Shown here: positions 1-64,000 of the stretch, piece after piece
Layout of the letters: every line of letters begins with the position of its first letter
Numbering within the stretch: the first letter of the stretch is position 1
From: a bacterium
GTDB lineage: Bacteria > Patescibacteriota > Minisyncoccia > UBA6257 > GWB1-50-10
Reading direction: 5' to 3'
Length of the DNA: 64,000 nucleotides
Assembly: GCA_021814165.1 (NCBI GenBank)
Contig: JAKAIX010000003.1
Coordinates: 14,551-78,550 of the forward strand
Made by a program: the position numbers and the translations under genes
Notes under the pieces: generated by a model
Databases searched by the model: none
What the model saw: the letters and a program-made list of their open reading frames with translations, nothing else
What the model was told of the DNA's origin: nothing

Positions 1-13
1 GCCATGGGATTGT

Positions 14-583
14 TTGGAAGATCGATGGTTTACAAACGATCTCATCCGCGACGGGATGCATGGTTTCCGGCACGTGTCCAGAGTATCCGTATTGGCGACA
101 TATCTCGCCTTGAGTCGTTTTTCTTTGTCTCAAAAAGAACTTTCCGCAATAATGTTTTCCTGTTTGTTTCATGATTGTCGAAGGAAAAACGACAATGCCG
201 ACCCGCGCCATGGAGAAAGAGCAGCACTCTGGCTAAAGAGAAATCGTGATGTATTACCAAAAGAGCTTCAGTCATTCCTTCCCGCAATATGTTTCTCGAT
301 CTCGGTTCATAACGATCCTTACGACCAGTTATTGAAGACCGACTCTTATAGAAAATTCGGGTTGTTTGTCGATGTTTTGAAAACCGCTGACGCTCTAGAT
401 CGTTATCGTTTTCCGAAGGCCGACTGGTGGATCTCGGAAAAGTTTATCGTTCTTTTGCCTCACGACAAAGAGATGGCGTTCGCATTTGATCTTGCATACC
501 AAAGCGAGTATTCTTTTGTGGGAACCGGAAACAGCAAGCAAGCGATGCTTCGTTCTTGGAATAACCTTTCGAGCAAGAAATGA
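14..583 (+). CDS. HD-domain phosphohydrolase (possibly 5'-truncated by the window edge)
   Basis: The protein has H...HD...H...D metal-binding spacing (MHGFRHVSRV ... CLFHDCRR ... D). The frame is open upstream of the TTG at 14, so the true start may lie before position 1. Confidence 0.6.
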   Translation: MEDRWFTNDLIRDGMHGFRHVSRVSVLATYLALSRFSLSQKELSAIMFSCLFHDCRRKNDNADPRHGERAALWLKRNRDVLPKELQSFLPAICFSISVHNDPYDQLLKTDSYRKFGLFVDVLKTADALDRYRFPKADWWISEKFIVLLPHDKEMAFAFDLAYQSEYSFVGTGNSKQAMLRSWNNLSSKK

Positions 584-618
584 AACAGACCCCTAATTCA
601 AAAAAGAAAAAAAGGGGT

Positions 619-1077
619 CTATTTGATTGATTTAATAACAAAATGTTCTCTCCGAAAAATGATTTCGTCGCCTGCTCTCTTACCGATTAACGCTCTTGCA
701 AAATCGGATTTGTAAGAAATATTCTGTATGTCGTGCTCCGCAAGAACAAGGAAGCTTCCGATACGGATTTTCCTTCCGTCGTCTAATTCCAGCGTCGATC
801 CGAACTTCACCGTTTCACCCATATCTTTCCCCGGTGTGTAGACGATGGCATTCCTCCGTATTTGATTGAGGTGGTTGACTTGTGTTAATACAAGCTTCCT
901 GTGCTCCGCCACCGCTTCTTGAGGGAAATCGTCGTGTCCAAAATTTTCCGTGCTTTGTTGAGCGACTTCCGCTTGTTCTTCTCCAAGCTCCTTGATTCTT
1001 TCATTCAGTGCGATAATCTTTTCTTCGAGTTTTGCCATGTCTTCGGGGAAAAAATAATATTTTCCTGACATATACAC
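619..1077 (-). CDS. greA: transcription elongation factor GreA
   Basis: 152 aa with an N-terminal coiled coil (MAKLEEKIIALNERIKELGEEQAEVA) and a C-terminal FKBP-like domain, which is the typical GreA/GreB architecture and size. Confidence 0.8.
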   Translation of the reverse strand: MYMSGKYYFFPEDMAKLEEKIIALNERIKELGEEQAEVAQQSTENFGHDDFPQEAVAEHRKLVLTQVNHLNQIRRNAIVYTPGKDMGETVKFGSTLELDDGRKIRIGSFLVLAEHDIQNISYKSDFARALIGKRAGDEIIFRREHFVIKSIK

Positions 1078-1203
1078 TACCCTCCTTATTTATTTGCTGG
1101 AGTTAATGTAAAAGAAAAATATGGAATTTGTCAAGTTCTTTTTCTGGTGTGTTTTTTAAAGAAAAACAGAACCGCAATCGTTAAAATGCGATTGCGGTTA
1201 GTA

Positions 1204-1449
1204 TTAGTCACTGATTAGACACGCCGAATCTGTTCCCTTTTCTATTTTCTCCAATGCCAAATTGAATCCTTTCAGGTTTTTTACTCGTTCGATTCCTATC
1301 TCTTTGAGTTCAAAGTTGGGGTTAAAAATCTTCTTGCCGAATTTTTCTTCTATCGCCCTCATTGAATTTCCTAGAAAATAAGGACCGATGATTTTTCCGG
1401 TGTTCTGAAGGGCAATGGCCGCTACCGTGATACTAATTGTTGTTTTCAA
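1204..1449 (-). CDS. small hypothetical protein (TTG start)
   Basis: An 81-aa ORF with a GGAGG ribosome-binding site (RBS) 5 nt upstream of the TTG, and a stem-loop plus T-run terminator downstream at 1150-1200. Confidence 0.5.
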   Translation of the reverse strand: MKTTISITVAAIALQNTGKIIGPYFLGNSMRAIEEKFGKKIFNPNFELKEIGIERVKNLKGFNLALEKIEKGTDSACLISD

Positions 1450-1526
1450 ATTACCTCCTTATTTTTCTTATCATACCACAAGTCGTCTCGTTAAACGAGT
1501 GTTTGGTATGATATAATAAAGAAACA

Positions 1527-4253
1527 ATGAGCCGGAAGATGAGATTATACGGAGCGGTTGCGGGCATCCTCGCGCTTTCGATTGCGGGGTTTGCCGCGGT
1601 GCGCGCCCTAACCTCGATTGATTCGAATATCATTACCGTCACGACCCCCCCCTCTCAGACCGGGTATCGGGCGCAATGCGCTCCCTTGAGTACCTCGACG
1701 ATATTCATCTCATGGAACGGAAATTTCACGCCTCCCGCGATTGCGACGCTCTACGGGAGCAATACCCAGTCCGCCCTTGCCTCGGCGCCGAAGCTTTTTG
1801 AGAAGACCGGTTCGGGGGATTATACGGATTCGGGACTTGCCGTCGGCGCGCAGCGTTTTTATAGGGTTGACACTAAGCTTGCCGACGGGACAGCCATTAC
1901 GGGATCGATCTTTTCTTGTTACTCGCTCTCCCCATCAAGCGATACCCCGACGCTTCTCGGGATATTTGCGAACAGCCCCTCGGATATGTTCTTTAACTGG
2001 AAGGACAACGCGACGTCAACCAGCCCGTATCATTTCGAAGTGCAAAAAATCAGAGTGACACCGAATATGCCGACTTCGACGGCGACGACTTCGCCCGGAG
2101 TCGCGGCAGACAGCGTACCTCTCACCTGGACCGTCTCGGCAACCTCGACACCGTATTACACGGCAATCGAGCGAAGCACCTCGACGACCGACCGCTTTAC
2201 TATAACGAGAGACGCTTCCTTCCGCTCTTTTTCGACGGGTGATTGGGATCCGCTTCTCTCGGGAAACCCGCACACGTTTACATACACCGACACTTCGGTC
2301 GAAGATGCGACAACATATTACTACCGTTTCAAAACGTGCTCTTCGATCCCGATCGGAGGGTTCTATGCAACCTCTCTCTCCGGAAAGGAACAGTTGAACC
2401 CGGCGACGACGAAACCTTCTCCCGCGTGCAGTGCTCCCCAACCGTCCGATGCGGGCATGATGGTGAGAACGCCTCCTCTCGCGCCGACGAATCTCACCGC
2501 GACCGCAGTCTCCGATTCGGCGATCGATCTCGCGTGGACGAACCGGTCGAGGAACGCAACGGGGTACGTGATCGAGCGATCGGTGCAGACCGAAAATAAT
2601 TACAGTTTCCTCGCGAGCGTGGGGAACAACACGACTTCGTACCGCGACTCGGGTCTCGCCGCGGGGACGATCTACTACTACCGCATTCGGGCGTATAAGA
2701 ATTTCGGCGGAGGAGTTACGCTTTATTCCGACTGGGCGTTTTCCGGAAGCGCGACCACGAATTTCGACGTGATGGTGACCGTAACGGGAGGCGACGGATC
2801 GGTCTCGAGCGATCCTTCCGGAATAAATAAGTGCACCTCGGCTTGTTCCGCCGTGTTCCCCTCGGGGACTTCGGTTACGCTCACTGCGACTTCTACGAAA
2901 GCGAGTTCCACGTTTAGTTTCTGGAACGGGAACTGGTGCAATGGAAGTGTAGATCCCGCATGTACGATGAGCGGGAACGCGAACGTGGAGGCCCTGTTTA
3001 ACACTTCGACTCCTCCTTCCGCAGCCTTCTCCATACCCAATCCGCAGACATCCCAAACTGCCTCCGGCGGTTCAAAAACGGTCTCGGGAGCTTCCACGAC
3101 TTCCGGTTCTCTTCAGCCGCCCACAAATCTCCAGGGTGCGGCCATCTCGCCGCTCGCGGTGCGTCTCACGTGGAATCCCGTCCCCGGCGCCGACGGGTAC
3201 AGCGTGATACGGGGAGGAAGCCAAATCGCGCTTACTTTAAATCCTTTGTGGTATGACAATCAGGGCGTGGGGTGCGGAGGAACGTATGTGTATGCGGTGG
3301 AATCATTCCTCTACGGACCAAACGGGACGGTGGGGACGTATTCGGCTCCTTCACCGAGCGTAGCGGTCCCCGTGAGTTGCACGAGTCAGCCCACCGTCTC
3401 CGTGACTGCCCCGAACGGAGGATCGTACAAGGCGGGGAGTACGTTGGTAATACAATGGAACGCAACGGGCATTACGAGTAATGCAAACAGCATTGCGGTC
3501 TCCGTCTATAAGGTGCGCGCGGATAATAATTATTTCGGAGTTGCGCCCGATTTCGGCGTAACTTGGTACAATACGGTTTCGGCAAACGGCATTATTCTCG
3601 ACACGGGGTCGTATACGTGGGCGATTCCTTCCACGTTCGCGCCGGGCCAGTATGTGGTGCAGGTGGCGATTCCTTACGGTCTCAAGGCATACAGCGCACC
3701 GTTCTCCATCACAAGCGCGCAGGCCTCGCTTCTCGAAGCGGCAGGAAGCATACGCGATGTCGTAGTGGGAAGCATCACCGCCGCCTGGAATACGCTTACG
3801 GACGGAGTGCAAACGCTTCTCTCGTGGTTTCGCGCGCGCGTTCCCGTTACGGAAGGGAAAACGGGAAGCAGTATAGATTACGATGCTTATTTCGCGCAGT
3901 CGACTTCGACGACACCCGTACCCTCATGGAAAGACAAAGGACTTCTCCCCGACACGGTATATCTGTATCGCGTGCGGGTGGTGTATGACAGCGGGCAGAA
4001 TAGTCCGTGGTCTCAAATGATCGCGGGAAAGACGCTTGGAGGGAACGAGAGCAAACTGCAGGGAGTTGCCGGGGTGTGTATTAACAACAGCTATTGCGAA
4101 CAAAGAGTTGTCGAGGTGCCGAACTATCAGCACCAATATCTCGATCCGAACGATCCGACGAAGATGCTTACCGAACATAGCGAATCGCAGTGCACGGTGA
4201 ACGCGGATTGCAGGAACGTGGGACGATCAAGCCAGATATTCGAGGAGCGGTAA
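1527..4253 (+). CDS. large secreted/cell-surface protein with multiple fibronectin type III-like repeats
   Basis: N-terminal signal/TM segment. Repeated FN3 signatures occur (PPTNLTATAVSDSAIDLAWTN...GYVIERS; LQPPTNLQGAAISPLAVRLTWNPVPGADGYSVIRG). Composition is Thr/Ser-rich over 908 aa. Confidence 0.75.
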   Translation: MSRKMRLYGAVAGILALSIAGFAAVRALTSIDSNIITVTTPPSQTGYRAQCAPLSTSTIFISWNGNFTPPAIATLYGSNTQSALASAPKLFEKTGSGDYTDSGLAVGAQRFYRVDTKLADGTAITGSIFSCYSLSPSSDTPTLLGIFANSPSDMFFNWKDNATSTSPYHFEVQKIRVTPNMPTSTATTSPGVAADSVPLTWTVSATSTPYYTAIERSTSTTDRFTITRDASFRSFSTGDWDPLLSGNPHTFTYTDTSVEDATTYYYRFKTCSSIPIGGFYATSLSGKEQLNPATTKPSPACSAPQPSDAGMMVRTPPLAPTNLTATAVSDSAIDLAWTNRSRNATGYVIERSVQTENNYSFLASVGNNTTSYRDSGLAAGTIYYYRIRAYKNFGGGVTLYSDWAFSGSATTNFDVMVTVTGGDGSVSSDPSGINKCTSACSAVFPSGTSVTLTATSTKASSTFSFWNGNWCNGSVDPACTMSGNANVEALFNTSTPPSAAFSIPNPQTSQTASGGSKTVSGASTTSGSLQPPTNLQGAAISPLAVRLTWNPVPGADGYSVIRGGSQIALTLNPLWYDNQGVGCGGTYVYAVESFLYGPNGTVGTYSAPSPSVAVPVSCTSQPTVSVTAPNGGSYKAGSTLVIQWNATGITSNANSIAVSVYKVRADNNYFGVAPDFGVTWYNTVSANGIILDTGSYTWAIPSTFAPGQYVVQVAIPYGLKAYSAPFSITSAQASLLEAAGSIRDVVVGSITAAWNTLTDGVQTLLSWFRARVPVTEGKTGSSIDYDAYFAQSTSTTPVPSWKDKGLLPDTVYLYRVRVVYDSGQNSPWSQMIAGKTLGGNESKLQGVAGVCINNSYCEQRVVEVPNYQHQYLDPNDPTKMLTEHSESQCTVNADCRNVGRSSQIFEER

Positions 4254-4361
4254 CGTCTGGAATCTGGAATTAGGAGTTAGGGAATATTCTGCACAAAGAA
4301 TATCCCGTTTCCACAATTCCTAATTCCTAATTCCTAATTCCTAATTCCTTATTCGCGTTAG
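4254..4361. repeat. palindromic intergenic element with AATTCCT tandem repeats (hairpin/terminator between convergent genes)
   Basis: A perfect hairpin gggaatattct-gcacaa-agaatatccc is flanked by ggaattagg / cctaattcc arms. The unit aattcct is repeated four times in tandem (4316-4345). Confidence 0.7.
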
Positions 4362-5081
4362 TTATGCGCGCGCGGCAGTGAGGCCGATAATTTTTTTTGC
4401 TCCCGCTTTCTTCAATATTCTCGCCGCTTCCCGCATCGTCGCGCCGGAGGTGATGACGTCATCCACGAGAAGGATATTTTTCCCCCGCACAGGTTCCGGA
4501 TTCGTTACCGCAAAGCTTCCGAGGACGTTATTCACGCGCTCCTCCCGTTCCTTTAATGCGGTTTGTGAGGGAGTTGCCCTTGTCCTTATGAGTATGTTCT
4601 CGATTATCGGTATCTCGTCCGTGCGGAGCGTACGGGCAAGGAGGAGCGACTGGTTGAAACCGCGTCTTCGCAGTTTTCGCGGATGGAGCGGGATCGGGAC
4701 GATTACGAAATCGGAGAAGGAAATACCGCCAAGTTCCATGCTCAAGAGAAGATAACGGCGAAGTTCTTCCCCGAGCGGAGTCGTTACAACCTTAACCCCG
4801 TCATATTTGAAAAGATGGAGAAGTTCTCGAATTCTTGTGTTTCCGTAACTCCACGGGGCGATTCCCGTGAATCGCGTTCCCGGGTGGCAGGAAGGAACCG
4901 CGGGAGATCTCCGTCCGCATGAAGGGCAAAAGAACCCCGCCGGAAAATCAAATGGCAGCGTGCAATTTTTGCAAAGCCATCGCGCTCGCTCTCCCGTTTC
5001 GAGATGCGCGCGACAAGAAAGACAGCGCGGAGGGAAAAGCGCGTCTTCGAAAAATTGCCGGATGCGACGGAACGATTGCAT
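4362..5081 (-). CDS. comFC: ComF-family phosphoribosyltransferase (competence protein ComFC-like)
   Basis: The C-terminal PRTase motif (LLVDDVITSGATMREAARILKKAGAKKI) and an N-terminal Cys-rich zinc-finger-like region (C-x2-C ... C-x2-C) match ComFC. The ATG at 5081 is preferred because the longer ORF (to 5147) would overlap the divergent pilM start codon. Confidence 0.7.
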   Translation of the reverse strand: MQSFRRIRQFFEDALFPPRCLSCRAHLETGERARWLCKNCTLPFDFPAGFFCPSCGRRSPAVPSCHPGTRFTGIAPWSYGNTRIRELLHLFKYDGVKVVTTPLGEELRRYLLLSMELGGISFSDFVIVPIPLHPRKLRRRGFNQSLLLARTLRTDEIPIIENILIRTRATPSQTALKEREERVNNVLGSFAVTNPEPVRGKNILLVDDVITSGATMREAARILKKAGAKKIIGLTAARA

Positions 5082-5131
5082 TTTCAGTTCTTTGTGAGGT
5101 GTCATTTCTATGCTAGAATCATGATGTAAAA

Positions 5132-6235
5132 ATGAAAATAGGACCATTCTTCGCCGACTTTTTCAGGGATATCGGGAATTTTTTCCGATCGGGTTCTGTG
5201 CTTGGCGTGGACATCGGGACGGTTTCCGTAAAGTGTGTCGAGCTTGGAATGAAACAAGAGCGGTTCGCACTCATGAATTACGGGATACTCGAATCGAGAG
5301 AATATCTTCTTCATCCGAATCGCGCGCTCCAGACAAGTTCTTTGAAAATTTCGGAACAGGATGCAACCGCTCTTCTCAAAACTGCGCTTCTTGAAATGAA
5401 GTCGAAGACAAAGATAGCCGTCGCTTCTATCCCCGCGTTCGCCGCTTTTATGACGGTACTAGACATGCCGCTCCTCTCGAGAGAGGAGACGACGAAAGCG
5501 GTATTATTTCAAGCGCCGCAGCACATCCCGCTTCCTATACACGAAGTGGCGCTTGATTGGATGAAGGTCGACGAGTTCGACGGACCGGAACGCACCCGGT
5601 ATCAACGCATCTTCCTTATTGCAATTCCCGAAACGGTTATCCATTCTTATAAAACCATTTTTCATAATGCGGGCTTGGAACTTACGGCGCTCGAAGTGGA
5701 CGGTCTCGCATTCGCACGGGCACTGTTTCCGACTGAAACCCCCCCGACTCTTCTTATCGATCTCGGCGCGGAAGCGACCAGCATGTTCGTTATGGGAGGA
5801 GGCGTCATGCACTATGCGAGCGAGACCGATTATGGCGGCATCTACCTCACGCAAGCGATCGCAAGAAGTTTGGGGATTACGCTGATGCGTGCCGAAGAAT
5901 TGAAGCGCAGAAGGGGGCTCTTGAAGGGCGGGGCGGAGTCGGAGTTATCAACATTAACGCTTCCGTATCTTGATGTTATACTACAAGAAGTAAGCCATGT
6001 GAGAGAGGTGTATGAGCGCCGGTACTCGAAGAAAGTCGAGCGCATCATGCTCGCGGGCGGCGCAGCGAATCTTCTCGGCGTCGAGAAGTACTTCAGCGCC
6101 GAAACCGGCCTTCCTTCCGTTTCTCCGAGCGCGTTTCGCGGCATGGAGTATGATCTTCGGCTCGAACCGGCGCTTCGAGAGCTTCAAAACGAACTCCCCG
6201 TGGCAATAGGGCTCGCAAAGCGGTATTTTGCGTGA
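5132..6235 (+). CDS. pilM: type IV pilus assembly protein PilM (actin-like ATPase fold)
   Basis: The motif GVDIGTVSVKCVEL and an FtsA/actin-like fold match PilM. It is the first gene of a pilMNO-like operon. Confidence 0.75.
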   Translation: MKIGPFFADFFRDIGNFFRSGSVLGVDIGTVSVKCVELGMKQERFALMNYGILESREYLLHPNRALQTSSLKISEQDATALLKTALLEMKSKTKIAVASIPAFAAFMTVLDMPLLSREETTKAVLFQAPQHIPLPIHEVALDWMKVDEFDGPERTRYQRIFLIAIPETVIHSYKTIFHNAGLELTALEVDGLAFARALFPTETPPTLLIDLGAEATSMFVMGGGVMHYASETDYGGIYLTQAIARSLGITLMRAEELKRRRGLLKGGAESELSTLTLPYLDVILQEVSHVREVYERRYSKKVERIMLAGGAANLLGVEKYFSAETGLPSVSPSAFRGMEYDLRLEPALRELQNELPVAIGLAKRYFA

Positions 6236-6247
6236 TATAAAGGATAT

Positions 6248-6805
6248 ATGCCCGACACAAAGCCAAGCGGCACACAAGAGCAATTCGTCACCGAACCCAT
6301 ATCGGTCGGGTTCCCGTGGCGTCTTTTGGTATTTTCGGTCGTGCTCTTCGGACTTTCCATTTTCATCTATGTGGGATTGAACGTCGGATATGAATCGTAT
6401 CTCGACTCGAAGTCGACGTCGCTTGATCAGAAACTAGCCCAACTCTCGAATTCGGTGAGCGAGCAGGATCAGCAACAGTTCATCGTGTTCTACTCCCAAC
6501 TCGCCAACCTGAAGAAAGTTCTCGCGGAGCACGCATTCGGCGGGAACGTGTTTCCGTTCCTTGAAACAAACACGCTTCCGCAGGTGTCCTACACCGATGC
6601 GGAGTACAATCATACCGCATCGCAAGTTACCCTTACCGGAGAAGCGTCTTCGCTCCAGATGCTTGCCGCCCAACTTGCGCAATTTAATAAAGCATCGGGC
6701 GTCCAGAGAACAACATTGTCTTCCCTGAACTTCAGTCCGAGAGGGACGGTAAGTTTTTCCATTGAGATCGTGTTTGCGCCCGACTTTTTCTCGAAACCAT
6801 TATGA
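6248..6805 (+). CDS. pilN: PilN-like pilus assembly protein (single-pass membrane, coiled coil)
   Basis: Single TM helix (WRLLVFSVVLFGLSIFIYVGL) followed by a Gln-rich coiled coil. Its position after pilM supports the call. Confidence 0.5.
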   Translation: MPDTKPSGTQEQFVTEPISVGFPWRLLVFSVVLFGLSIFIYVGLNVGYESYLDSKSTSLDQKLAQLSNSVSEQDQQQFIVFYSQLANLKKVLAEHAFGGNVFPFLETNTLPQVSYTDAEYNHTASQVTLTGEASSLQMLAAQLAQFNKASGVQRTTLSSLNFSPRGTVSFSIEIVFAPDFFSKPL

Positions 6806-7389
6806 AAACGTCATCCAAAAGAATCCTAAGCATACTGTTCTCGGCGCTGTTTCTTATGGCAACCCTTATCATTTACGGCAATCTGATTCAGCCGGAAATC
6901 CAGGCCTCGAGCGAGAAGCAGTCGATAGTCGCTTCGAAACAAAGTCTTTTTGATAATCAGGAGGCGGTGGTATCGCAGGTATCGAAACTGATCGGACAAC
7001 TTCAGAATGCAGCGCAGCTCCAGCAAACGCTCTCACTCGTTATTCCTGTGGGGGGCGGGGTAACGGATATATTAAATCAGTGGGAGGGGATAGCCGAGGT
7101 AAGCCAAGTTACGATTCAGTCCTTGAATATCAAGCCGCCCACGGTGCTTCTCGGCACGAAGCAACCGCTCCAGAAACGCCTTGGTAATCTCGAAATTGAG
7201 GCAAGCGTTTCGGGAACGTACGGAGAATTGAAACAATTTCTTCGTGCGCTCGAATCGAGCACGCGGATCACCAATGTTAACAGTTTCGATATCAAACCAT
7301 TCTTCTCGAACGTCGCGGGAAGCCAGTCGTCCTCGGAAGGAACGTATACGCTCCAGGTCTCCGCAGTCGTGTTCTACCAGGAACAATAA
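6802..7389 (+). CDS. pilO: PilO-like pilus assembly protein
   Basis: N-terminal TM helix and a periplasmic coiled coil. It overlaps the pilN stop by 4 nt, indicating translational coupling. Confidence 0.5.
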   Translation: MKTSSKRILSILFSALFLMATLIIYGNLIQPEIQASSEKQSIVASKQSLFDNQEAVVSQVSKLIGQLQNAAQLQQTLSLVIPVGGGVTDILNQWEGIAEVSQVTIQSLNIKPPTVLLGTKQPLQKRLGNLEIEASVSGTYGELKQFLRALESSTRITNVNSFDIKPFFSNVAGSQSSSEGTYTLQVSAVVFYQEQ

Positions 7390-7401
7390 CCATTCACTAC
7401 C

Positions 7402-7692
7402 ATGGCAATCATCGTCCAAGAAGAAAAGAAACCGGTTAATTGGTTTAATATCGTTATCATCGCGGTGTTTGTGGCCGTGCTCTTTTTCGCGGCATATTTC
7501 GTGTTTTTCAAAAAGCCGGAACTCGTCGATGTCGTGGTTCCCGCAAAACTCCAAAATCTAGGCCAGATTTCCCAGGCGCAGCTTGATCCCGGATCGACGA
7601 TCGAAACCCTCAACAAATACTTTTCGAAGAATTTCAGCCAGACGGTAACTATCCCGACGCCGGGGAGGACAAATCCATTCCAACCGTTTTAG
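7402..7692 (+). CDS. small membrane protein in the pilus operon (PilP-like?)
   Basis: 96 aa with one TM helix (WFNIVIIAVFVAVLFFAAYFVFF). It is the last gene before a palindromic element. Confidence 0.4.
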   Translation: MAIIVQEEKKPVNWFNIVIIAVFVAVLFFAAYFVFFKKPELVDVVVPAKLQNLGQISQAQLDPGSTIETLNKYFSKNFSQTVTIPTPGRTNPFQPF

Positions 7693-7812
7693 GAAAAATC
7701 CTAAATCCTAATTTCTAAATCCTAAACAATGATCGAAATCCGAATGACCGAAACCCGCGTTTTGATCATTTGAATTTGTTTAGTATTTAGGATTTTGAAT
7801 TTAGGATTTCTT
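7693..7812. repeat. palindromic intergenic element with AATCCTA / TCCTAA repeats (large hairpin between pilus sub-operons)
   Basis: Left arm aaaatcctaaatcctaatttctaaatcctaaac and right arm gtttagtatttaggattttgaatttaggatttc are imperfect reverse complements. An inner inverted repeat (IR) aatgatcgaaa / tttgatcattt is also present. The composition is related to the 4254-4361 element. Confidence 0.65.
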
Positions 7813-7816
7813 TTAT

Positions 7817-9547
7817 ATGACCGATCAAGAACTTATTCAAGCGCTGGTACAAAAAGGATTGCTCGAAGGAGCATCCGCGAAAAAACTCCTCGAGGAGGCG
7901 GCGCTCAAAAGTCGCTCTCCCGAAGACCTCCTCTATGAAGAGCGCCTTGCGGACGAAGTGGCGGTAGCGAAAGCAAAAAGCGAACTCCTGGGAATTCCTT
8001 ACAAAAAGATCGATCCCGCTTCCGTGACCGACGATCTGTTGTCGCTGATTTCCCGCGACGCATCGCGGGCATATCGCGTGATACCAATAGAGCGGCGGAA
8101 AGACATGCTTATTGTGGGAATGCTTCGTCCCGACAATCTCCCGGCGCAAGAGATGCTTCGCTTCATCGCCAAACGTGAGCGGGTGAGTCTCGGAGTATAT
8201 ATCGTGACGCCTTCCGATCTCGCGACGGTCTGGCGGAGATATGCGCCATACCGGAGCGAGGTCGAAGCGGCGGTGAAGGAGATAGGAACTCCGAGAAGAA
8301 CCGACGATCTCATGGTGACGCTCGAAGAAGGAGGGGGCAGTGCCGACGACGCGCCTATCATCAAAATCGTAGCCTCGACGCTTCGCGAAGCGGTTGACCT
8401 GAGAGCTTCCGATATTCATATAGAACCGCAGCACGCGCGCTTAAGAATCAGATTCAGGATTGACGGCGATCTCCAGGAAGGCGCCTCGGTTCCCTCGGCG
8501 CTTTCCCAGCCGCTTATTTCCCGCGTCAAGGTGCTCTCCCGCTTGCGCCTCGACGAGACGCGCGTGCCTCAGGACGGGAGATTCAGAACGGTAATAGGAG
8601 GAAGAGATATCGATTTTCGCGTTGCGACTTTCCCCACGCCGAGCGGAGAGAAAGTAGCGCTTCGCGTTCTGGATCCCTCGACCGGCCTCAAGGGACTTCA
8701 AGAGCTCGGACTGAATGAACACAACGCGAGAATACTCGAAGAAGCGGCGGGCGCGCCGTTCGGGATGATCTTGATTACCGGTCCCACCGGATCCGGAAAA
8801 TCAACGACGCTCTACGCGATGTTACAGCGTCTTAATTCGGACAAGGTGAATATCGTAACTCTTGAGGACCCCGTCGAATATTTCATGGACGGCGTGAATC
8901 AATCCCAAGTAAAGCCGGAGATCGGTTATGATTTTGCTTCGGGTCTGCGCCAGATTCTCCGGCAAGACCCCGATATTATTATGGTAGGCGAAATCCGCGA
9001 CTCCGAAACGGCGGGACTCGCCGTGAATGCGGCGTTGACCGGCCATCTTATGCTTTCAACGCTCCACACGAATAACGCAATCGGGGTCGTACCGCGGCTC
9101 ATTGATCTCGGCGTGCCGAGCTTTCTCCTCTCCTCCTCGCTGAATCTGATGCTCGCGCAGCGTCTTGTTGGCAAACTGTGCCCCGAATGCAAGCGCGCCG
9201 CACCCGCTCCCGACGAAATGCAGAAGATTATCAGAAAGACCGTAGAAAAACTTCCTGAGGAGATCAAATCGAAACTGTCTTTCAAATCCCCGTATGAGGT
9301 GTATCATGCGGAACCGAACCCGGACTGCAAAACATGTAAAGGAAAAGGAACCAGGGGGCGCGTCGCGATATTCGAGATTTTCAGAATGACAAGGGAGTTG
9401 GGCGAGGTTATCAATAAAGGATTCTCTGAAAATGCGCTTATGGACGAGACCGTACGGCAGGGGATGGTGGATATGCGCGCCGACGGCATCTTAAAGGCGC
9501 TTCAGGGAGAGGTAATGCTTGAAGAGGTTTTGAGAGAGACCGAATAA
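7817..9547 (+). CDS. pilB: type IV pilus assembly ATPase PilB (GspE family)
   Basis: Walker A GPTGSGKSTT, a GspE N-terminal domain and a C-terminal tetracysteine motif (CPECK...CKTCKGKG) are present. Confidence 0.9.
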   Translation: MTDQELIQALVQKGLLEGASAKKLLEEAALKSRSPEDLLYEERLADEVAVAKAKSELLGIPYKKIDPASVTDDLLSLISRDASRAYRVIPIERRKDMLIVGMLRPDNLPAQEMLRFIAKRERVSLGVYIVTPSDLATVWRRYAPYRSEVEAAVKEIGTPRRTDDLMVTLEEGGGSADDAPIIKIVASTLREAVDLRASDIHIEPQHARLRIRFRIDGDLQEGASVPSALSQPLISRVKVLSRLRLDETRVPQDGRFRTVIGGRDIDFRVATFPTPSGEKVALRVLDPSTGLKGLQELGLNEHNARILEEAAGAPFGMILITGPTGSGKSTTLYAMLQRLNSDKVNIVTLEDPVEYFMDGVNQSQVKPEIGYDFASGLRQILRQDPDIIMVGEIRDSETAGLAVNAALTGHLMLSTLHTNNAIGVVPRLIDLGVPSFLLSSSLNLMLAQRLVGKLCPECKRAAPAPDEMQKIIRKTVEKLPEEIKSKLSFKSPYEVYHAEPNPDCKTCKGKGTRGRVAIFEIFRMTRELGEVINKGFSENALMDETVRQGMVDMRADGILKALQGEVMLEEVLRETE

Positions 9548-9831
9548 AGATGTGTTTTTGCTTCTGCGCCGCGTTCCCTCTCGCTCGGGCGCTTGCTTAC
9601 AAAACATACAAACCGGGGAAGATGAACGTGTTTTGGAAGCATGCCGAGGAGTTCACGACGAGGGGCCATCTTATCCATTTGGCCGGTCTTACCCTCGTTC
9701 GAAGGAACGCGGCGCGAATTACTTGTTGTTATGGTTATTTCCTTCCTCGCGAAGTTCTTACCTTCTGTGATACAATGAACGAAGGAGTAATTTGATGGTC
9801 TCTCGTTTTGATGTAATAGGTATATATTGGT

Positions 9832-10908
9832 ATGGCAATCGATTTTAAGGAGAAGTTGAACGAGTTACTGCTCGAAACGGCGAAGCAAAACGCCTCCGAC
9901 ATCCATATCGCGGTAGGAAGACGCCCCACAATCAGGGTGGACAGCGTGCTTATTCCTCTCCCGAACGAGCCGATACTTACTAAAGAAGAAGCCGAGGGAA
10001 TCGTTTTTGCGCTTCTGACCGAAGAACAGAAAAAGACGTTCTTAAACGACCGCCAGCTCGATTTTTCTTTCAACTACGAAGACAAAGCGCGTTTTCGCGT
10101 AAACACTTATTTCCAGCGCGGATTTGTCGCCGCGGCGCTCCGGCTTATTCCAGCGCAGATCAAGACGCTTGAGGAGCTGAATATGCCGCCTCTTCTCCAC
10201 GATTTCGCGAAGATGAATCAGGGCTTCGTATTGGTGGTGGGGCCGGCTGGGCACGGAAAATCCACGACGCTTGCGGCGCTCTTGGATGAGATCAATCACA
10301 AGAGAAACGATCATATTATCACCGTTGAGGATCCGATAGAATATATTTTTTCGCAGGACAGATGTATTGTTTCGCAGAGAGAAGTCGGCATGGACACTCA
10401 TTCGTTCCATGACGCGCTTCGCGCCATTCTCCGGCAGGATCCCGATGTTATCATGGTAGGAGAAATGCGCGACCCGGAGACGATCGCGACGGCCATGACC
10501 GCCGCCGAGACGGGACACCTGGTATTTTCCACGCTCCATACCAACTCCGCGTCGCAGACGATCGACCGCATTATCGACAGCTTCCCGCCGAATCAGCAGG
10601 GACAAATTGTTTCCCAGCTCGCCTCGACTTTGGTTGCAATCGTTTCGGAGCGTCTCATTCCCCGAATCGGCGGAGGGAGAATTCCCGCAACCGAGATCAT
10701 GCTCGCGAATCCGGCGATACGGAATCTTATCCGGGAGAAAAAGATTTATCAGATCGATCTCGTGATAGAAACGAGCGTACAAGAGGGGATGATGTCCCTG
10801 AACCGATCGCTCGTAAGTCTGGTGCGGAGGAAAGAAGTGGCGCTTGATCAAGCGGAAACCTTTTCTCTGAATCCTGCGGAGTTGAGAATTCTCCTTGAAA
10901 GGAGTTAA
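9832..10908 (+). CDS. pilT: twitching motility ATPase PilT
   Basis: 358 aa with Walker A GPAGHGKSTT, the His-box region FSTLHTNSA, and PilT/PilU family length. Confidence 0.9.
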   Translation: MAIDFKEKLNELLLETAKQNASDIHIAVGRRPTIRVDSVLIPLPNEPILTKEEAEGIVFALLTEEQKKTFLNDRQLDFSFNYEDKARFRVNTYFQRGFVAAALRLIPAQIKTLEELNMPPLLHDFAKMNQGFVLVVGPAGHGKSTTLAALLDEINHKRNDHIITVEDPIEYIFSQDRCIVSQREVGMDTHSFHDALRAILRQDPDVIMVGEMRDPETIATAMTAAETGHLVFSTLHTNSASQTIDRIIDSFPPNQQGQIVSQLASTLVAIVSERLIPRIGGGRIPATEIMLANPAIRNLIREKKIYQIDLVIETSVQEGMMSLNRSLVSLVRRKEVALDQAETFSLNPAELRILLERS

Positions 10909-10928
10909 AGAATTTCAAAGAAAAGCGT

Positions 10929-12137
10929 ATGGCGAAGTTTAATTACAAAGCGCGCACGAAAGACGGAGGACTTCAGGTGGGGAACGTGGAGGCATCGAGC
11001 CGCGACACGGCTTTGAGCATTCTTCTAAGCCACCAGCTTTTCGTGCTGAGCCTGGAACCCGTGGTCGAAGACAACTGGTACACGCGCGTACTCGATTTCT
11101 TCAAACGGGTGAAGACGCAGGATCTCATGATTTTTACCAGGCAGTTTTCAACGCTTCTCGCATCCCAGGTGCCGCTCTCGGACAGCTTGGCAAATCTCTA
11201 CAAGCAGACGACGAAGCCGGTTCTCAAGGAGGCGTTGTATGAGATCGCAAACGATGTTGATGCGGGATTTTCGCTTTCCCAGGCGCTCGAGCGTCATCAC
11301 GGGATATTCTCCGAGTTTTACGTGAACATGATCAAGTCCGCGGAAGTGACGGGGCGTTTGAGCGAAGTGTTAAGTTTCCTTGCGGATTATCTCGAGAAGC
11401 AGGCGACGCTCGTTTCCAAGGTAAAGAACGCGCTTACCTACCCCGCGTTCGTGATCGTGCTCTTCGTGGTCGTGGTGATTGTGATGGTTACAATGGTGTT
11501 CCCGCAAATTCTCCCGATTTTCAACGAATCGAAAGTCGAGCTTCCCTTCCTTACGAAGGTGCTTTTGGGAGTGAGCACGTTCATGGCAAACTGGTGGTGG
11601 GTACTCTTGATCGCCTTCGGGGTGGCTGTCGTGCTTCTCGTCGATTATTTTCAAACGAACGAAGGAAAAGCGGTGCTGGACACCCTTTCCCTGAAGGTGC
11701 CGGTTTTGGGACCGATGTTCCAAAAGCTTTATATCGCGCGGTTTGCCGAGTCGGCGCGAGTGCTCATAAAAGGAGGTCTTACCATTCCGCAGGCGGTTGA
11801 GATTTCTTCCCACACGATAGGAAACGTGGTGTATCAAGAACGGCTTCATGAAGCGGCGGAACAGGTGCGGAAAGGGAAGCTGCTCTCGCAAACCCTGATA
11901 GGACTCGAAGAGTTCCCCCCGCTCGTGGGGCAGCTTATTAGCGTGGGAGAATCGACCGGCCGTCTTGAGGATCTCCTGGGGAAGGTGACCGACTTCTATA
12001 GCCGCGAGGTGGACGATATGGTGAACAATCTCGTGACCCTGATCCAGCCGATCCTTATGGTTATTATCGGAGGAGTAATCGCGGCACTTTTTGCCTCTAT
12101 TCTTCTTCCGATCTACAGTCTGTCCCAGTCGTTCTAA
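10929..12137 (+). CDS. pilC: type IV pilus inner-membrane platform protein PilC (GspF family)
   Basis: Two GspF-type repeats with three TM segments and 402 aa length. Confidence 0.85.
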   Translation: MAKFNYKARTKDGGLQVGNVEASSRDTALSILLSHQLFVLSLEPVVEDNWYTRVLDFFKRVKTQDLMIFTRQFSTLLASQVPLSDSLANLYKQTTKPVLKEALYEIANDVDAGFSLSQALERHHGIFSEFYVNMIKSAEVTGRLSEVLSFLADYLEKQATLVSKVKNALTYPAFVIVLFVVVVIVMVTMVFPQILPIFNESKVELPFLTKVLLGVSTFMANWWWVLLIAFGVAVVLLVDYFQTNEGKAVLDTLSLKVPVLGPMFQKLYIARFAESARVLIKGGLTIPQAVEISSHTIGNVVYQERLHEAAEQVRKGKLLSQTLIGLEEFPPLVGQLISVGESTGRLEDLLGKVTDFYSREVDDMVNNLVTLIQPILMVIIGGVIAALFASILLPIYSLSQSF

Positions 12138-12194
12138 TACTAATATGATATAATGAAGAGTGATACAAATGGTCGATATTTTCTAAAAAAACAA

Positions 12195-12614
12195 ATGAGA
12201 ACAAACAACAAAGGTTTTACCCTTATCGAAATGCTTGTCGTGATCGCGATGATCGGGCTCTTGTCGGCGGTAGTATTGGTCGCTCTCGGGCCTTCGAGAA
12301 ACAAGGCGAAGGATACGAGAATCATCTCGGATATCCAACAGATTCGGTCGGTTGCGGAGACGCGCTATAATCCGACGACGAATACCTACGCGATAACGGC
12401 GGTTACCGCATGCAACGCCGATAGCGGTTCCACCGACATTAATACCGCCTTGAAGGATATCGATACCAATAACGGAAGCGCGTGTACTATCAATCTTACT
12501 GCGAATAGCAACGGGTATGCCGTGTCGGCAAAAACCGCATCGGGTAATAATTACTGCGTGGACAGCACCGGGAAGGTGGCATCAAGCACTGCGGCAGCGG
12601 GGATATGTCCGTAA
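12195..12614 (+). CDS. pilA: type IV pilin (prepilin, class III signal peptide)
   Basis: The leader MRTNNKG is followed by FTLIEMLVVIAMIGLL, a G|FTLIE N-methyl-Phe motif with Glu+5. An alternative upstream ATG at 12153 is abutted by a -10 box. Confidence 0.8.
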   Translation: MRTNNKGFTLIEMLVVIAMIGLLSAVVLVALGPSRNKAKDTRIISDIQQIRSVAETRYNPTTNTYAITAVTACNADSGSTDINTALKDIDTNNGSACTINLTANSNGYAVSAKTASGNNYCVDSTGKVASSTAAAGICP

Positions 12615-12729
12615 CGGACGGTGAGAAAAATAAGCGGGCGTCTTTCGAGAGGCGCTCGTTTTTTTCTTACTACGCAATGAAGTCGCTATCGGCTACGGCA
12701 TGTCTGTTGGGTTCATGTGATGTGGTATA

Positions 12730-13182
12730 ATGGAAGATATGAAAAATAACAAAGCTTTCACGTTGATTGAAATGCTCGTCGTCGTTGCCGTCATCGGGCT
12801 TCTTTCATCCGTACTCCTTACGGCTCTTGGCCCCGCGAAGGATAGAGCGAAGGACTCGAGAATCATCCAGGAAATAAATCAGGTGCGATCGCTTGCGGAG
12901 ACGATGTATAACGGCACGTACGCTACGCTGGAGACGCTTCCATCGCCTTCCATTCAGAATCCTAATTTGAAATCGCTTGCGGATGACATCACGGCGCAGG
13001 GGGGAGAACTTAACATAATCAAAGGGCCGGCCCCTTCCACGACCTATGTCGCATATTCGCGTCTCAATATCACGGCGGGGAATCCTTCGGTCCCCCAGGT
13101 GCAATTTTATTGTACGGACAGCGGCGGCAGATCGGGTTTCACGATAACCGAACCGAGTAACGGAGTAAAGTGCCCTCTCTAA
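12730..13182 (+). CDS. second type IV pilin paralog (Ala at -1 of cleavage site)
   Basis: KNNKA|FTLIEMLVVVAVIGLL is a pilin N-terminus with Ala instead of the canonical Gly before Phe+1. Confidence 0.8.
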   Translation: MEDMKNNKAFTLIEMLVVVAVIGLLSSVLLTALGPAKDRAKDSRIIQEINQVRSLAETMYNGTYATLETLPSPSIQNPNLKSLADDITAQGGELNIIKGPAPSTTYVAYSRLNITAGNPSVPQVQFYCTDSGGRSGFTITEPSNGVKCPL

Positions 13183-13197
13183 ACGGTTTCATACGCC

Positions 13198-14094
13198 ATG
13201 GTAACCATCGCGCTTCTTTTTATATTCGGGCTCGCGATAGGAAGTTTCTTGAATGTTGTGGTGTTTCGTTATACGCCCGAGAGAACGGTTTTTGACGGGA
13301 AACGGCTCGGGGGAAGATCTCGATGTCCGCACTGCGGGCACGTACTCGGCGCGGGAGAGCTTGTGCCGATAGTGAGTTTTTTTATCCAGAAAGGAAGATG
13401 CCGATCGTGCGGGCATCGTCTTTCCCTGCAATACCCGCTTGTCGAGCTCGCAAGTGCGGCGGTTTTCGCGTTCGTGCCGCTTTTCCTGAACGCCGCGTAC
13501 GGCATGAGCGGAGCGACGTTCTTCTCCGCGGGAGCGCCACTCTGGTATTACTGCCTTGTTGCGGCATGGGTGCTCGCGATTATAACGTGGATCGTAATTA
13601 CCGCCATCGATCTCCGTCATTACGTGATTCCGAACGAGTTAAACGCTTTTCTTTTAATATTGGGGGTTTGCGGCACGGCGCTTCTCTCCGCGTATCGCGG
13701 GGGCATCTTTCCGTTTCGGATATCGTTTCTCCGGAATTTCGCGCTCCTCTTCTCGTTCTCGGACAATGTCGTTTCGAACCACGTGGCGGGCATGATATTC
13801 GGCGGATTGTTCTTCGCGCTTCTCGTGTTCTTAAGCAGAGGAAAAGGCATGGGGTTCGGCGACGTGAAGCTCGCATTCGCATCCGGGCTTATCCTTGGTT
13901 GGCCCGATATCGCGCTTGCAACGATGCTCTCCTTCATATTGGGAGGAGCTTTCGGAGGAATTCTTATTCTCGCGGGAGCAAAAACGATGAAAGACAAAAT
14001 TCCTTTCGCGCCCTTCCTTGTGCTCGGGTTTCTGCTTACCATATTCTTCGGGCACGCGATAGTGGGAGGATATCTCCGGATATTCGGATTATAA
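13198..14094 (+). CDS. pilD: prepilin peptidase PilD (A24 family)
   Basis: The N-terminal C-x2-C...C-x2-C zinc motif (CPHCGH...CRSCGH) and a multi-TM body with aspartyl-protease regions fit A24. Confidence 0.85.
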   Translation: MVTIALLFIFGLAIGSFLNVVVFRYTPERTVFDGKRLGGRSRCPHCGHVLGAGELVPIVSFFIQKGRCRSCGHRLSLQYPLVELASAAVFAFVPLFLNAAYGMSGATFFSAGAPLWYYCLVAAWVLAIITWIVITAIDLRHYVIPNELNAFLLILGVCGTALLSAYRGGIFPFRISFLRNFALLFSFSDNVVSNHVAGMIFGGLFFALLVFLSRGKGMGFGDVKLAFASGLILGWPDIALATMLSFILGGAFGGILILAGAKTMKDKIPFAPFLVLGFLLTIFFGHAIVGGYLRIFGL

Positions 14095-14180
14095 GTGATA
14101 TGACGGTAACGCGGCGGTGGTACCACGGTGACGCGGCCGTTTTCTACTGTATCGCTGTCGCGTTCCCTGCTATAATTTTG

Positions 14181-14699
14181 ATGATGAGGCGGAACGGCAA
14201 CCGGAAAGGATTTTCTCTTATTGAAACACTTATCGTGGTGGCCATCCTGGCGATACTTTCGTCCATGCTTCTCGCATACAACAACTCGAGCACGGGCCGC
14301 GTGGCGCTTTTTAGCGATCAGGCGACCGTTGCGGGCGTGCTTGAACGGGCGAAGTCGCTCGCACTCGAGAAATGGAGAAACGGAAACAATTCCGCGTGTG
14401 CGTTCGGGGTGCACTTCGACAAAGCGGCCGGCGCCTTCTTTCTGTACCAAAGCATGCCGCGATCGCCGCTTCCTGACCCGTGCAAGGACTTGGACAGGAG
14501 TTTCATGTCGGGAGACGTGGTATTACAGGAGTTGAAGCTTTCCGGGGCTGTTGAATTTCTTGTTGCGCCGGATAACGTCTATTTCGTTCCTCCATATCTT
14601 GATACGTACGGGACGGGCATCGTATCGTTGAGGATAAAAGGCACGACGGATACCTCATCCGTCACTATAAGCGCCGGAGGAGCCATTACTTCGAGCTAG
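14181..14699 (+). CDS. minor pseudopilin (GspH/FimT-like)
   Basis: MMRRNGNRKG|FSLIETLIVVAILAIL is a prepilin N-terminus. The ORF track merges it into a spurious 458-aa frame overlapping pilD. Confidence 0.6.
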   Translation: MMRRNGNRKGFSLIETLIVVAILAILSSMLLAYNNSSTGRVALFSDQATVAGVLERAKSLALEKWRNGNNSACAFGVHFDKAAGAFFLYQSMPRSPLPDPCKDLDRSFMSGDVVLQELKLSGAVEFLVAPDNVYFVPPYLDTYGTGIVSLRIKGTTDTSSVTISAGGAITSS

Positions 14700-14703
14700 A
14701 TTT

Positions 14704-15219
14704 ATGATGCAACGATTTTTGAAAATAACACGGGAAGAGAAGGGAAGTTTAATGATAGAGTCGATGGTCGCGACTACGCTGGTCGTGATCGGCATTTTGG
14801 GAATCATGTCGCTTCTTTCCAGATCCGCCAACTTAAGTCATTATGCGTCGCATAGTTTCCAGGCGACGTATCTCGCGGCCGAGGGAATCGAGGTGGTAAA
14901 GAATATTCTTGACACCGATATATCGAGAAATATGCAATGGGGCACGAGCATGCAAGGCGCGGCTTCGCCGCTTTGCGTGTATTACAACACCGTCACTAAT
15001 CTGGATTTAGCGTCATGCGCCGGCGGGGAAGGAATTGCATATGCCCCTTCAGCAGGCCTCTTTCTTGGTCCGAATTCCGGGGCGCTCTTCAAAAGAGAAG
15101 TCACGGTAACCGAGACGGGCGGCGTGTATGATGTTATATCCACAGTCAGTTGGAAGGAGGGAAGCGAGCAGAAGTCGGTTGTGCTTGAAGACACGTTTTA
15201 TCCGTGGAGAACGCAATGA
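14704..15219 (+). CDS. minor pseudopilin (PilV-like)
   Basis: EEKGS|LMIESMVATTLVVIGILGI is a degenerate prepilin motif followed by a hydrophobic helix. Confidence 0.5.
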   Translation: MMQRFLKITREEKGSLMIESMVATTLVVIGILGIMSLLSRSANLSHYASHSFQATYLAAEGIEVVKNILDTDISRNMQWGTSMQGAASPLCVYYNTVTNLDLASCAGGEGIAYAPSAGLFLGPNSGALFKREVTVTETGGVYDVISTVSWKEGSEQKSVVLEDTFYPWRTQ

Positions 15220-15779
15220 TTGCTATGAAGAAAATATTACAACGAGTGGGAGGGTTCACAATTGTCGAGCTAATCGTCGCGATGGGACTTTTTGCGGTCC
15301 TGACCGCGATCGCGGTCGCGGCGTTCACACAAGCGCTCCGGAGCGAGCGGCGGCTTACCTCGACGATGAGCATGGATGCAAATGCGAGTATCGCACTGGA
15401 AGAGATGGCTCGCGAGATACGGACCGGATACAACTTTCCCCCCGCGGGATCATACCCCTCACTTCCTTTCGTTTCTTCCCAGAACAAAGGAACGGCGGTG
15501 AGCTATGCGCTCGACGGAAACGGTGCAATCACGAGAAATGGTTCCCCTATAACCTCGGGGAACGTGCGGGTGTCAATGTTGAATTTTATCATCACCCAAG
15601 ACAACCCCCCCTGCGATCCGTGGCGCGTTACGATAGTGATGACGATAAGCCAGAAATCCCCATCTGACTACGCGGGCGACGTACCGATCCAGACAACGGT
15701 GAGCTCGAGAATTCTTCCGCGCGAAGTTCCTTTTAAAGACAAGGCGAGTGCACCTACGCTTATCATGAACTGCAAATAG
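15204..15779 (+). CDS. minor pseudopilin (PilW-like)
   Basis: QRVGG|FTIVELIVAMGLFAVL is a canonical prepilin motif. Confidence 0.6.
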   Translation: MENAMIAMKKILQRVGGFTIVELIVAMGLFAVLTAIAVAAFTQALRSERRLTSTMSMDANASIALEEMAREIRTGYNFPPAGSYPSLPFVSSQNKGTAVSYALDGNGAITRNGSPITSGNVRVSMLNFIITQDNPPCDPWRVTIVMTISQKSPSDYAGDVPIQTTVSSRILPREVPFKDKASAPTLIMNCK

Positions 15780-15781
15780 CC

Positions 15782-18261
<2,480 letters not shown>

Positions 18262-18398
18262 AACGCGGCGTGTGTCCTCAAAAAATCACATATGTGAGAT
18301 TTTGAGTACATAGCCGTTTTTGTGTGAGCAAAGACAATCCCGTTTCTTATTAAAAACCAATTTGGCATACACGCGCACCTCACGTATAATGCTTGGGT

Positions 18399-18710
18399 AT
18401 GAAGCGCGAAGAGTTGGAAAAACTGGCGGAACTCGCAAGAATCGAACTCCACTCCGAGGAGGAAGAACGGCTCCAGAGAGACATGGAGAACATACTCAAC
18501 TATTTTAAAGAACTTCAGGAGCTTCCGACGGAAGACGTTCTTCCCGTTGCGGGAGGCACGTCGTTTTCGAACGTGTTTCGCGAAGACGTTCCGGGAGAGG
18601 GCATGGATGGCGAGGCCGCGCGCACGGCGTTCCCTGAAACGGAGGACGGGTTTCTTAAGGTGCCGCCGGTGTTCTCAGCAGAAGGCGGATCCTCCTCCGG
18701 AGGAGAGTAA
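18399..18710 (+). CDS. gatC: Asp/Glu-tRNA amidotransferase subunit C
   Basis: Small acidic protein (LAELARIELHSEEEERLQRDMENILNYFKEL) immediately upstream of gatA. A TATAAT box ends 4 nt before the ATG at 18393 (so ~10 nt before the 18399 start used here), so the mRNA is probably leaderless. Confidence 0.8.
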   Translation: MKREELEKLAELARIELHSEEEERLQRDMENILNYFKELQELPTEDVLPVAGGTSFSNVFREDVPGEGMDGEAARTAFPETEDGFLKVPPVFSAEGGSSSGGE

Positions 18711-18712
18711 TT

Positions 18713-20167
18713 ATGAACTTAAAAGAACTTACCATTGCATCGTTGCATGAGAACTTGGTGAAGAAGACATTCTCCGCCCGCGAAGTAACGCGCGATTTTT
18801 TGGATACTGTTCGTGCGGAAGACGAAAAAATCGGAGCGTATCTTTCCGTGTTGGAAGATAGCGCTCTGGAGCAGGCGGATTGCGTCGACTCGATGATTAA
18901 GGAGGGAAAAGAAATCGGCCCTCTCGCGGGAGTCCCGCTTGCGATCAAGGATAATATGCTCATCAAGGGGACGCGTACGACTGCGGCATCGAAAATATTG
19001 GAGCGCTATGAGGCGAGTTACGACGCGGAAGTCATTAAGAAGTTAAAGAAAGAAAATGCCATCTTTCTCGGGAAAACGAATTTGGATGAATTTGCGATGG
19101 GCGCCTCGACTGAGAATTCGGGATTTCACATGACAAAAAATCCGCACGACCTCAAGCGCGTCGCCGGAGGATCATCGGGCGGATCCGCCGCCGCGGTTGC
19201 GGCGCATATGGCACTCGCCGCGCTGGGGTCCGACACGGGGGGATCCGTCCGCCAACCATCGGCATTCTGCGGCGTGGTGGGAATGAAACCAACCTACGGT
19301 GCGGTTTCGCGATCGGGTTTGATCGCAATGGCGTCAAGCCTGGATCAAATAGGGCCGATTACAAAGACGGTTGAGGACGCAGAGATTCTTTTTTCCGCGA
19401 TACGAGGGAACGACACGTACGATGCGACGAGCGCGGAAGATAAAGCTATTCACGAGTTTCGCGAGCTTCCGTCCGAGGCGGTAAAGAAACTAAAAATAGG
19501 GGTTCCGAAGGAATTTTTCGTCGATGGAATGGATAGTAGGGTAACGCATGCCGTTGAGGAGGCGATTGCCCGCTTGAAAACCCTCGGATTTACCTTTAAA
19601 GAAATCAGCTTGCCGCATTCGAAGTATGCGCTCGCGGTATATTACATCATCATGCCTGCGGAGGTATCATCGAATCTCGCGCGGTTCGAAGGAATGCGTT
19701 ACCCGGGAATTACGGAGGTGAGGCGCGAAGTGAATAACCTGAGAGATTTATATTTTAAGACGAGAGGGGAAGGATTCGGTGCCGAACCTAGGAGAAGAGT
19801 CCTCCTCGGAACATACGTACTCTCCGCGGGATATTACGACGCATACTATGCGAAAGCTCAAAAAGTGCGGCGGCTCATCAGAAACGATTTTGAAAAAGCG
19901 TTTCGTAGTGTTGACGTAATCCTCGCGCCCGTTACGCCGACGCCGGCGTTTGCAATAGGGGAAAAAGCTTCCAATCCGCTTGAGATGTACCTTTCCGACA
20001 TCTTCACGGTACAGGCGAATCTTGCGGGTCTTCCAGGGATTTCCATTCCGGTAAAGAAATATACGGTAGGAAGCGGCGAGTTGCCGGTCGGGTTTCAACT
20101 CGTAGGCAAGTCGTTTCACGAGCGCGATCTTTTCGGAATAGGGAAGTTATATCAAAGGGAGGAATAG
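18713..20167 (+). CDS. gatA: Asp/Glu-tRNA amidotransferase subunit A (amidase)
   Basis: The amidase signature GGSSGGSAAAVAA and Ser-cisSer-Lys triad context are present. Length 484 aa. Confidence 0.9.
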   Translation: MNLKELTIASLHENLVKKTFSAREVTRDFLDTVRAEDEKIGAYLSVLEDSALEQADCVDSMIKEGKEIGPLAGVPLAIKDNMLIKGTRTTAASKILERYEASYDAEVIKKLKKENAIFLGKTNLDEFAMGASTENSGFHMTKNPHDLKRVAGGSSGGSAAAVAAHMALAALGSDTGGSVRQPSAFCGVVGMKPTYGAVSRSGLIAMASSLDQIGPITKTVEDAEILFSAIRGNDTYDATSAEDKAIHEFRELPSEAVKKLKIGVPKEFFVDGMDSRVTHAVEEAIARLKTLGFTFKEISLPHSKYALAVYYIIMPAEVSSNLARFEGMRYPGITEVRREVNNLRDLYFKTRGEGFGAEPRRRVLLGTYVLSAGYYDAYYAKAQKVRRLIRNDFEKAFRSVDVILAPVTPTPAFAIGEKASNPLEMYLSDIFTVQANLAGLPGISIPVKKYTVGSGELPVGFQLVGKSFHERDLFGIGKLYQREE

Positions 20168-20202
20168 GAAAAAAAACCGCTCATTCGAGCGGTTTCTTTT
20201 TT

Positions 20203-20280
20203 TGGCGCAGTGGACGGGAGTTGAACCCGCGATCTCCGCCGTGACAGGGCGGCGCTTTAGACCAACTAAGCTACCACTGC
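20203..20280 (-). tRNA. tRNA-Asp (GTC), CCA encoded
   Basis: Cloverleaf on the reverse complement: acceptor gcagtgg/ccactgc, anticodon stem ccgcc/ggcgg with loop CTGTCAC, T-loop ttcaact, discriminator G. Confidence 0.85.
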
Positions 20281-20314
20281 ACTATTTCTGGTCTTTAGTG
20301 TAGCAAATGAAGAG

Positions 20315-21016
20315 TTATTTTGACAAACTGCCCTTAGTTAAAGAGAGCACAGCATCACGTAATCCCAAGACCTTATATTGAAGACGGGAGCTTTTTCTTA
20401 CTCGGATAACCAGGGTGCCAAAATGATTAAAAAAATTATCATATACTTTCTTATTTTTGGATTTTATAAAAATCGTTTTGTTGAATTGTCTTTTTGGTAC
20501 CCCGGTGATACGTGACCAGTGGAATAGTAACTCCTTTTCTCTTTGTGAGTGAATATTATTGATCATAACATTCAGGATTAAATCTCCTTTCTTCACCTTT
20601 AGTATTTTTATAAGCCAGAGGAGTGCGAGACGAACGAGCTCAGGGTTGGAATTGGTAAGTTGGAATTTATGTCCGCTTTTGTTTCCTTCTCCCAGATGGA
20701 GACCTATTCCCAGCATTAATAAATCGCGACCATCTACTTTCCGAACAATTTGTGTGCCTTCTTTTTGATACTCTTCCATAAGATGCATTTTCTTTTCTCT
20801 TTGCATCCTTGCCCCAAGCAATCTACCTTTATGTCCGCCTTCCACCATTCGACGCCTTAAGTTTTCCAGTTGTCCTTTCGTGAGAACTATATCTGTACAC
20901 CAAGCACTTGCAGTACTCTTCGAAATTCTTAGCTTGTCCGCAATTTCTTTTATGCTTGATCCCTTTCTCCTCATTTCCGATGCGAGTATTTTTTCTCTTG
21001 ATTTTGCCATAGTCAA
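20315..21016 (-). CDS. low-GC HTH protein with LAGLIDADG-like motif (putative free-standing homing-endonuclease-like / mobile gene)
   Basis: The N-terminus has a resolvase-type HTH (GSSIKEIADKLRISKSTASAWC). The body carries LLMLGIGLHLGEGNKS followed by a hydrophobic helix, resembling a LAGLIDADG core. The locus is markedly AT-rich versus flanking DNA and wedged between tRNA-Asp and tRNA-Met. Confidence 0.5.
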   Translation of the reverse strand: MTMAKSREKILASEMRRKGSSIKEIADKLRISKSTASAWCTDIVLTKGQLENLRRRMVEGGHKGRLLGARMQREKKMHLMEEYQKEGTQIVRKVDGRDLLMLGIGLHLGEGNKSGHKFQLTNSNPELVRLALLWLIKILKVKKGDLILNVMINNIHSQREKELLFHWSRITGVPKRQFNKTIFIKSKNKKVYDNFFNHFGTLVIRVRKSSRLQYKVLGLRDAVLSLTKGSLSK

Positions 21017-21121
21017 ACAACCAGAATAGTGCTTACATTATACCACAGCGGAGGTACGTTTTCTGATTGCCAACGGTTTAATAATTCCTTCTTGGAGGTT
21101 TCTAGAAAGACTGGCTTTTAG

Positions 21122-21195
21122 TACCGGGGGTGGGAATCGGACCCACGACCTCAACTTTATGAGTGTTGCGCTCTAACCAACTGAGCTACCCCGGC
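21122..21195 (-). tRNA. tRNA-Met or tRNA-Ile2 (CAT anticodon), elongator type
   Basis: Reverse complement gives gccgggg-ta-gctc-agttggtta-gagc, anticodon loop ctCATaa, T-arm gtggg-tccgatt-cccac. The 31:39 A-A mismatch and an unusual UCC in the T-loop are noted. Confidence 0.65.
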
Positions 21196-21272
21196 GTACT
21201 TGAAGTATATCGTGCCTCTTTCCAATGCGTCAATAAAATTGTCTTTTGTGGATATTTCTGATACTATATGCG

Positions 21273-21345
21273 CGCGGGGAGGAGCAACTGGTCGCTCGTT
21301 TGGCTCATAACCAAAAGGCTGCGGGTTCGAATCCCGCCCCCGCAA
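21273..21345 (+). tRNA. initiator tRNA-fMet (CAT)
   Basis: Acceptor CGCGGGG with a C1-A72 mismatch. The sequence closely parallels E. coli tRNA-fMet (ggagca...gctcataacc...ggttcgaatcc...cccccgcaa). CCA is not encoded. Confidence 0.7.
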
Positions 21346-21360
21346 CAAATAAGGTTAAAA

Positions 21361-22506
21361 ATGTGTATGAGAGAAATCGTTATCGAATCGCCGGAAGAAA
21401 AGAAATTGAGAGCCGAAGTTGCAGCACGGACGGATGCGGACGGGATGCGCATGAGCCGTTTTTTGGGCATGCCCGATCTCTCGCGCACGGAAGGAAATCC
21501 CATCGCGGAAATCGTTACCCGGATATTGGCAAGCCCGTATTTCGGGGATCTCGATATCATAACAACTCCGGAGATCGTACCGGCAAGCGTGAGCTTCGAC
21601 CTCTTCGATTTTCCCGCCGATCATCCGGCACGGAGCCGTTCGGATACTTATTATATAAATGACGAGCATATTCTCCGCACGCACACTACCGTGATGTGGT
21701 ATTACTATCTTCAGGACGAGGAGGTAAGGGCGCGCATCGCGGCAAACAAGCCGGTGGGTTGTTTCAGTTTCGGAAAGGTATACCGGAGAGACGAGATCGA
21801 CCGGAATCACATGAACGTGTTCCATCAGATCGACGGTTGGTATCTCGCGCCGAAAGCGGTGAAGACGATAGGAGTGAAAGAACTTGAAGAGTCGCTGGGT
21901 GCGATTGCAACCGCGGTATTCGGACCCGATGTAAAGTATCGTCTGAATGAGGATACGTTTCCCTACACACATCCGTCCCGCGAAATGGAAGTTCAAATCA
22001 AGGATAAATGGGTGGAAGTGGTCGGATGCGGCGTGGTGAAGGGGAGCGTACTTGAGAAGCTGGGCGTGGATTCCTCGAATTACACCGGTTGGGCGTTCGG
22101 ATTCGGACTCGAGCGTCTCGCCATCGTGAGCATGAACCTTCCCGACATCCGGCTTCTCTGGTCGAAGGATCCGCGGGTAACGCGCCAGCTGAAACTCGGG
22201 AATGAATTCAAGGAAGTAAGCAAATTTCCGCCTATTACGCGCGACATCTCGTTCGTTGTAGGCAACGATTTCGTGCCGAACGATTATTTCGATTGTATTC
22301 GCGATCTCGGCGACGATCTCGTCGAAGAGGTATCGCTTCTGGACAAGTACGAGAACAAGGAAAAGTTCGGGGAAGGGAAAACAAGCTACACCTATCGCAT
22401 CGTGTATCGCTCAAACGAGCGCACGCTTACCGTCGAGGAAATCAACCCCATTCAGGAGAAAATCATCGAGGAAACGAAGGAGAAATTTCACGCGGAAGTG
22501 AGGTAG
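21361..22506 (+). CDS. pheS: phenylalanyl-tRNA synthetase alpha subunit
   Basis: Class II aaRS motifs are present (FPYTHPS...; GWAFGFGLERLAIV). The upstream part of the ORF-track frame overlaps tRNA-fMet and is not coding. Confidence 0.85.
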   Translation: MCMREIVIESPEEKKLRAEVAARTDADGMRMSRFLGMPDLSRTEGNPIAEIVTRILASPYFGDLDIITTPEIVPASVSFDLFDFPADHPARSRSDTYYINDEHILRTHTTVMWYYYLQDEEVRARIAANKPVGCFSFGKVYRRDEIDRNHMNVFHQIDGWYLAPKAVKTIGVKELEESLGAIATAVFGPDVKYRLNEDTFPYTHPSREMEVQIKDKWVEVVGCGVVKGSVLEKLGVDSSNYTGWAFGFGLERLAIVSMNLPDIRLLWSKDPRVTRQLKLGNEFKEVSKFPPITRDISFVVGNDFVPNDYFDCIRDLGDDLVEEVSLLDKYENKEKFGEGKTSYTYRIVYRSNERTLTVEEINPIQEKIIEETKEKFHAEVR

Positions 22507-22618
22507 TTTATATCCCGCACGCATTCATTCGTGCATAAGTTCCCGACATCCGGAGGTTTCTGTGAACGAGAGATATGGTGGTTCCGCCTATAGTCTAGGA
22601 AGGAACGTAATATAAAAG

Positions 22619-24739
22619 TTACTCCCTGTGCACCTCGGTTTGGAATTCCGCGAGCCGCTTTGAAAGAAGCGGATATTTTTTTAGCTTAAGATCCTCCTTG
22701 AGGATGCGAATCGCCTCCGCACGCGCCTCTTTTACGAGTTCGGGATGGCGCAACGCTTTCATCGCGAGATCGGGGATACCGGTTTGGGAATTTCCGAAAA
22801 ATTCTCCGGGACCGCGCTGGCGCAGATCCCGCTCGGCGAGTTCGAGTCCGTTCCTCGCCTCGACAATTGCCTTGAGACGCGCGCGCGCGGTTTCGGAACT
22901 CGAATCCGTGAAAAGGAAGCAGTATGACTGATGTACTCCGCGCCCCACGCGTCCTCTGAATTGATACAGTTGAGCGAGTCCGAATCGGTCCGCACCCTCG
23001 ATAATCATGATAGTTGCATTCGGAACGTCGACACCCACTTCGACGACGGAGGTCGAGACGAGTAAGTCGACTCGTCGTTCCATAAACTCTTTCATAACCC
23101 GTTCTTTCTCGATCGCCTTCATCTTGCCGTGAAGCATTACTATGCGAAGATCGGGAAACACCTTTTTGGAAAGTTTCTCATATTCTTCGGTAACGGACTT
23201 CACGTCAAGCTGCTGTAATTCTCTGAACGAGAATCTCTCGGGGGCATCGGGGTTTGCTTGGCGCGGTTCGATGCGCGGACAGATCACGAATATCTGCCGC
23301 CCGGCGTTCGCCTGTTTCCTTACGAATTCATAGGTCGTCGCACGCTCTTTTTGGGTAACCGTCTTGGTGATGATGGGCTTTCTGTCTTTCGGAAGTTCGG
23401 TGATGAGCGAGAGATCGAGATCGCCGAAGAGCGTGAGGGAAAGGGTGCGCGGAATCGGGGTCGCTGACATACTCAAAAAGTGGGGAATAGCCTCTCTTTT
23501 CTTCACGAGCACGGCTCGCTGTTCGACGCCGAAGCGGTGTTGCTCATCGATAATAATGAAACCGAGCGAACGGAACGTTACGTCCGACTGCAAAAGCGCG
23601 TGCGTGCCAACGATAATTTCTATCGCTCCGTCTTTCACCTCTTTTAATAGCTCCTTTTTCTTTTTAATGGTCTCGAGATTGTTTCCGTAGAATACCTTCG
23701 CATCGTGTCCCGTGACGAGCGCGACTCCTCCTTCGAACTCGCCGAAGAATTTTTTGAACGTTTCGTAATGCTGGCGCGCGAGTATCTCCGTCGGCGCCAT
23801 GAGTGCCGCCTGATATCCGTGGTGCGCCGCGTGCAACGCCGCAATTGCGACAACCACGGTTTTTCCCGATCCTACGTCCCCTTGGAGAAGTCGGTTCATC
23901 GGGGTCGCACGTGCCGTGTCTTTCAAGATTTCCCAGAGTGATCGTTTCTGGGAAAAAGTGAGCGGAAAGGGGAGATGGAGAAGAAGATCTTTTATAAAAG
24001 GGAGGTCGACGGGGAATGAAGGAGCGCGCTGTTCCGTGAGCGCGAGTTTTTGTTTTACGTTGAAAAGTTGAAGAAAAAAGAGATCCTCGAATGCAAACCG
24101 TTCTTTCGCGCGGAGCGCCTCCGGAAGCTCGAGGGGAAAATGAATACTGTGAAGCGCAAGGTTTATATCGGGAAGATGTTCGCGCGAGAGCAATGCGCGG
24201 GGAAGCGGGTCTTCCAGCTGCGGGAGATGATCCAGGACGGGTTTTATGAGATATCTAATTCCTTTCGAGGTGAGCCCTTTCGTTTCGGGATAGACCGGTA
24301 CGATACGAGCGGTGTGTTTCGTCTCGTACGCTTCTCTCACGAGCTCGTAGGTAGGATTCGAAAGATAGATATCTTCCTTTTCACTTACCTTTCCCGAGAA
24401 GTTGGCGATGCGGCCCGGCTGAAGAGTGTTTTTGATATACGGCTGATTAAACCAGACGGCGCGGATCGACCCCGAGTCGTCGCGTATCACGACCTCCGTG
24501 ACATACAAATTTCTCCGCCACGCGCGGCGCCCGCTCACTTCTTCGACCATGCCCTGAATAGTCGCTTCCTGATTCGGAATAAGATCCGCGATTTTATAAA
24601 CTTGTGAGAAATCCTCGTAACGAGTGGGAAAGTGCCACAGAAGATCGCGCACGGAGGAGATCCCCATCTTCTTGAGCTTCACGAGGAACTTCTGCCCTAT
24701 CCCGTGGATCGCCGAGAGCGGCGTCTCGAGCGTTATCAT
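22619..24739 (-). CDS. recG: ATP-dependent DNA helicase RecG
   Basis: N-terminal wedge domain, SF2 helicase motifs (GDVGSGKT Walker A, DEQHRFG) and 706 aa length. Confidence 0.9.
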   Translation of the reverse strand: MITLETPLSAIHGIGQKFLVKLKKMGISSVRDLLWHFPTRYEDFSQVYKIADLIPNQEATIQGMVEEVSGRRAWRRNLYVTEVVIRDDSGSIRAVWFNQPYIKNTLQPGRIANFSGKVSEKEDIYLSNPTYELVREAYETKHTARIVPVYPETKGLTSKGIRYLIKPVLDHLPQLEDPLPRALLSREHLPDINLALHSIHFPLELPEALRAKERFAFEDLFFLQLFNVKQKLALTEQRAPSFPVDLPFIKDLLLHLPFPLTFSQKRSLWEILKDTARATPMNRLLQGDVGSGKTVVVAIAALHAAHHGYQAALMAPTEILARQHYETFKKFFGEFEGGVALVTGHDAKVFYGNNLETIKKKKELLKEVKDGAIEIIVGTHALLQSDVTFRSLGFIIIDEQHRFGVEQRAVLVKKREAIPHFLSMSATPIPRTLSLTLFGDLDLSLITELPKDRKPIITKTVTQKERATTYEFVRKQANAGRQIFVICPRIEPRQANPDAPERFSFRELQQLDVKSVTEEYEKLSKKVFPDLRIVMLHGKMKAIEKERVMKEFMERRVDLLVSTSVVEVGVDVPNATIMIIEGADRFGLAQLYQFRGRVGRGVHQSYCFLFTDSSSETARARLKAIVEARNGLELAERDLRQRGPGEFFGNSQTGIPDLAMKALRHPELVKEARAEAIRILKEDLKLKKYPLLSKRLAEFQTEVHRE

Positions 24740-24838
24740 GTCGCGACCAGTATATCAGAAATCAGAGCGGAAATCCATGCTTGTAAGCGGCGGGCGGAGG
24801 GGGTATCGTAGGAATAGAAAATTAATTTCGAGGTCAAA

Positions 24839-25591
24839 ATGAAAGCGGTGATTGTATCGGCGTTTTTTCTGCTGTTTGGTGTTTGTGTCTCCGCTGGGAA
24901 GGAGTTTCCCAAGGAATCCGCGGCGCGGAAGATATTTTTGAGGATAAAAGACGACAATCTTCCCAAAGAATATGTGGAGGCCGTGATGAAGGATCCGCGG
25001 ATGAGATTCGATCGAGCGCTTATTGACACGATACGGACGCTGAAAAGAAGGAGAACCGGATTCGGCTTCATGTTTGATTCCGTTTCGGTCGCTCGCGGAA
25101 AAAGTTTCCTCAAAGGATACGCACCCCTGGGCGGCGTTTCCAAGAAATACGGTGTTCCTCCCGAGATTCTTACTGCAATGTTCAGAATCGAGTGCGATCT
25201 CGGCTTGAATGCGGGAACATTCTGCGCTCCTACCACCTTTTACACTCTCTATGTTCACTTTCCGAAATATAGAGCGTTTGCCCTGCGGGAGATGAGAATG
25301 TTTCTCAGGTGGTGCAAAAAGGAGAGTATAGATCCGTTCTCGGTTCGCGGTTCTTGGATGGGGGCTCTTTTCCTTACTCAGTTCATGCCGTCATCGCTCG
25401 GCTTCGGAGTGGATGGCGACGGCGACGGAAAGGTAAATCTTCTGAGTTTTACCGATGCGTTATTCAGTATTGGAAACTATCTGAAGAAGGCAGGCTACAG
25501 GAGAAATCCCAGAAAGGCGGTCTTTCAATACAACCACAACGAAGCATATGTGAAAGCGGTCTTTCGATACGCGGAGTTGATCAAAAAATAA
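24839..25591 (+). CDS. lytic murein transglycosylase (MltB-like, GH103)
   Basis: Signal peptide present. The motifs FLTQFMPSS and VDGDGDGKVNL are characteristic of the MltB family. Confidence 0.7.
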   Translation: MKAVIVSAFFLLFGVCVSAGKEFPKESAARKIFLRIKDDNLPKEYVEAVMKDPRMRFDRALIDTIRTLKRRRTGFGFMFDSVSVARGKSFLKGYAPLGGVSKKYGVPPEILTAMFRIECDLGLNAGTFCAPTTFYTLYVHFPKYRAFALREMRMFLRWCKKESIDPFSVRGSWMGALFLTQFMPSSLGFGVDGDGDGKVNLLSFTDALFSIGNYLKKAGYRRNPRKAVFQYNHNEAYVKAVFRYAELIKK

Positions 25592-25621
25592 GAGTCCCGA
25601 AACGTTTTTGTGTCGGGACTT

Positions 25622-26362
25622 TTATATTTCTTCATCCCGGTTTGTTTCCAGAAACCCGGAGACTTTTATTACGTCCGCGGGGTTGCCGAAGTCGAACCAG
25701 TAGTCCTTGATTTCTTTCACTTTCACCTTTCCCTGCTTCGCGAGCATGCGGATCGCATCCGTGAGCTCGTACTCTCCCCGCGGGGACACGCCGACGCGGT
25801 CTATTACATCGAAAATTTCCGACGTGAACTTTGCGAGCCCGGTGTTAATAAGATTGGAGACGAATGTATTGGGTTTCTCTATTATGTCTTCAAGAAACTC
25901 TCCCCGGGTGAGAAGTACCCCGTATTTTTCCGGGTGCGCGTGCTTGAAGCCGCTGACATAAGTAAATTCATCGTTCATTGCAATCGATCTGATATCCTTG
26001 GAGGAATATATGTTATCCCCGAATATCGCGATAAACGGTTCGCTCCCCACGGCATGTTTCACGCACTGGATCGGGATTGCGGTTCCATATTTCGCGGTTC
26101 CGGCGACCTCGAATTGATCGACGAGTTCGATGGGAAACTCGTCGTGATATTCCCTCGCAAACTCTTCCATTGCCTCCTTCTTGTGCCCGACGACGAGAAT
26201 CATCTCGGTGATGCCCGCTTCTTTTAGGTTCCGAAGCACGTAGTACAAAAAAGGCCGGTCACGGACCTTAATGAGGTGTTTCGGTTTGTTCACGGCGAGG
26301 TGAAGCATGCGTGTGCCCTTTCCCGCCGCCGCGATGACCGCTTTTCGTACAGTACCGTCCAT
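25622..26362 (-). CDS. sugar-phosphate nucleotidyltransferase (GalU/RmlA-like)
   Basis: The motif AAGKGTRM (G-x-G-T-R) is 10 residues from the N-terminus. The -10 box abuts the ATG. The longer ORF-track version (to 26593) runs into the tRNA region and is rejected. Confidence 0.8.
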   Translation of the reverse strand: MDGTVRKAVIAAAGKGTRMLHLAVNKPKHLIKVRDRPFLYYVLRNLKEAGITEMILVVGHKKEAMEEFAREYHDEFPIELVDQFEVAGTAKYGTAIPIQCVKHAVGSEPFIAIFGDNIYSSKDIRSIAMNDEFTYVSGFKHAHPEKYGVLLTRGEFLEDIIEKPNTFVSNLINTGLAKFTSEIFDVIDRVGVSPRGEYELTDAIRMLAKQGKVKVKEIKDYWFDFGNPADVIKVSGFLETNRDEEI

Positions 26363-26485
26363 ACGGTTATTATGATGAGCGAAAAGTAGAAAATTGTAAA
26401 TTACGATCCTATCTTGCGCCTCTTCAAAATCATAGAACGAATTTGAAGCGAAAAGGGGATCGGTCTGCCTACACAAGCAGAGGAA

Positions 26486-26540
26486 AACCCCAGCAGGAAT
26501 CGAACGTCGCTTCGCTCCTTGAGAACCCTCGGTTCTCAAC
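26486..26540 (-). repeat. degenerate partial copy of tRNA-Lys 3' half (pseudo-tRNA fragment)
   Basis: The reverse complement ttctcaaggagcgaagcgacgttcgattcctgctgggg aligns with the tRNA-Lys anticodon-stem-to-3'-end sequence ttttaaggagaaggtcgcaggttcgagtcctgctggggg. Confidence 0.5.
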
Positions 26541-26620
26541 GGGCTTCGCCCCGCTCTCCTGCACGGGAGACTAGCGTGTTCTCCCGACCCCACTCCTGTT
26601 CGAGTACTGCGAGAGAAGAT

Positions 26621-26650
26621 AAAAATTCCCGGAACGAATCCGGGAATTTT
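26621..26650. terminator. bidirectional rho-independent terminator hairpin
   Basis: aaaaattcccgg-aacgaa-tccgggaattttt: a GC stem flanked by an A-run and a T-run. Confidence 0.6.
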
Positions 26651-26657
26651 TGTCTTG

Positions 26658-26730
26658 TGCCCCCAGCAGGATTCGAACCTGCGACCTTCTCCTTAAGAGG
26701 GAGCAGCTCTACCAACTGAGCTATAGGGGC
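26658..26730 (-). tRNA. tRNA-Lys (CTT)
   Basis: Reverse complement gcccctatagctcagttggtagagc...ctCTTaa...ggtcgcaggttcgaatcctgctgggggc-a. It is near-identical to the tRNA-Lys(TTT) at 61997 except for the anticodon and the T-loop. Confidence 0.85.
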
Positions 26731-26858
26731 CCTCCTCCGCTTTGATTGTATTATCAAAGCTTCGGACGGGCAAGAATGATGGATCATTATATTCTCGTCC
26801 TTCCGAAGCTCGAATATATTTTCGAGCGAAGGCGGGAGATGTTATCTTATAAATTAAT
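26731..26858. repeat. ~130-bp tRNA-Lys upstream segment duplicated (inverted) at 61866-61996
   Basis: Shared sequence with inner palindromes: cctcctccgctttgattgtattatcaaagcttcggacgggcaagaatgatggatcattatattctcgtccttccgaagctcgaatatatttt. Confidence 0.75.
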
Positions 26859-26927
26859 AGGCCTTGCCGCTTTAGTCAATCAAATCCGCCTCTTTCCGAT
26901 CTTTTTGCTTCCGCGTTTTCTTCTTGG

Positions 26928-27767
26928 TCAAGGCGCGGGCGGAGGCAATTTGTAGTTCCCCGTTGCGAGAATCTTTCTTTCTCCCGCATCCAGAACCACA
27001 TATTGGCCTATTTCGGAAAAACCTGTTGCCGCACCGCTGACCCCTTTTTCGATAAATTCGATAACTGTTTGTTCGTTGGGAAACCCTCTAAGCGATTGTG
27101 GGAAAAAGTCAGGATATTTGGACTTTAATCTGCCAATGGTGGCCACAACTATTTTCCCTCCACGCGAAGACCCCGTGCCGCTTCCTTTTAAAATCAGCGC
27201 CGCGTCTTTAATGTCTGTAATCCAGTTTTTTATGGGAAGATGTTTCTCGCGTGATTCAGGTTCTCCGGTTGGTTGGCCACAGCCAGATTCCGGAGGCGGC
27301 GCCGTTCCGCCCGAACAAGTTCGTACAATGAAGTCTTCGCTACTTGTTGCATAATTTCGTTTCGTTTGGTTATCAAACCATTCATTCACTCTGATATATT
27401 TAATGTCGCTATTTGGTAAAACAAAAGAACTGGCCGCATAGGTGAGGCGTACGTTACCTGTGTTGATTTCATCTGGATCGAGTGAGGTTTCGATATCAAA
27501 GGGCTCCGCACCCGAAGCAATCGCCGCGGCATCTTTAGTATGAAGGCTGGCAATAGCGAGTAATGAACTACGTAAATCTACTTTCTCTACGGCAGTGGTT
27601 GTCGAAGTTGATGATGGCATCGTCGATGGAGGAGCGGAAGTCAAGAAAGAATCCGGGATTGGCATGGACCGCGGGGATTTTTTTACCAAAGCTAAGTATC
27701 CTACCGCCGCCAGAAAAGCAACGACGAGCAGAGAAAGAATGATGCTTGCAAATCCTTTTTCATTCAT
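26928..27767 (-). CDS. membrane-anchored hypothetical protein (Ser/Thr/Pro-rich linker, extracytoplasmic domain)
   Basis: N-terminal TM helix (ASIILSLLVVAFLAAVGYLAL), an STTT-rich linker, and 279 aa. Confidence 0.6.
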   Translation of the reverse strand: MNEKGFASIILSLLVVAFLAAVGYLALVKKSPRSMPIPDSFLTSAPPSTMPSSTSTTTAVEKVDLRSSLLAIASLHTKDAAAIASGAEPFDIETSLDPDEINTGNVRLTYAASSFVLPNSDIKYIRVNEWFDNQTKRNYATSSEDFIVRTCSGGTAPPPESGCGQPTGEPESREKHLPIKNWITDIKDAALILKGSGTGSSRGGKIVVATIGRLKSKYPDFFPQSLRGFPNEQTVIEFIEKGVSGAATGFSEIGQYVVLDAGERKILATGNYKLPPPAP

Positions 27768-27794
27768 ATGATTGATTTTCTAGAAATTTCTTAC

Positions 27795-27871
27795 TGGTGC
27801 CCTCGGCAGGACTTGAACCTGCAACCCTTTGGTTCGAAGCCAAATACTCTATCCAATTGAGCTACGAGGGC
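27795..27871 (-). tRNA. tRNA-Arg (TCG), CCA encoded
   Basis: Reverse complement gccctcg-ta-gctcaattggatagagt, anticodon stem tttgg/ccaaa with loop cTTCGaa, T-arm gcagg-ttcaagt-cctgc, acceptor cgagggc-a-cca. Confidence 0.85.
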
Positions 27872-27932
27872 TTTACTATTCGCATTCTACCCCGGTTTCT
27901 CGAAAAGAGGAAGGCGGGATATAATATGACTA

Positions 27933-29411
27933 ATGCGATCGGTGGTTCCGAAAGAGGTAAAGGAAACGGCGGCAATGCTCTCCCAAGCGGGGTATCGGGC
28001 GTATCTCGTAGGCGGGTGCGTGCGCGACGTGCTCTTGAAGCGCGATCCCAAGGATTGGGATATCGCGACCGACGCGCGTCCCGAGGAGATACAAAAAACG
28101 TTTCCGGAGAACGTGTATGAGAATGATTTTGGGACCGTGGGAATAAAAACGAAGTCCGAAGACCCGCGTCTCAGGATCGTCGAAGTGACCACCTTCAGGA
28201 TCGAGAGCGATTACTCCGATAAGCGCCACCCCGATGCCGTACGGTTTGCAAAAACCATCGAAGAAGATCTCTCCCGCAGGGATTTCACCATAAACGCAAT
28301 GGCGATAAATCCGGAAGCAAGGGACAAAAAATCGGGAACCGAAGAAATAGTGGATCCTTACGGCGGACAGAAAGATTTGAAAAACAAGGTTATCCGCACG
28401 GTGGGGGATCCGCGGAAACGCTTCGAAGAAGACGCACTCCGTCTTATGCGCGCGGTACGATTCGCGGTAGAGCTCGGTTTTGAAGTAGAACCGGCAACTC
28501 TGCGGGCAATGAAGGAACACGCGGGGCTTCTTGAGATGATCTCGAAGGAGCGGATTCGCGACGAATTGATAAAAATCGTCATGACACCCCGCGCGGCCGA
28601 AGGCATAATTCTCCTTGAGGATACGGGACTTCTTCCTCACGTTATTCCCGAGCTCAAGGAGGGAGTCGGATGCGGTCAGAACAAGCATCATATCTATACC
28701 GTGTTCGATCACAACGTGCGCGCCTTAAACTACACGGCAGAGAAACATTACTCCCTCGAAGTTCGCCTCGCGGCGCTTCTTCATGACGTCGGAAAGCCGA
28801 GGACGAAACGCGGCGAGGGACCCGATTCGACGTTTTACAATCACGAGGGAGTGGGGGCGAGAATGACGGCGAAGATTATGGATCGCCTTCGTGTCCCGAA
28901 AGAGACTGCCGAACGGGTAATTCACCTTGTGCGTTACCACCTTTTCTACTACAACGTCGGCGAAGTAACTGAGGCGGGCGTCAGGCGTTTTATTCAGCGC
29001 GTAGGAGAGGAATACATCGACGATCTCTTCAAGGTCCGCGAAGCGGATCGCATCGGTTCAGGCGTGCCGAAAGCCGTTCCTTACAAGCTTCGCCACCTTC
29101 GCTTTATGATGGAAAAGGTGAAGCGCGACCCGATTCATCCGAAGATGTTAAAAATGAAGGGAGACACGGTAATGGAACTTCTGCATATCCCGCCGGGGCC
29201 CAAAGTGGGGCAGCTTCTTTCGGTGCTCCTTGAGGAAGTGCTTGACGATCCGTCCTTGAATACGGAACAATACCTCCACGCCCGCGTGAAAGAACTCGCC
29301 GTGCATCCGGAGAAAGAACTCAAAGCGCTTGCGGAGAGGGCGAGGGAGAAAAAAGAAGAGTTCGAAAGCGGCATTGAGGAAGACATAAAGAAAAAATATT
29401 TTGTGAAATAG
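27933..29411 (+). CDS. cca: CCA-adding enzyme / tRNA nucleotidyltransferase with HD domain
   Basis: Pol-beta NTase motif (GGCVRD...DWDIATDA), a tRNA-NT head, and a C-terminal HD domain (LLHDVGKP). Confidence 0.85.
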   Translation: MRSVVPKEVKETAAMLSQAGYRAYLVGGCVRDVLLKRDPKDWDIATDARPEEIQKTFPENVYENDFGTVGIKTKSEDPRLRIVEVTTFRIESDYSDKRHPDAVRFAKTIEEDLSRRDFTINAMAINPEARDKKSGTEEIVDPYGGQKDLKNKVIRTVGDPRKRFEEDALRLMRAVRFAVELGFEVEPATLRAMKEHAGLLEMISKERIRDELIKIVMTPRAAEGIILLEDTGLLPHVIPELKEGVGCGQNKHHIYTVFDHNVRALNYTAEKHYSLEVRLAALLHDVGKPRTKRGEGPDSTFYNHEGVGARMTAKIMDRLRVPKETAERVIHLVRYHLFYYNVGEVTEAGVRRFIQRVGEEYIDDLFKVREADRIGSGVPKAVPYKLRHLRFMMEKVKRDPIHPKMLKMKGDTVMELLHIPPGPKVGQLLSVLLEEVLDDPSLNTEQYLHARVKELAVHPEKELKALAERAREKKEEFESGIEEDIKKKYFVK

Positions 29412-29415
29412 AGAT

Positions 29416-29823
29416 ATGAATCTGCCTTCATTCAAAGACGAACGCATCTGGAGAGTACTTACCAACTTTTGGACCTATCTCTTCATCATTTTTATCATAA
29501 TTAATTTTTTTGACAGGGATGCGCTTGATTTTCTTATCGCTCCCTTCAGCGTGGTGTACATCGGCATTCTCGGGCTTTACGTGGGTACGAAGGAATTCGA
29601 TCGGTGGTACGACATGCACGAGAGCCGCCATCCGGGGGAACTTTTCGTCTTCATGTGGACGGTGGTGGTGTTCGGACTTCTTATCCTCTCGGCGGTGCTT
29701 CAAAACGGCTACAGGGTGTCTTCGGAGGGGATCGCTGTGTATATCATGGTGCTCTCGGTTTTCGCGCTCACGCAGAAATCAAAACGGCTCCACGAGCGGA
29801 AAAAAGCGAGAAAGAGAAAGTAG
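29416..29823 (+). CDS. small multi-pass membrane protein, hypothetical
   Basis: 135 aa with 3-4 predicted TM helices and a basic C-terminal tail. Confidence 0.55.
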   Translation: MNLPSFKDERIWRVLTNFWTYLFIIFIIINFFDRDALDFLIAPFSVVYIGILGLYVGTKEFDRWYDMHESRHPGELFVFMWTVVVFGLLILSAVLQNGYRVSSEGIAVYIMVLSVFALTQKSKRLHERKKARKRK

Positions 29824-29832
29824 AAAATAAAA

Positions 29833-29862
29833 AACATCCGCCCTTTCGGCGGATGTTTTTTG
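29833..29862 (+). terminator. rho-independent terminator
   Basis: aacatccgcc-ctttc-ggcggatgtt followed by TTTTT. Confidence 0.8.
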
Positions 29863-30012
29863 TGGACCCACGGGGAATCTCACGCGCTCGCTCTCACTCG
29901 CTTTTCAAAACCCACGGTTTTGAATCCGCTTCACTCATTCCTCCACGGGGAAACTCCCGTTTCCCCGACCCCTTTCCCACTCGGCAATGTTCACCCCATT
30001 AGACATTCGTTG

Positions 30013-30083
30013 TGGACCTAGGGAGAATCGAACTCCCGTCCCGGCAATGCGAATGCCGTGTTCTACCACTAAACCATAGGCCC
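30013..30083 (-). tRNA. tRNA-Ala (CGC)
   Basis: Reverse complement gggccta...cggca-ttCGCat-tgccg...gggag-ttcgatt-ctccc-taggtcc-a. The G3:U70 Ala identity pair is present. Confidence 0.8.
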
Positions 30084-30222
30084 TAATTTACCACCTATGT
30101 CTAATGGAGCGAATGTTCCCGATTTGTACGAAAATTCTAAAATTTTCGTCTACAAATCGCAATCCCGCTTGCGGGGCCGCGTAATACCACTTTACTATGG
30201 GCCCGTTGGTCTAGGGTGCTTG

Positions 30223-30293
30223 TCGGGCTGCTGGGAGTCGAACCCAGTCTACACGCACCCGAAGCGTGCGTACTACCGCCATACTCCAGCCCG
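30223..30293 (-). tRNA. tRNA-Pro (CGG)
   Basis: Reverse complement cgggctg...cacgc-ttCGGgt-gcgtg...ctggg-ttcgact-cccag-cagcccg-a. C1:G72 and discriminator A73 are typical of tRNA-Pro. Confidence 0.7.
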
Positions 30294-30397
30294 ATCCAAG
30301 CATTTCAAGAATAAATGAATTTGAAGAAGAAGGGAAGGTCTTACTCCGGTTCTCGGAGAGTTGAGCAAAAAAACCTTTGAATATATGATTATCTCAT

Positions 30398-32080
30398 ATG
30401 ACCGGAGGGCTGCTTGAGCTTGCGATCGTGATATTGGTTGCCGCCGTACTCGGTTCGGCGGCAAAGCTGTTCCGTCAGCCCGTCATTCTTGCCTATCTCG
30501 CGACGGGGATTGTCATCGGCTACTTCGGACTATTTAACTTCCAGGACAAGGAAGTGTTTTCGATTTTTTCCGACCTTGGCATTATGTTCCTTCTCTTCCT
30601 CGTCGGACTCGAAATCAATTACACATCACTCCGTCTTGTGGGGAAGGCGTCAGTGATTCTGGGATTGGGACAAATCGTGTTTACGGCCGCGCTCGGCTAT
30701 CTTATTACGGCCGCGCTCGGGTTTCCTCCGCTTCAGGCGATCTACATTGCGGTCGCGCTCACGTTCTCAAGTACCATCATTATCGTAAAACTCCTTTCCG
30801 ACAAGAGGGAACTCCATAGCTTGCACGGAAAAATGAGTGTCGGCCTGCTCCTCGTACAGGATCTGGTCGCGGTGCTTATTCTTATCTTTCTCGCGAGTGT
30901 CGATACCGGCGGGGGCGGCATATGGTGGAATGTTATTCTCACCGTTCTGAAGGGGATAGCGCTGTTTGCCTTCATTCTGTTTCTCGGACGGAAAGTGTTC
31001 CCGCCGCTTTTTGACAGGATCGCCCGGTCGCAGGAGCTCCTTTTCCTTGCCAGCGTGGCGTGGCTTTTTCTTCTCGCCGCGGCGATTGCGAAAATAGGAT
31101 TTTCGATCGAGATCGCGGGGCTCCTTGCGGGGCTCGCGCTCGCGAATTCCTCCGAACGATTTGAAATTTCCCACAAGCTCCGCCCGCTTCGGGATTTTTT
31201 CATCCTTATTTTTTTCGTCATTCTCGGTACGTCGCTCACGTTATCGAATTTCAACGGTCTCGCGTCTCCCATCATACTCCTGTCGCTCTTCGTGCTTATC
31301 GGAAACCCTCTTATTATTCTCGTACTCATGGGGATCATGGGATACCGGAAGCGGACGAGTTTTCTCACGGGGATGAATATCGCGCAGATTTCCGAATTCA
31401 GTTTGGTGCTCGCGGCGGTGGGGCTTAAGATCGGCCACATCACCGAAGGAGTTGTCGCGCTTATCACGGCGGTGGGAATCATCACGATTGCATTCTCCTC
31501 GTATTTCATCATGCACGGGGAGACGATTTACCGGTTCTTCTCAAGACCGCTCTCGCTTTTCGAGCGGAAGAGAACGAAAGAGACGGAGCTCTCGGATGGG
31601 GAAGAGGCGAAGCCCATCGTACTTATCGGGTGCGGCCGGACGGGGGAGAGTTTGGCATTGGGGCTTCCGAGGAGCGAAATCTTGATTGTCGACTTTGATC
31701 CCGATGTGGTGAAGAAGCTCAAAATGAGGGGGTTTTCGGTGCTCTACGGGGACAGTGCGGACGACGAACTGTTCCACAGGGCGCACATGAAAGAAGCGAA
31801 GTTGGTAATCTCCACGAGCCCCGATCTCGACGATAATCTGGCGCTTCTCGCGCAGCTTTCGATGCCGAATGACACCAGGCCTAAAGTTATCGTGCGCGCC
31901 GACACGGAAGAAAACGCAAAGGCGCTCTACGAGCATGGAACCGATTACGTGCTTCTTCCTCACTTCACCTCGGGGCAGTATCTGGGGAAGACGATTGCGC
32001 TTGATCCGGCGATGGAGGTACTCCAAACTCTCCGGGAAAACGACCTAAAGCTTCTTGAGGCCATAGACGGGAAGAAATGA
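30398..32080 (+). CDS. monovalent cation:proton antiporter (CPA2, KefB/KefC-like) with C-terminal RCK/TrkA-N domain
   Basis: ~12 TM Na/H-exchanger core, then a Rossmann domain with IVLIGCGRTGESLALGL. Length 560 aa. Confidence 0.85.
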   Translation: MTGGLLELAIVILVAAVLGSAAKLFRQPVILAYLATGIVIGYFGLFNFQDKEVFSIFSDLGIMFLLFLVGLEINYTSLRLVGKASVILGLGQIVFTAALGYLITAALGFPPLQAIYIAVALTFSSTIIIVKLLSDKRELHSLHGKMSVGLLLVQDLVAVLILIFLASVDTGGGGIWWNVILTVLKGIALFAFILFLGRKVFPPLFDRIARSQELLFLASVAWLFLLAAAIAKIGFSIEIAGLLAGLALANSSERFEISHKLRPLRDFFILIFFVILGTSLTLSNFNGLASPIILLSLFVLIGNPLIILVLMGIMGYRKRTSFLTGMNIAQISEFSLVLAAVGLKIGHITEGVVALITAVGIITIAFSSYFIMHGETIYRFFSRPLSLFERKRTKETELSDGEEAKPIVLIGCGRTGESLALGLPRSEILIVDFDPDVVKKLKMRGFSVLYGDSADDELFHRAHMKEAKLVISTSPDLDDNLALLAQLSMPNDTRPKVIVRADTEENAKALYEHGTDYVLLPHFTSGQYLGKTIALDPAMEVLQTLRENDLKLLEAIDGKK

Positions 32081-32207
32081 GGGGACTTGTGGATAGATTT
32101 TTTCCTCTTGCGCCCCTTTTTGGTATAATAAGAGCAAGGTATATATCCGGTTTCTTTGCTGAGATCGGAAAAGGTCGGGTAATAATAAGAAAGGACGCAA
32201 TTCATTC

Positions 32208-32885
32208 ATGTTTATTCAAGATTGGGCGTCATTGGTCGTAGGTTCGCTTCAGAATCTCTGGGTCGGCTTTTTGAGTACGCTTGCGAGTATCGTGGGCGCG
32301 CTCATCGTGCTTATCATCGGTCTTATCGTTGCTGCGGGCATCGCTTCGCTCGTCGAAAAGATCGTGAATCTCGTGAAGCTCGACAAGCTTCTCGTAAATA
32401 TGGGACTTCAAGAGTATTTCGATCGTGCGGGACTCCGGTTAAACAGTGGAAAATTCTTCCACAGAATCGTCTACTGGTTCCTCGTGGTCGTCTTCCTGCT
32501 TGCGGCGACCGATATCCTTGGCTTCTACTCCCTCTCCAGTTTCTTGAGAGATGTATTGCTGTACGTTCCGAACGTGATCGTGGCGGTGTTGATCATGCTT
32601 GCGGCGCTTGTCATCGGGCACTTCCTGAAGAATGCCGTCACCGTTTCCGTGAAAGGCGCGCGTTTGCATGGTGCGGGATTTCTTGGCTCGCTCACGTGGT
32701 GGGCGGTCGTCGTGTTCGGATTTCTCGCGGCGCTTTCGCAGCTCGGTATCGCGGTGGTGATCGTGAACGCCTTAGTGACCGGTTTTATCGCCATGCTTGC
32801 GCTTGCCTTCGGGCTCGCGTTCGGTTTGGGCGGAAAAGACCAGGCGGCACAGGTGCTCTCGAAATTCCGCGAGCACACGCACTAG
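32208..32885 (+). CDS. membrane protein with repeated conserved TM-helix units (MscS-associated TM_helix-like), function unknown
   Basis: Several similar hydrophobic repeats (LIVLIIGLIVAAGIASL; WFLVVVFLLAATDILG; AVLIMLAALVIGHFL). Confidence 0.5.
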   Translation: MFIQDWASLVVGSLQNLWVGFLSTLASIVGALIVLIIGLIVAAGIASLVEKIVNLVKLDKLLVNMGLQEYFDRAGLRLNSGKFFHRIVYWFLVVVFLLAATDILGFYSLSSFLRDVLLYVPNVIVAVLIMLAALVIGHFLKNAVTVSVKGARLHGAGFLGSLTWWAVVVFGFLAALSQLGIAVVIVNALVTGFIAMLALAFGLAFGLGGKDQAAQVLSKFREHTH

Positions 32886-33144
32886 AAGTTGTTTCTAGAG
32901 TCAGAGAAAACTCCTCGCTTCTGCGGGGAGTTTTGTTGTAGGAGAATATTATCTTCCCCTCGTTCACAAACCTTCAAATATCAGGAACTTTGGTTCGCTC
33001 GCACGTTCCTCGCCATCCTGCTCGGCCTTACGGCGAGGGGCCTGACTCGGCGACGCGGCTCGCTCACAAGTTCCAAGGTATTTTCCGGTAATGTTCACTC
33101 GGAGAAGATAATATTCTATTTTCCTTCCTATTCTCTTTCTCATT

Positions 33145-33363
33145 AATGGATTTCTCTTTCTTCTGTCCGTGCCAAGTGCTTCGTTCATAATACTTTCACT
33201 GCATTCATCCTCGGAAAATTGAGGGGTTGTGCAACTCAACCTCATCCGCGCTTCGCGGATTCGGGATTCGAACAACGCACAACTCCCTCATTTCTCTCGT
33301 CTTTATGCAAGAAAGTATTTTATTCACTCCGCAAGGCACGGACAGAAGAAAGAGAAATCCATT
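33145..33363. mobile_element. MITE-like element: perfect 29-bp terminal inverted repeats flanking a 161-bp core
   Basis: Arm 33145-33173 (aatggatttctctttcttctgtccgtgcc) is the exact reverse complement of arm 33335-33363 (ggcacggacagaagaaagagaaatccatt). The core is non-coding. The element lies in the 5' leader of rplU. Confidence 0.55.
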
Positions 33364-33403
33364 CTTGCTTTTTTTTGCGGCCCCGTGTATTCTGAACTCT
33401 GTT

Positions 33404-33721
33404 ATGGCAGGAGAACAAACGGCGATAATCCAAACGGGAGGAAAACAATATGTGGTGCATGCGGGTGCGAAGCTCATTGTGGAAAAACTCGATGGCAAGG
33501 CGGGAGACGAGATTATATTCGATAAAGTGCTCTTGAAGGGAGACGACGCGAAGGTGGAAATAGGGACGCCGTACCTTTCGGGTGTGCGCGTCACGGGAAC
33601 GATTGCGGAGCAGGGAAGGGATGAAAAGAAAGTTATCTTCAGATATCACTCAAAGACGAGATACAGGAAGCTTAAAGGGCACCGTCAGCCGCACACGAAG
33701 GTAGTCATCACGAACATATAA
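33404..33721 (+). CDS. rplU: 50S ribosomal protein L21
   Basis: MAGEQTAIIQTGGKQYVVHAGAKLIVEKL matches the L21 N-terminus (xAIIxTGGKQYkV). Length 105 aa. Confidence 0.85.
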   Translation: MAGEQTAIIQTGGKQYVVHAGAKLIVEKLDGKAGDEIIFDKVLLKGDDAKVEIGTPYLSGVRVTGTIAEQGRDEKKVIFRYHSKTRYRKLKGHRQPHTKVVITNI

Positions 33722-33723
33722 AA

Positions 33724-33745
33724 AACGCCGGGGAGGCGTTTTTTG
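33724..33745 (+). terminator. rho-independent terminator after rplU
   Basis: aacgcc-gggga-ggcgtt followed by TTTT. Confidence 0.75.
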
Positions 33746-33748
33746 TCG

Positions 33749-34345
33749 TTAGTCGCGGTGTTCGAACGAACTTGCAAGCGACGCGTCATCCGCGAATTCT
33801 ATCTCGCCTCCCGTAGGTATACCGCGGGAAAGACGGGTTATTTTTTTCGCGAGTCCGCCGAATTCTTTTGCAATGAGATCCGCCGTAAAGTCGCCGATGG
33901 ACGTCGGATTCAGGGCAATTATGAGTTCGCGGAGCGGCGCACCCCTTTTTCCGAGGGTTTGCTTCAGGCGTTCGAGACGGAGTTTTTGCGCCGTTTCCAG
34001 CACCCCCTTCTCCGCGAGTTTTCCGAGGATGAAGTATTTTCCGCGGAATACCCCCGCAGTCTCGAAGGTGAGAAGATCGGTTTCTTTTTCAAGTATGGCA
34101 ATGATGTCGGACATTCGATGGGGATCGTTACAGACGGCACATCGCGGTTCGTCTTCGTGTTTCAGGAAAAAACATTCGTCGCATCGATCGAGCTCTCGGA
34201 GCGCGCCGAGGGAGGATTCAAGCTCGCGGAGCGTCGCTTTGTCAAGCGAGGTCAGAAAGAACGCGAGTCGCGTCGCTTGTCGCGGCCCCATTGAGGGGAG
34301 ACGGGAAAACGCATCAATAAAATTTTTTATCTCTTTCGGAATCAC
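33749..34345 (-). CDS. recR: recombination protein RecR
   Basis: HhH N-terminus, C4 zinc finger (CDEC...CAVC), Toprim domain and 198 aa. Confidence 0.9.
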   Translation of the reverse strand: MIPKEIKNFIDAFSRLPSMGPRQATRLAFFLTSLDKATLRELESSLGALRELDRCDECFFLKHEDEPRCAVCNDPHRMSDIIAILEKETDLLTFETAGVFRGKYFILGKLAEKGVLETAQKLRLERLKQTLGKRGAPLRELIIALNPTSIGDFTADLIAKEFGGLAKKITRLSRGIPTGGEIEFADDASLASSFEHRD

Positions 34346-34349
34346 GGCG

Positions 34350-35741
34350 TTAGAATTCTTCTGTGTGTTGCGTATCGATATTTTTGAACCCCACGCGTTC
34401 CTGATCGTATATGAGTCTGATCGTGCCCACGGGTCCGTTCCGGTGTTTCGCGATTATAATCTCGGCCGTTCTTTGTTCTTCTTCGGTCGCGTCGAGGCGG
34501 TCTCTGTCCTTCCGGTAGATAAAGAGCACCACGTCCGCATCTTGCTCGAGAGAGCCGCTCTCGCGGAGGTCGGAAAGGCGGGGGATTTTTACCTCGCGTT
34601 TGTCGACGTCGCGAGAAAGCTGGGAAACGGCGATCACGGGGACGTTCAGTTCGCGCGCGAGCGCCTTGAGGCCGCGGGAGGTTTCCGTAACCTGTTGCAC
34701 CATATTGTCGCTTGAAGTCCGCGGTTGTATGAGTTGGAGATAATCTACGATGATAAGATCGATTCCCTGCTCCAATTGGAGGCGTCGCGCCATGGAACGC
34801 ATCTGAAGCAAAGTGGGGGACGCGTTGTCGTCGATGAATATCCTCGATTTTGAGAGTTCATCGAGCCCTTGTTGGACAAGCGCGAACTCCATCTCGTCGT
34901 TTAGGCGGCCGGTGCGGAGTCGCCAGAGAGGAATCTGCGCCTGCCCGGCGATCAGCCGGTCGATTATCTGTTCGCGGGACATTTCGATTGAAAAAAGCGC
35001 TACGGATTTTCCTCCCGTGATCGCTGCTTGGCGCGCGATATCGAGCACGAGCGCCGTCTTTCCGAGTGAAGGCCGCGCTCCCACAATGATAAGATCGGAA
35101 GGTTGAAGCCCCGAGAGCATCCTGTCGAGGTCGTGAAACTGGGTGGCAATGCCCCGGAGCGACCCCTTCTCTCCGTGATGGAGTTTCTCAAACCGCTCGT
35201 ATGCGGCGGGAAGCTCGTCTTTTATTGAAACGAACCGTTGGGGACGGGAACGCTGGGAGATGCTGAATATTCTCTGTTCCACGTCTTCGAGAAGAGCTTC
35301 AAAATTCTTTTCCTCGAACGCCTTCTCGTTGATTTCGGAAGATGCTTGTATAAGGTCGCGCCGTACGCGTTTCTCTCGGACGATGTTTGCATAATGAGCC
35401 ACATGCGCGGATGTCGGCACGCTCCCCACGAGTTCGGTCAGGTAATCGATGCCTCCGATGTCTTCAAGCTGTTTCTTTTCCTTGAGTTCATGGGAAACCG
35501 TCAGAAGATCGATCGGCTCGCCGCGGCTCCAGAGTTCCAGGATCGCCTGATATATCTTTTTGTTTTTTGATTCGTAGAAATCGCTCGGCGTGAGCGCATC
35601 CGCCACCTGGATTACGGCGTTTTTGTCGAGCATGAGCGATCCCAGTACGGAAAGTTCCGCCTCGGTATCCTGCGGAGGGAGTTTAAATGAATCTTGTGTT
35701 GTCGGTTTTTTGGGCATAATTTCGAAAAACGAAAAATCCAA
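34350..35741 (-). CDS. dnaB: replicative DNA helicase DnaB
   Basis: N-terminal DnaB domain, Walker A GARPSLGKTA, RecA-like core and 463 aa. Confidence 0.9.
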   Translation of the reverse strand: MDFSFFEIMPKKPTTQDSFKLPPQDTEAELSVLGSLMLDKNAVIQVADALTPSDFYESKNKKIYQAILELWSRGEPIDLLTVSHELKEKKQLEDIGGIDYLTELVGSVPTSAHVAHYANIVREKRVRRDLIQASSEINEKAFEEKNFEALLEDVEQRIFSISQRSRPQRFVSIKDELPAAYERFEKLHHGEKGSLRGIATQFHDLDRMLSGLQPSDLIIVGARPSLGKTALVLDIARQAAITGGKSVALFSIEMSREQIIDRLIAGQAQIPLWRLRTGRLNDEMEFALVQQGLDELSKSRIFIDDNASPTLLQMRSMARRLQLEQGIDLIIVDYLQLIQPRTSSDNMVQQVTETSRGLKALARELNVPVIAVSQLSRDVDKREVKIPRLSDLRESGSLEQDADVVLFIYRKDRDRLDATEEEQRTAEIIIAKHRNGPVGTIRLIYDQERVGFKNIDTQHTEEF

Positions 35742-35828
35742 ATGCCAACTATCAAATCAAATCCAAGATCCTGATGTCAAAAACGTTTTTGACATTTGTC
35801 ATTTGGACTTCGGCATTCTAAATAGAAC

Positions 35829-37271
35829 TTAGAGTTTATAAATGAAGGTACCCAATGGCGTATCTTCTAAGGAGTATCCTAGCACGCGAGCCTCGTCTCT
35901 CAAAACGTCGGCGTGCGTAAACTGTTTACGGTCTCTGGATAAATCCCGCTCGGCGGCGATTTTCCTCACATTTTCGGGGATATCGGGGTTGTTAATGGAA
36001 ATACCAAGCGCCGAAAGAAGCTTAAAAAAACAGCCGCGAAGCGCCTCGGTTTCTTTAAAAGAGAGATTCCACAACCGCTCCTGATATTCCGCTGCCAGTT
36101 TGAAAAGGCACGCGATCGCTGCGGGGGTATTGAAATCGTCTTCAAGCGCTTCCTCGAACTCCTGCGTGGTGCGAACGGCATCTTCCTCCGCGGTTGTTGC
36201 CGCTTCCTTTTCTTTATTTTTCTCTCCCACGAACGCGAGCTTCTCCAAAAACAACCGCAACCTTTCAAATGTTGCCTGAGCCTCCTGTATCGATTCTCCC
36301 GAGTAGTCGATGGGAGAACGATAATGGAAACCGAGAAAGAACCAACGGAGAAGTTCCGGCGAATATTGTTTGACGGCATCCCTGATGGTGATGAAATTTC
36401 CCAAACTCTTGGACATTTTTTTCCCGTTTATAGTGAGAAGTCCGGTGTGCATCCAGATCCGCACGAGCGGCTCTTTCCCGGAGGCGGCTTCTTGTTGCGC
36501 GATTTCGGCTTCGTGATGGGGGAACTTCAGTTCGAGCGCGCCGCCGTGAAGATCGTACTGCGGTCCGAAATAATGTTCGGTGATCGCGGTGTCTTCGATG
36601 TGCCATCCGGGACGTCCCCAGCCGAGCTCGGTGCGCCACGCGGGCTCGCCGTCTTCGGTGAGTACGAACTTCGCGGATTCATCCGGCAGGGGAGGCGTTT
36701 TCGGAAATTTCCAGAGTGCGAAATCGCCGCGGTTCCGTTTTGCAACACTTTCATCAATTCTTGAAACCGCGTCTTCCGCCTGAATCGCGGTTCTTCTGGA
36801 AAGCTTCCCGTATGAGGGGAATTTGGTGATGTCAAAATAAATGCCGTCCGCCTCGATTTCGTACGCGAACCCTTTCTGTTTAAGCGCGCGGACTTGTTTC
36901 ACGATCTCCGTGATGAATTCGCTCGCGGGAGCGTAGCGGTTTACGGATTCGATCTTTAAGGTGCGCATATCCTCGAAGTACGAATTTTTGAAAAACGAAG
37001 CGATATGCTCCGGGGTTTCACCCCGCTCTTTGGCTCGGGTGATAATTTTATCGTCTATGTCGGTGATGTTTTGAAGATAAAACACGTCCCATCGCTTGAA
37101 ATTCCTAAGATACCGCACGAACGTATCGTATGCGAAATACGTTCTTGCGTGCCCCATGTGCGCGTAGTCGTATACCGTGGGGCCGCAGACAAATATATGG
37201 AGCGGCCGCTCGTCCGGTTTTTCAAGGAGTTCTTTCTTTCCCGAGAGTGTGTTTAAGATCCGCATAGACAT
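35829..37271 (-). CDS. cysS: cysteinyl-tRNA synthetase
   Basis: HIGH motif (HMGHARTY), KMSKS motif (KMSKSLGN) and the CGPTVYD N-terminus. Confidence 0.9.
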   Translation of the reverse strand: MSMRILNTLSGKKELLEKPDERPLHIFVCGPTVYDYAHMGHARTYFAYDTFVRYLRNFKRWDVFYLQNITDIDDKIITRAKERGETPEHIASFFKNSYFEDMRTLKIESVNRYAPASEFITEIVKQVRALKQKGFAYEIEADGIYFDITKFPSYGKLSRRTAIQAEDAVSRIDESVAKRNRGDFALWKFPKTPPLPDESAKFVLTEDGEPAWRTELGWGRPGWHIEDTAITEHYFGPQYDLHGGALELKFPHHEAEIAQQEAASGKEPLVRIWMHTGLLTINGKKMSKSLGNFITIRDAVKQYSPELLRWFFLGFHYRSPIDYSGESIQEAQATFERLRLFLEKLAFVGEKNKEKEAATTAEEDAVRTTQEFEEALEDDFNTPAAIACLFKLAAEYQERLWNLSFKETEALRGCFFKLLSALGISINNPDIPENVRKIAAERDLSRDRKQFTHADVLRDEARVLGYSLEDTPLGTFIYKL

Positions 37272-37275
37272 TCGT

Positions 37276-38292
37276 TTATTGAGTGAAGTTCAGAATTACG
37301 TCATCGACCCGAGGCGATTGTGTTTGCAGAAGATCGCTTTGCAAACGCGCGCGGTAGCGATAGTAGCGGTAATTATTGTAGTAGGAACTATTCACGCAGA
37401 TAGGTGTATTGGGAGCCGCGCATCCGGTTCCTCCGTTCATGCTCTGCGAGCAGGCGGCGCCGTAGTAAGTCGCGCTCGTGTCATCGGGTCCGATAAAATT
37501 CCATGGACCGTTCGCGTTCGCCGACGCGGCGATCTGGAAACTGGTGCAAAGCCCCGTACCGCTTCCCGGATTTCCTTGCCAAATGATGCTTCCGAGAGTT
37601 GCGCCGTCCGATATCCCCGTATCGAACGTTTCCGAATCGAGGTAGCCGATGGTACTCGTCGATCTCCATAAAGTGTTTACAAGATATTGCACCGTGCCGC
37701 AACTCGAATTGTTAGCGCAGTTGAAACTGATCCACCCGTCCAAATCGTTCCATGCGTATCCGTTGAAATTTCCGTTTGCATCGATGGTGACGCCGTACGA
37801 TTGCGTGCCGGGGCATACGGAAGTCCCAAGACCTCCGCAGAAACTGATCCACCCGATGGTATCGTTCCACGCATATCCGCTCAGGACGCCGTCCGCCTGC
37901 GCGTTCGAGCACGTGCCGTCGGCATTATGCGTCGCGCTTGCTCCGTTGCAGACCCCGTAGTTTGATGTGCCGCAGATATTCCCGGCTCTTGTCGTCGCGC
38001 AATCGAGAGAAATATCGCCGACTGACGAACTCGCATACCCTTGTACCCGCGAGCCGCTCACGGTGACTGTGAGCGGCGTGTAGAAATCCCACCAGCCGCT
38101 CCCGTCGTCCCATGCAACGGAGCTTGAGGGAGTGGAACTGACGTTGGTCGCCGCCATCCCGACCGGCGCCGCTACTCTGGAGAGCGCATACGCAATGCCG
38201 GCACACACCGCGACCACCGTGAACCAAGAAATGATTCGCGCTCCTCCCATTCCGGCAGCAGAGGTTCGGTGATTGTCCATATTTTTCCCCAC
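37276..38292 (-). CDS. secreted/membrane-anchored repeat protein (GYAWND-x2-GWISF repeats), function unknown
   Basis: N-terminal TM/signal segment, Gly/Ser/Asn/Thr-rich body, and internal repeats SGYAWNDTIGWISFCGG / NGYAWNDLDGWISFNCANN. The matching DNA tandem repeats are visible at 37715-37890. Confidence 0.65.
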   Translation of the reverse strand: MGKNMDNHRTSAAGMGGARIISWFTVVAVCAGIAYALSRVAAPVGMAATNVSSTPSSSVAWDDGSGWWDFYTPLTVTVSGSRVQGYASSSVGDISLDCATTRAGNICGTSNYGVCNGASATHNADGTCSNAQADGVLSGYAWNDTIGWISFCGGLGTSVCPGTQSYGVTIDANGNFNGYAWNDLDGWISFNCANNSSCGTVQYLVNTLWRSTSTIGYLDSETFDTGISDGATLGSIIWQGNPGSGTGLCTSFQIAASANANGPWNFIGPDDTSATYYGAACSQSMNGGTGCAAPNTPICVNSSYYNNYRYYRYRARLQSDLLQTQSPRVDDVILNFTQ

Positions 38293-38360
38293 TCTTTCCT
38301 GTTAGTATATCAAAAAAACGGGCTTCTATGCTATAATACGACGGTAAAAGGTCGTTTTCG

Positions 38361-38843
38361 ATGCGCTATTCAGACGTCGATTATATTATGAAAAATGTGA
38401 ACAAAATTTTAGTAGCGGTTATCGTTGTTCTCGTTCTCGTACTTGCGGGCGTTGTCGTTTGGCAGACGTGGATCGCCGGTCCTTCGTATTATGCCGTGTA
38501 TCTTCGAACGGGTGACCTTTATTTCGGCGAGCTTTCGAGATTTCCTTCCTTCGAGTTGCAGCACGTCTACATGTTGCAGGTGAATGCACAGAACAACCAG
38601 AACCCGATCAGCGTCCAGAAATTTACGAACGTATTCTGGGGGCCGGAGGATTCCATAAAACTCAACCGTGACGAGGTGGTGTGGTACACGAAATTGAAAT
38701 CGGACAGCCAGCTCGTGAAGTTGATCGCTTCAAACCCGGAACTTCTTCCTTCCGCGACGGGGGCTCCTCAAGGAACGGCGCCTCAAGGAACAGCACCTCA
38801 AAAACCGTCTTCAGATCAATCGAAAACGGATAAACAGAATTAA
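38361..38843 (+). CDS. membrane-anchored hypothetical protein with C-terminal PQGTA repeats
   Basis: N-terminal TM helix (ILVAVIVVLVLVLAGVVVW) and a C-terminal tail APQGTAPQGTAPQKP. Confidence 0.55.
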   Translation: MRYSDVDYIMKNVNKILVAVIVVLVLVLAGVVVWQTWIAGPSYYAVYLRTGDLYFGELSRFPSFELQHVYMLQVNAQNNQNPISVQKFTNVFWGPEDSIKLNRDEVVWYTKLKSDSQLVKLIASNPELLPSATGAPQGTAPQGTAPQKPSSDQSKTDKQN

Positions 38844-38865
38844 TCTGAGGTACGCGGGATTCCGA

Positions 38866-38934
38866 AAAACCCCGGCGTTTCCCGACAGCAGTCCTCTTTG
38901 AGGGATTGCTGTCGGGTTTTCCGCCGGGGTTTTT
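38866..38934. terminator. long imperfect hairpin (bidirectional terminator-like)
   Basis: aaaaaccccggcg...cccgacagcag-tcctctttgaggga-ttgctgtcggg...cgccggggttttt: nested GC stems with A/T runs on both sides. Confidence 0.6.
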
Positions 38935-38946
38935 GCTATGATATAA

Positions 38947-39375
38947 GTGTATATGACTTCATCCGGAAAAGGTCAGATTGCGCTTCCGTTCGTTCTTCTC
39001 ATAAGCGGCATCATCATCGAAATCGTTATCGCGGGATCGTTCGTTACGTACTTTGCGAGTGGTTCCGGATACAGCTCACGGCTTCAGGCGCGCGCGTGGG
39101 CGGCCGCGATGTCGGGAGTGCAGGACGCGTTGGTGAAAATTGCCAAGGATAAAGAATTCGCTCCTTCGACGGTTCAATATGAGTTTACGCTCGACACGGA
39201 TACCGCGACCGTAACCGTTTCGAGAACTCCAGACGCTACGGGGCAGTATTATGTGTACACTGTTACCTCTCTCGGTTCCGCGGGAAGCAGACAAAAGGAA
39301 TTAACTGCGACTGCGGTGGTGCATCAAACCACGGGTGCGCTGCAGCTTCAGTCGGTCGTCGATACGCCGCTCTAA
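38947..39375 (+). CDS. PilX-like / pilin-like small protein (hydrophobic N-terminal helix, no canonical prepilin site)
   Basis: GQIALPFVLLISGIIIEIVIAGSF resembles the PilX N-terminal segment, followed by a beta-rich Thr-rich domain. Confidence 0.45.
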   Translation: MYMTSSGKGQIALPFVLLISGIIIEIVIAGSFVTYFASGSGYSSRLQARAWAAAMSGVQDALVKIAKDKEFAPSTVQYEFTLDTDTATVTVSRTPDATGQYYVYTVTSLGSAGSRQKELTATAVVHQTTGALQLQSVVDTPL

Positions 39376-39388
39376 ATACCATCGGGCC

Positions 39389-40891
39389 ATGCAAAAAGCA
39401 CTCAAACAAATTTTATATCTCTTGGAGAAATTAAGTTCGAAGCCGAGGATAGACGGGCTTGAAATACACGACGGAGGTCTCGAGTACGTATTTCTCGAGG
39501 AACAGGTTCCGCGCACCGCGGCGGTGCGCCTTCCCCCAGGGGTGTTCGAGAACGGCAAGCTGAAAAATCCCGAGCAGTTCTCCGAAGCGCTTGGGCGGCT
39601 CCACGAGATCGTCGCGCCCAATGATCCGGGAAAGCTGTTGCGGGTCACGCTCGTGTTGCCGGAAGGACTCGTTTACACCCAAAGCTTTGAAATTCCCAAC
39701 GTGGGCGAGGACAAACTCGAGGAGGCCGTGACGCTCAATCTTCAGATGATTTCTCCCATGCCGATTGAAGAAGCGAACATGAGTGCGCAGATTATCTCGG
39801 AGACGCAGGATCAATATGAACTCATAGGCGCGTTTGCAAATCGCGCATCGATTGCGGAATTGAAAGATACTCTTGCAAAAGCGCATTTTATCCCCGTCGC
39901 GTTCGAGTGTTCCGCGTTCGCGCTTGCGCGGCTTGTAAGGCGCTTTGTAAAACACCAGGCGCAGTCCGTGCTGCTCTTGGAAACTTCAAGCGACGGTCTT
40001 TCGCTTTTTATTCTGCGGGAAGGAACGCTCCATTTCAGTTATTTCAGATCGTGGCAATCGATCCGCGGCGAAGCTCAATCGATCCCTCGTGAACTTTTCG
40101 ATGCCATCGTGGTGCAGGAAACGCGGAAGGTCGTGAATTTTGCGGTAAGCAAGTTTGGGGAGGCGCCCGCGGAACTGTGGCTTATGGCGGGAGGATTCGA
40201 AAAAGAAATCGCCGAGGTTTTGGGAACGAACTTCTCATTTAAAATATTTCCCTTTGTCCTCGGTTCATATCCGAATGTAGCCCAGCCGTTCTACGCGTCG
40301 CTGGGCGCTACTCTTCGGAATTGGGAAGAGGAGCAGAAAAGATTCGCGTCTATCAATCTCGGAGGCGAGGATCTCTCAAATGAGATAAAAGAGGAACAGA
40401 TTCTTAATTTCATCGTTTTGTGGAGAAATATAATAGTAGGCGTTCTCGCGATTATACTCGTTGCATTCGGTTTGTCCGCTACCTTTTTGGTAAAGCAATC
40501 GAATCTTTTGACTCAGACGGCCTCTTCCTTCACGCCGAGAGACGCGGGAAGCGACTATGCGGCACTCTCCGAGCGTGCGGACGAGTTTAATGCGCTGGTG
40601 CGCGCAATTCGGGAAGTGAAGCAAGGAAATCTTCCTTGGCAGCCGCTCCTTGCCCATCTTTTTTCCGTCATGGAAGAACAACAGATCACGCTCCGCGCTA
40701 TCGAAGTGCAGTCGCTCTACGATCCGATACGGCTCGGTGCGACCGCCCCCGATAATCAGGCGGTGACGAAGTTTAAGAACGCCCTTTCAGACGACCCGAA
40801 GTTCAAAAATATAGATCTCCCGCTTACGCAGATAGCCGTTTTGGGGAGTAACTCGGTTTCGTTTAATGTTACGTTTCAATTTGTTCCGTGA
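39389..40891 (+). CDS. PilM-like actin-fold domain fused to a PilN/PilO-like membrane segment (pilus assembly-like fusion protein)
   Basis: N-terminal half has a PilM/FtsA-like fold, a central TM helix (FIVLWRNIIVGVLAIILVAFGLSATFLV) and a C-terminal periplasmic coiled-coil region. Confidence 0.45.
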   Translation: MQKALKQILYLLEKLSSKPRIDGLEIHDGGLEYVFLEEQVPRTAAVRLPPGVFENGKLKNPEQFSEALGRLHEIVAPNDPGKLLRVTLVLPEGLVYTQSFEIPNVGEDKLEEAVTLNLQMISPMPIEEANMSAQIISETQDQYELIGAFANRASIAELKDTLAKAHFIPVAFECSAFALARLVRRFVKHQAQSVLLLETSSDGLSLFILREGTLHFSYFRSWQSIRGEAQSIPRELFDAIVVQETRKVVNFAVSKFGEAPAELWLMAGGFEKEIAEVLGTNFSFKIFPFVLGSYPNVAQPFYASLGATLRNWEEEQKRFASINLGGEDLSNEIKEEQILNFIVLWRNIIVGVLAIILVAFGLSATFLVKQSNLLTQTASSFTPRDAGSDYAALSERADEFNALVRAIREVKQGNLPWQPLLAHLFSVMEEQQITLRAIEVQSLYDPIRLGATAPDNQAVTKFKNALSDDPKFKNIDLPLTQIAVLGSNSVSFNVTFQFVP

Positions 40892-41457
40892 GGCGGCGTG
40901 AGAAGCATGCGGAGTTTCTGAAATACTTTTTCGAACGCCGGTTCATCGCTGCGCCGCGTCTTTTGCAAGACGAAAGCGCCCGCCTTCCCGTTTCTGCCGG
41001 TTCCCCGGACGCCGATCCGCGCGCGCCAGAACTTGTTGGTGTGAAGCGCGCCGATTATCGATTCGATGCCGTGATGTCCCGCCGATCCTCTCTCAAAGCC
41101 GGTCTTCATGGTTCCTACGGCGAGATCGGTGTCGTCGTGGAGCACTAAAAGTGATCGTGTCGGAATTTCAAAATACGCGAGTGCGTGCCGAATCGCCGCT
41201 CCGGACTCGTTCATGTAGGTGCGGGGAATGACGAATATCCGCGACCCAATCTTTGTGTAACGGAAATCGTTTCTCGTGCGCCACTTATGATCTCCGGATG
41301 AAGCGAAAAGCGCTTCGAGCGCTCGCATGCCTATGTTGTGATATGTTGCGGCGAAATCGGGATCGGGATTCCCGAGTCCCGCAACAAGGAGTATTTCCGC
41401 GGGATTAAACGCGATACTTTTCTCGTTCTCTCCCTTTGTATTGCCTTTTTTCGGCAT
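40876..41457 (-). CDS. pth: peptidyl-tRNA hydrolase
   Basis: LLVAGLGNPDPDFAATYHNIGMRALE matches the Pth signature (GLGNPG-x-Y-x2-T/N-RHN-x-G). The 3' end overlaps the convergent upstream gene by 16 nt. The N-terminal extension may indicate a later start. Confidence 0.8.
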   Translation of the reverse strand: MPKKGNTKGENEKSIAFNPAEILLVAGLGNPDPDFAATYHNIGMRALEALFASSGDHKWRTRNDFRYTKIGSRIFVIPRTYMNESGAAIRHALAYFEIPTRSLLVLHDDTDLAVGTMKTGFERGSAGHHGIESIIGALHTNKFWRARIGVRGTGRNGKAGAFVLQKTRRSDEPAFEKVFQKLRMLLTPPHGTN

Positions 41458-41480
41458 ATCTCATAAGATTACCACATAAT

Positions 41481-42020
41481 ATGAGGAAATTCCTCTGGTC
41501 ACTATTCGAGATGCTCGAGACGGTAGCGATCGCCGTCGTGGCGGTTCTTCTTGTACGCTCGTTCGTGACCCAGCCGTTTCTCGTAAGCGGTTCCAGCATG
41601 GAGCCGACGTTCAGCGACGGCAATTACCTTTTGGTTGACGAGCTTTCTTATGATTTCAGGGCGCCGGAGCGCGGCGAAGTAGTGGTGTTCAAATATCCCG
41701 GCGATCCGAGTTCATATTTTATAAAGCGCATCATAGGACTTCCCGGCGAGACGGTGAATATCCGCAATGGAAATGTCAGCGTGACAAACGCGCAGGGGAC
41801 CGAGATGCTGAACGAATCGTATACGTTGAAGAACGATACTACCACGAATATGGAACGGACACTTGGGAAGGGGGAATATTTTGTGATGGGTGACAACAGA
41901 AACTTCAGTTTTGATTCGAGAAGCTGGGGTCCCGTCCCAACGAAGGACATCGTAGGGGTGGTTCGCTTCAGGTTGTGGCCCCTGCAATCGGCTAAGGCGT
42001 TCAGCGCGCCGCATTATTAA
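41481..42020 (+). CDS. lepB: signal peptidase I
   Basis: TM anchor, the catalytic-Ser region VSGSSMEPTF, and the catalytic-Lys region with GDNRNFSFDSRSWG. Confidence 0.85.
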   Translation: MRKFLWSLFEMLETVAIAVVAVLLVRSFVTQPFLVSGSSMEPTFSDGNYLLVDELSYDFRAPERGEVVVFKYPGDPSSYFIKRIIGLPGETVNIRNGNVSVTNAQGTEMLNESYTLKNDTTTNMERTLGKGEYFVMGDNRNFSFDSRSWGPVPTKDIVGVVRFRLWPLQSAKAFSAPHY

Positions 42021-42023
42021 AAC

Positions 42024-43343
42024 GTGATGGGGAAAGAAACAAGACCTCCGGCGAAGAAATCGCAAAAAACGGTCAAACCCTGCGCATTTTCTACCGCGCC
42101 GGGAATGGCGGACATCCTTCCTAAAGAACAGGAGTGGTGGAAGCTCGTGTGGCAGCTTGGGAATGCGACGAGCGAACTCCATGATTTTAACTTCATAGAA
42201 ACCCCCATCATCGAAGAAGCGGGGATGTTTGAAGAAGCGGCGGGAATCGCGAAAGAATTGGTGGAGAAAGAACTCTTTTTATTGAAGACGAAGGAGAAAA
42301 AAACGCTGGCGCTTTCTTTTTGTCCGAAAATATCGGTGCTTCGGAGCTATCTGGAACACCGCCTCGCATACTTTTCTTCCCCGCTTAAGGTGTTCTACCT
42401 CACGCCCGTGTTGAAAAAGGTAAGGGCGGGATCGGGGAGTATTCGGGAGTTTCATGAATGGGGATTCCAGATTATGGGAGAAGGAGACCCCATCTATGAT
42501 GGGGAAATCATTCTCGCGGTATACGATTTCCTGAAGGGACTGAGACTGAAACAATTGACTCTCAAGATTAACAGCGCAGGATGCCGCGTATGCCGCCCCG
42601 CATTCCGGCAGAAGATAAAAACGCACTACCGGAATGAACGGGAACGTTTGTGCAAATCCTGCGAACGGAATCTCGAAACGAACGTGTTTGCGCTCCTCCA
42701 TTGCGAGGAAGCGAAGTGCAAGGAGGTGATCGCCGAGGCGCCGATCATACTTGATTACCTCTGTCAGAATTGCAACAACCATTTCAAATCGGTACTGGAA
42801 CTCGTGGAGGACAACGAGATTGCGTACGAGCCCGACGCGCACCTCCTGCCGGTGAACGATTACGGCATGAGAACGACGTTTGAATTTTTCGTGTCCGAGC
42901 TTCGACTTCCCGTCGCGCGGGGAGGACGTTTCGATTATCTCGCGGAGATATTCGGGGGGAGGATCACGCCGAGCGTGAACGGTGCGCTGCATATCGAGCA
43001 GGTCATCGAAGCGATGAAACTCCAGGGGATTGTTCCTCACCCGAGAACAAAACCGAGAGTCTTCTTCGTGGTATTGGGAGATCAGGCAAAAAAGAGCGCG
43101 TTGCGTCTTATGAACAAACTTCGCTCGTGCGGTGTCGCGGTCGTCGAAGTGGTGGGAAAAAAGACGTTGAAGGCGCAGTTGAAAAGCGCCGAACGAATGA
43201 ATATTTCTTTGGCGCTCCTCTTGGGACAGAAAGAAGTATTCGAAGGTACGGTGATAATCCGTGATATGACTTCGGGAGCGCAGGAGACGATATTGGCGGA
43301 GAAACTCGTCGAAGAAGTAAAACGAAGAATCAACAGCAAATAA
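42024..43343 (+). CDS. hisS: histidyl-tRNA synthetase
   Basis: Class IIa core with GGRFDYLAEIFGG (HisS motif) and a C-terminal anticodon-binding domain. Confidence 0.8.
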   Translation: MMGKETRPPAKKSQKTVKPCAFSTAPGMADILPKEQEWWKLVWQLGNATSELHDFNFIETPIIEEAGMFEEAAGIAKELVEKELFLLKTKEKKTLALSFCPKISVLRSYLEHRLAYFSSPLKVFYLTPVLKKVRAGSGSIREFHEWGFQIMGEGDPIYDGEIILAVYDFLKGLRLKQLTLKINSAGCRVCRPAFRQKIKTHYRNERERLCKSCERNLETNVFALLHCEEAKCKEVIAEAPIILDYLCQNCNNHFKSVLELVEDNEIAYEPDAHLLPVNDYGMRTTFEFFVSELRLPVARGGRFDYLAEIFGGRITPSVNGALHIEQVIEAMKLQGIVPHPRTKPRVFFVVLGDQAKKSALRLMNKLRSCGVAVVEVVGKKTLKAQLKSAERMNISLALLLGQKEVFEGTVIIRDMTSGAQETILAEKLVEEVKRRINSK

Positions 43344-43359
43344 TTTTCAATTCTCATTC

Positions 43360-43788
43360 ATGGATTGTATCTTCTGTAAAATTGCAAACAAAGAAATGGA
43401 CGCACTCACGATAGGCGAGGGCGATTTGACGATCACGTTTCTCGATATATTTCCTCATGCCAAAGGACATGCGGTGGTAATTCCCAAGACGCACCGTGAA
43501 ACGGTCGGCGATCTTACAAAAGAAGAACTCGCCGCGTTATTCTCCGCAGTACAGGATGCGGTGCAGCTTTTGGGGCACGCGCTCCAGCCGGACGGTTTTA
43601 CGATAGGAATCAATCAGGGAAAAGCGGCGGGCCAGGCGGTTCCCCACCTTCACGTCCATGTTCTGCCCCGTTTCGAGCGGGATGGCGGCGGCTCGGTACA
43701 TTCGGTCGTGAACGCGCCGTCCGAAGAGCCGCTTGCGGAGTTAAGGGAAAAAATAGTACAGTCGAAGCAGAAGAAAATGGTCGGGTGA
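43360..43788 (+). CDS. HIT-family (histidine triad) nucleotide hydrolase
   Basis: MDCIFCKI N-terminus and the histidine triad HLHVHVLPR. Confidence 0.85.
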   Translation: MDCIFCKIANKEMDALTIGEGDLTITFLDIFPHAKGHAVVIPKTHRETVGDLTKEELAALFSAVQDAVQLLGHALQPDGFTIGINQGKAAGQAVPHLHVHVLPRFERDGGGSVHSVVNAPSEEPLAELREKIVQSKQKKMVG

Positions 43789-44012
43789 ACACAATACGCA
43801 TTATGGAGATACGAAAAAGGAAAAACGAAAGTACCAGCTCATTCCTGTACCGTTTCAACAAACGAGTGCAGCAAACCGGGGTGCTTAAAGAAGTAAAAAA
43901 GAGAAGGTTTCATTCTCGCCCGGTAAACCGCCGCGCGCGACGAAATGCGGCGCTGTATCGCAAAACGAAGGTTGAGACGATCACGAAGGCGAAGAAACAA
44001 GGTAACCGTTAG
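43785..44012 (+). CDS. rpsU: 30S ribosomal protein S21
   Basis: Highly basic 75 aa with the GVLKEVKKRRFHSRP region typical of S21. Its ATG overlaps the hit stop (ATGA). Confidence 0.8.
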   Translation: MNTIRIMEIRKRKNESTSSFLYRFNKRVQQTGVLKEVKKRRFHSRPVNRRARRNAALYRKTKVETITKAKKQGNR

Positions 44013-44023
44013 TCTTAAGAATT

Positions 44024-44482
44024 ATGCTGAAGGAGAAAATCAGCGAAGATTTGACGCGTGCAGTGAGAGAGCGGAACGAAGTGCGAGTAAGCACGTTGCG
44101 TTTGCTTTCCGCGAGCATGCATAATCGCGAAATCGAAAAAAGGGGAAAAGGAGAAGAAGGATCGCTCAACGACGATGAAGTAAAGGAGCTTATCCGTCGT
44201 GAAGCGAAGAAACGAAAAGAAGCCATTACATTATATAGGAAGGGAGAAAGAGAGGAACTTGCGTTGAAGGAAGAAAGAGAGCTCTCCGTGCTAGAGGAGT
44301 ACCTTCCGCCGCAGGCGGGGGAAGAAACGATACGGGAAGCGATCGAGGATGCAATCGCGCGCGTGCGTCCGGAGAGCCCGAAGGATTTCGGTAAGGTTAT
44401 GGGCGCGGTTATGAAAACACTCCACGGTACCGCCGATACGGATAAAGTGACAGAAATGATAAAGGAACGACTTGGAGCTTGA
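44024..44482 (+). CDS. GatB/YqeY-domain protein
   Basis: The YqeY fold signature (SEDLTRAVRERNEVRVSTLRLLSASMHNREIEK) is present. The gene is commonly linked to rpsU. Confidence 0.8.
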   Translation: MLKEKISEDLTRAVRERNEVRVSTLRLLSASMHNREIEKRGKGEEGSLNDDEVKELIRREAKKRKEAITLYRKGEREELALKEERELSVLEEYLPPQAGEETIREAIEDAIARVRPESPKDFGKVMGAVMKTLHGTADTDKVTEMIKERLGA

Positions 44483-44925
44483 AACGCAGAGGAGAAAACA
44501 TGGCAAATCGGATCCTAATTGAAAGCGAGCATCCGTCGTTTCGTCCGCTTGAACGGCATCTGGCATCCGTGATGCGGAAAGTTCTGCAGCACCTTCGGAA
44601 AGAGCGCTGTATAGTGGAACTTACGCTCCTTACGGACGGGACGATGAGAGACTATAATCGGAAATTCAGAAAAAAGGACAGGCCTACGACGGTTTTAAGC
44701 TTCGATGCGAAGAAACGTTTTCCGAGACCCGATCTCGGAGAAGGACGTTATCTGGGGGAGCTCTTTCTTGCCCCTCGGTACATCAAGTCCGTGTGTCAGG
44801 ACATTGATTTACTTGCCGTACATGGCGTACTGCATCTCCTCGGGTATACACACGGGGCACGACATGCTAGGATAACAATGGAGCGGCGCGAGCGGGTGCT
44901 CGCCCGCGCGCTCGGGAAAAAATAA
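44479..44925 (+). CDS. ybeY: rRNA maturation endoribonuclease YbeY
   Basis: The zinc-binding motif HGVLHLLGYTH (H-x3-H-x5-H) is present. Confidence 0.85.
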   Translation: MKRRGENMANRILIESEHPSFRPLERHLASVMRKVLQHLRKERCIVELTLLTDGTMRDYNRKFRKKDRPTTVLSFDAKKRFPRPDLGEGRYLGELFLAPRYIKSVCQDIDLLAVHGVLHLLGYTHGARHARITMERRERVLARALGKK

Positions 44926-44941
44926 TTTTGTTCTCTTCCGT

Positions 44942-46159
44942 ATGGCTACTATTATTACTGGTCTCGATATCGGCTCCTCCCAAATAAAAGGAACTGTGGT
45001 CGAGGTCGGGAAAGACGGAATGTTATCCGTGCTTTCCGTATTTCGCGAGTCTTCCGAGGGATTTCGGAGAGGAGTGCTTGTTGATGCAGATGAGGCGGGT
45101 GCGAAAATGCGCGCGCTTGCCGCTGACCTCCAGAAAATTTCAAAGAAAGCGATTCGGAACGTATTTGTGAATATCAATAGCGAGCAGGTAAAGGCAAAGG
45201 TTTCGAAAGGTGTCGCGGCCGTTTCCCGGGCCGACAAAGAAATTCAACCGGAAGATCTTGATCGCGTGACGCAGGCGTCGCGCGCGGTGAAACTGATGTC
45301 AAACTCGATCGTGCTTCACAATATCGTGAAGGAATATTTTGTGGACGACGTGGGCGACATCAGAGATCCCCTCGGCATGACGGGAAGCCGTCTCGAGGTT
45401 TCGACGATGATTATCGAAGGATTTATGCCGCAGGTGAACCCTCTTATAAAGGTGTTGGAGGGCGCGGGCATTGGCATCGGCGGGCTCATTTTTAATCCGC
45501 TCGCCGCCGCGCGCGCGGTGCTCTCGAAAAAACAGAAAGAGCTCGGCGTGGTAATGATTGATTTCGGCGCGGGAACAACGACGGTTGCCGTGTATGAAGA
45601 AGGAAAAGTGCTCCACGTGAAGAGTTTGCCGCTCGGAGCCGCATATGTGACGAACGATATTGCGATCGGTCTCAAGGTTCCCGTGGAAATTGCGGAGAAG
45701 CTCAAAACTGCGTATGGTTCGGCGCTGGCGGGGGATATCGGGAGAAAAGAAACGGTGGCACTTTCCGAAATAGACCCGCGGCTCGAAGGAGAAGTGTCGC
45801 GCCGGTTTCTTGCGGAAATCATAGAAGTGCGACTTGCGGAAATTCTTGATTGTGTGAATAATGAACTGAAGCTTGTAGGGAGAGATGTGCAACTGCCGGC
45901 GGGCGTAGTCATTACCGGGGGCGGGGTGAAGATGGCGGGAATAGCGGAGTTGGTGAAGCGGGAACTGCGACTGCCTGTCCAGATGGGGTTTCCCGATTTG
46001 AGCGAATTCGACGTGATGAACCCGACGCACAAGGAAGCACTCGACGATCCAGAATTTGCGGTCGCGGTGGGGCTTGCGCTTTGGGGAAACGCCGAAAATA
46101 AGGAAGTGGCGGCGGGTCTGGGAGCGGTAAAAGGTTTTTTCAAAAACTTCCTTCCGTAG
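44942..46159 (+). CDS. ftsA: cell division protein FtsA
   Basis: The actin-like ATPase N-terminus (ITGLDIGSSQIKGTVV) and its position directly upstream of ftsZ. Confidence 0.85.
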   Translation: MATIITGLDIGSSQIKGTVVEVGKDGMLSVLSVFRESSEGFRRGVLVDADEAGAKMRALAADLQKISKKAIRNVFVNINSEQVKAKVSKGVAAVSRADKEIQPEDLDRVTQASRAVKLMSNSIVLHNIVKEYFVDDVGDIRDPLGMTGSRLEVSTMIIEGFMPQVNPLIKVLEGAGIGIGGLIFNPLAAARAVLSKKQKELGVVMIDFGAGTTTVAVYEEGKVLHVKSLPLGAAYVTNDIAIGLKVPVEIAEKLKTAYGSALAGDIGRKETVALSEIDPRLEGEVSRRFLAEIIEVRLAEILDCVNNELKLVGRDVQLPAGVVITGGGVKMAGIAELVKRELRLPVQMGFPDLSEFDVMNPTHKEALDDPEFAVAVGLALWGNAENKEVAAGLGAVKGFFKNFLP

Positions 46160-46177
46160 TATTTCAAGAGACGTAGT

Positions 46178-47419
46178 ATGAAAAAAAATTCAAAGAAGAA
46201 ATCAAACGCATCGCACGCGAAGCAGAAAAAGAGCACCTTCGCGAGATCGAAAGCGGCGAACGGCACCACCATCATAAAAGTAGTGGGAGTGGGCGGCGGC
46301 GGTTCGAACGCCGTTTCTCGGATGATGAGCGGAGAGCGTCCTCGCGGCGTCGAGTTTATCGCGATCAACACTGATGCGCAGGATCTCGATTACGCGGTCG
46401 CGCAGAAAAAACTTTACATAGGGAAAGCGTTGACGCGCGGACTCGGCGCCGGCATGAATCCGGAAATAGGAAAACAGGCCGCGGAAGAAAATCGCTCGGA
46501 GATCGGGGAAGTGCTTGAAGGCGCGGATATCGTGTTTATCACCGCCGGCATGGGCGGCGGCACCGGTACCGGTGCGGCTCCGGTGATCGCCGAGATTGCG
46601 AAAGAAAAGGGAATCCTCACGCTTGCCGTCGTCACAAAACCATTCGGATTCGAAGGAGCGCAACGAATGACGATTGCGCAGGAGGGGGTGAGTCGTTTAA
46701 AAGAAAAAGTGGACGCGCTGGTGGTAATTCCAAACGATCGCATCTTCACGCTTATCGAAAAAGATACGCCAATCATGAAGGCGTTCGCGTTTATCGATGA
46801 AATTCTAAAACAGGCGGTGCACGCCATAGCGGAGCTCATCAACATGCCCGGTATCATTAATGTGGATTTCGCGGATATCAAGACGATTTTAAGGGATTCG
46901 GGAGCCACTTTAATCGGCATCGGCGTCGCATCGGGACAGGACAGAGGAATGAAAGCGGTGAGTGCCGCGGTCAATTCCCCGCTTCTTGAAGTTTCCCTCG
47001 AAGGAGCGAAAGGAGTGCTTTTCTCAATCGCGGGGAGCAGGGATCTTCTTATGACCGAGGTCCAGGATATCGCGAAGGTAATTTCTTCGAATCTCGATTC
47101 GAATGCAAGAGTGATATTCGGGGCGTATCACGATCGAACCTTGAAAGACAAGGCAATCAAGGTGACGGTAATCGCGACGGGTTTTAACGGGGTGTTTTCC
47201 AGCCGTGCGCAGAACGTTCCTTCTCTCTTTATGTCCGTTGAAGCGCCCAAAAAAGAGGTAAAAACACCATCTTCTTTTATGGAGGAAATGGAAGAACGGG
47301 AGCGGGAAGAAGAAAGAGAGGGAGAAGAGAAGGTAAAGAGCCAGAAACAAAGCGCCCCGAAGATTGAAAAGACCGAGCCCTGGGAAATTCCCGCATTTTT
47401 GAGGAAGAAAAAGAAATAA
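46178..47419 (+). CDS. ftsZ: cell division GTPase FtsZ
   Basis: GVGGGGSNAV and the tubulin signature GGGTGTGAAP are present, with an acidic/basic C-terminal tail. Confidence 0.95.
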   Translation: MKKNSKKKSNASHAKQKKSTFARSKAANGTTIIKVVGVGGGGSNAVSRMMSGERPRGVEFIAINTDAQDLDYAVAQKKLYIGKALTRGLGAGMNPEIGKQAAEENRSEIGEVLEGADIVFITAGMGGGTGTGAAPVIAEIAKEKGILTLAVVTKPFGFEGAQRMTIAQEGVSRLKEKVDALVVIPNDRIFTLIEKDTPIMKAFAFIDEILKQAVHAIAELINMPGIINVDFADIKTILRDSGATLIGIGVASGQDRGMKAVSAAVNSPLLEVSLEGAKGVLFSIAGSRDLLMTEVQDIAKVISSNLDSNARVIFGAYHDRTLKDKAIKVTVIATGFNGVFSSRAQNVPSLFMSVEAPKKEVKTPSSFMEEMEEREREEEREGEEKVKSQKQSAPKIEKTEPWEIPAFLRKKKK

Positions 47420-47447
47420 ATTTTTCGAACGGGACACAAAAAGAAAG

Positions 47448-47474
47448 GACCACGTGGAAAAACGTGGTTTTTTG
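47448..47474 (+). terminator. rho-independent terminator after ftsZ
   Basis: accacg-tggaaaaa-cgtggt followed by TTTTT. Confidence 0.7.
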
Positions 47475-47711
47475 GTGTAACGGAAGTGTAATAATGTCGG
47501 AAAGCGGGGAAAAGCTTGACAGATGCGGGGAAAAAGTATGATTTTTATGTCCGGGTTTTCCGCCGGACTAATTTTTTCCGACAGTTTTGAAATGGAATGG
47601 ACAAAGACCATATTTTTTTGCATTGTGGGGTACTTATCCACCGTTGCACAAAACGAAGAACCCCCTACAATGAAAACGTCGGTCATTTTATTTTTAATTT
47701 TTTCCACATCA

Positions 47712-49952
47712 ATGTCGTTCACATCGATAAAAAAGCGCGAAGGTCAAATCGTTCCGTTCGATGAAGGTCGCATCACAAACGCCGTGTGGAAGGCAATGCA
47801 GGCGATCGGAGAAGGGAGCGAAAAAGATGCGGAAAAAGTTTCCGCGAACGTCGTAAAGGAGCTCGTAAAAAAATACGCTCCCGATCACGTTCTGGAAATC
47901 GAAGAAGTTCAGGACGCGGTTGAATCGCAGCTCATCGCAGGGGATTATGCGAAGACCGCGAAGGCATATATTTTATACCGGGAGGAACGCGCCAGACTCC
48001 GTGCATTGCGCCCGGAGATTCCTCCCGCCGATCAGGAGAAAATCCAAGAAGACAGCAAATATTTCAGAGGACCGTACAACGAATTTATTTTTTATCAGAT
48101 GTATTCGCGATGGCGTGACGACTTGGGGCGAAGAGAAACGTGGAGCGAAACCATCGATCGTTTCATGGACTACATGCGCGAGAACGTGGGAGACAAATTA
48201 ACGAACGAGGAGTACGAAGAAGTGCAGAGCGCGATTCTCCGTCAGGAAATTTGTCCCTCAATGAGACTCTTGTGGTCGGCGGGCGATGCGTGCAGAAAGA
48301 CGAACGTCTGCGCATACAATTGTTCGTATGTCGCACCGACGTCGTGGCAGGATTTGGGCGAGATCATGTATATTTCGATGTGCGGCGCCGGGCTCGGATT
48401 CAGCGTGGAAGCGGAGAACGTCGAGAAGTTTCCCCAAATAAAAAAGCAGTCGGGGAAGAAAGCGCCCGCGATTGTCGTTGATGACAGCAAAGAAGGTTGG
48501 GCGGACGCGTTCGTTGCGGCTATTACCGCGTGGGCCGACGGAAAGGACGTCGATATCGATTATTCGAAGATACGCCCCGCCGGCGCCCGTTTGAAAACAA
48601 TGGGAGGAAGAGCATCGGGTCCCGATCCGCTTCGGGAGCTCATGGAATTCGCAAAACATAAAGTATTGGGTCGCCAGGGCCGCCGCCTTTCGACGCTCGA
48701 TCTCCACGACATCATCTGTAAGATCGGACTCATTGTGGTTGCGGGAGGCGTGCGACGGAGCGCTTTGATTTCACTCTCCGATCTGGATGATGAAACGATG
48801 CGCGATGCGAAGAAAGGACAATTCTATTTGACGGAAGGCCAGCGTTCGATGGCAAATAATTCCGCGGTATACGAAGGGAGACCTTCTGCCGAGGAATTCT
48901 TGGATGAATGGGGGGCGCTCGTGAAATCGAAATCGGGAGAGCGGGGCATGTTCAACCGCGGCGGACTCGAAAAACAGGTTCCCGCGCGCCGGTGGGAAAA
49001 GATAAGGGATCAGGTGCAGGTTGGTTTGAATCCGTGCGGGGAAATAGTGCTTCGCTCGAAGCAATTTTGCAATCTCACCTCGATGGTAGTCCGTCCCGAC
49101 GATACGAGAGAATCGCTTTTGAGAAAAATGCGTTTGGCGACGATCGTGGGGACGTATCAAGCGACACTTACCAGTTTCCCGTACCTTTCGAAAGAGTGGA
49201 AGGGGAACTGCGATGAGGAGGCGCTCCTCGGGGTCTCGATTACGGGATATTACGACAACGAGGTGATACGAAACGACGCCCTGCTTGATGAGCTTCGGGA
49301 AGAGGGGGTCAAGGTGAACAAGAAATATGCGAAGCGTCTCGGTATTAACGAATCAAGCGCTATCACGTGCGTGAAGCCCCATGGGAACTCCGGGCAACTC
49401 CTCGGCGTCGGGTCGGGGATGCATCCGTGGTTCGCGCCGTACTTCATTCGCCGCGTGCGCGTGAGCGTGAATGATCCGATGTTTAAATTTGCGAAGGAGC
49501 AGAATGTCCCCGCATTCCCCGAAGTCGGTTATTCCACGTCGAGCGCAACGACGATGGTGCTCGAATTTCCCGTCGCGGCGCCAAAGGGAGCACTTTTCGT
49601 AAAAGATGTTTCAGCGCTCGAGCTTCTCGACGAATGGAAACGGCTCAAATTGCATTTTACGGAACACAACCCGTCGGTCACGATTTATGTGGGAGACGAT
49701 GAATGGATAAAAGTCGCGAATTTCATTTATGAGAACTGGGATATCGTAGGAGGGCTTTCATTTCTTCCCCGTACGGATCACATATATCAGCTCGCTCCGT
49801 ATGAAGAAATCACGAAAGAAGAGTACGAGCGCCGCGCGCAAGAACTCGGCGATCTCGATTTCTCGAAAATCATGCTCTACGAGCACGACGACTATACGAT
49901 CGGCGCGAAGGAACTCGCGTGCGTGGGGGGGGTGTGTGAAATATCCGCTTAG
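47712..49952 (+). CDS. nrdJ: ribonucleotide reductase, class II (adenosylcobalamin-dependent, NrdJ-like) with N-terminal ATP-cone
   Basis: ATP-cone (SIKKREGQIVPFDEGRITNAV) and the active-site loop NPCGEIVL are present. There is no glycyl-radical motif and no separate small subunit. The ATG at 47712 is preferred, because the upstream part of the ORF-track frame is AT-rich leader. Confidence 0.75.
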   Translation: MSFTSIKKREGQIVPFDEGRITNAVWKAMQAIGEGSEKDAEKVSANVVKELVKKYAPDHVLEIEEVQDAVESQLIAGDYAKTAKAYILYREERARLRALRPEIPPADQEKIQEDSKYFRGPYNEFIFYQMYSRWRDDLGRRETWSETIDRFMDYMRENVGDKLTNEEYEEVQSAILRQEICPSMRLLWSAGDACRKTNVCAYNCSYVAPTSWQDLGEIMYISMCGAGLGFSVEAENVEKFPQIKKQSGKKAPAIVVDDSKEGWADAFVAAITAWADGKDVDIDYSKIRPAGARLKTMGGRASGPDPLRELMEFAKHKVLGRQGRRLSTLDLHDIICKIGLIVVAGGVRRSALISLSDLDDETMRDAKKGQFYLTEGQRSMANNSAVYEGRPSAEEFLDEWGALVKSKSGERGMFNRGGLEKQVPARRWEKIRDQVQVGLNPCGEIVLRSKQFCNLTSMVVRPDDTRESLLRKMRLATIVGTYQATLTSFPYLSKEWKGNCDEEALLGVSITGYYDNEVIRNDALLDELREEGVKVNKKYAKRLGINESSAITCVKPHGNSGQLLGVGSGMHPWFAPYFIRRVRVSVNDPMFKFAKEQNVPAFPEVGYSTSSATTMVLEFPVAAPKGALFVKDVSALELLDEWKRLKLHFTEHNPSVTIYVGDDEWIKVANFIYENWDIVGGLSFLPRTDHIYQLAPYEEITKEEYERRAQELGDLDFSKIMLYEHDDYTIGAKELACVGGVCEISA

Positions 49953-49971
49953 GTTTACAATAGCGAAACGG

Positions 49972-50000
49972 AAAATCCCCGGGACGACCGGGGATTTCTT
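49972..50000. terminator. bidirectional terminator between convergent genes
   Basis: aaatccccgg-gacga-ccggggattt with flanking A/T runs. Confidence 0.7.
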
Positions 50001-50053
50001 TTATAAAAATACTTTTCCGAGAATTACCGGCTTGATGCCGTTGTGGTTTCTTA

Positions 50054-50899
50054 TTAATTCTGGAAAATCTCCTTGATGTATTCTTTTCGCTCCGGCGTCC
50101 AACGGACGTACGTGTCTTCTCCCGGGTACATCCAGATGATATTCGTATTCGGAGAGGCAACATTTCGTATCTGATCCGCCGCTTCCCGCGGCGTCGGCCA
50201 TGAGGTAAGACCGTTACTCCTGAGAGATGCGAAAGCGTCGATGTAATTTCTCCAGGTTCCGCTTTCATAGAACGCGAGACCGTGCGTTTGGATGATCGGC
50301 TGGATTTCGAAACCGTCGCGTTCTATTTTTTCCGCCAGTCTCCTTTGGGATCCGTACATGCTGATTGCGCCGTAGATGGGGTAGTAATCGGGCTGGAATC
50401 CCGCAAGATGGAGATTGGGAATATTCAGAAGTTCCTCATAGGTTTCTATCCTCGGTGTTGCGATAAGCACTTTCTTGCCGGGGAATTTCTCCTTACTCCA
50501 GCCGATCCAACGCTCGATATCGCTGTTGTCGTAGTTACTCTTATGGAGATGCGGTTCGTCGAGTGCAAATCCCTCTACTTCGGATCGGTTTCCCAATATC
50601 TCCATTCTCTTGAAGTCATCGGGATGGAGTGTACCCGCGCTTACATACACCTTTAATCCTTCCTTCCCCGCCTCGTCGATCCTTCGCACCGCATCTTCTT
50701 CACTGAAGTTGCTGATAAGGACATAGCTTATGCCCAGTCGTTTCATTTCCGCGTAGTATGCGGGATTGTCGGCCGACCAGAAACCGAATTTGAGCGTCGG
50801 CGGGAGTTCATGGGATTGCGGCCGCTCGATAACGGAGAAGACAAGGAATATCAAGACGAAAAGCGCGGCAACGGAGAGGATATAAACCAGTTTTTTCAT
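50054..50899 (-). CDS. membrane-anchored putative glycoside-hydrolase-like TIM-barrel protein, function unknown
   Basis: N-terminal TM helix, then alternating beta/alpha character (GISYVLISNF...GLKVYVSAG...VLIATPRIETYEE). Low-confidence fold inference. Confidence 0.5.
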   Translation of the reverse strand: MKKLVYILSVAALFVLIFLVFSVIERPQSHELPPTLKFGFWSADNPAYYAEMKRLGISYVLISNFSEEDAVRRIDEAGKEGLKVYVSAGTLHPDDFKRMEILGNRSEVEGFALDEPHLHKSNYDNSDIERWIGWSKEKFPGKKVLIATPRIETYEELLNIPNLHLAGFQPDYYPIYGAISMYGSQRRLAEKIERDGFEIQPIIQTHGLAFYESGTWRNYIDAFASLRSNGLTSWPTPREAADQIRNVASPNTNIIWMYPGEDTYVRWTPERKEYIKEIFQN

Positions 50900-51825
50900 T
50901 TTTCCAACCTCCTTATGACCGCCTCGATTTTCGGCCAGAGTTGTTTGCGCATGAGTATCGAGCCGGTTTTGTGTTCCGGCTGTCGCGGAATTCCCAGGGC
51001 CTCGGAGAGTATCGCTTCTGATTTTCCGTCGATGGTAAGAAGTATGTTGTACCCCTTAAGAATATCAACGCCGGTAAAGAAAAAATATTCGAGATGTTCC
51101 TCTTTTCGAATGCGATTTAATACGGTAAGAAGCTCCTCTTTTAACGCGGTGAGGGTTGATTCGAGGTTAGCGATTTCAATCTGGGCGATGCAGGTTTTTT
51201 TGCCGCCGATCGTCTTTGGGGAAATATCCTGGAATATCACCTCATAAAGATTGTCGGCGGAAATGTTCGATTTTGATTCAAACATCCGTTTGGTGTAATC
51301 GTCGGGGAGGTCGATGAGTGTTTTGAGATAATCGGCGGCATTCTTGTCTCTTGCGGTTGTCACGGAATTTCTGAAATCCACCGTGCTGGAGACGATAGCC
51401 GAGTAGAGATACGTGGCGGTCTTGGGGGATGGTACAAACCCGTGTGTTTTGAGCCGCTCAACGATAAGTGTGGCGCATGAGCCCACCGGTTCTATGGTCT
51501 TTCGGGCGTTTATAAACTGCTCCGTGAATACGAGCTCGCGGTGATCGAAAAGTTCTATGACGTGCTCGGGGGAAATCGTCGGTTCCATTGCTTCGGGGTC
51601 CGCGGTATCAACCAGCACAAACCGATCGTCCGGGCCGTATTCTCCGGAATGTTTCTCGACGGGGAAGTAACCGGTGAATTGTTGTACGAATTTTACTTCA
51701 AGGCCGATATCGCCGTAGTAAACCGCTTTCGCGGGCATACCGGATGCGTTGAGAAATTCCGAGTAGGCGATCATGCATGCAATACCGTCGATGTCGGGAC
51801 AGTCGTAGGAAGTTACAATAGTCAT
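50896..51825 (-). CDS. DHH/DHHA2 phosphoesterase, family-II inorganic pyrophosphatase-like
   Basis: Motif I YDCPDIDGIAC, motif II VLVDTAD, a DHR in place of DHH (LFDHRE), and EPVGSCATLIV resembling PpaC. Confidence 0.65.
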   Translation of the reverse strand: MTIVTSYDCPDIDGIACMIAYSEFLNASGMPAKAVYYGDIGLEVKFVQQFTGYFPVEKHSGEYGPDDRFVLVDTADPEAMEPTISPEHVIELFDHRELVFTEQFINARKTIEPVGSCATLIVERLKTHGFVPSPKTATYLYSAIVSSTVDFRNSVTTARDKNAADYLKTLIDLPDDYTKRMFESKSNISADNLYEVIFQDISPKTIGGKKTCIAQIEIANLESTLTALKEELLTVLNRIRKEEHLEYFFFTGVDILKGYNILLTIDGKSEAILSEALGIPRQPEHKTGSILMRKQLWPKIEAVIRRLEK

Positions 51826-51960
51826 GCTGTTATTTTTATCTACAATACCTCGCCGCTTGCGGCGAGGATATACGTAGCAGATAAAAATATCCTGAGCCGC
51901 ATCGAAGGATTACCTTTCGTGGATACCACACCGCTTACGGTGCGATAATTCATTTTACCA

Positions 51961-51987
51961 AAAAACCGCCCGATTGGGGCGGTTTAG
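51961..51987 (-). terminator. rho-independent terminator
   Basis: On the reverse complement: aaaccgcccc-aatc-gggcggttttttgg. Confidence 0.7.
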
Positions 51988-52005
51988 AGACAACGATTCC
52001 GAGGT

Positions 52006-52707
52006 CTATTTACTGAACAATCTTACAAGCCAGCCGAACAAACTGAACGTGCTCTCCTGGGCCTGTATGAAGTTTTGGATCTTCGTTTGTTCCTGCGTTA
52101 ATACCTGAATCTGACTTTGGAGTTGCGTCTTGACCGCTTCATCCTTGACGTTTTCCGATAACTTGTTGAGTTGTTCCAATCTGTCTTGCGTCTGTGCCAC
52201 TTCGCTTCTCAATGTTCCAAGATTCTTGTAATCGGAACCGAAGAGAAATGTTGCAATTTTGTTTTTCGCCTTGACCTCTTCCATCGCCTGTATCGTGGTG
52301 GTTGCGGATTGATTCTGCTCTTCGGCAATCGTGCGCACCTCCTGTCCTATTCCTCCCTTTTCCTTGTCGGCAACATCCAAGAGTCCGTGGACGAAATTCG
52401 AGACCGTACTGCGATGTTCTTCGCCATTGATCTCTCCCTTATCTTCTCGCTCCTGTTCGTTGTTTTGATTCTCTCCTTCCGTCGTCGTTGCGTCCTGCTC
52501 ATGATTTTCCCTTTCCATCGTCGATGTATTCTGTTCCCGATCTTGTTCTTGGTTTTGAACCTTATATCCCGCCTCTATTTTGTCTCCGCCCCCGGATTGT
52601 TCGTTATCTTCCGCGACCGTCTGCTTGTTTTGGCTCGCGGCATGGACGCTGATCGCAACGGCAAAGACAAGAATCCACATTCCTGTTGCTATGACTTTAT
52701 TTTTCAT
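52006..52707 (-). CDS. secreted/membrane-anchored coiled-coil protein with acidic Glu/Asn/Gln-rich region, hypothetical
   Basis: TM/signal helix (VIATGMWILVFAVAISV), an acidic low-complexity segment, and a C-terminal coiled coil. The ORF track extends the frame to 52812. Confidence 0.5.
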   Translation of the reverse strand: MKNKVIATGMWILVFAVAISVHAASQNKQTVAEDNEQSGGGDKIEAGYKVQNQEQDREQNTSTMERENHEQDATTTEGENQNNEQEREDKGEINGEEHRSTVSNFVHGLLDVADKEKGGIGQEVRTIAEEQNQSATTTIQAMEEVKAKNKIATFLFGSDYKNLGTLRSEVAQTQDRLEQLNKLSENVKDEAVKTQLQSQIQVLTQEQTKIQNFIQAQESTFSLFGWLVRLFSK

Positions 52708-52842
52708 ACGTGAAAGAAAAATTACTGAACTGCCGACCTTTCCTCTATTATAGCGGATTAAACAATGGATGTCTCGCTCTCGTTTTGAAAGCTTATGTAC
52801 CGAATAATACAAACCCTCTTTTGTGAAAGAGGGTCTTTTGGT

Positions 52843-53202
52843 CTAAAAATTTGCTCTTGGCATCCCACTCAAAAAAGCAGTGAGCCATAACATCCATGCA
52901 AACAGCGAGAACCGGGTGAAATAGCTCTCATATCTCCCTTGTTTTCTGATAGCAAGAAAAGCCCAGGAGAGATGAAGCAACATTATAAGTAACGCGGAGT
53001 AACCCGAAATGACGTGGGTGCTAAGAGCGAACTTATGTTCCGCTCTTAGAAACATCATTGAAGTTCCGGCGAGATCACATATGAATCCGGAGCTGAATAC
53101 GACGACCATCCATCTCTTCAATCTTCTGCTGATTCTCTCCGACCAGATTGCGGTCGTGTAGAGAACCAGTGCGCTGACTATGAACAATACCGCTATAATC
53201 AT
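52843..53202 (-). CDS. small integral membrane protein (4 TM), hypothetical
   Basis: Strong RBS GGAGGG 6 nt upstream of the ATG at 53202. Four hydrophobic helices. Confidence 0.6.
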   Translation of the reverse strand: MIIAVLFIVSALVLYTTAIWSERISRRLKRWMVVVFSSGFICDLAGTSMMFLRAEHKFALSTHVISGYSALLIMLLHLSWAFLAIRKQGRYESYFTRFSLFAWMLWLTAFLSGMPRANF

Positions 53203-53473
53203 GATCACCCTCCTGGTTATAAGGGAGGACGAGAAAGTGAATGGAGGTACATAGCAGCCATTGTGATTATTCCTCCCAGTATGAGTGACAGAATTATCAC
53301 CCACTCTAGCTTCTTTTCTGATATTGCCATTTCAACCTCAGAATTGTTAAAGATACAGATAAAGTACCACGCTTGCGGCATTCGTCAATGAAAACAATCA
53401 GGGTTCTAAAAATGCAGATCTTTACAAGAAATAGGCAAATAGGCAGAATAGGTAGTAACTAGCTCTTTAGGAG

Positions 53474-54049
53474 ATGAATATGAATATCGACATCAAGTCG
53501 CATCCGGTCTCGGTGTTGCAGCCGTTTTTCAGAGATATAGCCCTTGTTCTCGGTTCATCTGCAATGCTCGAGTTCAGTTACTATAAGTACCAACCGCAGA
53601 CGCTGGAGGACGAGCGAAAACTCTTCAAGGTAAATATTACGGATGTCACTCCGGAATGGTTTTTTGAAATCCATCAGAAGATAGAAGAAGGATACGAACT
53701 TGCGATGCACTCGCGAGTATGGAATGGAAACGAGATGAGGCACATGTTAATGGCTGATATGGCGGTTAAGAACAGCCGGATGGACTTGCTTCCAAGAAGA
53801 ATGTATCTGCCGAGTCTTCAGAAATCCGTACAGCCGCACTACTTCAATTCCGGCCGCTCGTTCCATTCTTATGTCCCCGTTCTGACCTCGGATGATGACG
53901 CGCTAAGAAAATTTTTCTGCGACCTACTCATCCACCACAGCCAGCTTTTTGATGGCAGATGGATGGGACACCGCCTACTGGCAGGCTACGCCGCGTTGCG
54001 ATGGAGTTGCAATACCGGGCAGTATCGCTCCGCCCCAAGATTGGTTTAA
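53474..54049 (+). CDS. hypothetical protein (no recognisable motif)
   Basis: 191-aa ORF with coding-like composition, ending ~120 nt before the glycosyltransferase start. Confidence 0.4.
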   Translation: MNMNIDIKSHPVSVLQPFFRDIALVLGSSAMLEFSYYKYQPQTLEDERKLFKVNITDVTPEWFFEIHQKIEEGYELAMHSRVWNGNEMRHMLMADMAVKNSRMDLLPRRMYLPSLQKSVQPHYFNSGRSFHSYVPVLTSDDDALRKFFCDLLIHHSQLFDGRWMGHRLLAGYAALRWSCNTGQYRSAPRLV

Positions 54050-54167
54050 AGAGAAAGAGGTTGCTTATATCGGCAACCTCTTATTATTTAAGACGATTTC
54101 ATCAGGTTTTCCGTTTTTTCTCGCTTTGCCGTTGTGGTATCATGGAGCAGTAATAGCGCGTGATATT

Positions 54168-55274
54168 ATGGTTATTTCAATTCCCTCATTCGGGTTGAAC
54201 ACGACGGGCGGCGACAGAGTGATTGTATCGCTTGCAAACGGTCTTGCGGAGAGAGGGCATACGGTCTATGTGGTGAATCTCGGGGCGGATCCCATTCCGT
54301 ATCGCGTTTCTCCGAAAGTCCGCATCACGCGGGTCCCGTTTGATGAAGATAAAAAGGATTTTTTGAACTTCGTCGTGAAGGGAATGACGGAACTCGCGAA
54401 TCATCTTCCCGATTCGGATGTCTACCTCGCGAACTGGGTATTCACCGTCTTCTCATGTGTCGCGAAGCGCGGCAAGGGAAAGACGGTATTTCTTTCCCAG
54501 GCGGATGAGATGTATGCGTTTAAGGACCGATCACTCAGCGTTTTAAACGGACTTTCCTACGGGGCATACCTTCTTCGCGCCCCGGTAATCGTGCCGTCCG
54601 ATTCGTTGCGGAAAATAGTGAAAAAAAGATTCGGCAGCGAGGCCCTGATTATTCCTCCTTGTGTCGATACGAGCGTTTTCAAGCCGGGAGCGCCGCACCG
54701 CTCCGCCGTGTTGAAGCTGCTCTTCGTGGGCGACATAGAGAGTGAAAACAAGGGGCTTGCCATACTTCTTTCCGCATGCGAGAAGATAAAAAACATCCGC
54801 TTTGAACTGCACGTTGCCACTCAGCGGAACATTACGCCGAACGACATCGCGCCGCGGGCGAAGTTTCCCGTTGTCATTCATAAGCCGGAAAACGACGAAG
54901 CGCTCGCCCGAGTATACCGTTCAAGTGATATATTCTTTCATCTTTCGAGGAAAGAAGGGTTCGGTCTCACTCTCCTTGAAGCGATGGCATGCGGATGCGT
55001 GAGCATCGTCACGGATTCCGGAGGCGTAAATGATTTTGCGGTGTCTAAGGGGAACTGTATTTTTGTAAAAAGGGACGGCAATTCCGTGGCGAGGGCGATT
55101 CGTTCCGTTTATGCGGATTTGAGGCGTCTGAGAAAAACACTCGGGAAAAACGCGGTCCTCACGGCGGCGCGCTATACGGAAAAGGAGATGACCGACCGTT
55201 TCGAGGATTTTTTCTTCGAGATATCGTCGAAAAAGCATGGCAAAAAGGAAAATAGGAATATACGTCGCTCATGA
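54168..55274 (+). CDS. glycosyltransferase family 1 (GT4)
   Basis: The N-terminal GT-B start MVISIPSFGLNTTGGDRVIVSLANGLAERGHTVYVV and the C-terminal motif EGFGLTLLEAMACGCVSIVTDSGG are present. Confidence 0.8.
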   Translation: MVISIPSFGLNTTGGDRVIVSLANGLAERGHTVYVVNLGADPIPYRVSPKVRITRVPFDEDKKDFLNFVVKGMTELANHLPDSDVYLANWVFTVFSCVAKRGKGKTVFLSQADEMYAFKDRSLSVLNGLSYGAYLLRAPVIVPSDSLRKIVKKRFGSEALIIPPCVDTSVFKPGAPHRSAVLKLLFVGDIESENKGLAILLSACEKIKNIRFELHVATQRNITPNDIAPRAKFPVVIHKPENDEALARVYRSSDIFFHLSRKEGFGLTLLEAMACGCVSIVTDSGGVNDFAVSKGNCIFVKRDGNSVARAIRSVYADLRRLRKTLGKNAVLTAARYTEKEMTDRFEDFFFEISSKKHGKKENRNIRRS

Positions 55275-55917
55275 CGACGACGCAATTATAGGAGCGGGAG
55301 GAACGATCGTAAAAACGCGGGCGGAAGGAGGGGAAGTATACGTGGTTATCGTCACCGACGGGGCAAACTCGCATTCGAGCGTTTTTGGCTTTGAGGAACA
55401 CCCGAGTAAGGAAGAAGTGAAGGCAAAACGGAAAGAAGAAATAAAAAAGGCGATGCGCGTGCTTGATGTTTCTCCCGAATTCGTCTTTTTTCTCGACCGA
55501 CCGGACGGAAGAAACGATATCTGGGGAGGGGATGAGAAACTTTTTGGAGACATTCTCGCGATAACCGAGCGCGAGCGCCCGGACGCCGTCTATTCGAACT
55601 ATACGTTCGATCCGCATACTGATCACGTGGCGGTAGGGAAGATAGTGGAGGGCATACTCGGGAGAATGAGCCGGACGCCGGAAGCTTTCCAATTCGCGAT
55701 TCAGGGGATTATCGAACGCCCCGATCGGGTTGTTCCGATTGCGGATGTGGTGGAGAGAAAAAGACAAGCGCTCTTCGAGATGAAAAGCCAGGTGCTTTCG
55801 GATCCGTACGAAAACGAAGGGTGGCGGAAACAGCCGCGCCCCATCCTGTCGGAAGATGAGGTGCAAAAGTTTTTGAGCGACAGAGAAACGTTCCGGGTTT
55901 TAAAAACCATCGGATGA
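55237..55917 (+). CDS. PIG-L/LmbE-family N-acetylglucosaminyl deacetylase
   Basis: IGIYVAHDDDAIIGAGGTIVK (HxDD motif) and the downstream HTDH metal-binding motif are present. Confidence 0.8.
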   Translation: MAKRKIGIYVAHDDDAIIGAGGTIVKTRAEGGEVYVVIVTDGANSHSSVFGFEEHPSKEEVKAKRKEEIKKAMRVLDVSPEFVFFLDRPDGRNDIWGGDEKLFGDILAITERERPDAVYSNYTFDPHTDHVAVGKIVEGILGRMSRTPEAFQFAIQGIIERPDRVVPIADVVERKRQALFEMKSQVLSDPYENEGWRKQPRPILSEDEVQKFLSDRETFRVLKTIG

Positions 55918-56052
55918 TTTTGATTGGAACGTCGCTATCCGACCAGGCTCGAATCCATCCGTCGTAATCCTATTACTCTTGGTGATGGGATGCGTGAAAC
56001 TTCCTGGTAAAAAATAAGCACCCCTCTTTCGAATGAAGGAAGGGCGCTAGTT

Positions 56053-56427
56053 TTAGATAAAATTTAAGAAGTAGTGCAGAACAGCTCCTGCGACGAGTGC
56101 TGCAGCAGCTCTCAATATCATCTCCTTATAGAGAGTGATTAGTTTCCTGCCCCTTGTAGCTCCTTCCTCTTCCGCCTCGATTTCAAGGTGGTTGTGATTC
56201 CTTTTCACCCTGTAATCGTGTTTCACGAAAGCGAAAAGGAGGTATATTCCTGCGCCTTGAGAAAGCGTGAGTGCCGGGACGAAGTGGAATGTTCCCGTCA
56301 CGAACCACAGCCATAGCACTTTTAGCACGAAGCCGTGGATTAGCGAACGGAGGAGGAATCCTCCCGCCCCGGTAAGGTGAACGTCGAAGAAATTAAGAAA
56401 CTTCTTCTTTCCTTTTAGCGTTTTCAA
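56053..56427 (-). CDS. small membrane protein (3 TM), hypothetical; TTG start behind RBS GGAGA
   Basis: Sits downstream of conserved promoter P1. RBS ataGGAGAatagaaTTG. Hydrophobic helices GGFLLRSLIHGFVLKVLWLWFV and AAAALVAGAVLHYFL. Confidence 0.5.
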   Translation of the reverse strand: MKTLKGKKKFLNFFDVHLTGAGGFLLRSLIHGFVLKVLWLWFVTGTFHFVPALTLSQGAGIYLLFAFVKHDYRVKRNHNHLEIEAEEEGATRGRKLITLYKEMILRAAAALVAGAVLHYFLNFI

Positions 56428-56476
56428 TTCTATTCTCCTATGAAATTGGTAAAAATCTAAATGTTTAAGTGAAAAT

Positions 56477-56505
56477 AAAATAGCACATTTCTGTGCCATA
56501 GTCAA
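56477..56505 (-). promoter_or_regulatory. conserved sigma70-like promoter P1 (TTGACT-17-TATTTT) with embedded CACAGAAATGTG palindrome
   Basis: Reverse complement TTGACTatggcacagaaatgtgcTATTTT. The same 25-nt core recurs at 58637-58665 and 61030-61053. Confidence 0.6.
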
Positions 56506-56560
56506 CCTCAACTTTACCTCTCTGTTAATTTCTCCCTTAAGATCCGCCCATTCTTGCTTC

Positions 56561-57343
56561 TTAAAGCTTTTCAAATATGTAACCTCTGGCGCGAATTGCA
56601 GGTACGATCTTCCGCAATACGTCGTAGCTTGCCGGAGCGTTCGGTCCTCCTATGTGCATTAAAATAACACCGTTGTTCTTTAATCGCGCAAGAATGTGGT
56701 TCGCTATTCTGTTTCCGTCCGGATTAAAAGGGTCAGACGCAAATATATTTCCTTCGTTGATCTCGAGTCCTAAGCTTTGTACGAGCGCGTCGTCTCCCTT
56801 TCCGCTGCAAAGACCGGGGTATCGGAAGTAGCGGGGTTTTTGTCCGGTAATATGCTCCAGAATCGTCTGTGTTTCTTCGATCTGCGCTATCTTTTCCTGG
56901 GGAGTAACGAGGGGAGTAAGCCAATAGCAGTGAGGAATGAAACCGGACTCGTCATAGCTGTGATTTTGGAAAGAAAACATTGTTGTGCTGGCAAGAGAAC
57001 GCATGAGATCGGGATATGTCTCGGCAAAAAGCCCAGATACAAAGAAGGTGGCGGGAATCCGTTCTTTCTCCAGATATGCGAAGATGCGCGGATCATACCA
57101 TTCTTGTACCAGCCCTTTTTGGTACTTACGTAGCATGGCCTCGTTCATGTCCATATCCATGGTGAGGAAGATGGTTTTGTGGGATTCTGCGATCGTGCCG
57201 CTTGCAACCGCCATAACGGTAGATACCGGCATATATGAGGAGGGATCCGCACGTCTCTGGTATGCCGAATGGAACGCGGGAATGTAGGCACATAACAAAA
57301 ATATGAATACGGCACCGGGTAGAAGAAAAATTAAATGTTTCAT
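56561..57343 (-). CDS. polysaccharide deacetylase (NodB/CE4 family), secreted
   Basis: Signal peptide present. The motifs TFFVSG (Asp/His motif 1 region), HSYDE/H-x-H-like and RYPGL are characteristic of CE4. Confidence 0.75.
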   Translation of the reverse strand: MKHLIFLLPGAVFIFLLCAYIPAFHSAYQRRADPSSYMPVSTVMAVASGTIAESHKTIFLTMDMDMNEAMLRKYQKGLVQEWYDPRIFAYLEKERIPATFFVSGLFAETYPDLMRSLASTTMFSFQNHSYDESGFIPHCYWLTPLVTPQEKIAQIEETQTILEHITGQKPRYFRYPGLCSGKGDDALVQSLGLEINEGNIFASDPFNPDGNRIANHILARLKNNGVILMHIGGPNAPASYDVLRKIVPAIRARGYIFEKL

Positions 57344-57662
57344 GTACTGCCGCGATTTGATTTAAATGTCATTATAATGGCACAGCTTATACAAAGACAC
57401 AAAGAGGGAGGAGAAATTCGAATCCTGCATGAATGCATCAAGACGACATCCGAAAAGCAAGAGCTCCTCGGTCGCACGATAACAAGAATCGACCACCCCT
57501 CTATGTGGACAAGTTCAGAGCCGTGGAGTGGGGGAAAATTGAAAAGAGACCCACATTTCTACTGGTTAATTATTCATTTCGGAGGGTCGCTTAGGATCCT
57601 TAAAAAATAAAGAGCAGCCTTCAATAAAGCTGCCCTCATAATTACTTGATTATTAGCTAAGA

Positions 57663-57992
57663 CTAAGAGAGAAGTTCTCTTGCCTTAGTTTCAACAACTT
57701 TTTTCAGCTTATCCTCGTCTACAAGGGTTCTGACGATAGGATTCGAAGGTTGAATGTTTAAAACAGCCTTCTTTTCTTCCACTCGTATGCTACCCTCTAT
57801 CTTGGCGCGTTTGAACCCTTGTTTGACTTTGAAAGAGAAAATCATCAAGTTGCCGATCCGCCAGAGTTTTTCCGGATCCTTTATTTCCACCTTCTTATCA
57901 GAAAAATCTTTCTTCATTAGTTCGGAAAGAAAGTTATCGATCCTTTTGACTGCCTCGGTTGTACCGAGATTGTGTGATATTGTTATTTCCAA
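57663..57992 (-). CDS. polyhydroxyalkanoic-acid-system family protein-like (TIGR02610-type small protein), function unknown
   Basis: MEITISHNLGTTEAVKRIDNFLSELMKK...KIEGSIRVEEKKAVLNIQ parallels the small PHA-system family (M.I.I.H.LG...EG.i.vee..i.v.l). A terminator follows at 57611-57645. Confidence 0.5.
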   Translation of the reverse strand: MEITISHNLGTTEAVKRIDNFLSELMKKDFSDKKVEIKDPEKLWRIGNLMIFSFKVKQGFKRAKIEGSIRVEEKKAVLNIQPSNPIVRTLVDEDKLKKVVETKARELLS

Positions 57993-58013
57993 GTTGTCCT
58001 CCTTAGGAATTGT

Positions 58014-58532
58014 TTATTTACTGTGTGTAACTTTGTGTATGACAATTTCGATGCCAAAATTCGGATCGGTATATTTTCTGAGGAGAAGATCTTTTATTTC
58101 AAGCACGTATGCAGCCTCGTTTGGATCTGAGAGTTCCTGGATAGCCTCTTCTACTGTTTTACCGGTAGTGCTTATGTTTCTGTTAAACCAGGTGTTCGAG
58201 CGCCAAAGGCTAAATCTCACCTTTTCAAGATCGTATTGTTTTATCATACCGATTTCCTGACCATCGGCTGCTATTAATATAAAACGAAGGTTTTCTATCC
58301 TGTCCGGTCTTCTCAGACGCCGATTCCACGCACTTGTCCATGGATAGCGGGACATTAGATCAGAGTCGGCCTTCTGAACCTGCGGTACTTTATGCAATTT
58401 TTTGATCTCTGGGTATCTCTTCAGAAAAGGATATTCCTTCAAAAGCGCATCGATTCGTATATTCAGTATGCTTTTTTTGACAACATCGATGATCATTTCT
58501 GCGAGTAATTCTGTTTCTGTCTTATCTCTCAT
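58014..58532 (-). CDS. hypothetical protein (172 aa) behind conserved promoter P2
   Basis: RBS AAGGAG 7 nt before the ATG (MRDKTETELL). Coding-like composition; no recognised motif. Confidence 0.6.
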   Translation of the reverse strand: MRDKTETELLAEMIIDVVKKSILNIRIDALLKEYPFLKRYPEIKKLHKVPQVQKADSDLMSRYPWTSAWNRRLRRPDRIENLRFILIAADGQEIGMIKQYDLEKVRFSLWRSNTWFNRNISTTGKTVEEAIQELSDPNEAAYVLEIKDLLLRKYTDPNFGIEIVIHKVTHSK

Positions 58533-58636
58533 AGTTTTCTCCTTGTGACATCCAGCCACAATTTACGAAGTGGGTATTCCACCCGCTTCAGAGTTGTTGA
58601 ATTTGTTAAATAACACCCGATAGATTGGGTGTAAAG

Positions 58637-58665
58637 AAAATAACACATTTCTGTTCTATTGTCAA
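58637..58665 (-). promoter_or_regulatory. conserved promoter P2 (TTGACA-17-TATTTT) with ACAGAAATGTGT core
   Basis: Reverse complement TTGACAatagaacagaaatgtgtTATTTT. Followed by a ~100-nt 5' UTR containing the hairpin acacccaatctatcgggtgt. Confidence 0.6.
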
Positions 58666-58818
58666 CTTTAATTCCGAGCTGTACGTGAACTTCGAACCGT
58701 AATAATGGACGGCTGGCACTCTTACGAAATGTGCGCGACCGTCAAAATGCTCCGCCGGGAGTTATCGTTCGATTGGATTGATTAAAGATTTTCTTCAATC
58801 TGATAATATGTACGTTCG

Positions 58819-59331
58819 TCATATTTTTCGGCTGTCGTATGCCCAGTGCAGAACCGCCTGCCTTTGTGCAGGCCGGCAAGTTAAATCTTTCGGCCGGCAA
58901 TTCTTTTTGATTTGCGATATGTGTCGGCTGATCGCTTTCCACCGCTTGATCTGCCGTTCGTCTTCGCCCGGAAGCCGCCTGCCCATGTAGTAGCGACAAT
59001 ACCACTGGAACCAGCCGCGAGGGTCGTGCTTTTCGTTGATCCAACCTTTCTCAACCCAGACTTTAAGCGGCTGGCTAGCATGCTTATGGAAAAAGTTGAG
59101 TGTGTCGTCGTGATGTTCTAGTGAAAGCTTGGCGCGAGTAAACCAGTCTTTTGGAAATTCCTTTTTGCAGTCGGTCATATATTTGCCGCCAAAGACGCCG
59201 AGCGCGAGCATCTGTTTTGGCGTAAGCTCCGGCTTGAAATCCGGATGAAAATTCCGTCCTACCGGTTCGGTAAGCTGGTACTTGTAACCTTTCTGAAATT
59301 TATCGTTTACTTTTACGGTCTTTTTTCTCAT
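58819..59331 (-). CDS. conserved hypothetical basic protein (GWFQWYCRYYMGRR motif)
   Basis: 170 aa, Lys/Arg/Trp-rich, with no TM helix. It is upstream of and probably co-transcribed with the P2 unit. Confidence 0.55.
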   Translation of the reverse strand: MRKKTVKVNDKFQKGYKYQLTEPVGRNFHPDFKPELTPKQMLALGVFGGKYMTDCKKEFPKDWFTRAKLSLEHHDDTLNFFHKHASQPLKVWVEKGWINEKHDPRGWFQWYCRYYMGRRLPGEDERQIKRWKAISRHISQIKKNCRPKDLTCRPAQRQAVLHWAYDSRKI

Positions 59332-59340
59332 AAATATTTG

Positions 59341-59799
59341 TTATCGGATTACAAGATATATGGCCAAGAGAAGCAATCCGCCCCACCAGCCGATATCGGA
59401 GACAATGAGGCTTGCCATGATTTTCCTTTGCCAGGAAGCCGGCAGGAGTTCTCCGGACAGGCCCTCTTTCTCACGCTTCAATAAAAACGGACTGACTTTG
59501 AAAGACAGAAAATAGCCGTTCAAGATGAGGGCGAGCGCGATCACCGCATGGATGAGCGGAATGCCGGCAAAGCTTTGCTCGCGGTAGAAAATCATACCGC
59601 CGATAATAGCGAGCATAATGCCGGCCCAGATCATCGGCTTAGTCACTTTGTGCGTGCGTGTAGTAGCTTCGGTCCAGTATGATGACTTTCGTCCGAGAAA
59701 ACCGTGGATATCTATGACCGTTACCGCTCCAAGGCCGATCACGAAACCGGCGAAGAATAGAAATAGTCCGATTGTATCGAGCCATTCGACCGAGCTCAT
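59341..59799 (-). CDS. integral membrane protein (4 TM), hypothetical
   Basis: Hydrophobic helices (IGLFLFFAGFVIGLGAVTVI; MIWAGIMLAIIGGMIFY; IHAVIALALILNGYFL; GWWGGLLLLAIYLVI). Confidence 0.55.
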   Translation of the reverse strand: MSSVEWLDTIGLFLFFAGFVIGLGAVTVIDIHGFLGRKSSYWTEATTRTHKVTKPMIWAGIMLAIIGGMIFYREQSFAGIPLIHAVIALALILNGYFLSFKVSPFLLKREKEGLSGELLPASWQRKIMASLIVSDIGWWGGLLLLAIYLVIR

Positions 59800-59808
59800 G
59801 ATAATAGA

Positions 59809-60285
59809 TTAATTGAGAACATAAATTGAATAATTTAAGTACATGGCAAAACTAACCCATGCTATGTAAGGCACCAAGAGCCATGCCGTCGGACGAGATA
59901 TTTTTGCAAAAGCGATGATCGTGGCAAGAATAGCAAGCCAGAGGAATATGATCTCAATAAATGCGCCGCCCGGAGAATGCAGACCGAAAAAGATAATTGA
60001 CCAAAGTGTGTTCAATACCAACTGGCCGAGAAATATGCCGAGGGCAATTTTTACATCCCTTCTCACAAGCCCCTTTTTCCAGACCAGAAACGCGGCGATG
60101 CCCATGAGCGTGTAGAGTGTCGTCCAAACCGGACCGAAGACCCACGCAGGAGGATTTAGAACCGGTTTGACGATCCCGGCATACCAAGTCGGGATGGCCG
60201 AGGCGGTAAAAATCGAACCGATTATTCCAGCCGCTTCTGATACCACGATCGCAATAACCAATTTGAAGAAATTATTGAGCTTCAT
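59809..60285 (-). CDS. tspO: TspO/MBR family tryptophan-rich sensory protein
   Basis: 5-TM protein with PAWVFGPVWTTLYTLMGIAAFLVW (W-x-PP-x-W-x-F-x3-W-x2-LY signature) and 158 aa. Confidence 0.75.
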   Translation of the reverse strand: MKLNNFFKLVIAIVVSEAAGIIGSIFTASAIPTWYAGIVKPVLNPPAWVFGPVWTTLYTLMGIAAFLVWKKGLVRRDVKIALGIFLGQLVLNTLWSIIFFGLHSPGGAFIEIIFLWLAILATIIAFAKISRPTAWLLVPYIAWVSFAMYLNYSIYVLN

Positions 60286-60467
60286 AATTCAATTTTACCA
60301 TTTACTGCTATTTTCGTCCTAGTCTACCGGGGCGAGTTTGGTGGTATTTGTCAATCTAGCTTAGTGGATAGAACGCGTGAGGACTTGTTTGGTGTAAAAT
60401 AATGAACCGCTAAGAAAAAATCTTAGCGGTAAGCAGTCGGTCTGCTTAGTCCTTTGAAGTTATACAC

Positions 60468-60962
60468 CTAGGAGAAGAGGGGGCCGGCGATACTAACACC
60501 GATAATGTGTGGTGAGAGGCTCTTTTCCGATCTCGGTTGATAAGAGACGATTTTCCAATCTTCTCTTATAGCAAGAGCCCCATGTTCTGTGCCGACTATA
60601 TTGTGTGCTGTTGCCCAGAAAAGTTGTTCGAGGATATCGGCCTTCTCTTCAAGCGGCTCAAGCTTGCTTTTGAACTTTTTGCATTCTTCCGATACTCTTT
60701 CTAATCCGTCGCCTTTTTCGTCTCTGAGCGCGTCACGCAGAAGACCGGGCAGATCCATTTTCTTGTGAAACAGTCCGTGTTCTGTTTTTAGAGTGTTTAT
60801 TTCTTGGACCATTTTCGAATGTAGAGAATAAATCTTCTTCATTTCATCGTCTGCCTCTCCGACGATCCTTTCTTCCTCGAGTTTTTCTCCCGCTTTTTCA
60901 GGGGCGATGATATCAGTAACACCATTGATCTCATTAGAGAGACCCTGCAAAAAACTAGTCAT
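60468..60962 (-). CDS. acidic coiled-coil hypothetical protein behind conserved motif P3
   Basis: RBS AAGGAGG 7 nt before the ATG. Glu/Lys-rich helical protein with no recognised domain. Confidence 0.5.
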   Translation of the reverse strand: MTSFLQGLSNEINGVTDIIAPEKAGEKLEEERIVGEADDEMKKIYSLHSKMVQEINTLKTEHGLFHKKMDLPGLLRDALRDEKGDGLERVSEECKKFKSKLEPLEEKADILEQLFWATAHNIVGTEHGALAIREDWKIVSYQPRSEKSLSPHIIGVSIAGPLFS

Positions 60963-61029
60963 TTGTGACCTCCTTCGGTTGATGGTTAGTTAGATGGATA
61001 AGGAATTATGAAATTGCAATAATAGAGTG

Positions 61030-61053
61030 ACACATTTCTATGCTATTTGTCAA
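61030..61053 (-). promoter_or_regulatory. third copy of the conserved CACATTTCT-N-TGTCAAC motif (P3; -10 element degenerate)
   Basis: Plus strand gacacatttctatgctatttgtcaacg. The TTGACA -35 and the AGAAATGTGT core are retained, but the -10 is poor (CACTCT) or displaced (TATTAT, 23-nt spacing). Confidence 0.45.
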
Positions 61054-61236
61054 CGTTTCGGCGGAGTTTCACCCGTATCTGAACTCTGCAGGTAGGACTC
61101 GCTTCTCGCGTTGCTCGAAACACTCAAAAAACATAGTCGTTTCACTCCTTGTTTTTGGGTGCCTCCGGTTCAAGCTCTACCTGTACGAAACAGAAACCAA
61201 AATACCGCACCATAAAGATGCGGCATTTTGATTTTT

Positions 61237-61308
61237 GCTCCGGCGGTAGGATTCGAACCTACAACCATCTCCTTAACAGGGAGCCGCACTACCATTGTGC
61301 TACGCCGG
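61237..61308 (-). tRNA. tRNA-Asn (GTT)
   Basis: Reverse complement tccggcg-ta-gcacaatggtagtgc...ctGTTaa...gtagg-ttcgaat-cctac-cgccgga-g. A terminator hairpin gccgcatctttatggtgcggtatttt lies downstream. Confidence 0.85.
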
Positions 61309-61451
61309 AATACAGCTATAAGAATAATAACAACAAGGCCCGATGTAAAGTACTCGGGCCCGTTATTCTAGTTACTTAGGAGTTTTAATATTTATTTTTT
61401 GAATTGTTTGTTAAGGTTGCTAATTTATCGTAATTCAATTATAACGTTCTT

Positions 61452-61823
61452 ATGGAACGCAAGGAATTAATCAGAACTATTTATCTATATCTCTTCTCGC
61501 TCGTGGGACTGGTACTGGTAATAATCGGACTTGTCCAAGTCGTGGATCTCGGTCTCAAGTCCCTCGTGTTTACGAACGCGGATCAAGTCGTCATCTATCC
61601 TTCGTACCCCGTAAAACCGGTGCCCTCATCGATCGACGAAAAACAGGCCCAACCGACGCCGGAAGAGCTTGCCGACTACGAGAGGAAACAAGCGGAGTCG
61701 CAGCGCGCCCAGGAAGCGAGTAACAAAGCACGCACCGCGTCAAATGCGCTTGCGATGATTATTATCGGTACCCCGCTTTTCCTGTATCACTGGAAGACGA
61801 TCCAGAAAGACAAGAAGGCCTAG
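61452..61823 (+). CDS. small membrane protein (2 TM), hypothetical
   Basis: TM helices at the N-terminus (LYLFSLVGLVLVIIGLVQVV) and C-terminus (LAMIIIGTPLFLY), with a charged middle region. Confidence 0.5.
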   Translation: MERKELIRTIYLYLFSLVGLVLVIIGLVQVVDLGLKSLVFTNADQVVIYPSYPVKPVPSSIDEKQAQPTPEELADYERKQAESQRAQEASNKARTASNALAMIIIGTPLFLYHWKTIQKDKKA

Positions 61824-61865
61824 ACGTCCTATTTGAGGTATTTGAAATTTAGAATTTTAAGTTTA

Positions 61866-61996
61866 GAATTCTAACGAGCCCCTATAGCTTCCTCCTTCGC
61901 TCAAAAATATATTCGAGCTTCGGAAGGACGAGAATATAATGATCCATCATTCTTGCCCGTCCGAAGCTTTGATAATACAATCAAAGCGGAGGAAGG
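61866..61996. repeat. inverted duplicate of the tRNA-Lys upstream segment (partner of 26731-26858)
   Basis: Near-identical to the reverse complement of 26731-26858 (ttcctccttcgctcaaaaatatattcgagcttcggaaggacgagaatataatgatccatcattcttgcccgtccgaagctttgataatacaatcaaagcggaggaagg). It is preceded at 61868-61881 by a 12-nt echo of the tRNA 5' end (gcccctatagct). Confidence 0.75.
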
Positions 61997-62069
61997 GCCC
62001 CTATAGCTCAGTTGGTAGAGCTGCTCCCTTTTAAGGAGAAGGTCGCAGGTTCGAGTCCTGCTGGGGGCA
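61997..62069 (+). tRNA. tRNA-Lys (TTT)
   Basis: gcccctatagctcagttggtagagc...ctTTTaa...ggtcgcaggttcgagtcctgctgggggc-a. CCA is not encoded. Confidence 0.85.
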
Positions 62070-62074
62070 CAAGA

Positions 62075-62110
62075 TAAAATCTCCGGATTCACTCCGGAGA
62101 TTTTATTTTC
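62075..62110 (+). terminator. rho-independent terminator after tRNA-Lys
   Basis: aaaatctccgga-ttcac-tccggagatttt followed by a T-run. Confidence 0.75.
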
Positions 62111-62226
62111 CTCTATTGACAATAAAAACTGGTTATGGTGAACTACGCTTAGCTACTAAATAACACTTACTTGGAGCTTCCGAAACGTAGTAGGAAGTGG
62201 AGGGTAAGTAGGAAAAGGAGTACACA

Positions 62227-62826
62227 ATGGCAAAATCATCGATTGTTCGAGGTCTGAGCTTTGGCTCAGAATTTTTTACCTGTTTCTTCAAGGAGGTCTT
62301 GGAATTTAGCGGTACGGAAGAAGAAGTATTTGATGCAATAAAAACAGGGAGTCCACTCATCAAAAAATGGGCGAGTGAAGCGATCGCTCACACGAGAGAG
62401 ATTCCGTCTCTCTATAATCTAATGGGTGCTGCCCGTGTGGAACAAACTGTCCCCACTATTGCGGAGGAAAACTTTCCCATCCAACCAGAAGACCTTATCA
62501 AGGAAAAGAGCTACAAGAAGTTTTACTCCATGAAAACCTATGAGTTTGAGGATATGGCTAAAAAAATGAACAAAGAAGGTTACCGTCCTGCAACCATTCG
62601 CGAAATGCTCTCTTGGGCTGTTGAAAATTGGGATGAAAAATACAGTGAATTAAGAATCTTTGCGATTGGTTCACATTATGCCGATCCAATACTACACGCT
62701 TGTGTTCCTGTCCTTCTCGCTCCGATGAGGGGCGGATCTATGCCTAGGAGAGTTCCTAAATTACTACTCAAAAATCCAAAACATTTTGCCACCATGGAAG
62801 ATATTTTTCTCGGTGTCGCGAGATAA
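62227..62826 (+). CDS. hypothetical protein carried on the tRNA-Lys-bounded cassette
   Basis: Strong RBS AAAGGAG 8 nt before the ATG, and an upstream TTGACA box. Low-GC composition, 199 aa, no recognised motif. Confidence 0.5.
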   Translation: MAKSSIVRGLSFGSEFFTCFFKEVLEFSGTEEEVFDAIKTGSPLIKKWASEAIAHTREIPSLYNLMGAARVEQTVPTIAEENFPIQPEDLIKEKSYKKFYSMKTYEFEDMAKKMNKEGYRPATIREMLSWAVENWDEKYSELRIFAIGSHYADPILHACVPVLLAPMRGGSMPRRVPKLLLKNPKHFATMEDIFLGVAR

Positions 62827-62910
62827 CTTTATAAAAGAATCATTGGCTAAGCCGGAGCATTTTTACCCCGGCTTAACTGTTTTTATGGGCTTGCTTTTTA
62901 TCAACTCCGC

Positions 62911-62960
62911 CTCCCTTTTAAGGAGAAGGTCGCAGGTTCGAGTCCTGCTGGGGGCACAAA
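62911..62960 (+). repeat. direct repeat of the tRNA-Lys 3' half (att-like integration scar)
   Basis: ctcccttttaaggagaaggtcgcaggttcgagtcctgctgggggcacaa is identical to tRNA-Lys(TTT) positions 62020-62071, from the anticodon stem through 2 nt past the 3' end. It is followed by a terminator hairpin gcccacc-ttacga-ggtgggt-TTTTT. Confidence 0.8.
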
Positions 62961-63025
62961 AGTTAACTACTTAGGCAAAAATGCCCACCTTACGAGGTGG
63001 GTGTTTTTGTGGTATGATCTCTTAG

Positions 63026-64000
63026 ATGGGGTATTATACTGAGTATTTAAATAAAAACTTGGACTTTAACGGTTTGTCGTCTGAGAGGAAAAACCAGCTC
63101 AGGCAGATCTCAGCACTTCGGGAGGGCAGAGATGTCTTAGTTATTGCCGCTGACCTTAATAAGCAAATACCGCTTATCTCAATCGGTTACAGCGACCTTC
63201 TACCAATTAAAGATCAGATATCTGAACTAAGAGGTGACAAGATTGATATTATACTCGAAACGCCGGGAGGCTCCGGCGAGACAGCGGAAGATATTGTTAA
63301 GTTAGTACGTGAAAGATATACCGAGGTTGGGATCATAATACCTGGCTACGCAAAAAGCGCAGGAACAATAATGGCTATGTCAGGTGATGAAATACTTATG
63401 AGTTCTTCTTCTATATCATCTTTAGGACCAATTGATGCGCAACTATTCTGGCAGGGTAAGATATTTTCTGCAGGAGCTTTTCTAGAGGGACTTAAAAAGA
63501 TACAAAAGGAGGTTGAAGAAACGGGTACTTTAAATAAGACTTATATACCAATTTTGCAGGGCATATCGCCAGGAGAAATTCAGAATGCACAGAATGCTTT
63601 GGATTTCGCACGGATTCTCGTAAAGGAATGGCTTACTCGGTACAAATTCAAGTCGTGGCAAACCCATCTTAAAAATAAGCAGGCAGTGACGCAAGAAGAA
63701 AAAGAATTCTGTGCAAATGAAATTGCTGGAAAATTATGTGACCACCAGCATTGGCTTACACACGCTAGGTCAATCAGATTAAAGGACCTTGAAGATATGG
63801 GTTTGAGAATCACGGATTATTCTAAGATTGATAAATTAGCTGAGGCTATTGACCGTTACTACACACTACTCCAAATGTCATTCTCCTCACCTTTGTATAA
63901 GTTATTTGAAACACCAACAACTCAAATACAGAAATTTCTCGCTCCGATAGTGACAGCACCTCAACAAGATAAACCAAGTGACCAAAACGCAAATATTGCA
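63026..64000 (+). CDS. SDH/S49-type periplasmic serine protease-like protein (ClpP-fold), 3'-truncated by the window end
   Basis: Not in the ORF track (no stop before the window end). Manual translation gives MGYYTEYLNK...DIILETPGGSGETAEDIVKL...YAKSAGTIMAMSGDEILM, with ETPGG and AKSAGT motifs as in the serine dehydrogenase proteinase / signal-peptide-peptidase-like ClpP-fold family. The TATGAT -10 box lies 7 nt before the ATG. Low-GC DNA. Confidence 0.55.
   Translation, partial: MGYYTEYLNKNLDFNGLSSERKNQLRQISALREGRDVLVIAADLNKQIPLISIGYSDLLPIKDQISELRGDKIDIILETPGGSGETAEDIVKLVRERYTEVGIIIPGYAKSAGTIMAMSGDEILMSSSSISSLGPIDAQLFWQGKIFSAGAFLEGLKKIQKEVEETGTLNKTYIPILQGISPGEIQNAQNALDFARILVKEWLTRYKFKSWQTHLKNKQAVTQEEKEFCANEIAGKLCDHQHWLTHARSIRLKDLEDMGLRITDYSKIDKLAEAIDRYYTLLQMSFSSPLYKLFETPTTQIQKFLAPIVTAPQQDKPSDQNANIA

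Follow-up and report, generated by a model that had tools for sequence, protein, structure and literature searches.

Three promoter-like sites (P1, P2 and P3) and a decayed fourth copy, found in the 64-kb window (the whole stretch of DNA analysed), are local members of a composite element widespread in CPR (Patescibacteria). Covariation of the paired bases, loop variety within single genomes and a strand bias towards GNRA loops point to a single-strand hairpin under selection, not a symmetric operator. We consider it possible, with a probability of about 0.45, that the composite is a combined insulator/terminator and promoter at the head of accessory gene cassettes. We think it less likely that the sites serve a private repressor of a local regulon, and co-regulation of the three window units by a common factor is not needed. 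The hairpin-in-spacer promoter type is apparently undescribed.

Promoter-like sites in the window

The initial annotation had reported three minus-strand promoters sharing one core. The three sites were found (Table 1) and, as read from the letters, look like sigma-70-type promoters ahead of RBS-led genes of unknown function, with 46 nt (P1), 104 nt (P2) and about 62 nt (P3) between -10 and start codon. P1 and P2 match the core exactly and have the same architecture, TTGACw, a 17-nt spacer and a TG extended -10 (TGTGnTATTTT), but P3 has a spacer 1 nt longer, with one base added between TTGAC and AGAAATGTG, and no TAnnnT hexamer at 17-18 nt from its -35. The nearest alternatives at P3 are TATTAT at 23 nt, or the promoter-like GTGTCA-17-CATAAT at 61033-61005; the P3-type variant TGTGnCACT recurs in another locus (L053) at 713-732.

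A fourth exact AGAAATGTG, within the 319 nt of intergenic DNA that precede the CE4 deacetylase gene, had been missed. It is preceded by TTAACC-AGT (degenerate -35, truncated left arm) and by GGATCCTAAGCGACCCTCCGA, and no -10 element follows. The 9-mer thus has four occurrences in the 64 kb, where 0.55 would be expected by chance, and all four copies are intergenic, on the minus strand and within 4.6 kb. A plus-strand 8-mer, GAAATGTG, lies at 58726-58733. The spacer of the diverged site at 53388 folds into another hairpin (TGCCGC-AAGC-GTGGTA), and this site probably belongs to the same composite element; the gene that follows it encodes a 153-aa membrane protein, a homologue of which is found 1.2 kb downstream of a module in a Saccharibacteria locus (L057). 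Upstream of the TspO gene, a -35 and a left arm are present and the matching right arm is absent, possibly a broken module.

Table 1. Positions of the element copies and neighbouring features in the window
Feature	Position	Strand	Description
P1	56505-56477	minus	TTGACT-ATGGCACAGAAATGTGC-TATTTT; -35 TTGACT 56505-56500
P1 hairpin	56499-56480	minus	arms ATGGCACA / TGTGCTAT, loop GAAA
P1 extended -10	ending at 56477	minus	TGTGC-TATTTT
P2	58665-58637	minus	TTGACA, 17-nt spacer ATAGAACAGAAATGTGT, TATTTT
P3	61053-~61024	minus	TTGACA-AATAGCATAGAAATGTG-TCACTC; -35 TTGACA 61053-61048
P3 hairpin parts		minus	left arm ATAGCATA, loop GAAA, right arm TGTGTCAC
Fourth copy, decayed	57549..57568	minus	exact AGAAATGTG at 57552-57560
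Diverged relative	53388-53361	minus	TTGACG-AATGCCGCAAGCGTGG-TACTTT
Possible broken module upstream of TspO gene	60341..60354	minus	TTGACAAATACCAC
Gene predicted to be P1-driven	56053..56430	minus	125-aa small membrane protein; TTG start, AGGAG 7 nt upstream
Gene predicted to be P2-driven	58014-58532	minus	172-aa orphan
Gene predicted to be P2-driven	57663-57992	minus	109-aa protein
Gene downstream of P3	60468..60962	minus	164-aa acidic helical protein
tRNA-T-arm-like segment	58673..58698	minus	GGTTCGAAGTTCACGTACAGCTCGGA, 7 nt upstream of P2 -35
tRNA-Asn	61237-61309	minus	own 18-bp terminator 61234-61194; adjoins gene block

The near-perfect palindrome CACA-N4-TGTG described for the spacer is perfect at P1, but reads AACA at P2 and CATA at P3. 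When set against relatives it is longer (8+4+8, ATAGCACA-GAAA-TGTGCTAT). The RNAfold energies are -9.1 kcal/mol for P1, -1.5 for P2, -2.8 for P3 and -1.7 for the fourth copy, and the degraded P2 hairpin keeps six Watson-Crick pairs, one G.T pair and one mismatch. P1 is the only intact module, and P2, P3 and the fourth copy, having lost the hairpin, are plain promoters at most. P1 alone is a terminator-like feature after the CE4 gene (8 pairs, T-rich tail), 55 nt downstream of the stop codon of this co-directional gene.

The organism uses TGTG, one half of the palindrome, as its ordinary extended -10 element. TGnTAnnnT was present in 19 of 40 upstream regions of the window, typically as TGTGGTATAAT without a -35 box. 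TTGAC together with the extended -10 was found only at P1, P2 and the diverged 53388-53361 site; the motif is not the generic housekeeping promoter of the genome. Both the window and L053 have many examples of a related design, in which a GC-rich hairpin has a U-tract that runs into TGGTAnnAT.

Composite element across CPR

Database scans, with search patterns that fixed TTGAC and most arm positions, showed that this composite is present in at least 17 CPR genomes, as well as in many metagenome contigs; TTGACA(A)ATA[G/C]CACAGAAATGTG[C/G]TATT was present in at least 17 CPR genome loci. The order is TTGACA(A), stem ATAnCACn, tetraloop, stem nGTGnTAT and a T-rich tail ending YAG. Read as a promoter, it has TTGACA as its -35 and, with 17-18 nt of spacer in between, TGTGnTATT(T/G)T as its extended -10; a discriminator rich in T and a YAG (pyrimidine-purine) start region follow, with an RBS-led gene 25-110 nt downstream. 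The hairpin exactly fills the spacer: its right arm is the extended -10 (nGTGnTAT), its left arm the complement ATAnCACn, and the tetraloop between them is most often GAAA. The element would look conserved across phyla even with no regulator of its own, since almost every base is set by the -35 and extended -10 consensus, by complementarity or by a stable tetraloop.

Among the matches listed, which belong to Saccharibacteria, Paceibacterota, Parcubacteria, Minisyncoccia and Doudnabacteria, pairing at the pattern-free positions was perfect in 14 of 17 CPR loci. All 17 listed loci have a T-rich -10 (TATTTT, TATTGT, TATTCT, TACTTT and similar) and none has TATAAT. The genes downstream of the composite are small, mutually unrelated and mostly of unknown function.

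Covariation and loop bias

A second scan left the loop free, and 113 sites were taken from the matches listed; in 69 of them a Shine-Dalgarno sequence and start codon followed within 60 nt. Of the two stem pairs that the promoter elements leave unconstrained, n:n' was Watson-Crick in 88 of these 113 listed sites (C-G 38, G-C 24, T-A 15, A-T 11) with another 10 G.U, and the loop-closing pair in 84 with another 11 G.U. Departures were of the G.U type in 21 cases versus 10 of the A.C type. For 81 distinct hairpins among the matches listed, the covariation score was 0.223 versus 0.059 +/- 0.011 after shuffling (0 of 500 shuffles scored as high), and slid controls scored at most 0.05. Loops were GNRA in 45 of the 113 listed sites and of the reverse-complement class in 4, a bias not expected of a two-fold symmetric protein site. 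Hairpin-free TTGACA promoters are T-rich, not A-rich, before GTG, so the GNRA bias is no general spacer preference. Taken over the whole family, the hairpin is clearly under selection.

C:G and G:C variants and differing loops occurred inside single arrays (L036, L228, L156, L193 and L240), so that no single protein specificity fits. The same loci held extra hairpins outside the search pattern: eight have TTGAC at -1 or -2, and the few without TTGAC resemble a non-CPR, operator-type family. TTGAC and the hairpin are therefore linked also where the pattern did not demand it.

Genomic context and proposed function

Modules were found directly 3' of tRNA-Met, tRNA-Trp, tRNA-Glu and tmRNA genes and of tRNA-Asn-type 3' ends, the last in three other lineages (L110, L186 and L240, with an ARAGORN call only in L110). 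GGTTCnAA, spaced as in the T-arm-like segment of P2, lies near the modules of relatives at 30 of 143 listed sites versus 5% in controls. About 33 listed modules lie within 33 nt past the stop codon of a co-directional upstream gene, which leaves no space for another terminator.

We propose that the hairpin may act as a single strand with the sense of the gene strand, most probably in RNA from upstream transcription; if TTGACA and TATTTT serve as promoter, the hairpin is outside its own transcript, and a role in RNA requires read-in from upstream. The hairpin and the following U-rich tract would form a weak intrinsic terminator or insulator, and a single 45-nt element would end one transcription unit and begin the following one. 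In the window, modules would head cassettes of small accessory or orphan genes adjoining tRNA-Asn.

Several results were counted against this reading. The hairpin would be a weak terminator (consensus -9.4 kcal/mol, 3 G-C pairs); long GC-rich terminators are used by the same genomes. Among the matches listed, the upstream gene was co-directional in 77 cases and divergent in 29, versus a background of 81% co-directional, so there is no excess of modules behind co-directional genes. Long, credible ORFs underlie at least 6 or 7 of the divergent cases, whose loops are still GNRA or UUCG. TTGACA promoters that have the hairpin and those that lack it were alike in upstream structure. Finally, all four window copies retain an unchanged AGAAATGTG despite decayed arms and, in three of them, loss of the hairpin; this 9-mer rather than the hairpin could matter in this window.

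Alternative explanations

It is also conceivable, though unlikely, that P1-P3 go back to one strong promoter as paralogues, multiplied by local duplication or brought in with acquired genes, and that the hairpin is a functionless relic in this genome; the shared 25 nt would then reflect common descent and ordinary -35/extended -10 constraints. The hairpin loss in three of four copies agrees with this, as do the same loop and G-type arm in all of them, which recent common ancestry predicts, whereas neighbouring modules in other genomes differ in loops. Homologous genes elsewhere also have plain promoters: the closest homologues found of the P1 gene (47%) and the P3 gene (44% identity) carry TTGACA-17-TATAAT and TTGACA-17-TATGTT, with neither AGAAATGTG nor the palindrome upstream. 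However, the window copies can be aligned over only about 30 nt, the 9-mer survives in the fourth copy where everything else is lost, and the family-level selection described above speaks against a relic.

The initial annotation had taken the spacer palindrome as a repressor operator defining a local regulon of P1, P2 and P3. Such a site for a dimeric repressor (or a MerR-like activator) now seems improbable, although between -35 and -10 is the classic operator position and the exact 9-mer in one 4.6-kb block with diverged arms would suit it. Non-CPR and phage contigs do have operator-like spacer palindromes (ATATCAC-N6-GTGATAT), sometimes repeated and with no GNRA bias. Against an operator here, TGTG is the ordinary extended -10, the composite is CPR-wide, all four Watson-Crick types covary where a protein would fix or ignore bases, single arrays mix both variants and different loops, and the loop bias is strand-specific. 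A good palindrome exists at P1 only, the nearest homologues identified for the P1 and P3 genes lack the motif in their upstream DNA, and no DNA-binding domain was recognised in the neighbouring proteins by Pfam, profile and structure comparisons. MerR-type promoters have a 19-20-nt spacer, unlike the 17-18 nt of this element.

We regard as similarly improbable a hairpin acting in DNA, either as a supercoiling-sensing cruciform altering the -35/-10 geometry or as a folded recombination site inserting cassettes beside tRNA genes, in which case the module would mark the cassette junction. Hairpins kept in divergent contexts, with no upstream transcript to terminate, favour it, together with module-bearing arrays of small unrelated genes, modules 1-8 nt past tRNA/tmRNA 3' ends or after T-arm-like fragments, and a 32-nt repeat with seven copies at cassette boundaries in L053. 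In the window, an exact 49-nt repeat of the 3' part of tRNA-Lys borders an 887-bp insertion (terminator, TTGACA promoter and one ORF) on both sides, but this insertion carries no hairpin module. Moreover, the short stems do not favour extrusion of a cruciform, which would also leave the strand asymmetry of the loops unexplained; neither an integrase nor a recombinase was noticed close to the window sites, and no presence/absence polymorphism of cassettes at module boundaries was found among the loci examined.

Genes in the window

The TspO homologue (Pfam E 4e-51) and the CE4 deacetylase (Pfam E 8e-19) were confirmed, but the PHA_gran_rgn match of the 109-aa protein, at 21.2 bits, stays under the Pfam cut-off of 26.6. 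The 172-aa protein had no homologue among 5.8 billion proteins, and its AlphaFold2 model reached pLDDT 47. The 164-aa protein had one homologue, and its AlphaFold2 model (pLDDT 63.5) predicts a long helical hairpin with no significant match among solved structures. The P1 gene belongs to a family of about 100-aa membrane proteins with 75 representatives, and its product matched phrog_2169 ('moron' membrane protein) with E 3.5e-5. The 148-aa form called in public collections exceeds its homologues in length, and its extra 23 residues would put the ATG within the P1 palindrome.

Promoter elements at the window sites

The initial annotation had proposed that three minus-strand sites of the window, P1, P2 and P3, share a promoter motif with a repressor operator in its spacer. 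P1 and P2 matched the promoter layout exactly: a 17 nt spacer ending in TGTGC or TGTGT is followed by TATTTT, which is the sequence of a textbook sigma-70 promoter with a TG extended -10, and both were ranked as sigma-70 promoters in a consensus scan. P3, which like the others has a -35 box near TTGACA, did not fit: its spacing is longer by one base, and where a TAnnnT would be expected it has TCACTC or CACTCT. We also found an unreported fourth copy of the shared 9-mer AGAAATGTG, without -35 (TTAACC only) and without -10. The four occurrences of the 9-mer, against 0.55 expected in the 64-kb window, are all on the minus strand and within 4.6 kb.

Positions of the promoter sites and of other features in the window
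Feature	Position	Strand	Sequence or content
P1	56505-56477	-	TTGACT-ATGGCACAGAAATGTGC-TATTTT
P2	58665-58637	-	TTGACA-ATAGAACAGAAATGTGT-TATTTT
P3	61053-~61024	-	TTGACA-AATAGCATAGAAATGTG-TCACTC
Fourth AGAAATGTG copy	57552-57560	-	in 319-nt gap before CE4 deacetylase gene
Diverged site	53388-53361		TTGAC with extended -10
Lone GAAATGTG	58726-58733	+	~70 nt upstream of P2
AEP-like gene	53474-54049		191-aa product; opposite strand, block edge
tRNA-Lys(CTT) copy	26611-26832		
tRNA-Lys(TTT) copy	61894-62113		
49-nt direct repeat	62024-62072, 62911-62959		flanks 887-bp insertion
ORF of the insertion	62227-62826		199 aa, without family

The palindrome CACA-N4-TGTG, reported for the spacer of these promoters, is perfect at P1 but not at P2 or P3. 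P1 forms an 8+4+8 hairpin (ATGGCACA-GAAA-TGTGCTAT, -9.1 kcal/mol), and the consensus of the related sites in other genomes reaches -9.4 kcal/mol; both have 8 bp, a GAAA loop and a T-rich tail. The energies are -1.5 kcal/mol at P2, -2.8 at P3 and -1.7 at the fourth copy, and within the window the hairpin is retained at P1 only. The 9-mer is exact in all four copies, perhaps because they share a recent ancestor or because a further constraint acts locally. The lone GAAATGTG near P2, for which ~0.15 matches were expected in the 5-kb block, is possibly there by chance.

The motif could have been simply the generic strong promoter of this organism. This is true for one half of it: TGnTAnnnT was found in 19 of 40 upstream regions of the window, typically as TGTGGTATAAT or TGGTATAAT, mostly lacking a -35 and in many cases fused to the U-tract with which the terminator before it ends, and the TGTG half of the palindrome is an ordinary promoter element. 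The full motif behaves differently. Among the same 40 regions, TTGAC and the extended -10 occurred together only at P1, P2 and the diverged site; the P1-type motif is therefore a distinct promoter class and not the housekeeping form.

Occurrence of the module in CPR genomes

The candidate phyla radiation (CPR) bacteria represent a large share of bacterial diversity and have tiny genomes with few recognisable regulators. To our knowledge, almost nothing is known on transcription start and stop in these bacteria, and our literature search revealed no paper on this motif or on CPR promoter and terminator architecture.

A first scan of one genome per species with the pattern TTGACN{1,2}ATNNNANAGAAATGTG gave at least 119 loci, and the matches listed include none from the source assembly. 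Among the matches listed, most were single ordinary promoters, mainly in Firmicutes (for example the extended -10 promoter TTGACAATTATACAGAAATGTGGTATAAT of a Clostridia genome), or unrelated sequences. At least 17 loci belonged to CPR (Saccharibacteria, Minisyncoccia, Parcubacteria, Paceibacterota, Doudnabacteria and unclassified Patescibacteria), which speaks against a regulon confined to this region. The 17 CPR matches listed all showed a longer form, TTGACA(A)-ATA[G/C]CACA-GAAA-TGTG[C/G]TAT-T-rich, and in 14 of them the stem is complementary at the positions left free by the pattern, the other three having T.G. Their -10 is T-rich and of TATTTT type (TATTTT, TATTGT, TATTCT, TACTTT etc.), never TATAAT. 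The spacer is 17 nt at P1 and P2 and 18 nt in the TTGACAA variants. Through a relaxed scan of the CPR loci, we found one more site with a different loop and intact arms, and one P3-like TGTGnCACT variant. A YAG conserved 6-7 nt past TATT(T/G)T in the relatives is consistent with a transcription start at this position.

P1-P3 and the fourth site are local, mostly decayed copies of a hairpin-in-spacer promoter module widespread in CPR, and the initial observation is real but was read too narrowly. The module was not found in Rfam 15: the window from 52 to 64 kb gave only tRNAs and chance-level matches at E <= 1, and there was no match at the modules of 20 related loci nor in the array of locus L053 (L-numbers denote loci of our searches). 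The CPR-type module with GNRA loop and T-rich tail was not found in IMG/VR, which holds other palindromic-spacer promoters without GNRA bias, and in PHROG only the P1 membrane protein gave a match; a phage origin of the module was rejected on these grounds.

The module resembles the extended -10 class of sigma-70/sigma-A promoters ('TGn', or the Gram-positive '-16 region' TRTG), which Voskuil and Chambliss (1998) and Mitchell et al. (2003) reportedly described. Common to both are TTGACA, a spacer of 17-18 nt, TGTGn and TAnnnT. The module differs in its systematically T-rich -10 and discriminator (TATTTT or TATTGT among the matches listed) and in a spacer that is a covarying 8-bp hairpin with GNRA loops, which is not known from this class.

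The first pattern also caught by chance a strongly conserved intergenic sequence, TTTTGACCGATATGACAGAAATGTGAAAA...GGTTGACGGCAGATTCTGGAAGTCTATAATTC, in many Pseudomonas species (P. fluorescens group; L015, L026, L035, L043, L046 and ~15 more loci), unrelated to the CPR module.

Selection on the hairpin

Because the first pattern forced the loop, a second scan of metagenomes left it free (TTGACN{1,2}ATANCACNNNNNNGTGNTATT). It gave at least 120 loci, and 113 unique sites were analysed. Among these 113 matches listed, the free stem position n:n' was Watson-Crick in 88 (C-G 38, G-C 24, T-A 15, A-T 11) and G.U in 10 more; the loop-closing pair was Watson-Crick in 84, with all four types present, and G.U in 11. 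Departures from pairing at these two free pairs were of G.U-type in 21 cases and of A.C-type in 10. The inner four bases were GNRA in 45 matches, of the reverse-complement class in only 4 and UUCG in one. The covariation score over the 81 distinct hairpins in the matches listed was 0.223; shuffling gave 0.059 +/- 0.011 and in 500 rounds never attained the observed value, and slid controls stayed at or below 0.05. Wobble pairs in the forced arms were rejected as RNA evidence and only the two free pairs were used, since the right arm TGTGnTAT is T/G-rich and any left-arm transition gives G.T.

The 8-bp stem and tetraloop fill the 17-nt spacer exactly, the right arm being the extended -10 and the left arm its complement. 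The apparent conservation of the module follows from this geometry, which is a caution for motif-based regulon prediction: stacked physical constraints can give a cross-phylum 30-nt palindromic promoter 'conservation' without a regulator. Spacers in general do not favour the A-rich GNRA sequence, because hairpin-less TTGACA promoters have T-rich sequence before GTG. The -35 box is linked to the hairpin: outside the search selection, the same loci contained 8 extra hairpins with TTGAC at -1 or -2, and the few without TTGAC resemble a non-CPR, operator-type family.

The palindrome had been interpreted as the operator of a candidate repressor-controlled regulon at P1-P3. In MerR-family sites and lambda OR1/PR, too, a dyad sits in the spacer and extends into the -10 region, and the lambda half-site TATCAC resembles ATAnCAC of the module. 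The spacer of MerR promoters, however, is 19-20 nt, against 17 or 18 nt in the window and its relatives. A protein operator would show two-fold symmetry, no strand bias for GNRA and one specificity per genome without free covariation. What we found instead is the strand-biased loop and, inside single arrays (L036, L156, L193, L228, L240), a mixture of C:G and G:C variants and of differing loops, which rules out co-evolution with the specificity of one protein. No DNA-binding domain was found in the proteins neighbouring the window sites, and we found no cognate regulator, which may be encoded elsewhere in the genome. The motif is also missing at the nearest homologues that we found of the P1 and P3 genes, and a dedicated regulon is the less likely explanation.

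Known operators were also compared, and none was retained. In CRP/FNR (TGTGA-N6-TCACA) and Rex sites the arms are oriented the other way round; CIRCE/HrcA has TAGCAC...GTGCTA in common, but with a 13-nt against a 6-nt separation, and the genes at our sites do not encode chaperones; the spacing of the NrdR box differs; and for LexA the downstream genes are no SOS set.

In four non-CPR metagenome loci (L149, L169, L205, L237), ATAACAC-GAATAT-GTGTTAT palindromes occur two to three times around one TTGACA promoter in a phage-like operator arrangement, showing that this type of arm sequence can serve as a true operator in non-CPR contigs.

Genes at the sites and their homologues

TspO and the CE4 deacetylase of the block were confirmed by Pfam, while the proposed PHA-system protein matched PHA_gran_rgn only below the Pfam threshold and the remaining block proteins had no family. 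The downstream genes have no recognisable function, as had been stated. The 172-aa P2 protein had no homologue among 5.8 billion proteins and the 164-aa P3 protein had one. Structure prediction, which had been suggested for these proteins, was run for P2 and P3 and gave models of low confidence (pLDDT 47 and 63.5) that matched only generic coiled coils (E at least 0.35); a functional assignment from structure was rejected for both.

The 125-aa P1 protein is a member of a family of ~100-aa membrane proteins, with a weak match to a phage 'moron' membrane family. In public protein collections it appears as a 148-aa form, 23 residues longer (window 56430-56499), whose start is, by our reading of the sequence, an ATG within the promoter palindrome (ATGGCACAG...). 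The 100-130-aa homologues align from a TTG start at 56430 with AGGAG upstream, and the longer form is probably an over-extension.

The homologue of the P3 gene (44% identity, L254) has the promoter TTGACA-17-TATGTT, without AGAAATGTG or palindrome, and that of the P1 gene (47% identity, L255) has TTGACA-17-TATAAT. As the closest homologues found carry other promoters, the module is not tied to these genes. Elsewhere the L254 contig contains an intact module, and also a GC-rich terminator followed by TTGACA-17-TGTGTTATCTT without hairpin.

The product at the block edge is listed as AEP-like, a primase-polymerase-type family, in precomputed Pfam hits and has no PHROG match; its gene adjoins genes for a GT4 glycosyltransferase and a PIG-L deacetylase. 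Nothing else near the block hints at descent from a mobile element.

Genomic context of the modules

The module heads small accessory gene cassettes. The downstream genes encode 58-370 aa, and no common gene family was found among them by all-against-all BLASTP; in Pfam 8 of 10 downstream proteins had no match and the other two were SPFH and Ppnp, so a shared gene family as the link was rejected. Modules also form arrays, with four in 3.2 kb (L036) and three in 1 kb (L156). Several begin 2-6 nt past an intact tRNA (tRNA-Met, tRNA-Trp, tRNA-Glu, tRNA-Asn) and others follow tmRNA. In two cases a group I intron lies just upstream of a tRNA-Asn-like 3' end with the module directly after it (L186 7855-8047, L240 29-373). 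We read L186 and this second L240 site as intron-interrupted tRNA genes, which would explain why ARAGORN misses them. GGTTCnAA was found 27-36 nt upstream of TTGAC at 30 of 143 sites among the matches listed, against 5% in controls, and a degenerate form precedes P2, P3 and the fourth copy.

The module recurs across CPR classes, in many cases next to a tRNA gene, and the small genes that follow it have no known function. It would serve as a sequence tag for accessory genes which evolve fast and may have a part in the epibiotic lifestyle.

A 32-nt repeat, CAGGTTCTAACATCGTCCCCTAGCCGACCC (the GGTTCTAAC repeat), has seven copies in 5 kb of a Parcubacteria contig (L053 673-5183), and at several of these a small ORF has its stop codon only a few nt before the repeat. 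After each copy comes either a TTGACA-hairpin module or a GC-rich terminator with TGGTAGGAT. Outside L053 the repeat was seen in L250, L176, L137, L245, L173 and L138, and in several unrelated contigs it lies ~36 nt upstream of TTGACA. Rfam gave no match for it, nor is it the 3' half of a canonical tRNA; a role in recombination, in DNA uptake or as a 3'-UTR element is possible.

The exact 49-nt direct repeat of the window is the 3' two-thirds of tRNA-Lys(TTT). The 887-bp insertion between its copies contains a terminator, a TTGACA promoter and a single ORF, with no integrase, and from this arrangement it looks like a mini-cassette integrated into a tRNA gene. Past the second copy, a GC-rich hairpin and then TTTTTGTGGTATGAT were taken as the host terminator and promoter. 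The two tRNA-Lys copies are paralogous over ~223 bp with 93% identity, covering ~105 nt of the upstream promoter region and the downstream terminator, with compensatory changes in the terminator stem.

Possible role of the hairpin

The hairpin and U-rich tail would form an intrinsic terminator or insulator fused to the promoter, a role which we tentatively propose from sequence features. Features that fit it are the loop type (GNRA/UUCG), a tail rich in U, a -10 rich in T, and a location immediately behind tRNAs and stop codons. d'Aubenton Carafa et al. (1990) reportedly found GNRA and UUCG loops enriched in Rho-independent terminators. Like intrinsic terminators, the module has a hairpin with such a loop and a U-rich tract directly after it, and it is found behind tRNA genes or, at a distance of a few to tens of nt, behind stop codons; ~33 co-directional sites among the matches listed are within 33 nt of a stop codon. 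P1 was terminator-like in a consensus scan and lies 55 nt past the CE4 stop codon. Unlike them, the stem is short and AU-rich (~-9 kcal/mol) with a sequence set by promoter elements, the module is also found after divergent genes, and its termination is a predicted one.

Termination is probably not the whole story. Next to the GC-rich terminators that this genome uses, the family stem is weak. Among 106 scored sites in the matches listed, the upstream gene was co-directional at 77 and a divergent ORF was present at 29, against a background of 81% co-directional, so that the enrichment behind co-directional genes predicted by a terminator role was not seen. Several credible divergent contexts retain GNRA or UUCG loops, and a separate upstream terminator was not more frequent at hairpin-less TTGACA promoters, the upstream structure being the same with or without hairpin.

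The hairpin may alternatively act at the DNA level, as a cruciform or recombination junction. We might even speculate, though we think it improbable, that the module is a CPR-wide junction element which accretes cassettes by tRNA and tmRNA genes, its folded single strand serving recombination or a supercoiling-sensitive switch and not only termination. If so, orphan-gene arrays in minimal genomes would be built and individually expressed via one 45-nt element. Integron arrays also hold small, unrelated, mostly unknown genes between hairpin sites, and attC is used as single strands. However, attC is 57-141 nt with R''/L''-L'/R' cores and promoterless cassettes, while the module is ~45 nt and itself a promoter; no integrase was found among the called genes and no attC-defining feature at the modules, and only the array-like layout resembles an integron.

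Neisseria Correia elements and REP/BIME are short intergenic hairpin repeats, in many cases located where genes end, that can act as terminators or promoters and are present in many copies per genome. The module is likewise a short hairpin-forming intergenic element, often at gene ends, but we saw neither terminal inverted repeats nor target duplications at modules, and its similarity, which extends over whole phyla, is accounted for by functional constraints, not by copying.

A compact element that is both consensus promoter and selected hairpin would allow a concrete, testable rule to be set up on where transcription units begin and end in CPR. With the terminator or insulator role, it would also offer a practical part for the new Saccharibacteria genetic systems, as a strong promoter with built-in insulator.

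A GC-rich terminator whose U-tract leads straight into an extended -10 without -35 (TTTTTTGGTAAAAT, TTTTTGTGGTATGAT) is a general design in this genome and in other CPR contigs. Examples were found upstream of 50896-51825, 32222-32941 and 38947-39375, at 62985-63016 and in the L053 array. Overlap between the signals that end and those that start transcription is routine there.

Follow-up and report, generated by a model that had tools for sequence, protein, structure and literature searches.

The window, meaning the whole 64,000-nt stretch that was analysed, contains an intact tRNA-Lys(UUU) gene on the forward strand (positions 61997-62069), recognised by both ARAGORN (tRNA-Lys(ttt), 61997-62070) and the Rfam tRNA model (70.7 bits), in agreement with the first-pass annotation. 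The 3' part of this gene occurs twice on the same strand. Copy 1 (62024-62072; attL-like) begins at base 2 of the anticodon stem and ends 3 nt beyond the discriminator base; copy 2 (62911-62959; attR-like) consists of the same tRNA 3' part without the 5' half. An exact repeat of 50 nt had been described at 62911-62960. The duplication is indeed exact, with a length of 49 nt, the 50th base being G62073 for one copy and A62960 for the other. Identity is 49/49 within the block and falls sharply outside it, and dinucleotide shuffles of the window give an expectation of 0 chance matches. The sole further near-match in the window lies in the paralogous tRNA-Lys(ctt) gene on the minus strand (26655-26703, 2 mismatches), and the 49-mer is therefore not a dispersed repeat unrelated to tRNA-Lys. 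Both UUU-specific bases are present in copy 2, which thus does not originate from the CUU gene. ARAGORN calls no tRNA at copy 2. That copy 2 might once have been a complete tRNA gene, since decayed, was considered and rejected, as its Rfam score of 34.8 bits is owed to the 3' half only; what appears to be its 5' acceptor strand is the T-run of a terminator pairing by G-U wobble, and the D arm is missing.

To extend the contig past the window end we used L001, which is 100% identical to the window over 11.8 kb. A third copy of the repeat, raised earlier as the mark of a tandem island, is not present in the 8.8 kb that follow the window. Two degenerate candidates for third and fourth att copies (L001 12331-12362 and 14232-14263) were discarded, their likeness to each other (score 24, compared with 19 ± 2.4 and a maximum of 30 for shuffles) and to the tRNA being within chance.

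The repeats enclose a unit of 838 bp (62073-62910) that is AT-rich as originally stated, with a GC content of 0.416 against 0.510 for window positions 1-56000 (41.6% versus ~51% for the genome). It is organised as terminator, gene, terminator. A hairpin terminator of the kind that tRNA-Lys genes natively have in this clade directly follows the tRNA on the plus strand (62071-62109; inverted repeat with arms 62071-62087 and 62093-62109). The gene, also on the plus strand (62227-62826), encodes a 199-aa protein and is preceded by an AGGAG ribosome-binding site, bearing out the strong-RBS gene of the first-pass annotation. A promoter of its own had also been proposed: the TTGACA hexamer is found at 62116-62121, but it lacks an acceptable -10 box downstream and is not listed by the promoter scan. 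Downstream of the gene, a plus-strand hairpin with a T-run is a probable terminator (62843-62876; L001 10617-10629 is listed as terminator-like). A second hairpin terminator is located 24 nt after repeat copy 2 (62984-63005, plus strand; terminator-like sites on both strands at L001 10758-10777).

The 199-aa protein, initially considered to be of unknown function, combines N-terminal helices with a C-type-lectin-fold domain and is a homologue of the variable proteins of diversity-generating retroelements (DGRs). A word-indexed search for relatives returned only the protein itself, and an exhaustive HMMER search was needed to bring out its relatives. The protein is homologous (E 9e-16) to P0005, a family member that is a verified DGR target. 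P0005 is accompanied by a template repeat, a reverse transcriptase and Avd, and its C-terminal variable repeat differs from the template repeat at 16 positions, all of which are adenines in the template. The 199-aa protein has the C-type-lectin-like fold that in DGR targets carries the variable region at the C-terminus, and its own C-terminus deviates from the family consensus. Neither the window nor the L001 tail contains a DGR template repeat for the gene, and no RVT or Avd is listed among the called genes of the 73 kb examined. The protein probably represents an orphan or a frozen copy within a DGR-target family. C-type-lectin-fold DGR variable proteins are described as abundant in CPR (PMC8144416, PMC11661182). 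The cargo protein shares their fold, while, unlike DGR targets, its gene has no template repeat, Avd or reverse transcriptase within the region covered.

Beyond copy 2, a plus-strand gene for an SDH-type ClpP-like protease with a C-terminal zinc ribbon runs off the window (63026-64000, the 5' 975 nt; phrog_11747, E 5e-49); the full gene encodes 391 aa (L001 10800-11975). Its initial assignment as an SDH/S49-like serine protease of ClpP fold is supported by a match of the N-terminal 160 residues to Pfam SDH_protease PF01972 (E 2.4e-15, 56-57 bits, cut-off 31.3). The score of 64 bits against NCBIfam NF047768 is below the 250-bit equivalog cut-off of that model. The protease resembles SDH-type proteinases (PF01972; NF047768) over these N-terminal residues, and differs from them in its long C-terminal extension with zinc ribbon and in a paired ORF; the sub-family is uncharacterised. 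In four divergent loci the start of the gene has a -10-like box 7 nt before the ATG and no Shine-Dalgarno sequence, and this sequence pattern suggests that the gene is probably leaderless, as had been proposed. The protease is always paired with a conserved ORF of 60-63 aa, here a 61-aa ORF at L001 11979-12164. The module of protease and small ORF is 56-71% identical across several phyla and is found in variable and defence-type neighbourhoods, which points to mobile cargo. No relatives of the protease were confirmed in viral contigs. Three small ORFs without assignable function follow (L001 12526-13212, 13267-13587 and 13598-14086), so that the additional cargo anticipated past position 64000 is indeed present in L001.

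The whole insertion amounts to ~4.4 kb between the tRNA and the map gene, from window position 62073 to ~66481 (L001 9847-14255), with a GC content of 0.407 against 0.51-0.52 for the flanks. The acquired cassette of 840 bp in the first-pass annotation is thus low in GC and bounded by repeats as described, and its size needs revision: the 838 bp are the tRNA-proximal part of a larger acquired region. On the right, the insertion meets a GCACAA junction (L001 14256-14261), followed by the ancestral terminator (L001 14266-14291) and map (L001 14306-15049); each tRNA end or remnant is followed by a terminator of its own. The outer right boundary has only ~6 nt (GCACAA) in common with the tRNA end, and so short a match does not suffice as proof that the distal part entered by site-specific recombination. 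We compared the tRNA-Lys locus with two relatives, L005 and L032, whose flanking proteins are 74-82% identical to those of the source. The segment is missing from both. L005 has an empty site consisting of a DUF5671 gene, tRNA-Lys, terminator and map with nothing between, homology picking up again at GCACAAAAAG plus terminator; in L032 the tRNA stands between these same neighbours in inverted orientation. As tRNA-Lys is directly beside map in both relatives, the segment is lineage-specific. Among GTDB species genomes, the 49-mer has a match only in L005. A possible tRNA-Asn island to the left of the locus was dismissed, the sole match covering 16/19 nt inside an ORF and being not significant.

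We searched for the machinery that might have placed this DNA. No integrase, excisionase or pseudogene remnant was found in the islet, the window or the 8.8 kb beyond, and none of the called genes in the window and these 8.8 kb is listed under an integrase or recombinase Pfam family; the earlier statement that the bounded segment carries no integrase therefore extends to the surrounding region. Neither remnants of an ICE/IME backbone nor a partner element were found. Searches with att-derived sequences returned 0 matches in viral contigs, both for the 49-mer and for a 31-mer in which a T-loop base was left degenerate, and 0 for a 38-mer in JGI metagenomes. In the contexts inspected, homologues of the 199-aa protein, the protease and a 162-aa protein are not found beside a tRNA or an integrase-bearing island. 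The islet is thus a mosaic, as opposed to a conserved element.

A palindromic leader (61894-61993, plus strand) is common to the tRNA-Lys(UUU) gene and its tRNA-Lys(CUU) paralogue (26657-26832 with leader, minus strand), with 99% identity over 100 nt to window positions 26832-26733. Leader and tRNA together (61870-62075) have a folding z of -4.4. The paralogue has a related terminator just downstream, at lower coordinates, and the terminator at 62071-62109 is homologous to it, with compensatory changes in the stem, as well as to the tRNA-Lys terminator of L032. The homologous terminators and the near-identical leader indicate that the locus also underwent exchange with the tRNA-Lys(CUU) paralogue, which leaves room for integrase-independent recombination. 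By sequence reading, a 12-nt copy of the tRNA-Lys 5' end (GCCCCTATAGCT; 61878-61889, plus strand) precedes the 5' end of the gene itself by 119 nt; it falls immediately beyond the block that this locus has in common with tRNA-Lys(CUU). The spacer upstream of the tRNA is missing in L005, where the tRNA begins right after the stop codon of the DUF5671-protein gene.

On balance we favour, with some reservation, a horizontally acquired, integrase-less islet from 62073 to ~66481 that arose through at least two insertions at tRNA-Lys, the 838-bp unit being of CIME (cis-mobilizable element) type. In favour of this reading are the exact repeat and the position of its edges, the empty sites of both relatives, the low GC content, the terminator behind each tRNA end, the mobile character of the protease module and the uniform arrangement in all long contigs. 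We infer the following order of events from the arrangement. The distal 3.5 kb (protease and 61-aa ORF module, three small ORFs) would have been placed directly after the tRNA in a first step; this part would have brought its own terminator, and of the former tRNA end no more than GCACAA would have stayed next to the former terminator. In a second step, a unit of 887 bp (838 bp plus one 49-nt repeat) would have recombined with the tRNA. Its load would have been one gene, a terminator of tRNA-Lys type and a copy of the tRNA reaching from anticodon stem to 3' end. The crossover would lie inside the common 49 nt, probably in the anticodon loop. A crossover at this position reportedly (Williams 2002, NAR) obliges the element to carry the block from anticodon stem to 3' end in order to restore the gene. 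Recombination would thereby have rebuilt an intact tRNA (attL) and displaced the earlier 3' part downstream by 887 bp (attR). The tRNA-targeting integrase scar of the first-pass annotation holds for the exact duplication of the tRNA 3' part, while a role for an integrase may be surmised from it. At 887 bp, the unit is too small for a recombinase gene, and would thus be what is left of a larger element, or else a non-autonomous cassette in need of an integrase in trans. A decayed or non-autonomous unit, CIME-like in either case, is our best reading. Several observations run against this scheme: no integrase, excisionase or remnant of one was found, the att-derived searches of viral contigs and JGI metagenomes came back empty, the locus exchanges sequence with the CUU paralogue, the outer boundary shares only ~6 nt with the tRNA end, and the population shows no polymorphism at the site. 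In addition, the terminator following copy 1 would be expected to be element-borne, yet it is homologous to native tRNA-Lys terminators. The att arm of the element would then have to stem from the tRNA-Lys locus of a related host.

The same features can be accounted for by a Campbell-type event, in which a circular or looped 887-bp DNA bearing the tRNA-Lys 3' part and terminator of a related organism entered by a RecA-dependent single crossover within the 49 nt, with no integrase. The copies are identical across the whole common block, the arm following copy 1 resembles the native tRNA-Lys terminator of a related lineage, there is no integrase nearby and the locus demonstrably recombines with its paralogue. 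However, the left edge of the block at the anticodon stem fits the integrase sublocation rule and would otherwise be a coincidence, and 49 nt is near the minimum length for efficient homologous recombination. We regard this event as unlikely, though as the most probable of the alternatives. A local rearrangement is less probable again. Here tRNA-Lys sequences would have produced the partial tRNA copy among themselves, by ectopic recombination, by duplication or by template switching. The copy would lie inside one 4.4-kb insertion, or in a variable region of ancestral origin, and would not mark the 838 bp as a separate element. The orphan tRNA 5' end at 61878-61889, the near-identity of the 100-nt leader to that of the CUU paralogue and the tRNA inversion in L032 do imply rearrangement without an integrase at this site. 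As an origin for copy 2 it is harder to reconcile with the two UUU-specific bases, the complete identity inside a block with such abrupt edges and the tidy terminator-gene-terminator run that is enclosed.

It is very improbable that the islet dates back to the common ancestor and that L005 and L032 have since lost it, for instance by deletion across the GCACAA microhomology. The L005 junction is identical to the product expected of a deletion between GGGGGCACAA of the tRNA and the distal GTGCACAA, and the comparison rests on two relatives only. Nonetheless, the islet is 10 GC points under the genome, it is missing from two independent relatives, and homologues of its genes occur elsewhere in unrelated contexts. 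A mis-join at the tRNA repeat can practically be discounted. The sequences are metagenome-assembled, and an assembly with short k (L004) is broken at the 49-nt repeat; against this, 11 long contigs from several assemblies, the longest of 775 kb, have one identical arrangement at the locus, in keeping with the full identity of window and L001. All long contigs being alike, no population polymorphism in the form of empty or single-occupancy alleles was seen at the site. The short-k product is a 917-bp contig, present in three samples, with an end overlap of exactly k-1 nt; it corresponds to 887 + 30 nt with both 30-nt ends identical, a pattern that is ambiguous, as a circle would contribute no additional k-mers at k=31. 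We consider it a long shot, ranking between local rearrangement and ancestral loss, that the 887-bp unit is an active, integrase-less single-gene cassette with a tRNA-Lys half-site that is excised as a circle and moved in trans. If so, the 917-bp contig would be a trace of the circle, and the cassette would be moved by an integrase specific for tRNA-Lys whose gene lies elsewhere or on visiting elements. Genes for C-type-lectin-fold ligand-binding proteins would then be shuttled among CPR bacteria in an integron-like economy on tRNA att sites. In contrast to an integron gene cassette, the bounding repeat is a tRNA half and not an imperfect-palindrome attC, and IntI is absent.

Returning to the favoured reading of successive insertions, CIMEs retain attL and attR and are devoid of integration and transfer genes (PMC5704250), a combination also found in the 887-bp unit. 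Elements of this class derive from ICEs or IMEs by decay, and are mobilised in cis once an incoming element has accreted to them. As in the CIMEs and tandem accretions of the streptococcal ICESt1/ICE_515_tRNALys families (PMC5704250), att-like repeats lie at the tRNA-Lys 3' end and the unit stands in tandem with other decayed cargo. It differs from streptococcal CIMEs in its size of 887 bp, its single gene, the lack of any ICE/IME backbone remnant and its CPR-type host. To our knowledge, conjugative elements are poorly known in CPR-type bacteria. With tRNA-targeted islands and prophages the locus shares an intact tRNA at one end, a duplicate from anticodon stem to 3' end at the other, a deviant GC content and an empty site in related genomes, whereas the defining integrase gene is missing and identity at the outer boundary is limited to ~6 nt.

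The locus is an integration scar of an ordinary kind, notable only for its very small size and the lack of an integrase, and does not overturn current understanding. Mobile elements and integration sites in CPR/Patescibacteria are poorly charted, and the locus offers a clean, comparatively verified example in which the site is seen both filled and empty, the att-like repeats are exact and three terminators are nested. It presents tRNA-Lys as an insertion hot spot in a small CPR-type genome, and indicates that att-flanked units of very small size can be maintained in the absence of a recombinase. Two leads emerge from the cargo: an orphan member of a DGR-target family carried on an island, and an apparently leaderless two-gene module that is absent from current defence-system catalogues, strongly conserved and widely transferred.

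ARAGORN places a tRNA-Lys(ttt) gene at 61997-62070, which scores 70.7 bits against the Rfam tRNA model and is intact as the first-pass annotation had it. An exact 49-nt direct repeat joins this gene (62024-62072) to a second copy at 62911-62959; the block starts at the second anticodon-stem base and runs 3 nt past the discriminator base. The exact copy of the tRNA 3' half thus stands, but its length had been put at 50 bp, and the bases that follow the two copies are unequal (G62073 vs A62960). Shuffled sequences gave no chance matches to the repeat, and within the window only one other near-copy exists: the paralogous tRNA-Lys(ctt) gene (ARAGORN; 26657-26730, minus strand) matches in its 3' part with 2 mismatches. 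The 49-mer is therefore not a dispersed repeat unrelated to tRNA-Lys, a possibility that had been raised. A further copy downstream had been proposed as the sign of a tandem island; none was found, allowing up to 3 mismatches, in L001, a public contig that covers 8.8 kb past the window end. We also rejected the second copy as a decayed full tRNA gene: its Rfam score of 34.8 bits is owed to the 3' half, the D arm is absent, and the apparent 5' acceptor strand is the T-run of a terminator that pairs through G-U wobble.

Over the 11.8 kb shared with the window, L001 (GCA_027423885.1) shows 100% identity, and its positions are converted to window positions by adding 52226. The 838-bp segment enclosed by the repeats has a GC content of 41.6%, compared with 51% for the bulk of the window, in agreement with its earlier description as AT-rich. 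GC remains at 0.37-0.43 from the tRNA to approximately L001 14250, and returns to at least 0.52 thereafter. The strong-RBS gene reported for the segment was recovered as a 199-aa ORF (62227-62826) with the ribosome-binding site AGGAG. The segment was also credited with its own promoter; the TTGACA hexamer is present, but has no acceptable -10 element and is unlisted in a consensus scan. The 199-aa protein occurs, residue-for-residue identical, on 12 public contigs; 11 of these are long, reaching 775 kb, and derive from several different assemblies of a single population. Further cargo had been anticipated past position 64000, and L001 indeed supplies a complete 391-aa protease (L001 10800-11975), a 61-aa ORF and three family-less ORFs of 215/228, 106 and 155/162 aa (paired values are alternative lengths according to the start codon chosen). 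Housekeeping genes, map (Peptidase_M24) first among them, come next. Neither the window nor the 8.8 kb past its end has an annotated integrase, recombinase or transposase family, and this includes the repeat-bounded segment already noted to carry no integrase. On the basis of gene content, we infer a CPR-type host genome.

When one genome per GTDB species was scanned with the 49-mer, L005 was the only locus returned; its flanking proteins share 82% and 78% identity with their counterparts in the source. Here, tRNA-Lys(UUU) begins immediately past the stop codon of a DUF5671-protein gene, and is followed by a hairpin terminator and map. A junction alignment reveals that homology with the source picks up again at GCACAAAAAG and the terminator, shortly ahead of map (from L001 14256 on); L001 9847-14255, about 4.4 kb from the tRNA end to the resumed homology, is missing in L005. 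A second related genome, L032, was recovered by searching metagenomes with the map protein, to which its own is 74% identical, and has the same neighbours with no insert at the site. Related genomes thus do not all carry the segment, the finding that would have counted against acquisition. The three map proteins are roughly equidistant (73-78%), and the most economical history is one gain along the source lineage. The claim of an acquired 840-bp segment consequently holds for the acquisition but not for the size, which is five times larger. The islet at tRNA-Lys is real, acquired and integrase-less. In L032, the tRNA-Lys(UUU) gene (7830-7903 of Ga0082335_1000059) is inverted within the same DUF5671-map intergenic slot, and shares one bidirectional terminator with the DUF5671 gene.

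A separate hairpin terminator lies behind each of the three tRNA ends or remnants: one after the intact tRNA (62071-62109), one 24 nt past the second repeat copy (L001 10758-10777), and one after a GCACAA remnant beside map (L001 14266-14291), the last being homologous to the L005 tRNA terminator. Such nested terminators are the expected product of serial insertion beside a tRNA, with the newest unit nearest the gene. The outer right junction has only GCACAA (and one G) in common with the tRNA; by manual count, the tRNA half and the 49 nt left of this junction have 33% identity, equivalent to random. Two degenerate att candidates within the islet failed a shuffle test.

Successive insertion on the 3' side of tRNA-Lys is the best-supported mechanism. 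The last event would be a crossover inside the 49-nt block common to an 887-bp unit (838 bp plus one repeat) and the tRNA gene. Williams is said to have described in 2002 that integrases crossing over in the anticodon loop need a block that starts at the anticodon stem and reaches the 3' end. The 887-bp unit itself is unable to encode a recombinase, and no elements with this att sequence were found in viral contigs or JGI metagenomes. We consider serial integration of a CIME-like (cis-mobilizable) element probable. It would require the post-tRNA arm of the 838-bp unit to descend from a tRNA-Lys locus of a related organism, which is plausible, and that descent leaves room for two integrase-free routes. 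One of these, Campbell-type homologous recombination across the 49 nt, appears unlikely; the other, local rearrangement, shares the small probability that is left with assembly artefact and with ancestral presence, the latter facing the uninterrupted loci of L005 and L032. A short-k contig (L004; Logan SRR13299515, found in 3 samples) is an ambiguous hint. Its 917 bp correspond to 887 bp plus a 30-nt (k-1) terminal overlap, the first and last 30 nt being identical. We reasoned that, at k=31, the expected unitig for a chromosomal segment bounded by repeats is 898 bp; a circle adds no new 31-mers, hence the length of L004 proves nothing. Either a circular or tandem form or a graph-simplification quirk may lie behind it. 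The tRNA-proximal part of the islet is an unusually small att-flanked unit, and the islet is a further example of a kind of element already known.

The ORF that starts at 63026 exceeds the cut-off of Pfam SDH_protease, as expected from its first description as an SDH-type serine protease, and also matches phrog_11747 (E 5e-49). Its relatives number in the thousands (56-71% identity) across Parcubacteria, Acidobacteria, Planctomycetota and Ignavibacteriales. All loci examined have a conserved 60-63-aa ORF (motif ...LRKIVLE.TE...SYTTA, ending in SYTTA or TYTSS) behind the protease, itself a 383-391-aa SDH-type ClpP-like protein with a C-terminal zinc ribbon. The pair spans window 63026-64000 and continues into L001 (10800-12164), and is also found at L013, L015, L017 and L018; between distant phyla it keeps 56-71% identity. 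In four divergent loci, the protease start has a -10-like box 7 nt ahead of the ATG and no Shine-Dalgarno, consistent with a probably leaderless gene as previously suggested. Most examined loci have variable-gene surroundings, including restriction-modification, Fic and SocA/Panacea. PADLOC returned no match for the module, and a full-text literature search yielded nothing on its function; it is a candidate for an uncharacterised module of the defence or toxin-antitoxin-like type. For the 162-aa protein, the nearest homolog (78% identical) sits in an unrelated context, and no tRNA linkage of islet-gene homologs was found in the contexts examined. Rather than one conserved element, the islet represents a mosaic assembled from accessory modules. 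The contig with that 162-aa homolog (L102, another CPR contig) also encodes a large serine recombinase (18070-19392; Resolvase, Recombinase, Zn_ribbon_recom) ~7.6 kb away, with no evident link between them.

The 199-aa protein has zero matches in Pfam, PHROGs, PADLOC and NCBIfam, and a word-indexed search retrieved only itself. An exhaustive HMMER search gave 89 relatives with up to 41% identity, and an AlphaFold2 model built with their alignment has a pLDDT of 87. One relative, P0005 (E 9e-16), adjoins bAvd and reverse-transcriptase genes. Its C-terminal 125 nt (variable repeat, L008 6482-6607) differ from a downstream template repeat (6945-7070) at 16 positions, 16/16 at template adenines; such adenine-only differences are the signature of a diversity-generating retroelement (DGR). 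The Hainich groundwater contig L008 thus carries a complete DGR (6001-8300), with bAvd at 7078-7392 (minus strand), the reverse transcriptase downstream, and as its target the P0005 gene, a homolog of that of the 199-aa protein. For the 199-aa protein, no template repeat, Avd or reverse transcriptase was found within 73 kb, and its C-terminus deviates from the family consensus in the alignment of relatives. We read it as a putative orphan ligand-binding member of the P0005 family.

tRNA-Lys(UUU) and tRNA-Lys(CUU) have a palindromic leader in common: the 100 nt preceding the former match the leader of the latter (26733-26832, minus strand) at 99% identity. The terminators behind the two genes are ~85% alike (estimated from alignment) with compensatory stem changes, and the UUU-gene terminator also resembles the one after the L032 UUU gene. 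The tRNA 5' end also has a 12-nt orphan copy (GCCCCTATAGCT) at 61878-61889, 119 nt upstream of the UUU gene and just outside the paralog-shared block. Because of the near-identical leader, the homologous terminator and this orphan copy, we conclude that the UUU locus has exchanged sequence with its CUU paralog; the same features point to gene conversion or template switching. In a predicted fold, the orphan copy, rather than the true 5' strand, would pair with the tRNA 3' acceptor strand.

Window 52000-61230 has a lower GC content (0.43-0.47), many small family-less ORFs and an AEP-like primase gene (53474-54049), and stops at the tRNA-Asn 3' end (61237-61309, minus strand). A second variable region or island may lie here; L032 has different genes left of tRNA-Asn. 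The only tRNA-Asn-like repeat found (57729-57747; 16/19 nt) was not significant. A motif of up to 43 nt occurs in three intergenic copies within this region (56469-56511, 58629-58671 and 61021-61047), and reads on the minus strand TTGACT, 17 nt with the palindrome GCACAGAAATGTGC, then TATTTT. It looks like a common promoter and operator for three minus-strand genes of no assigned function.
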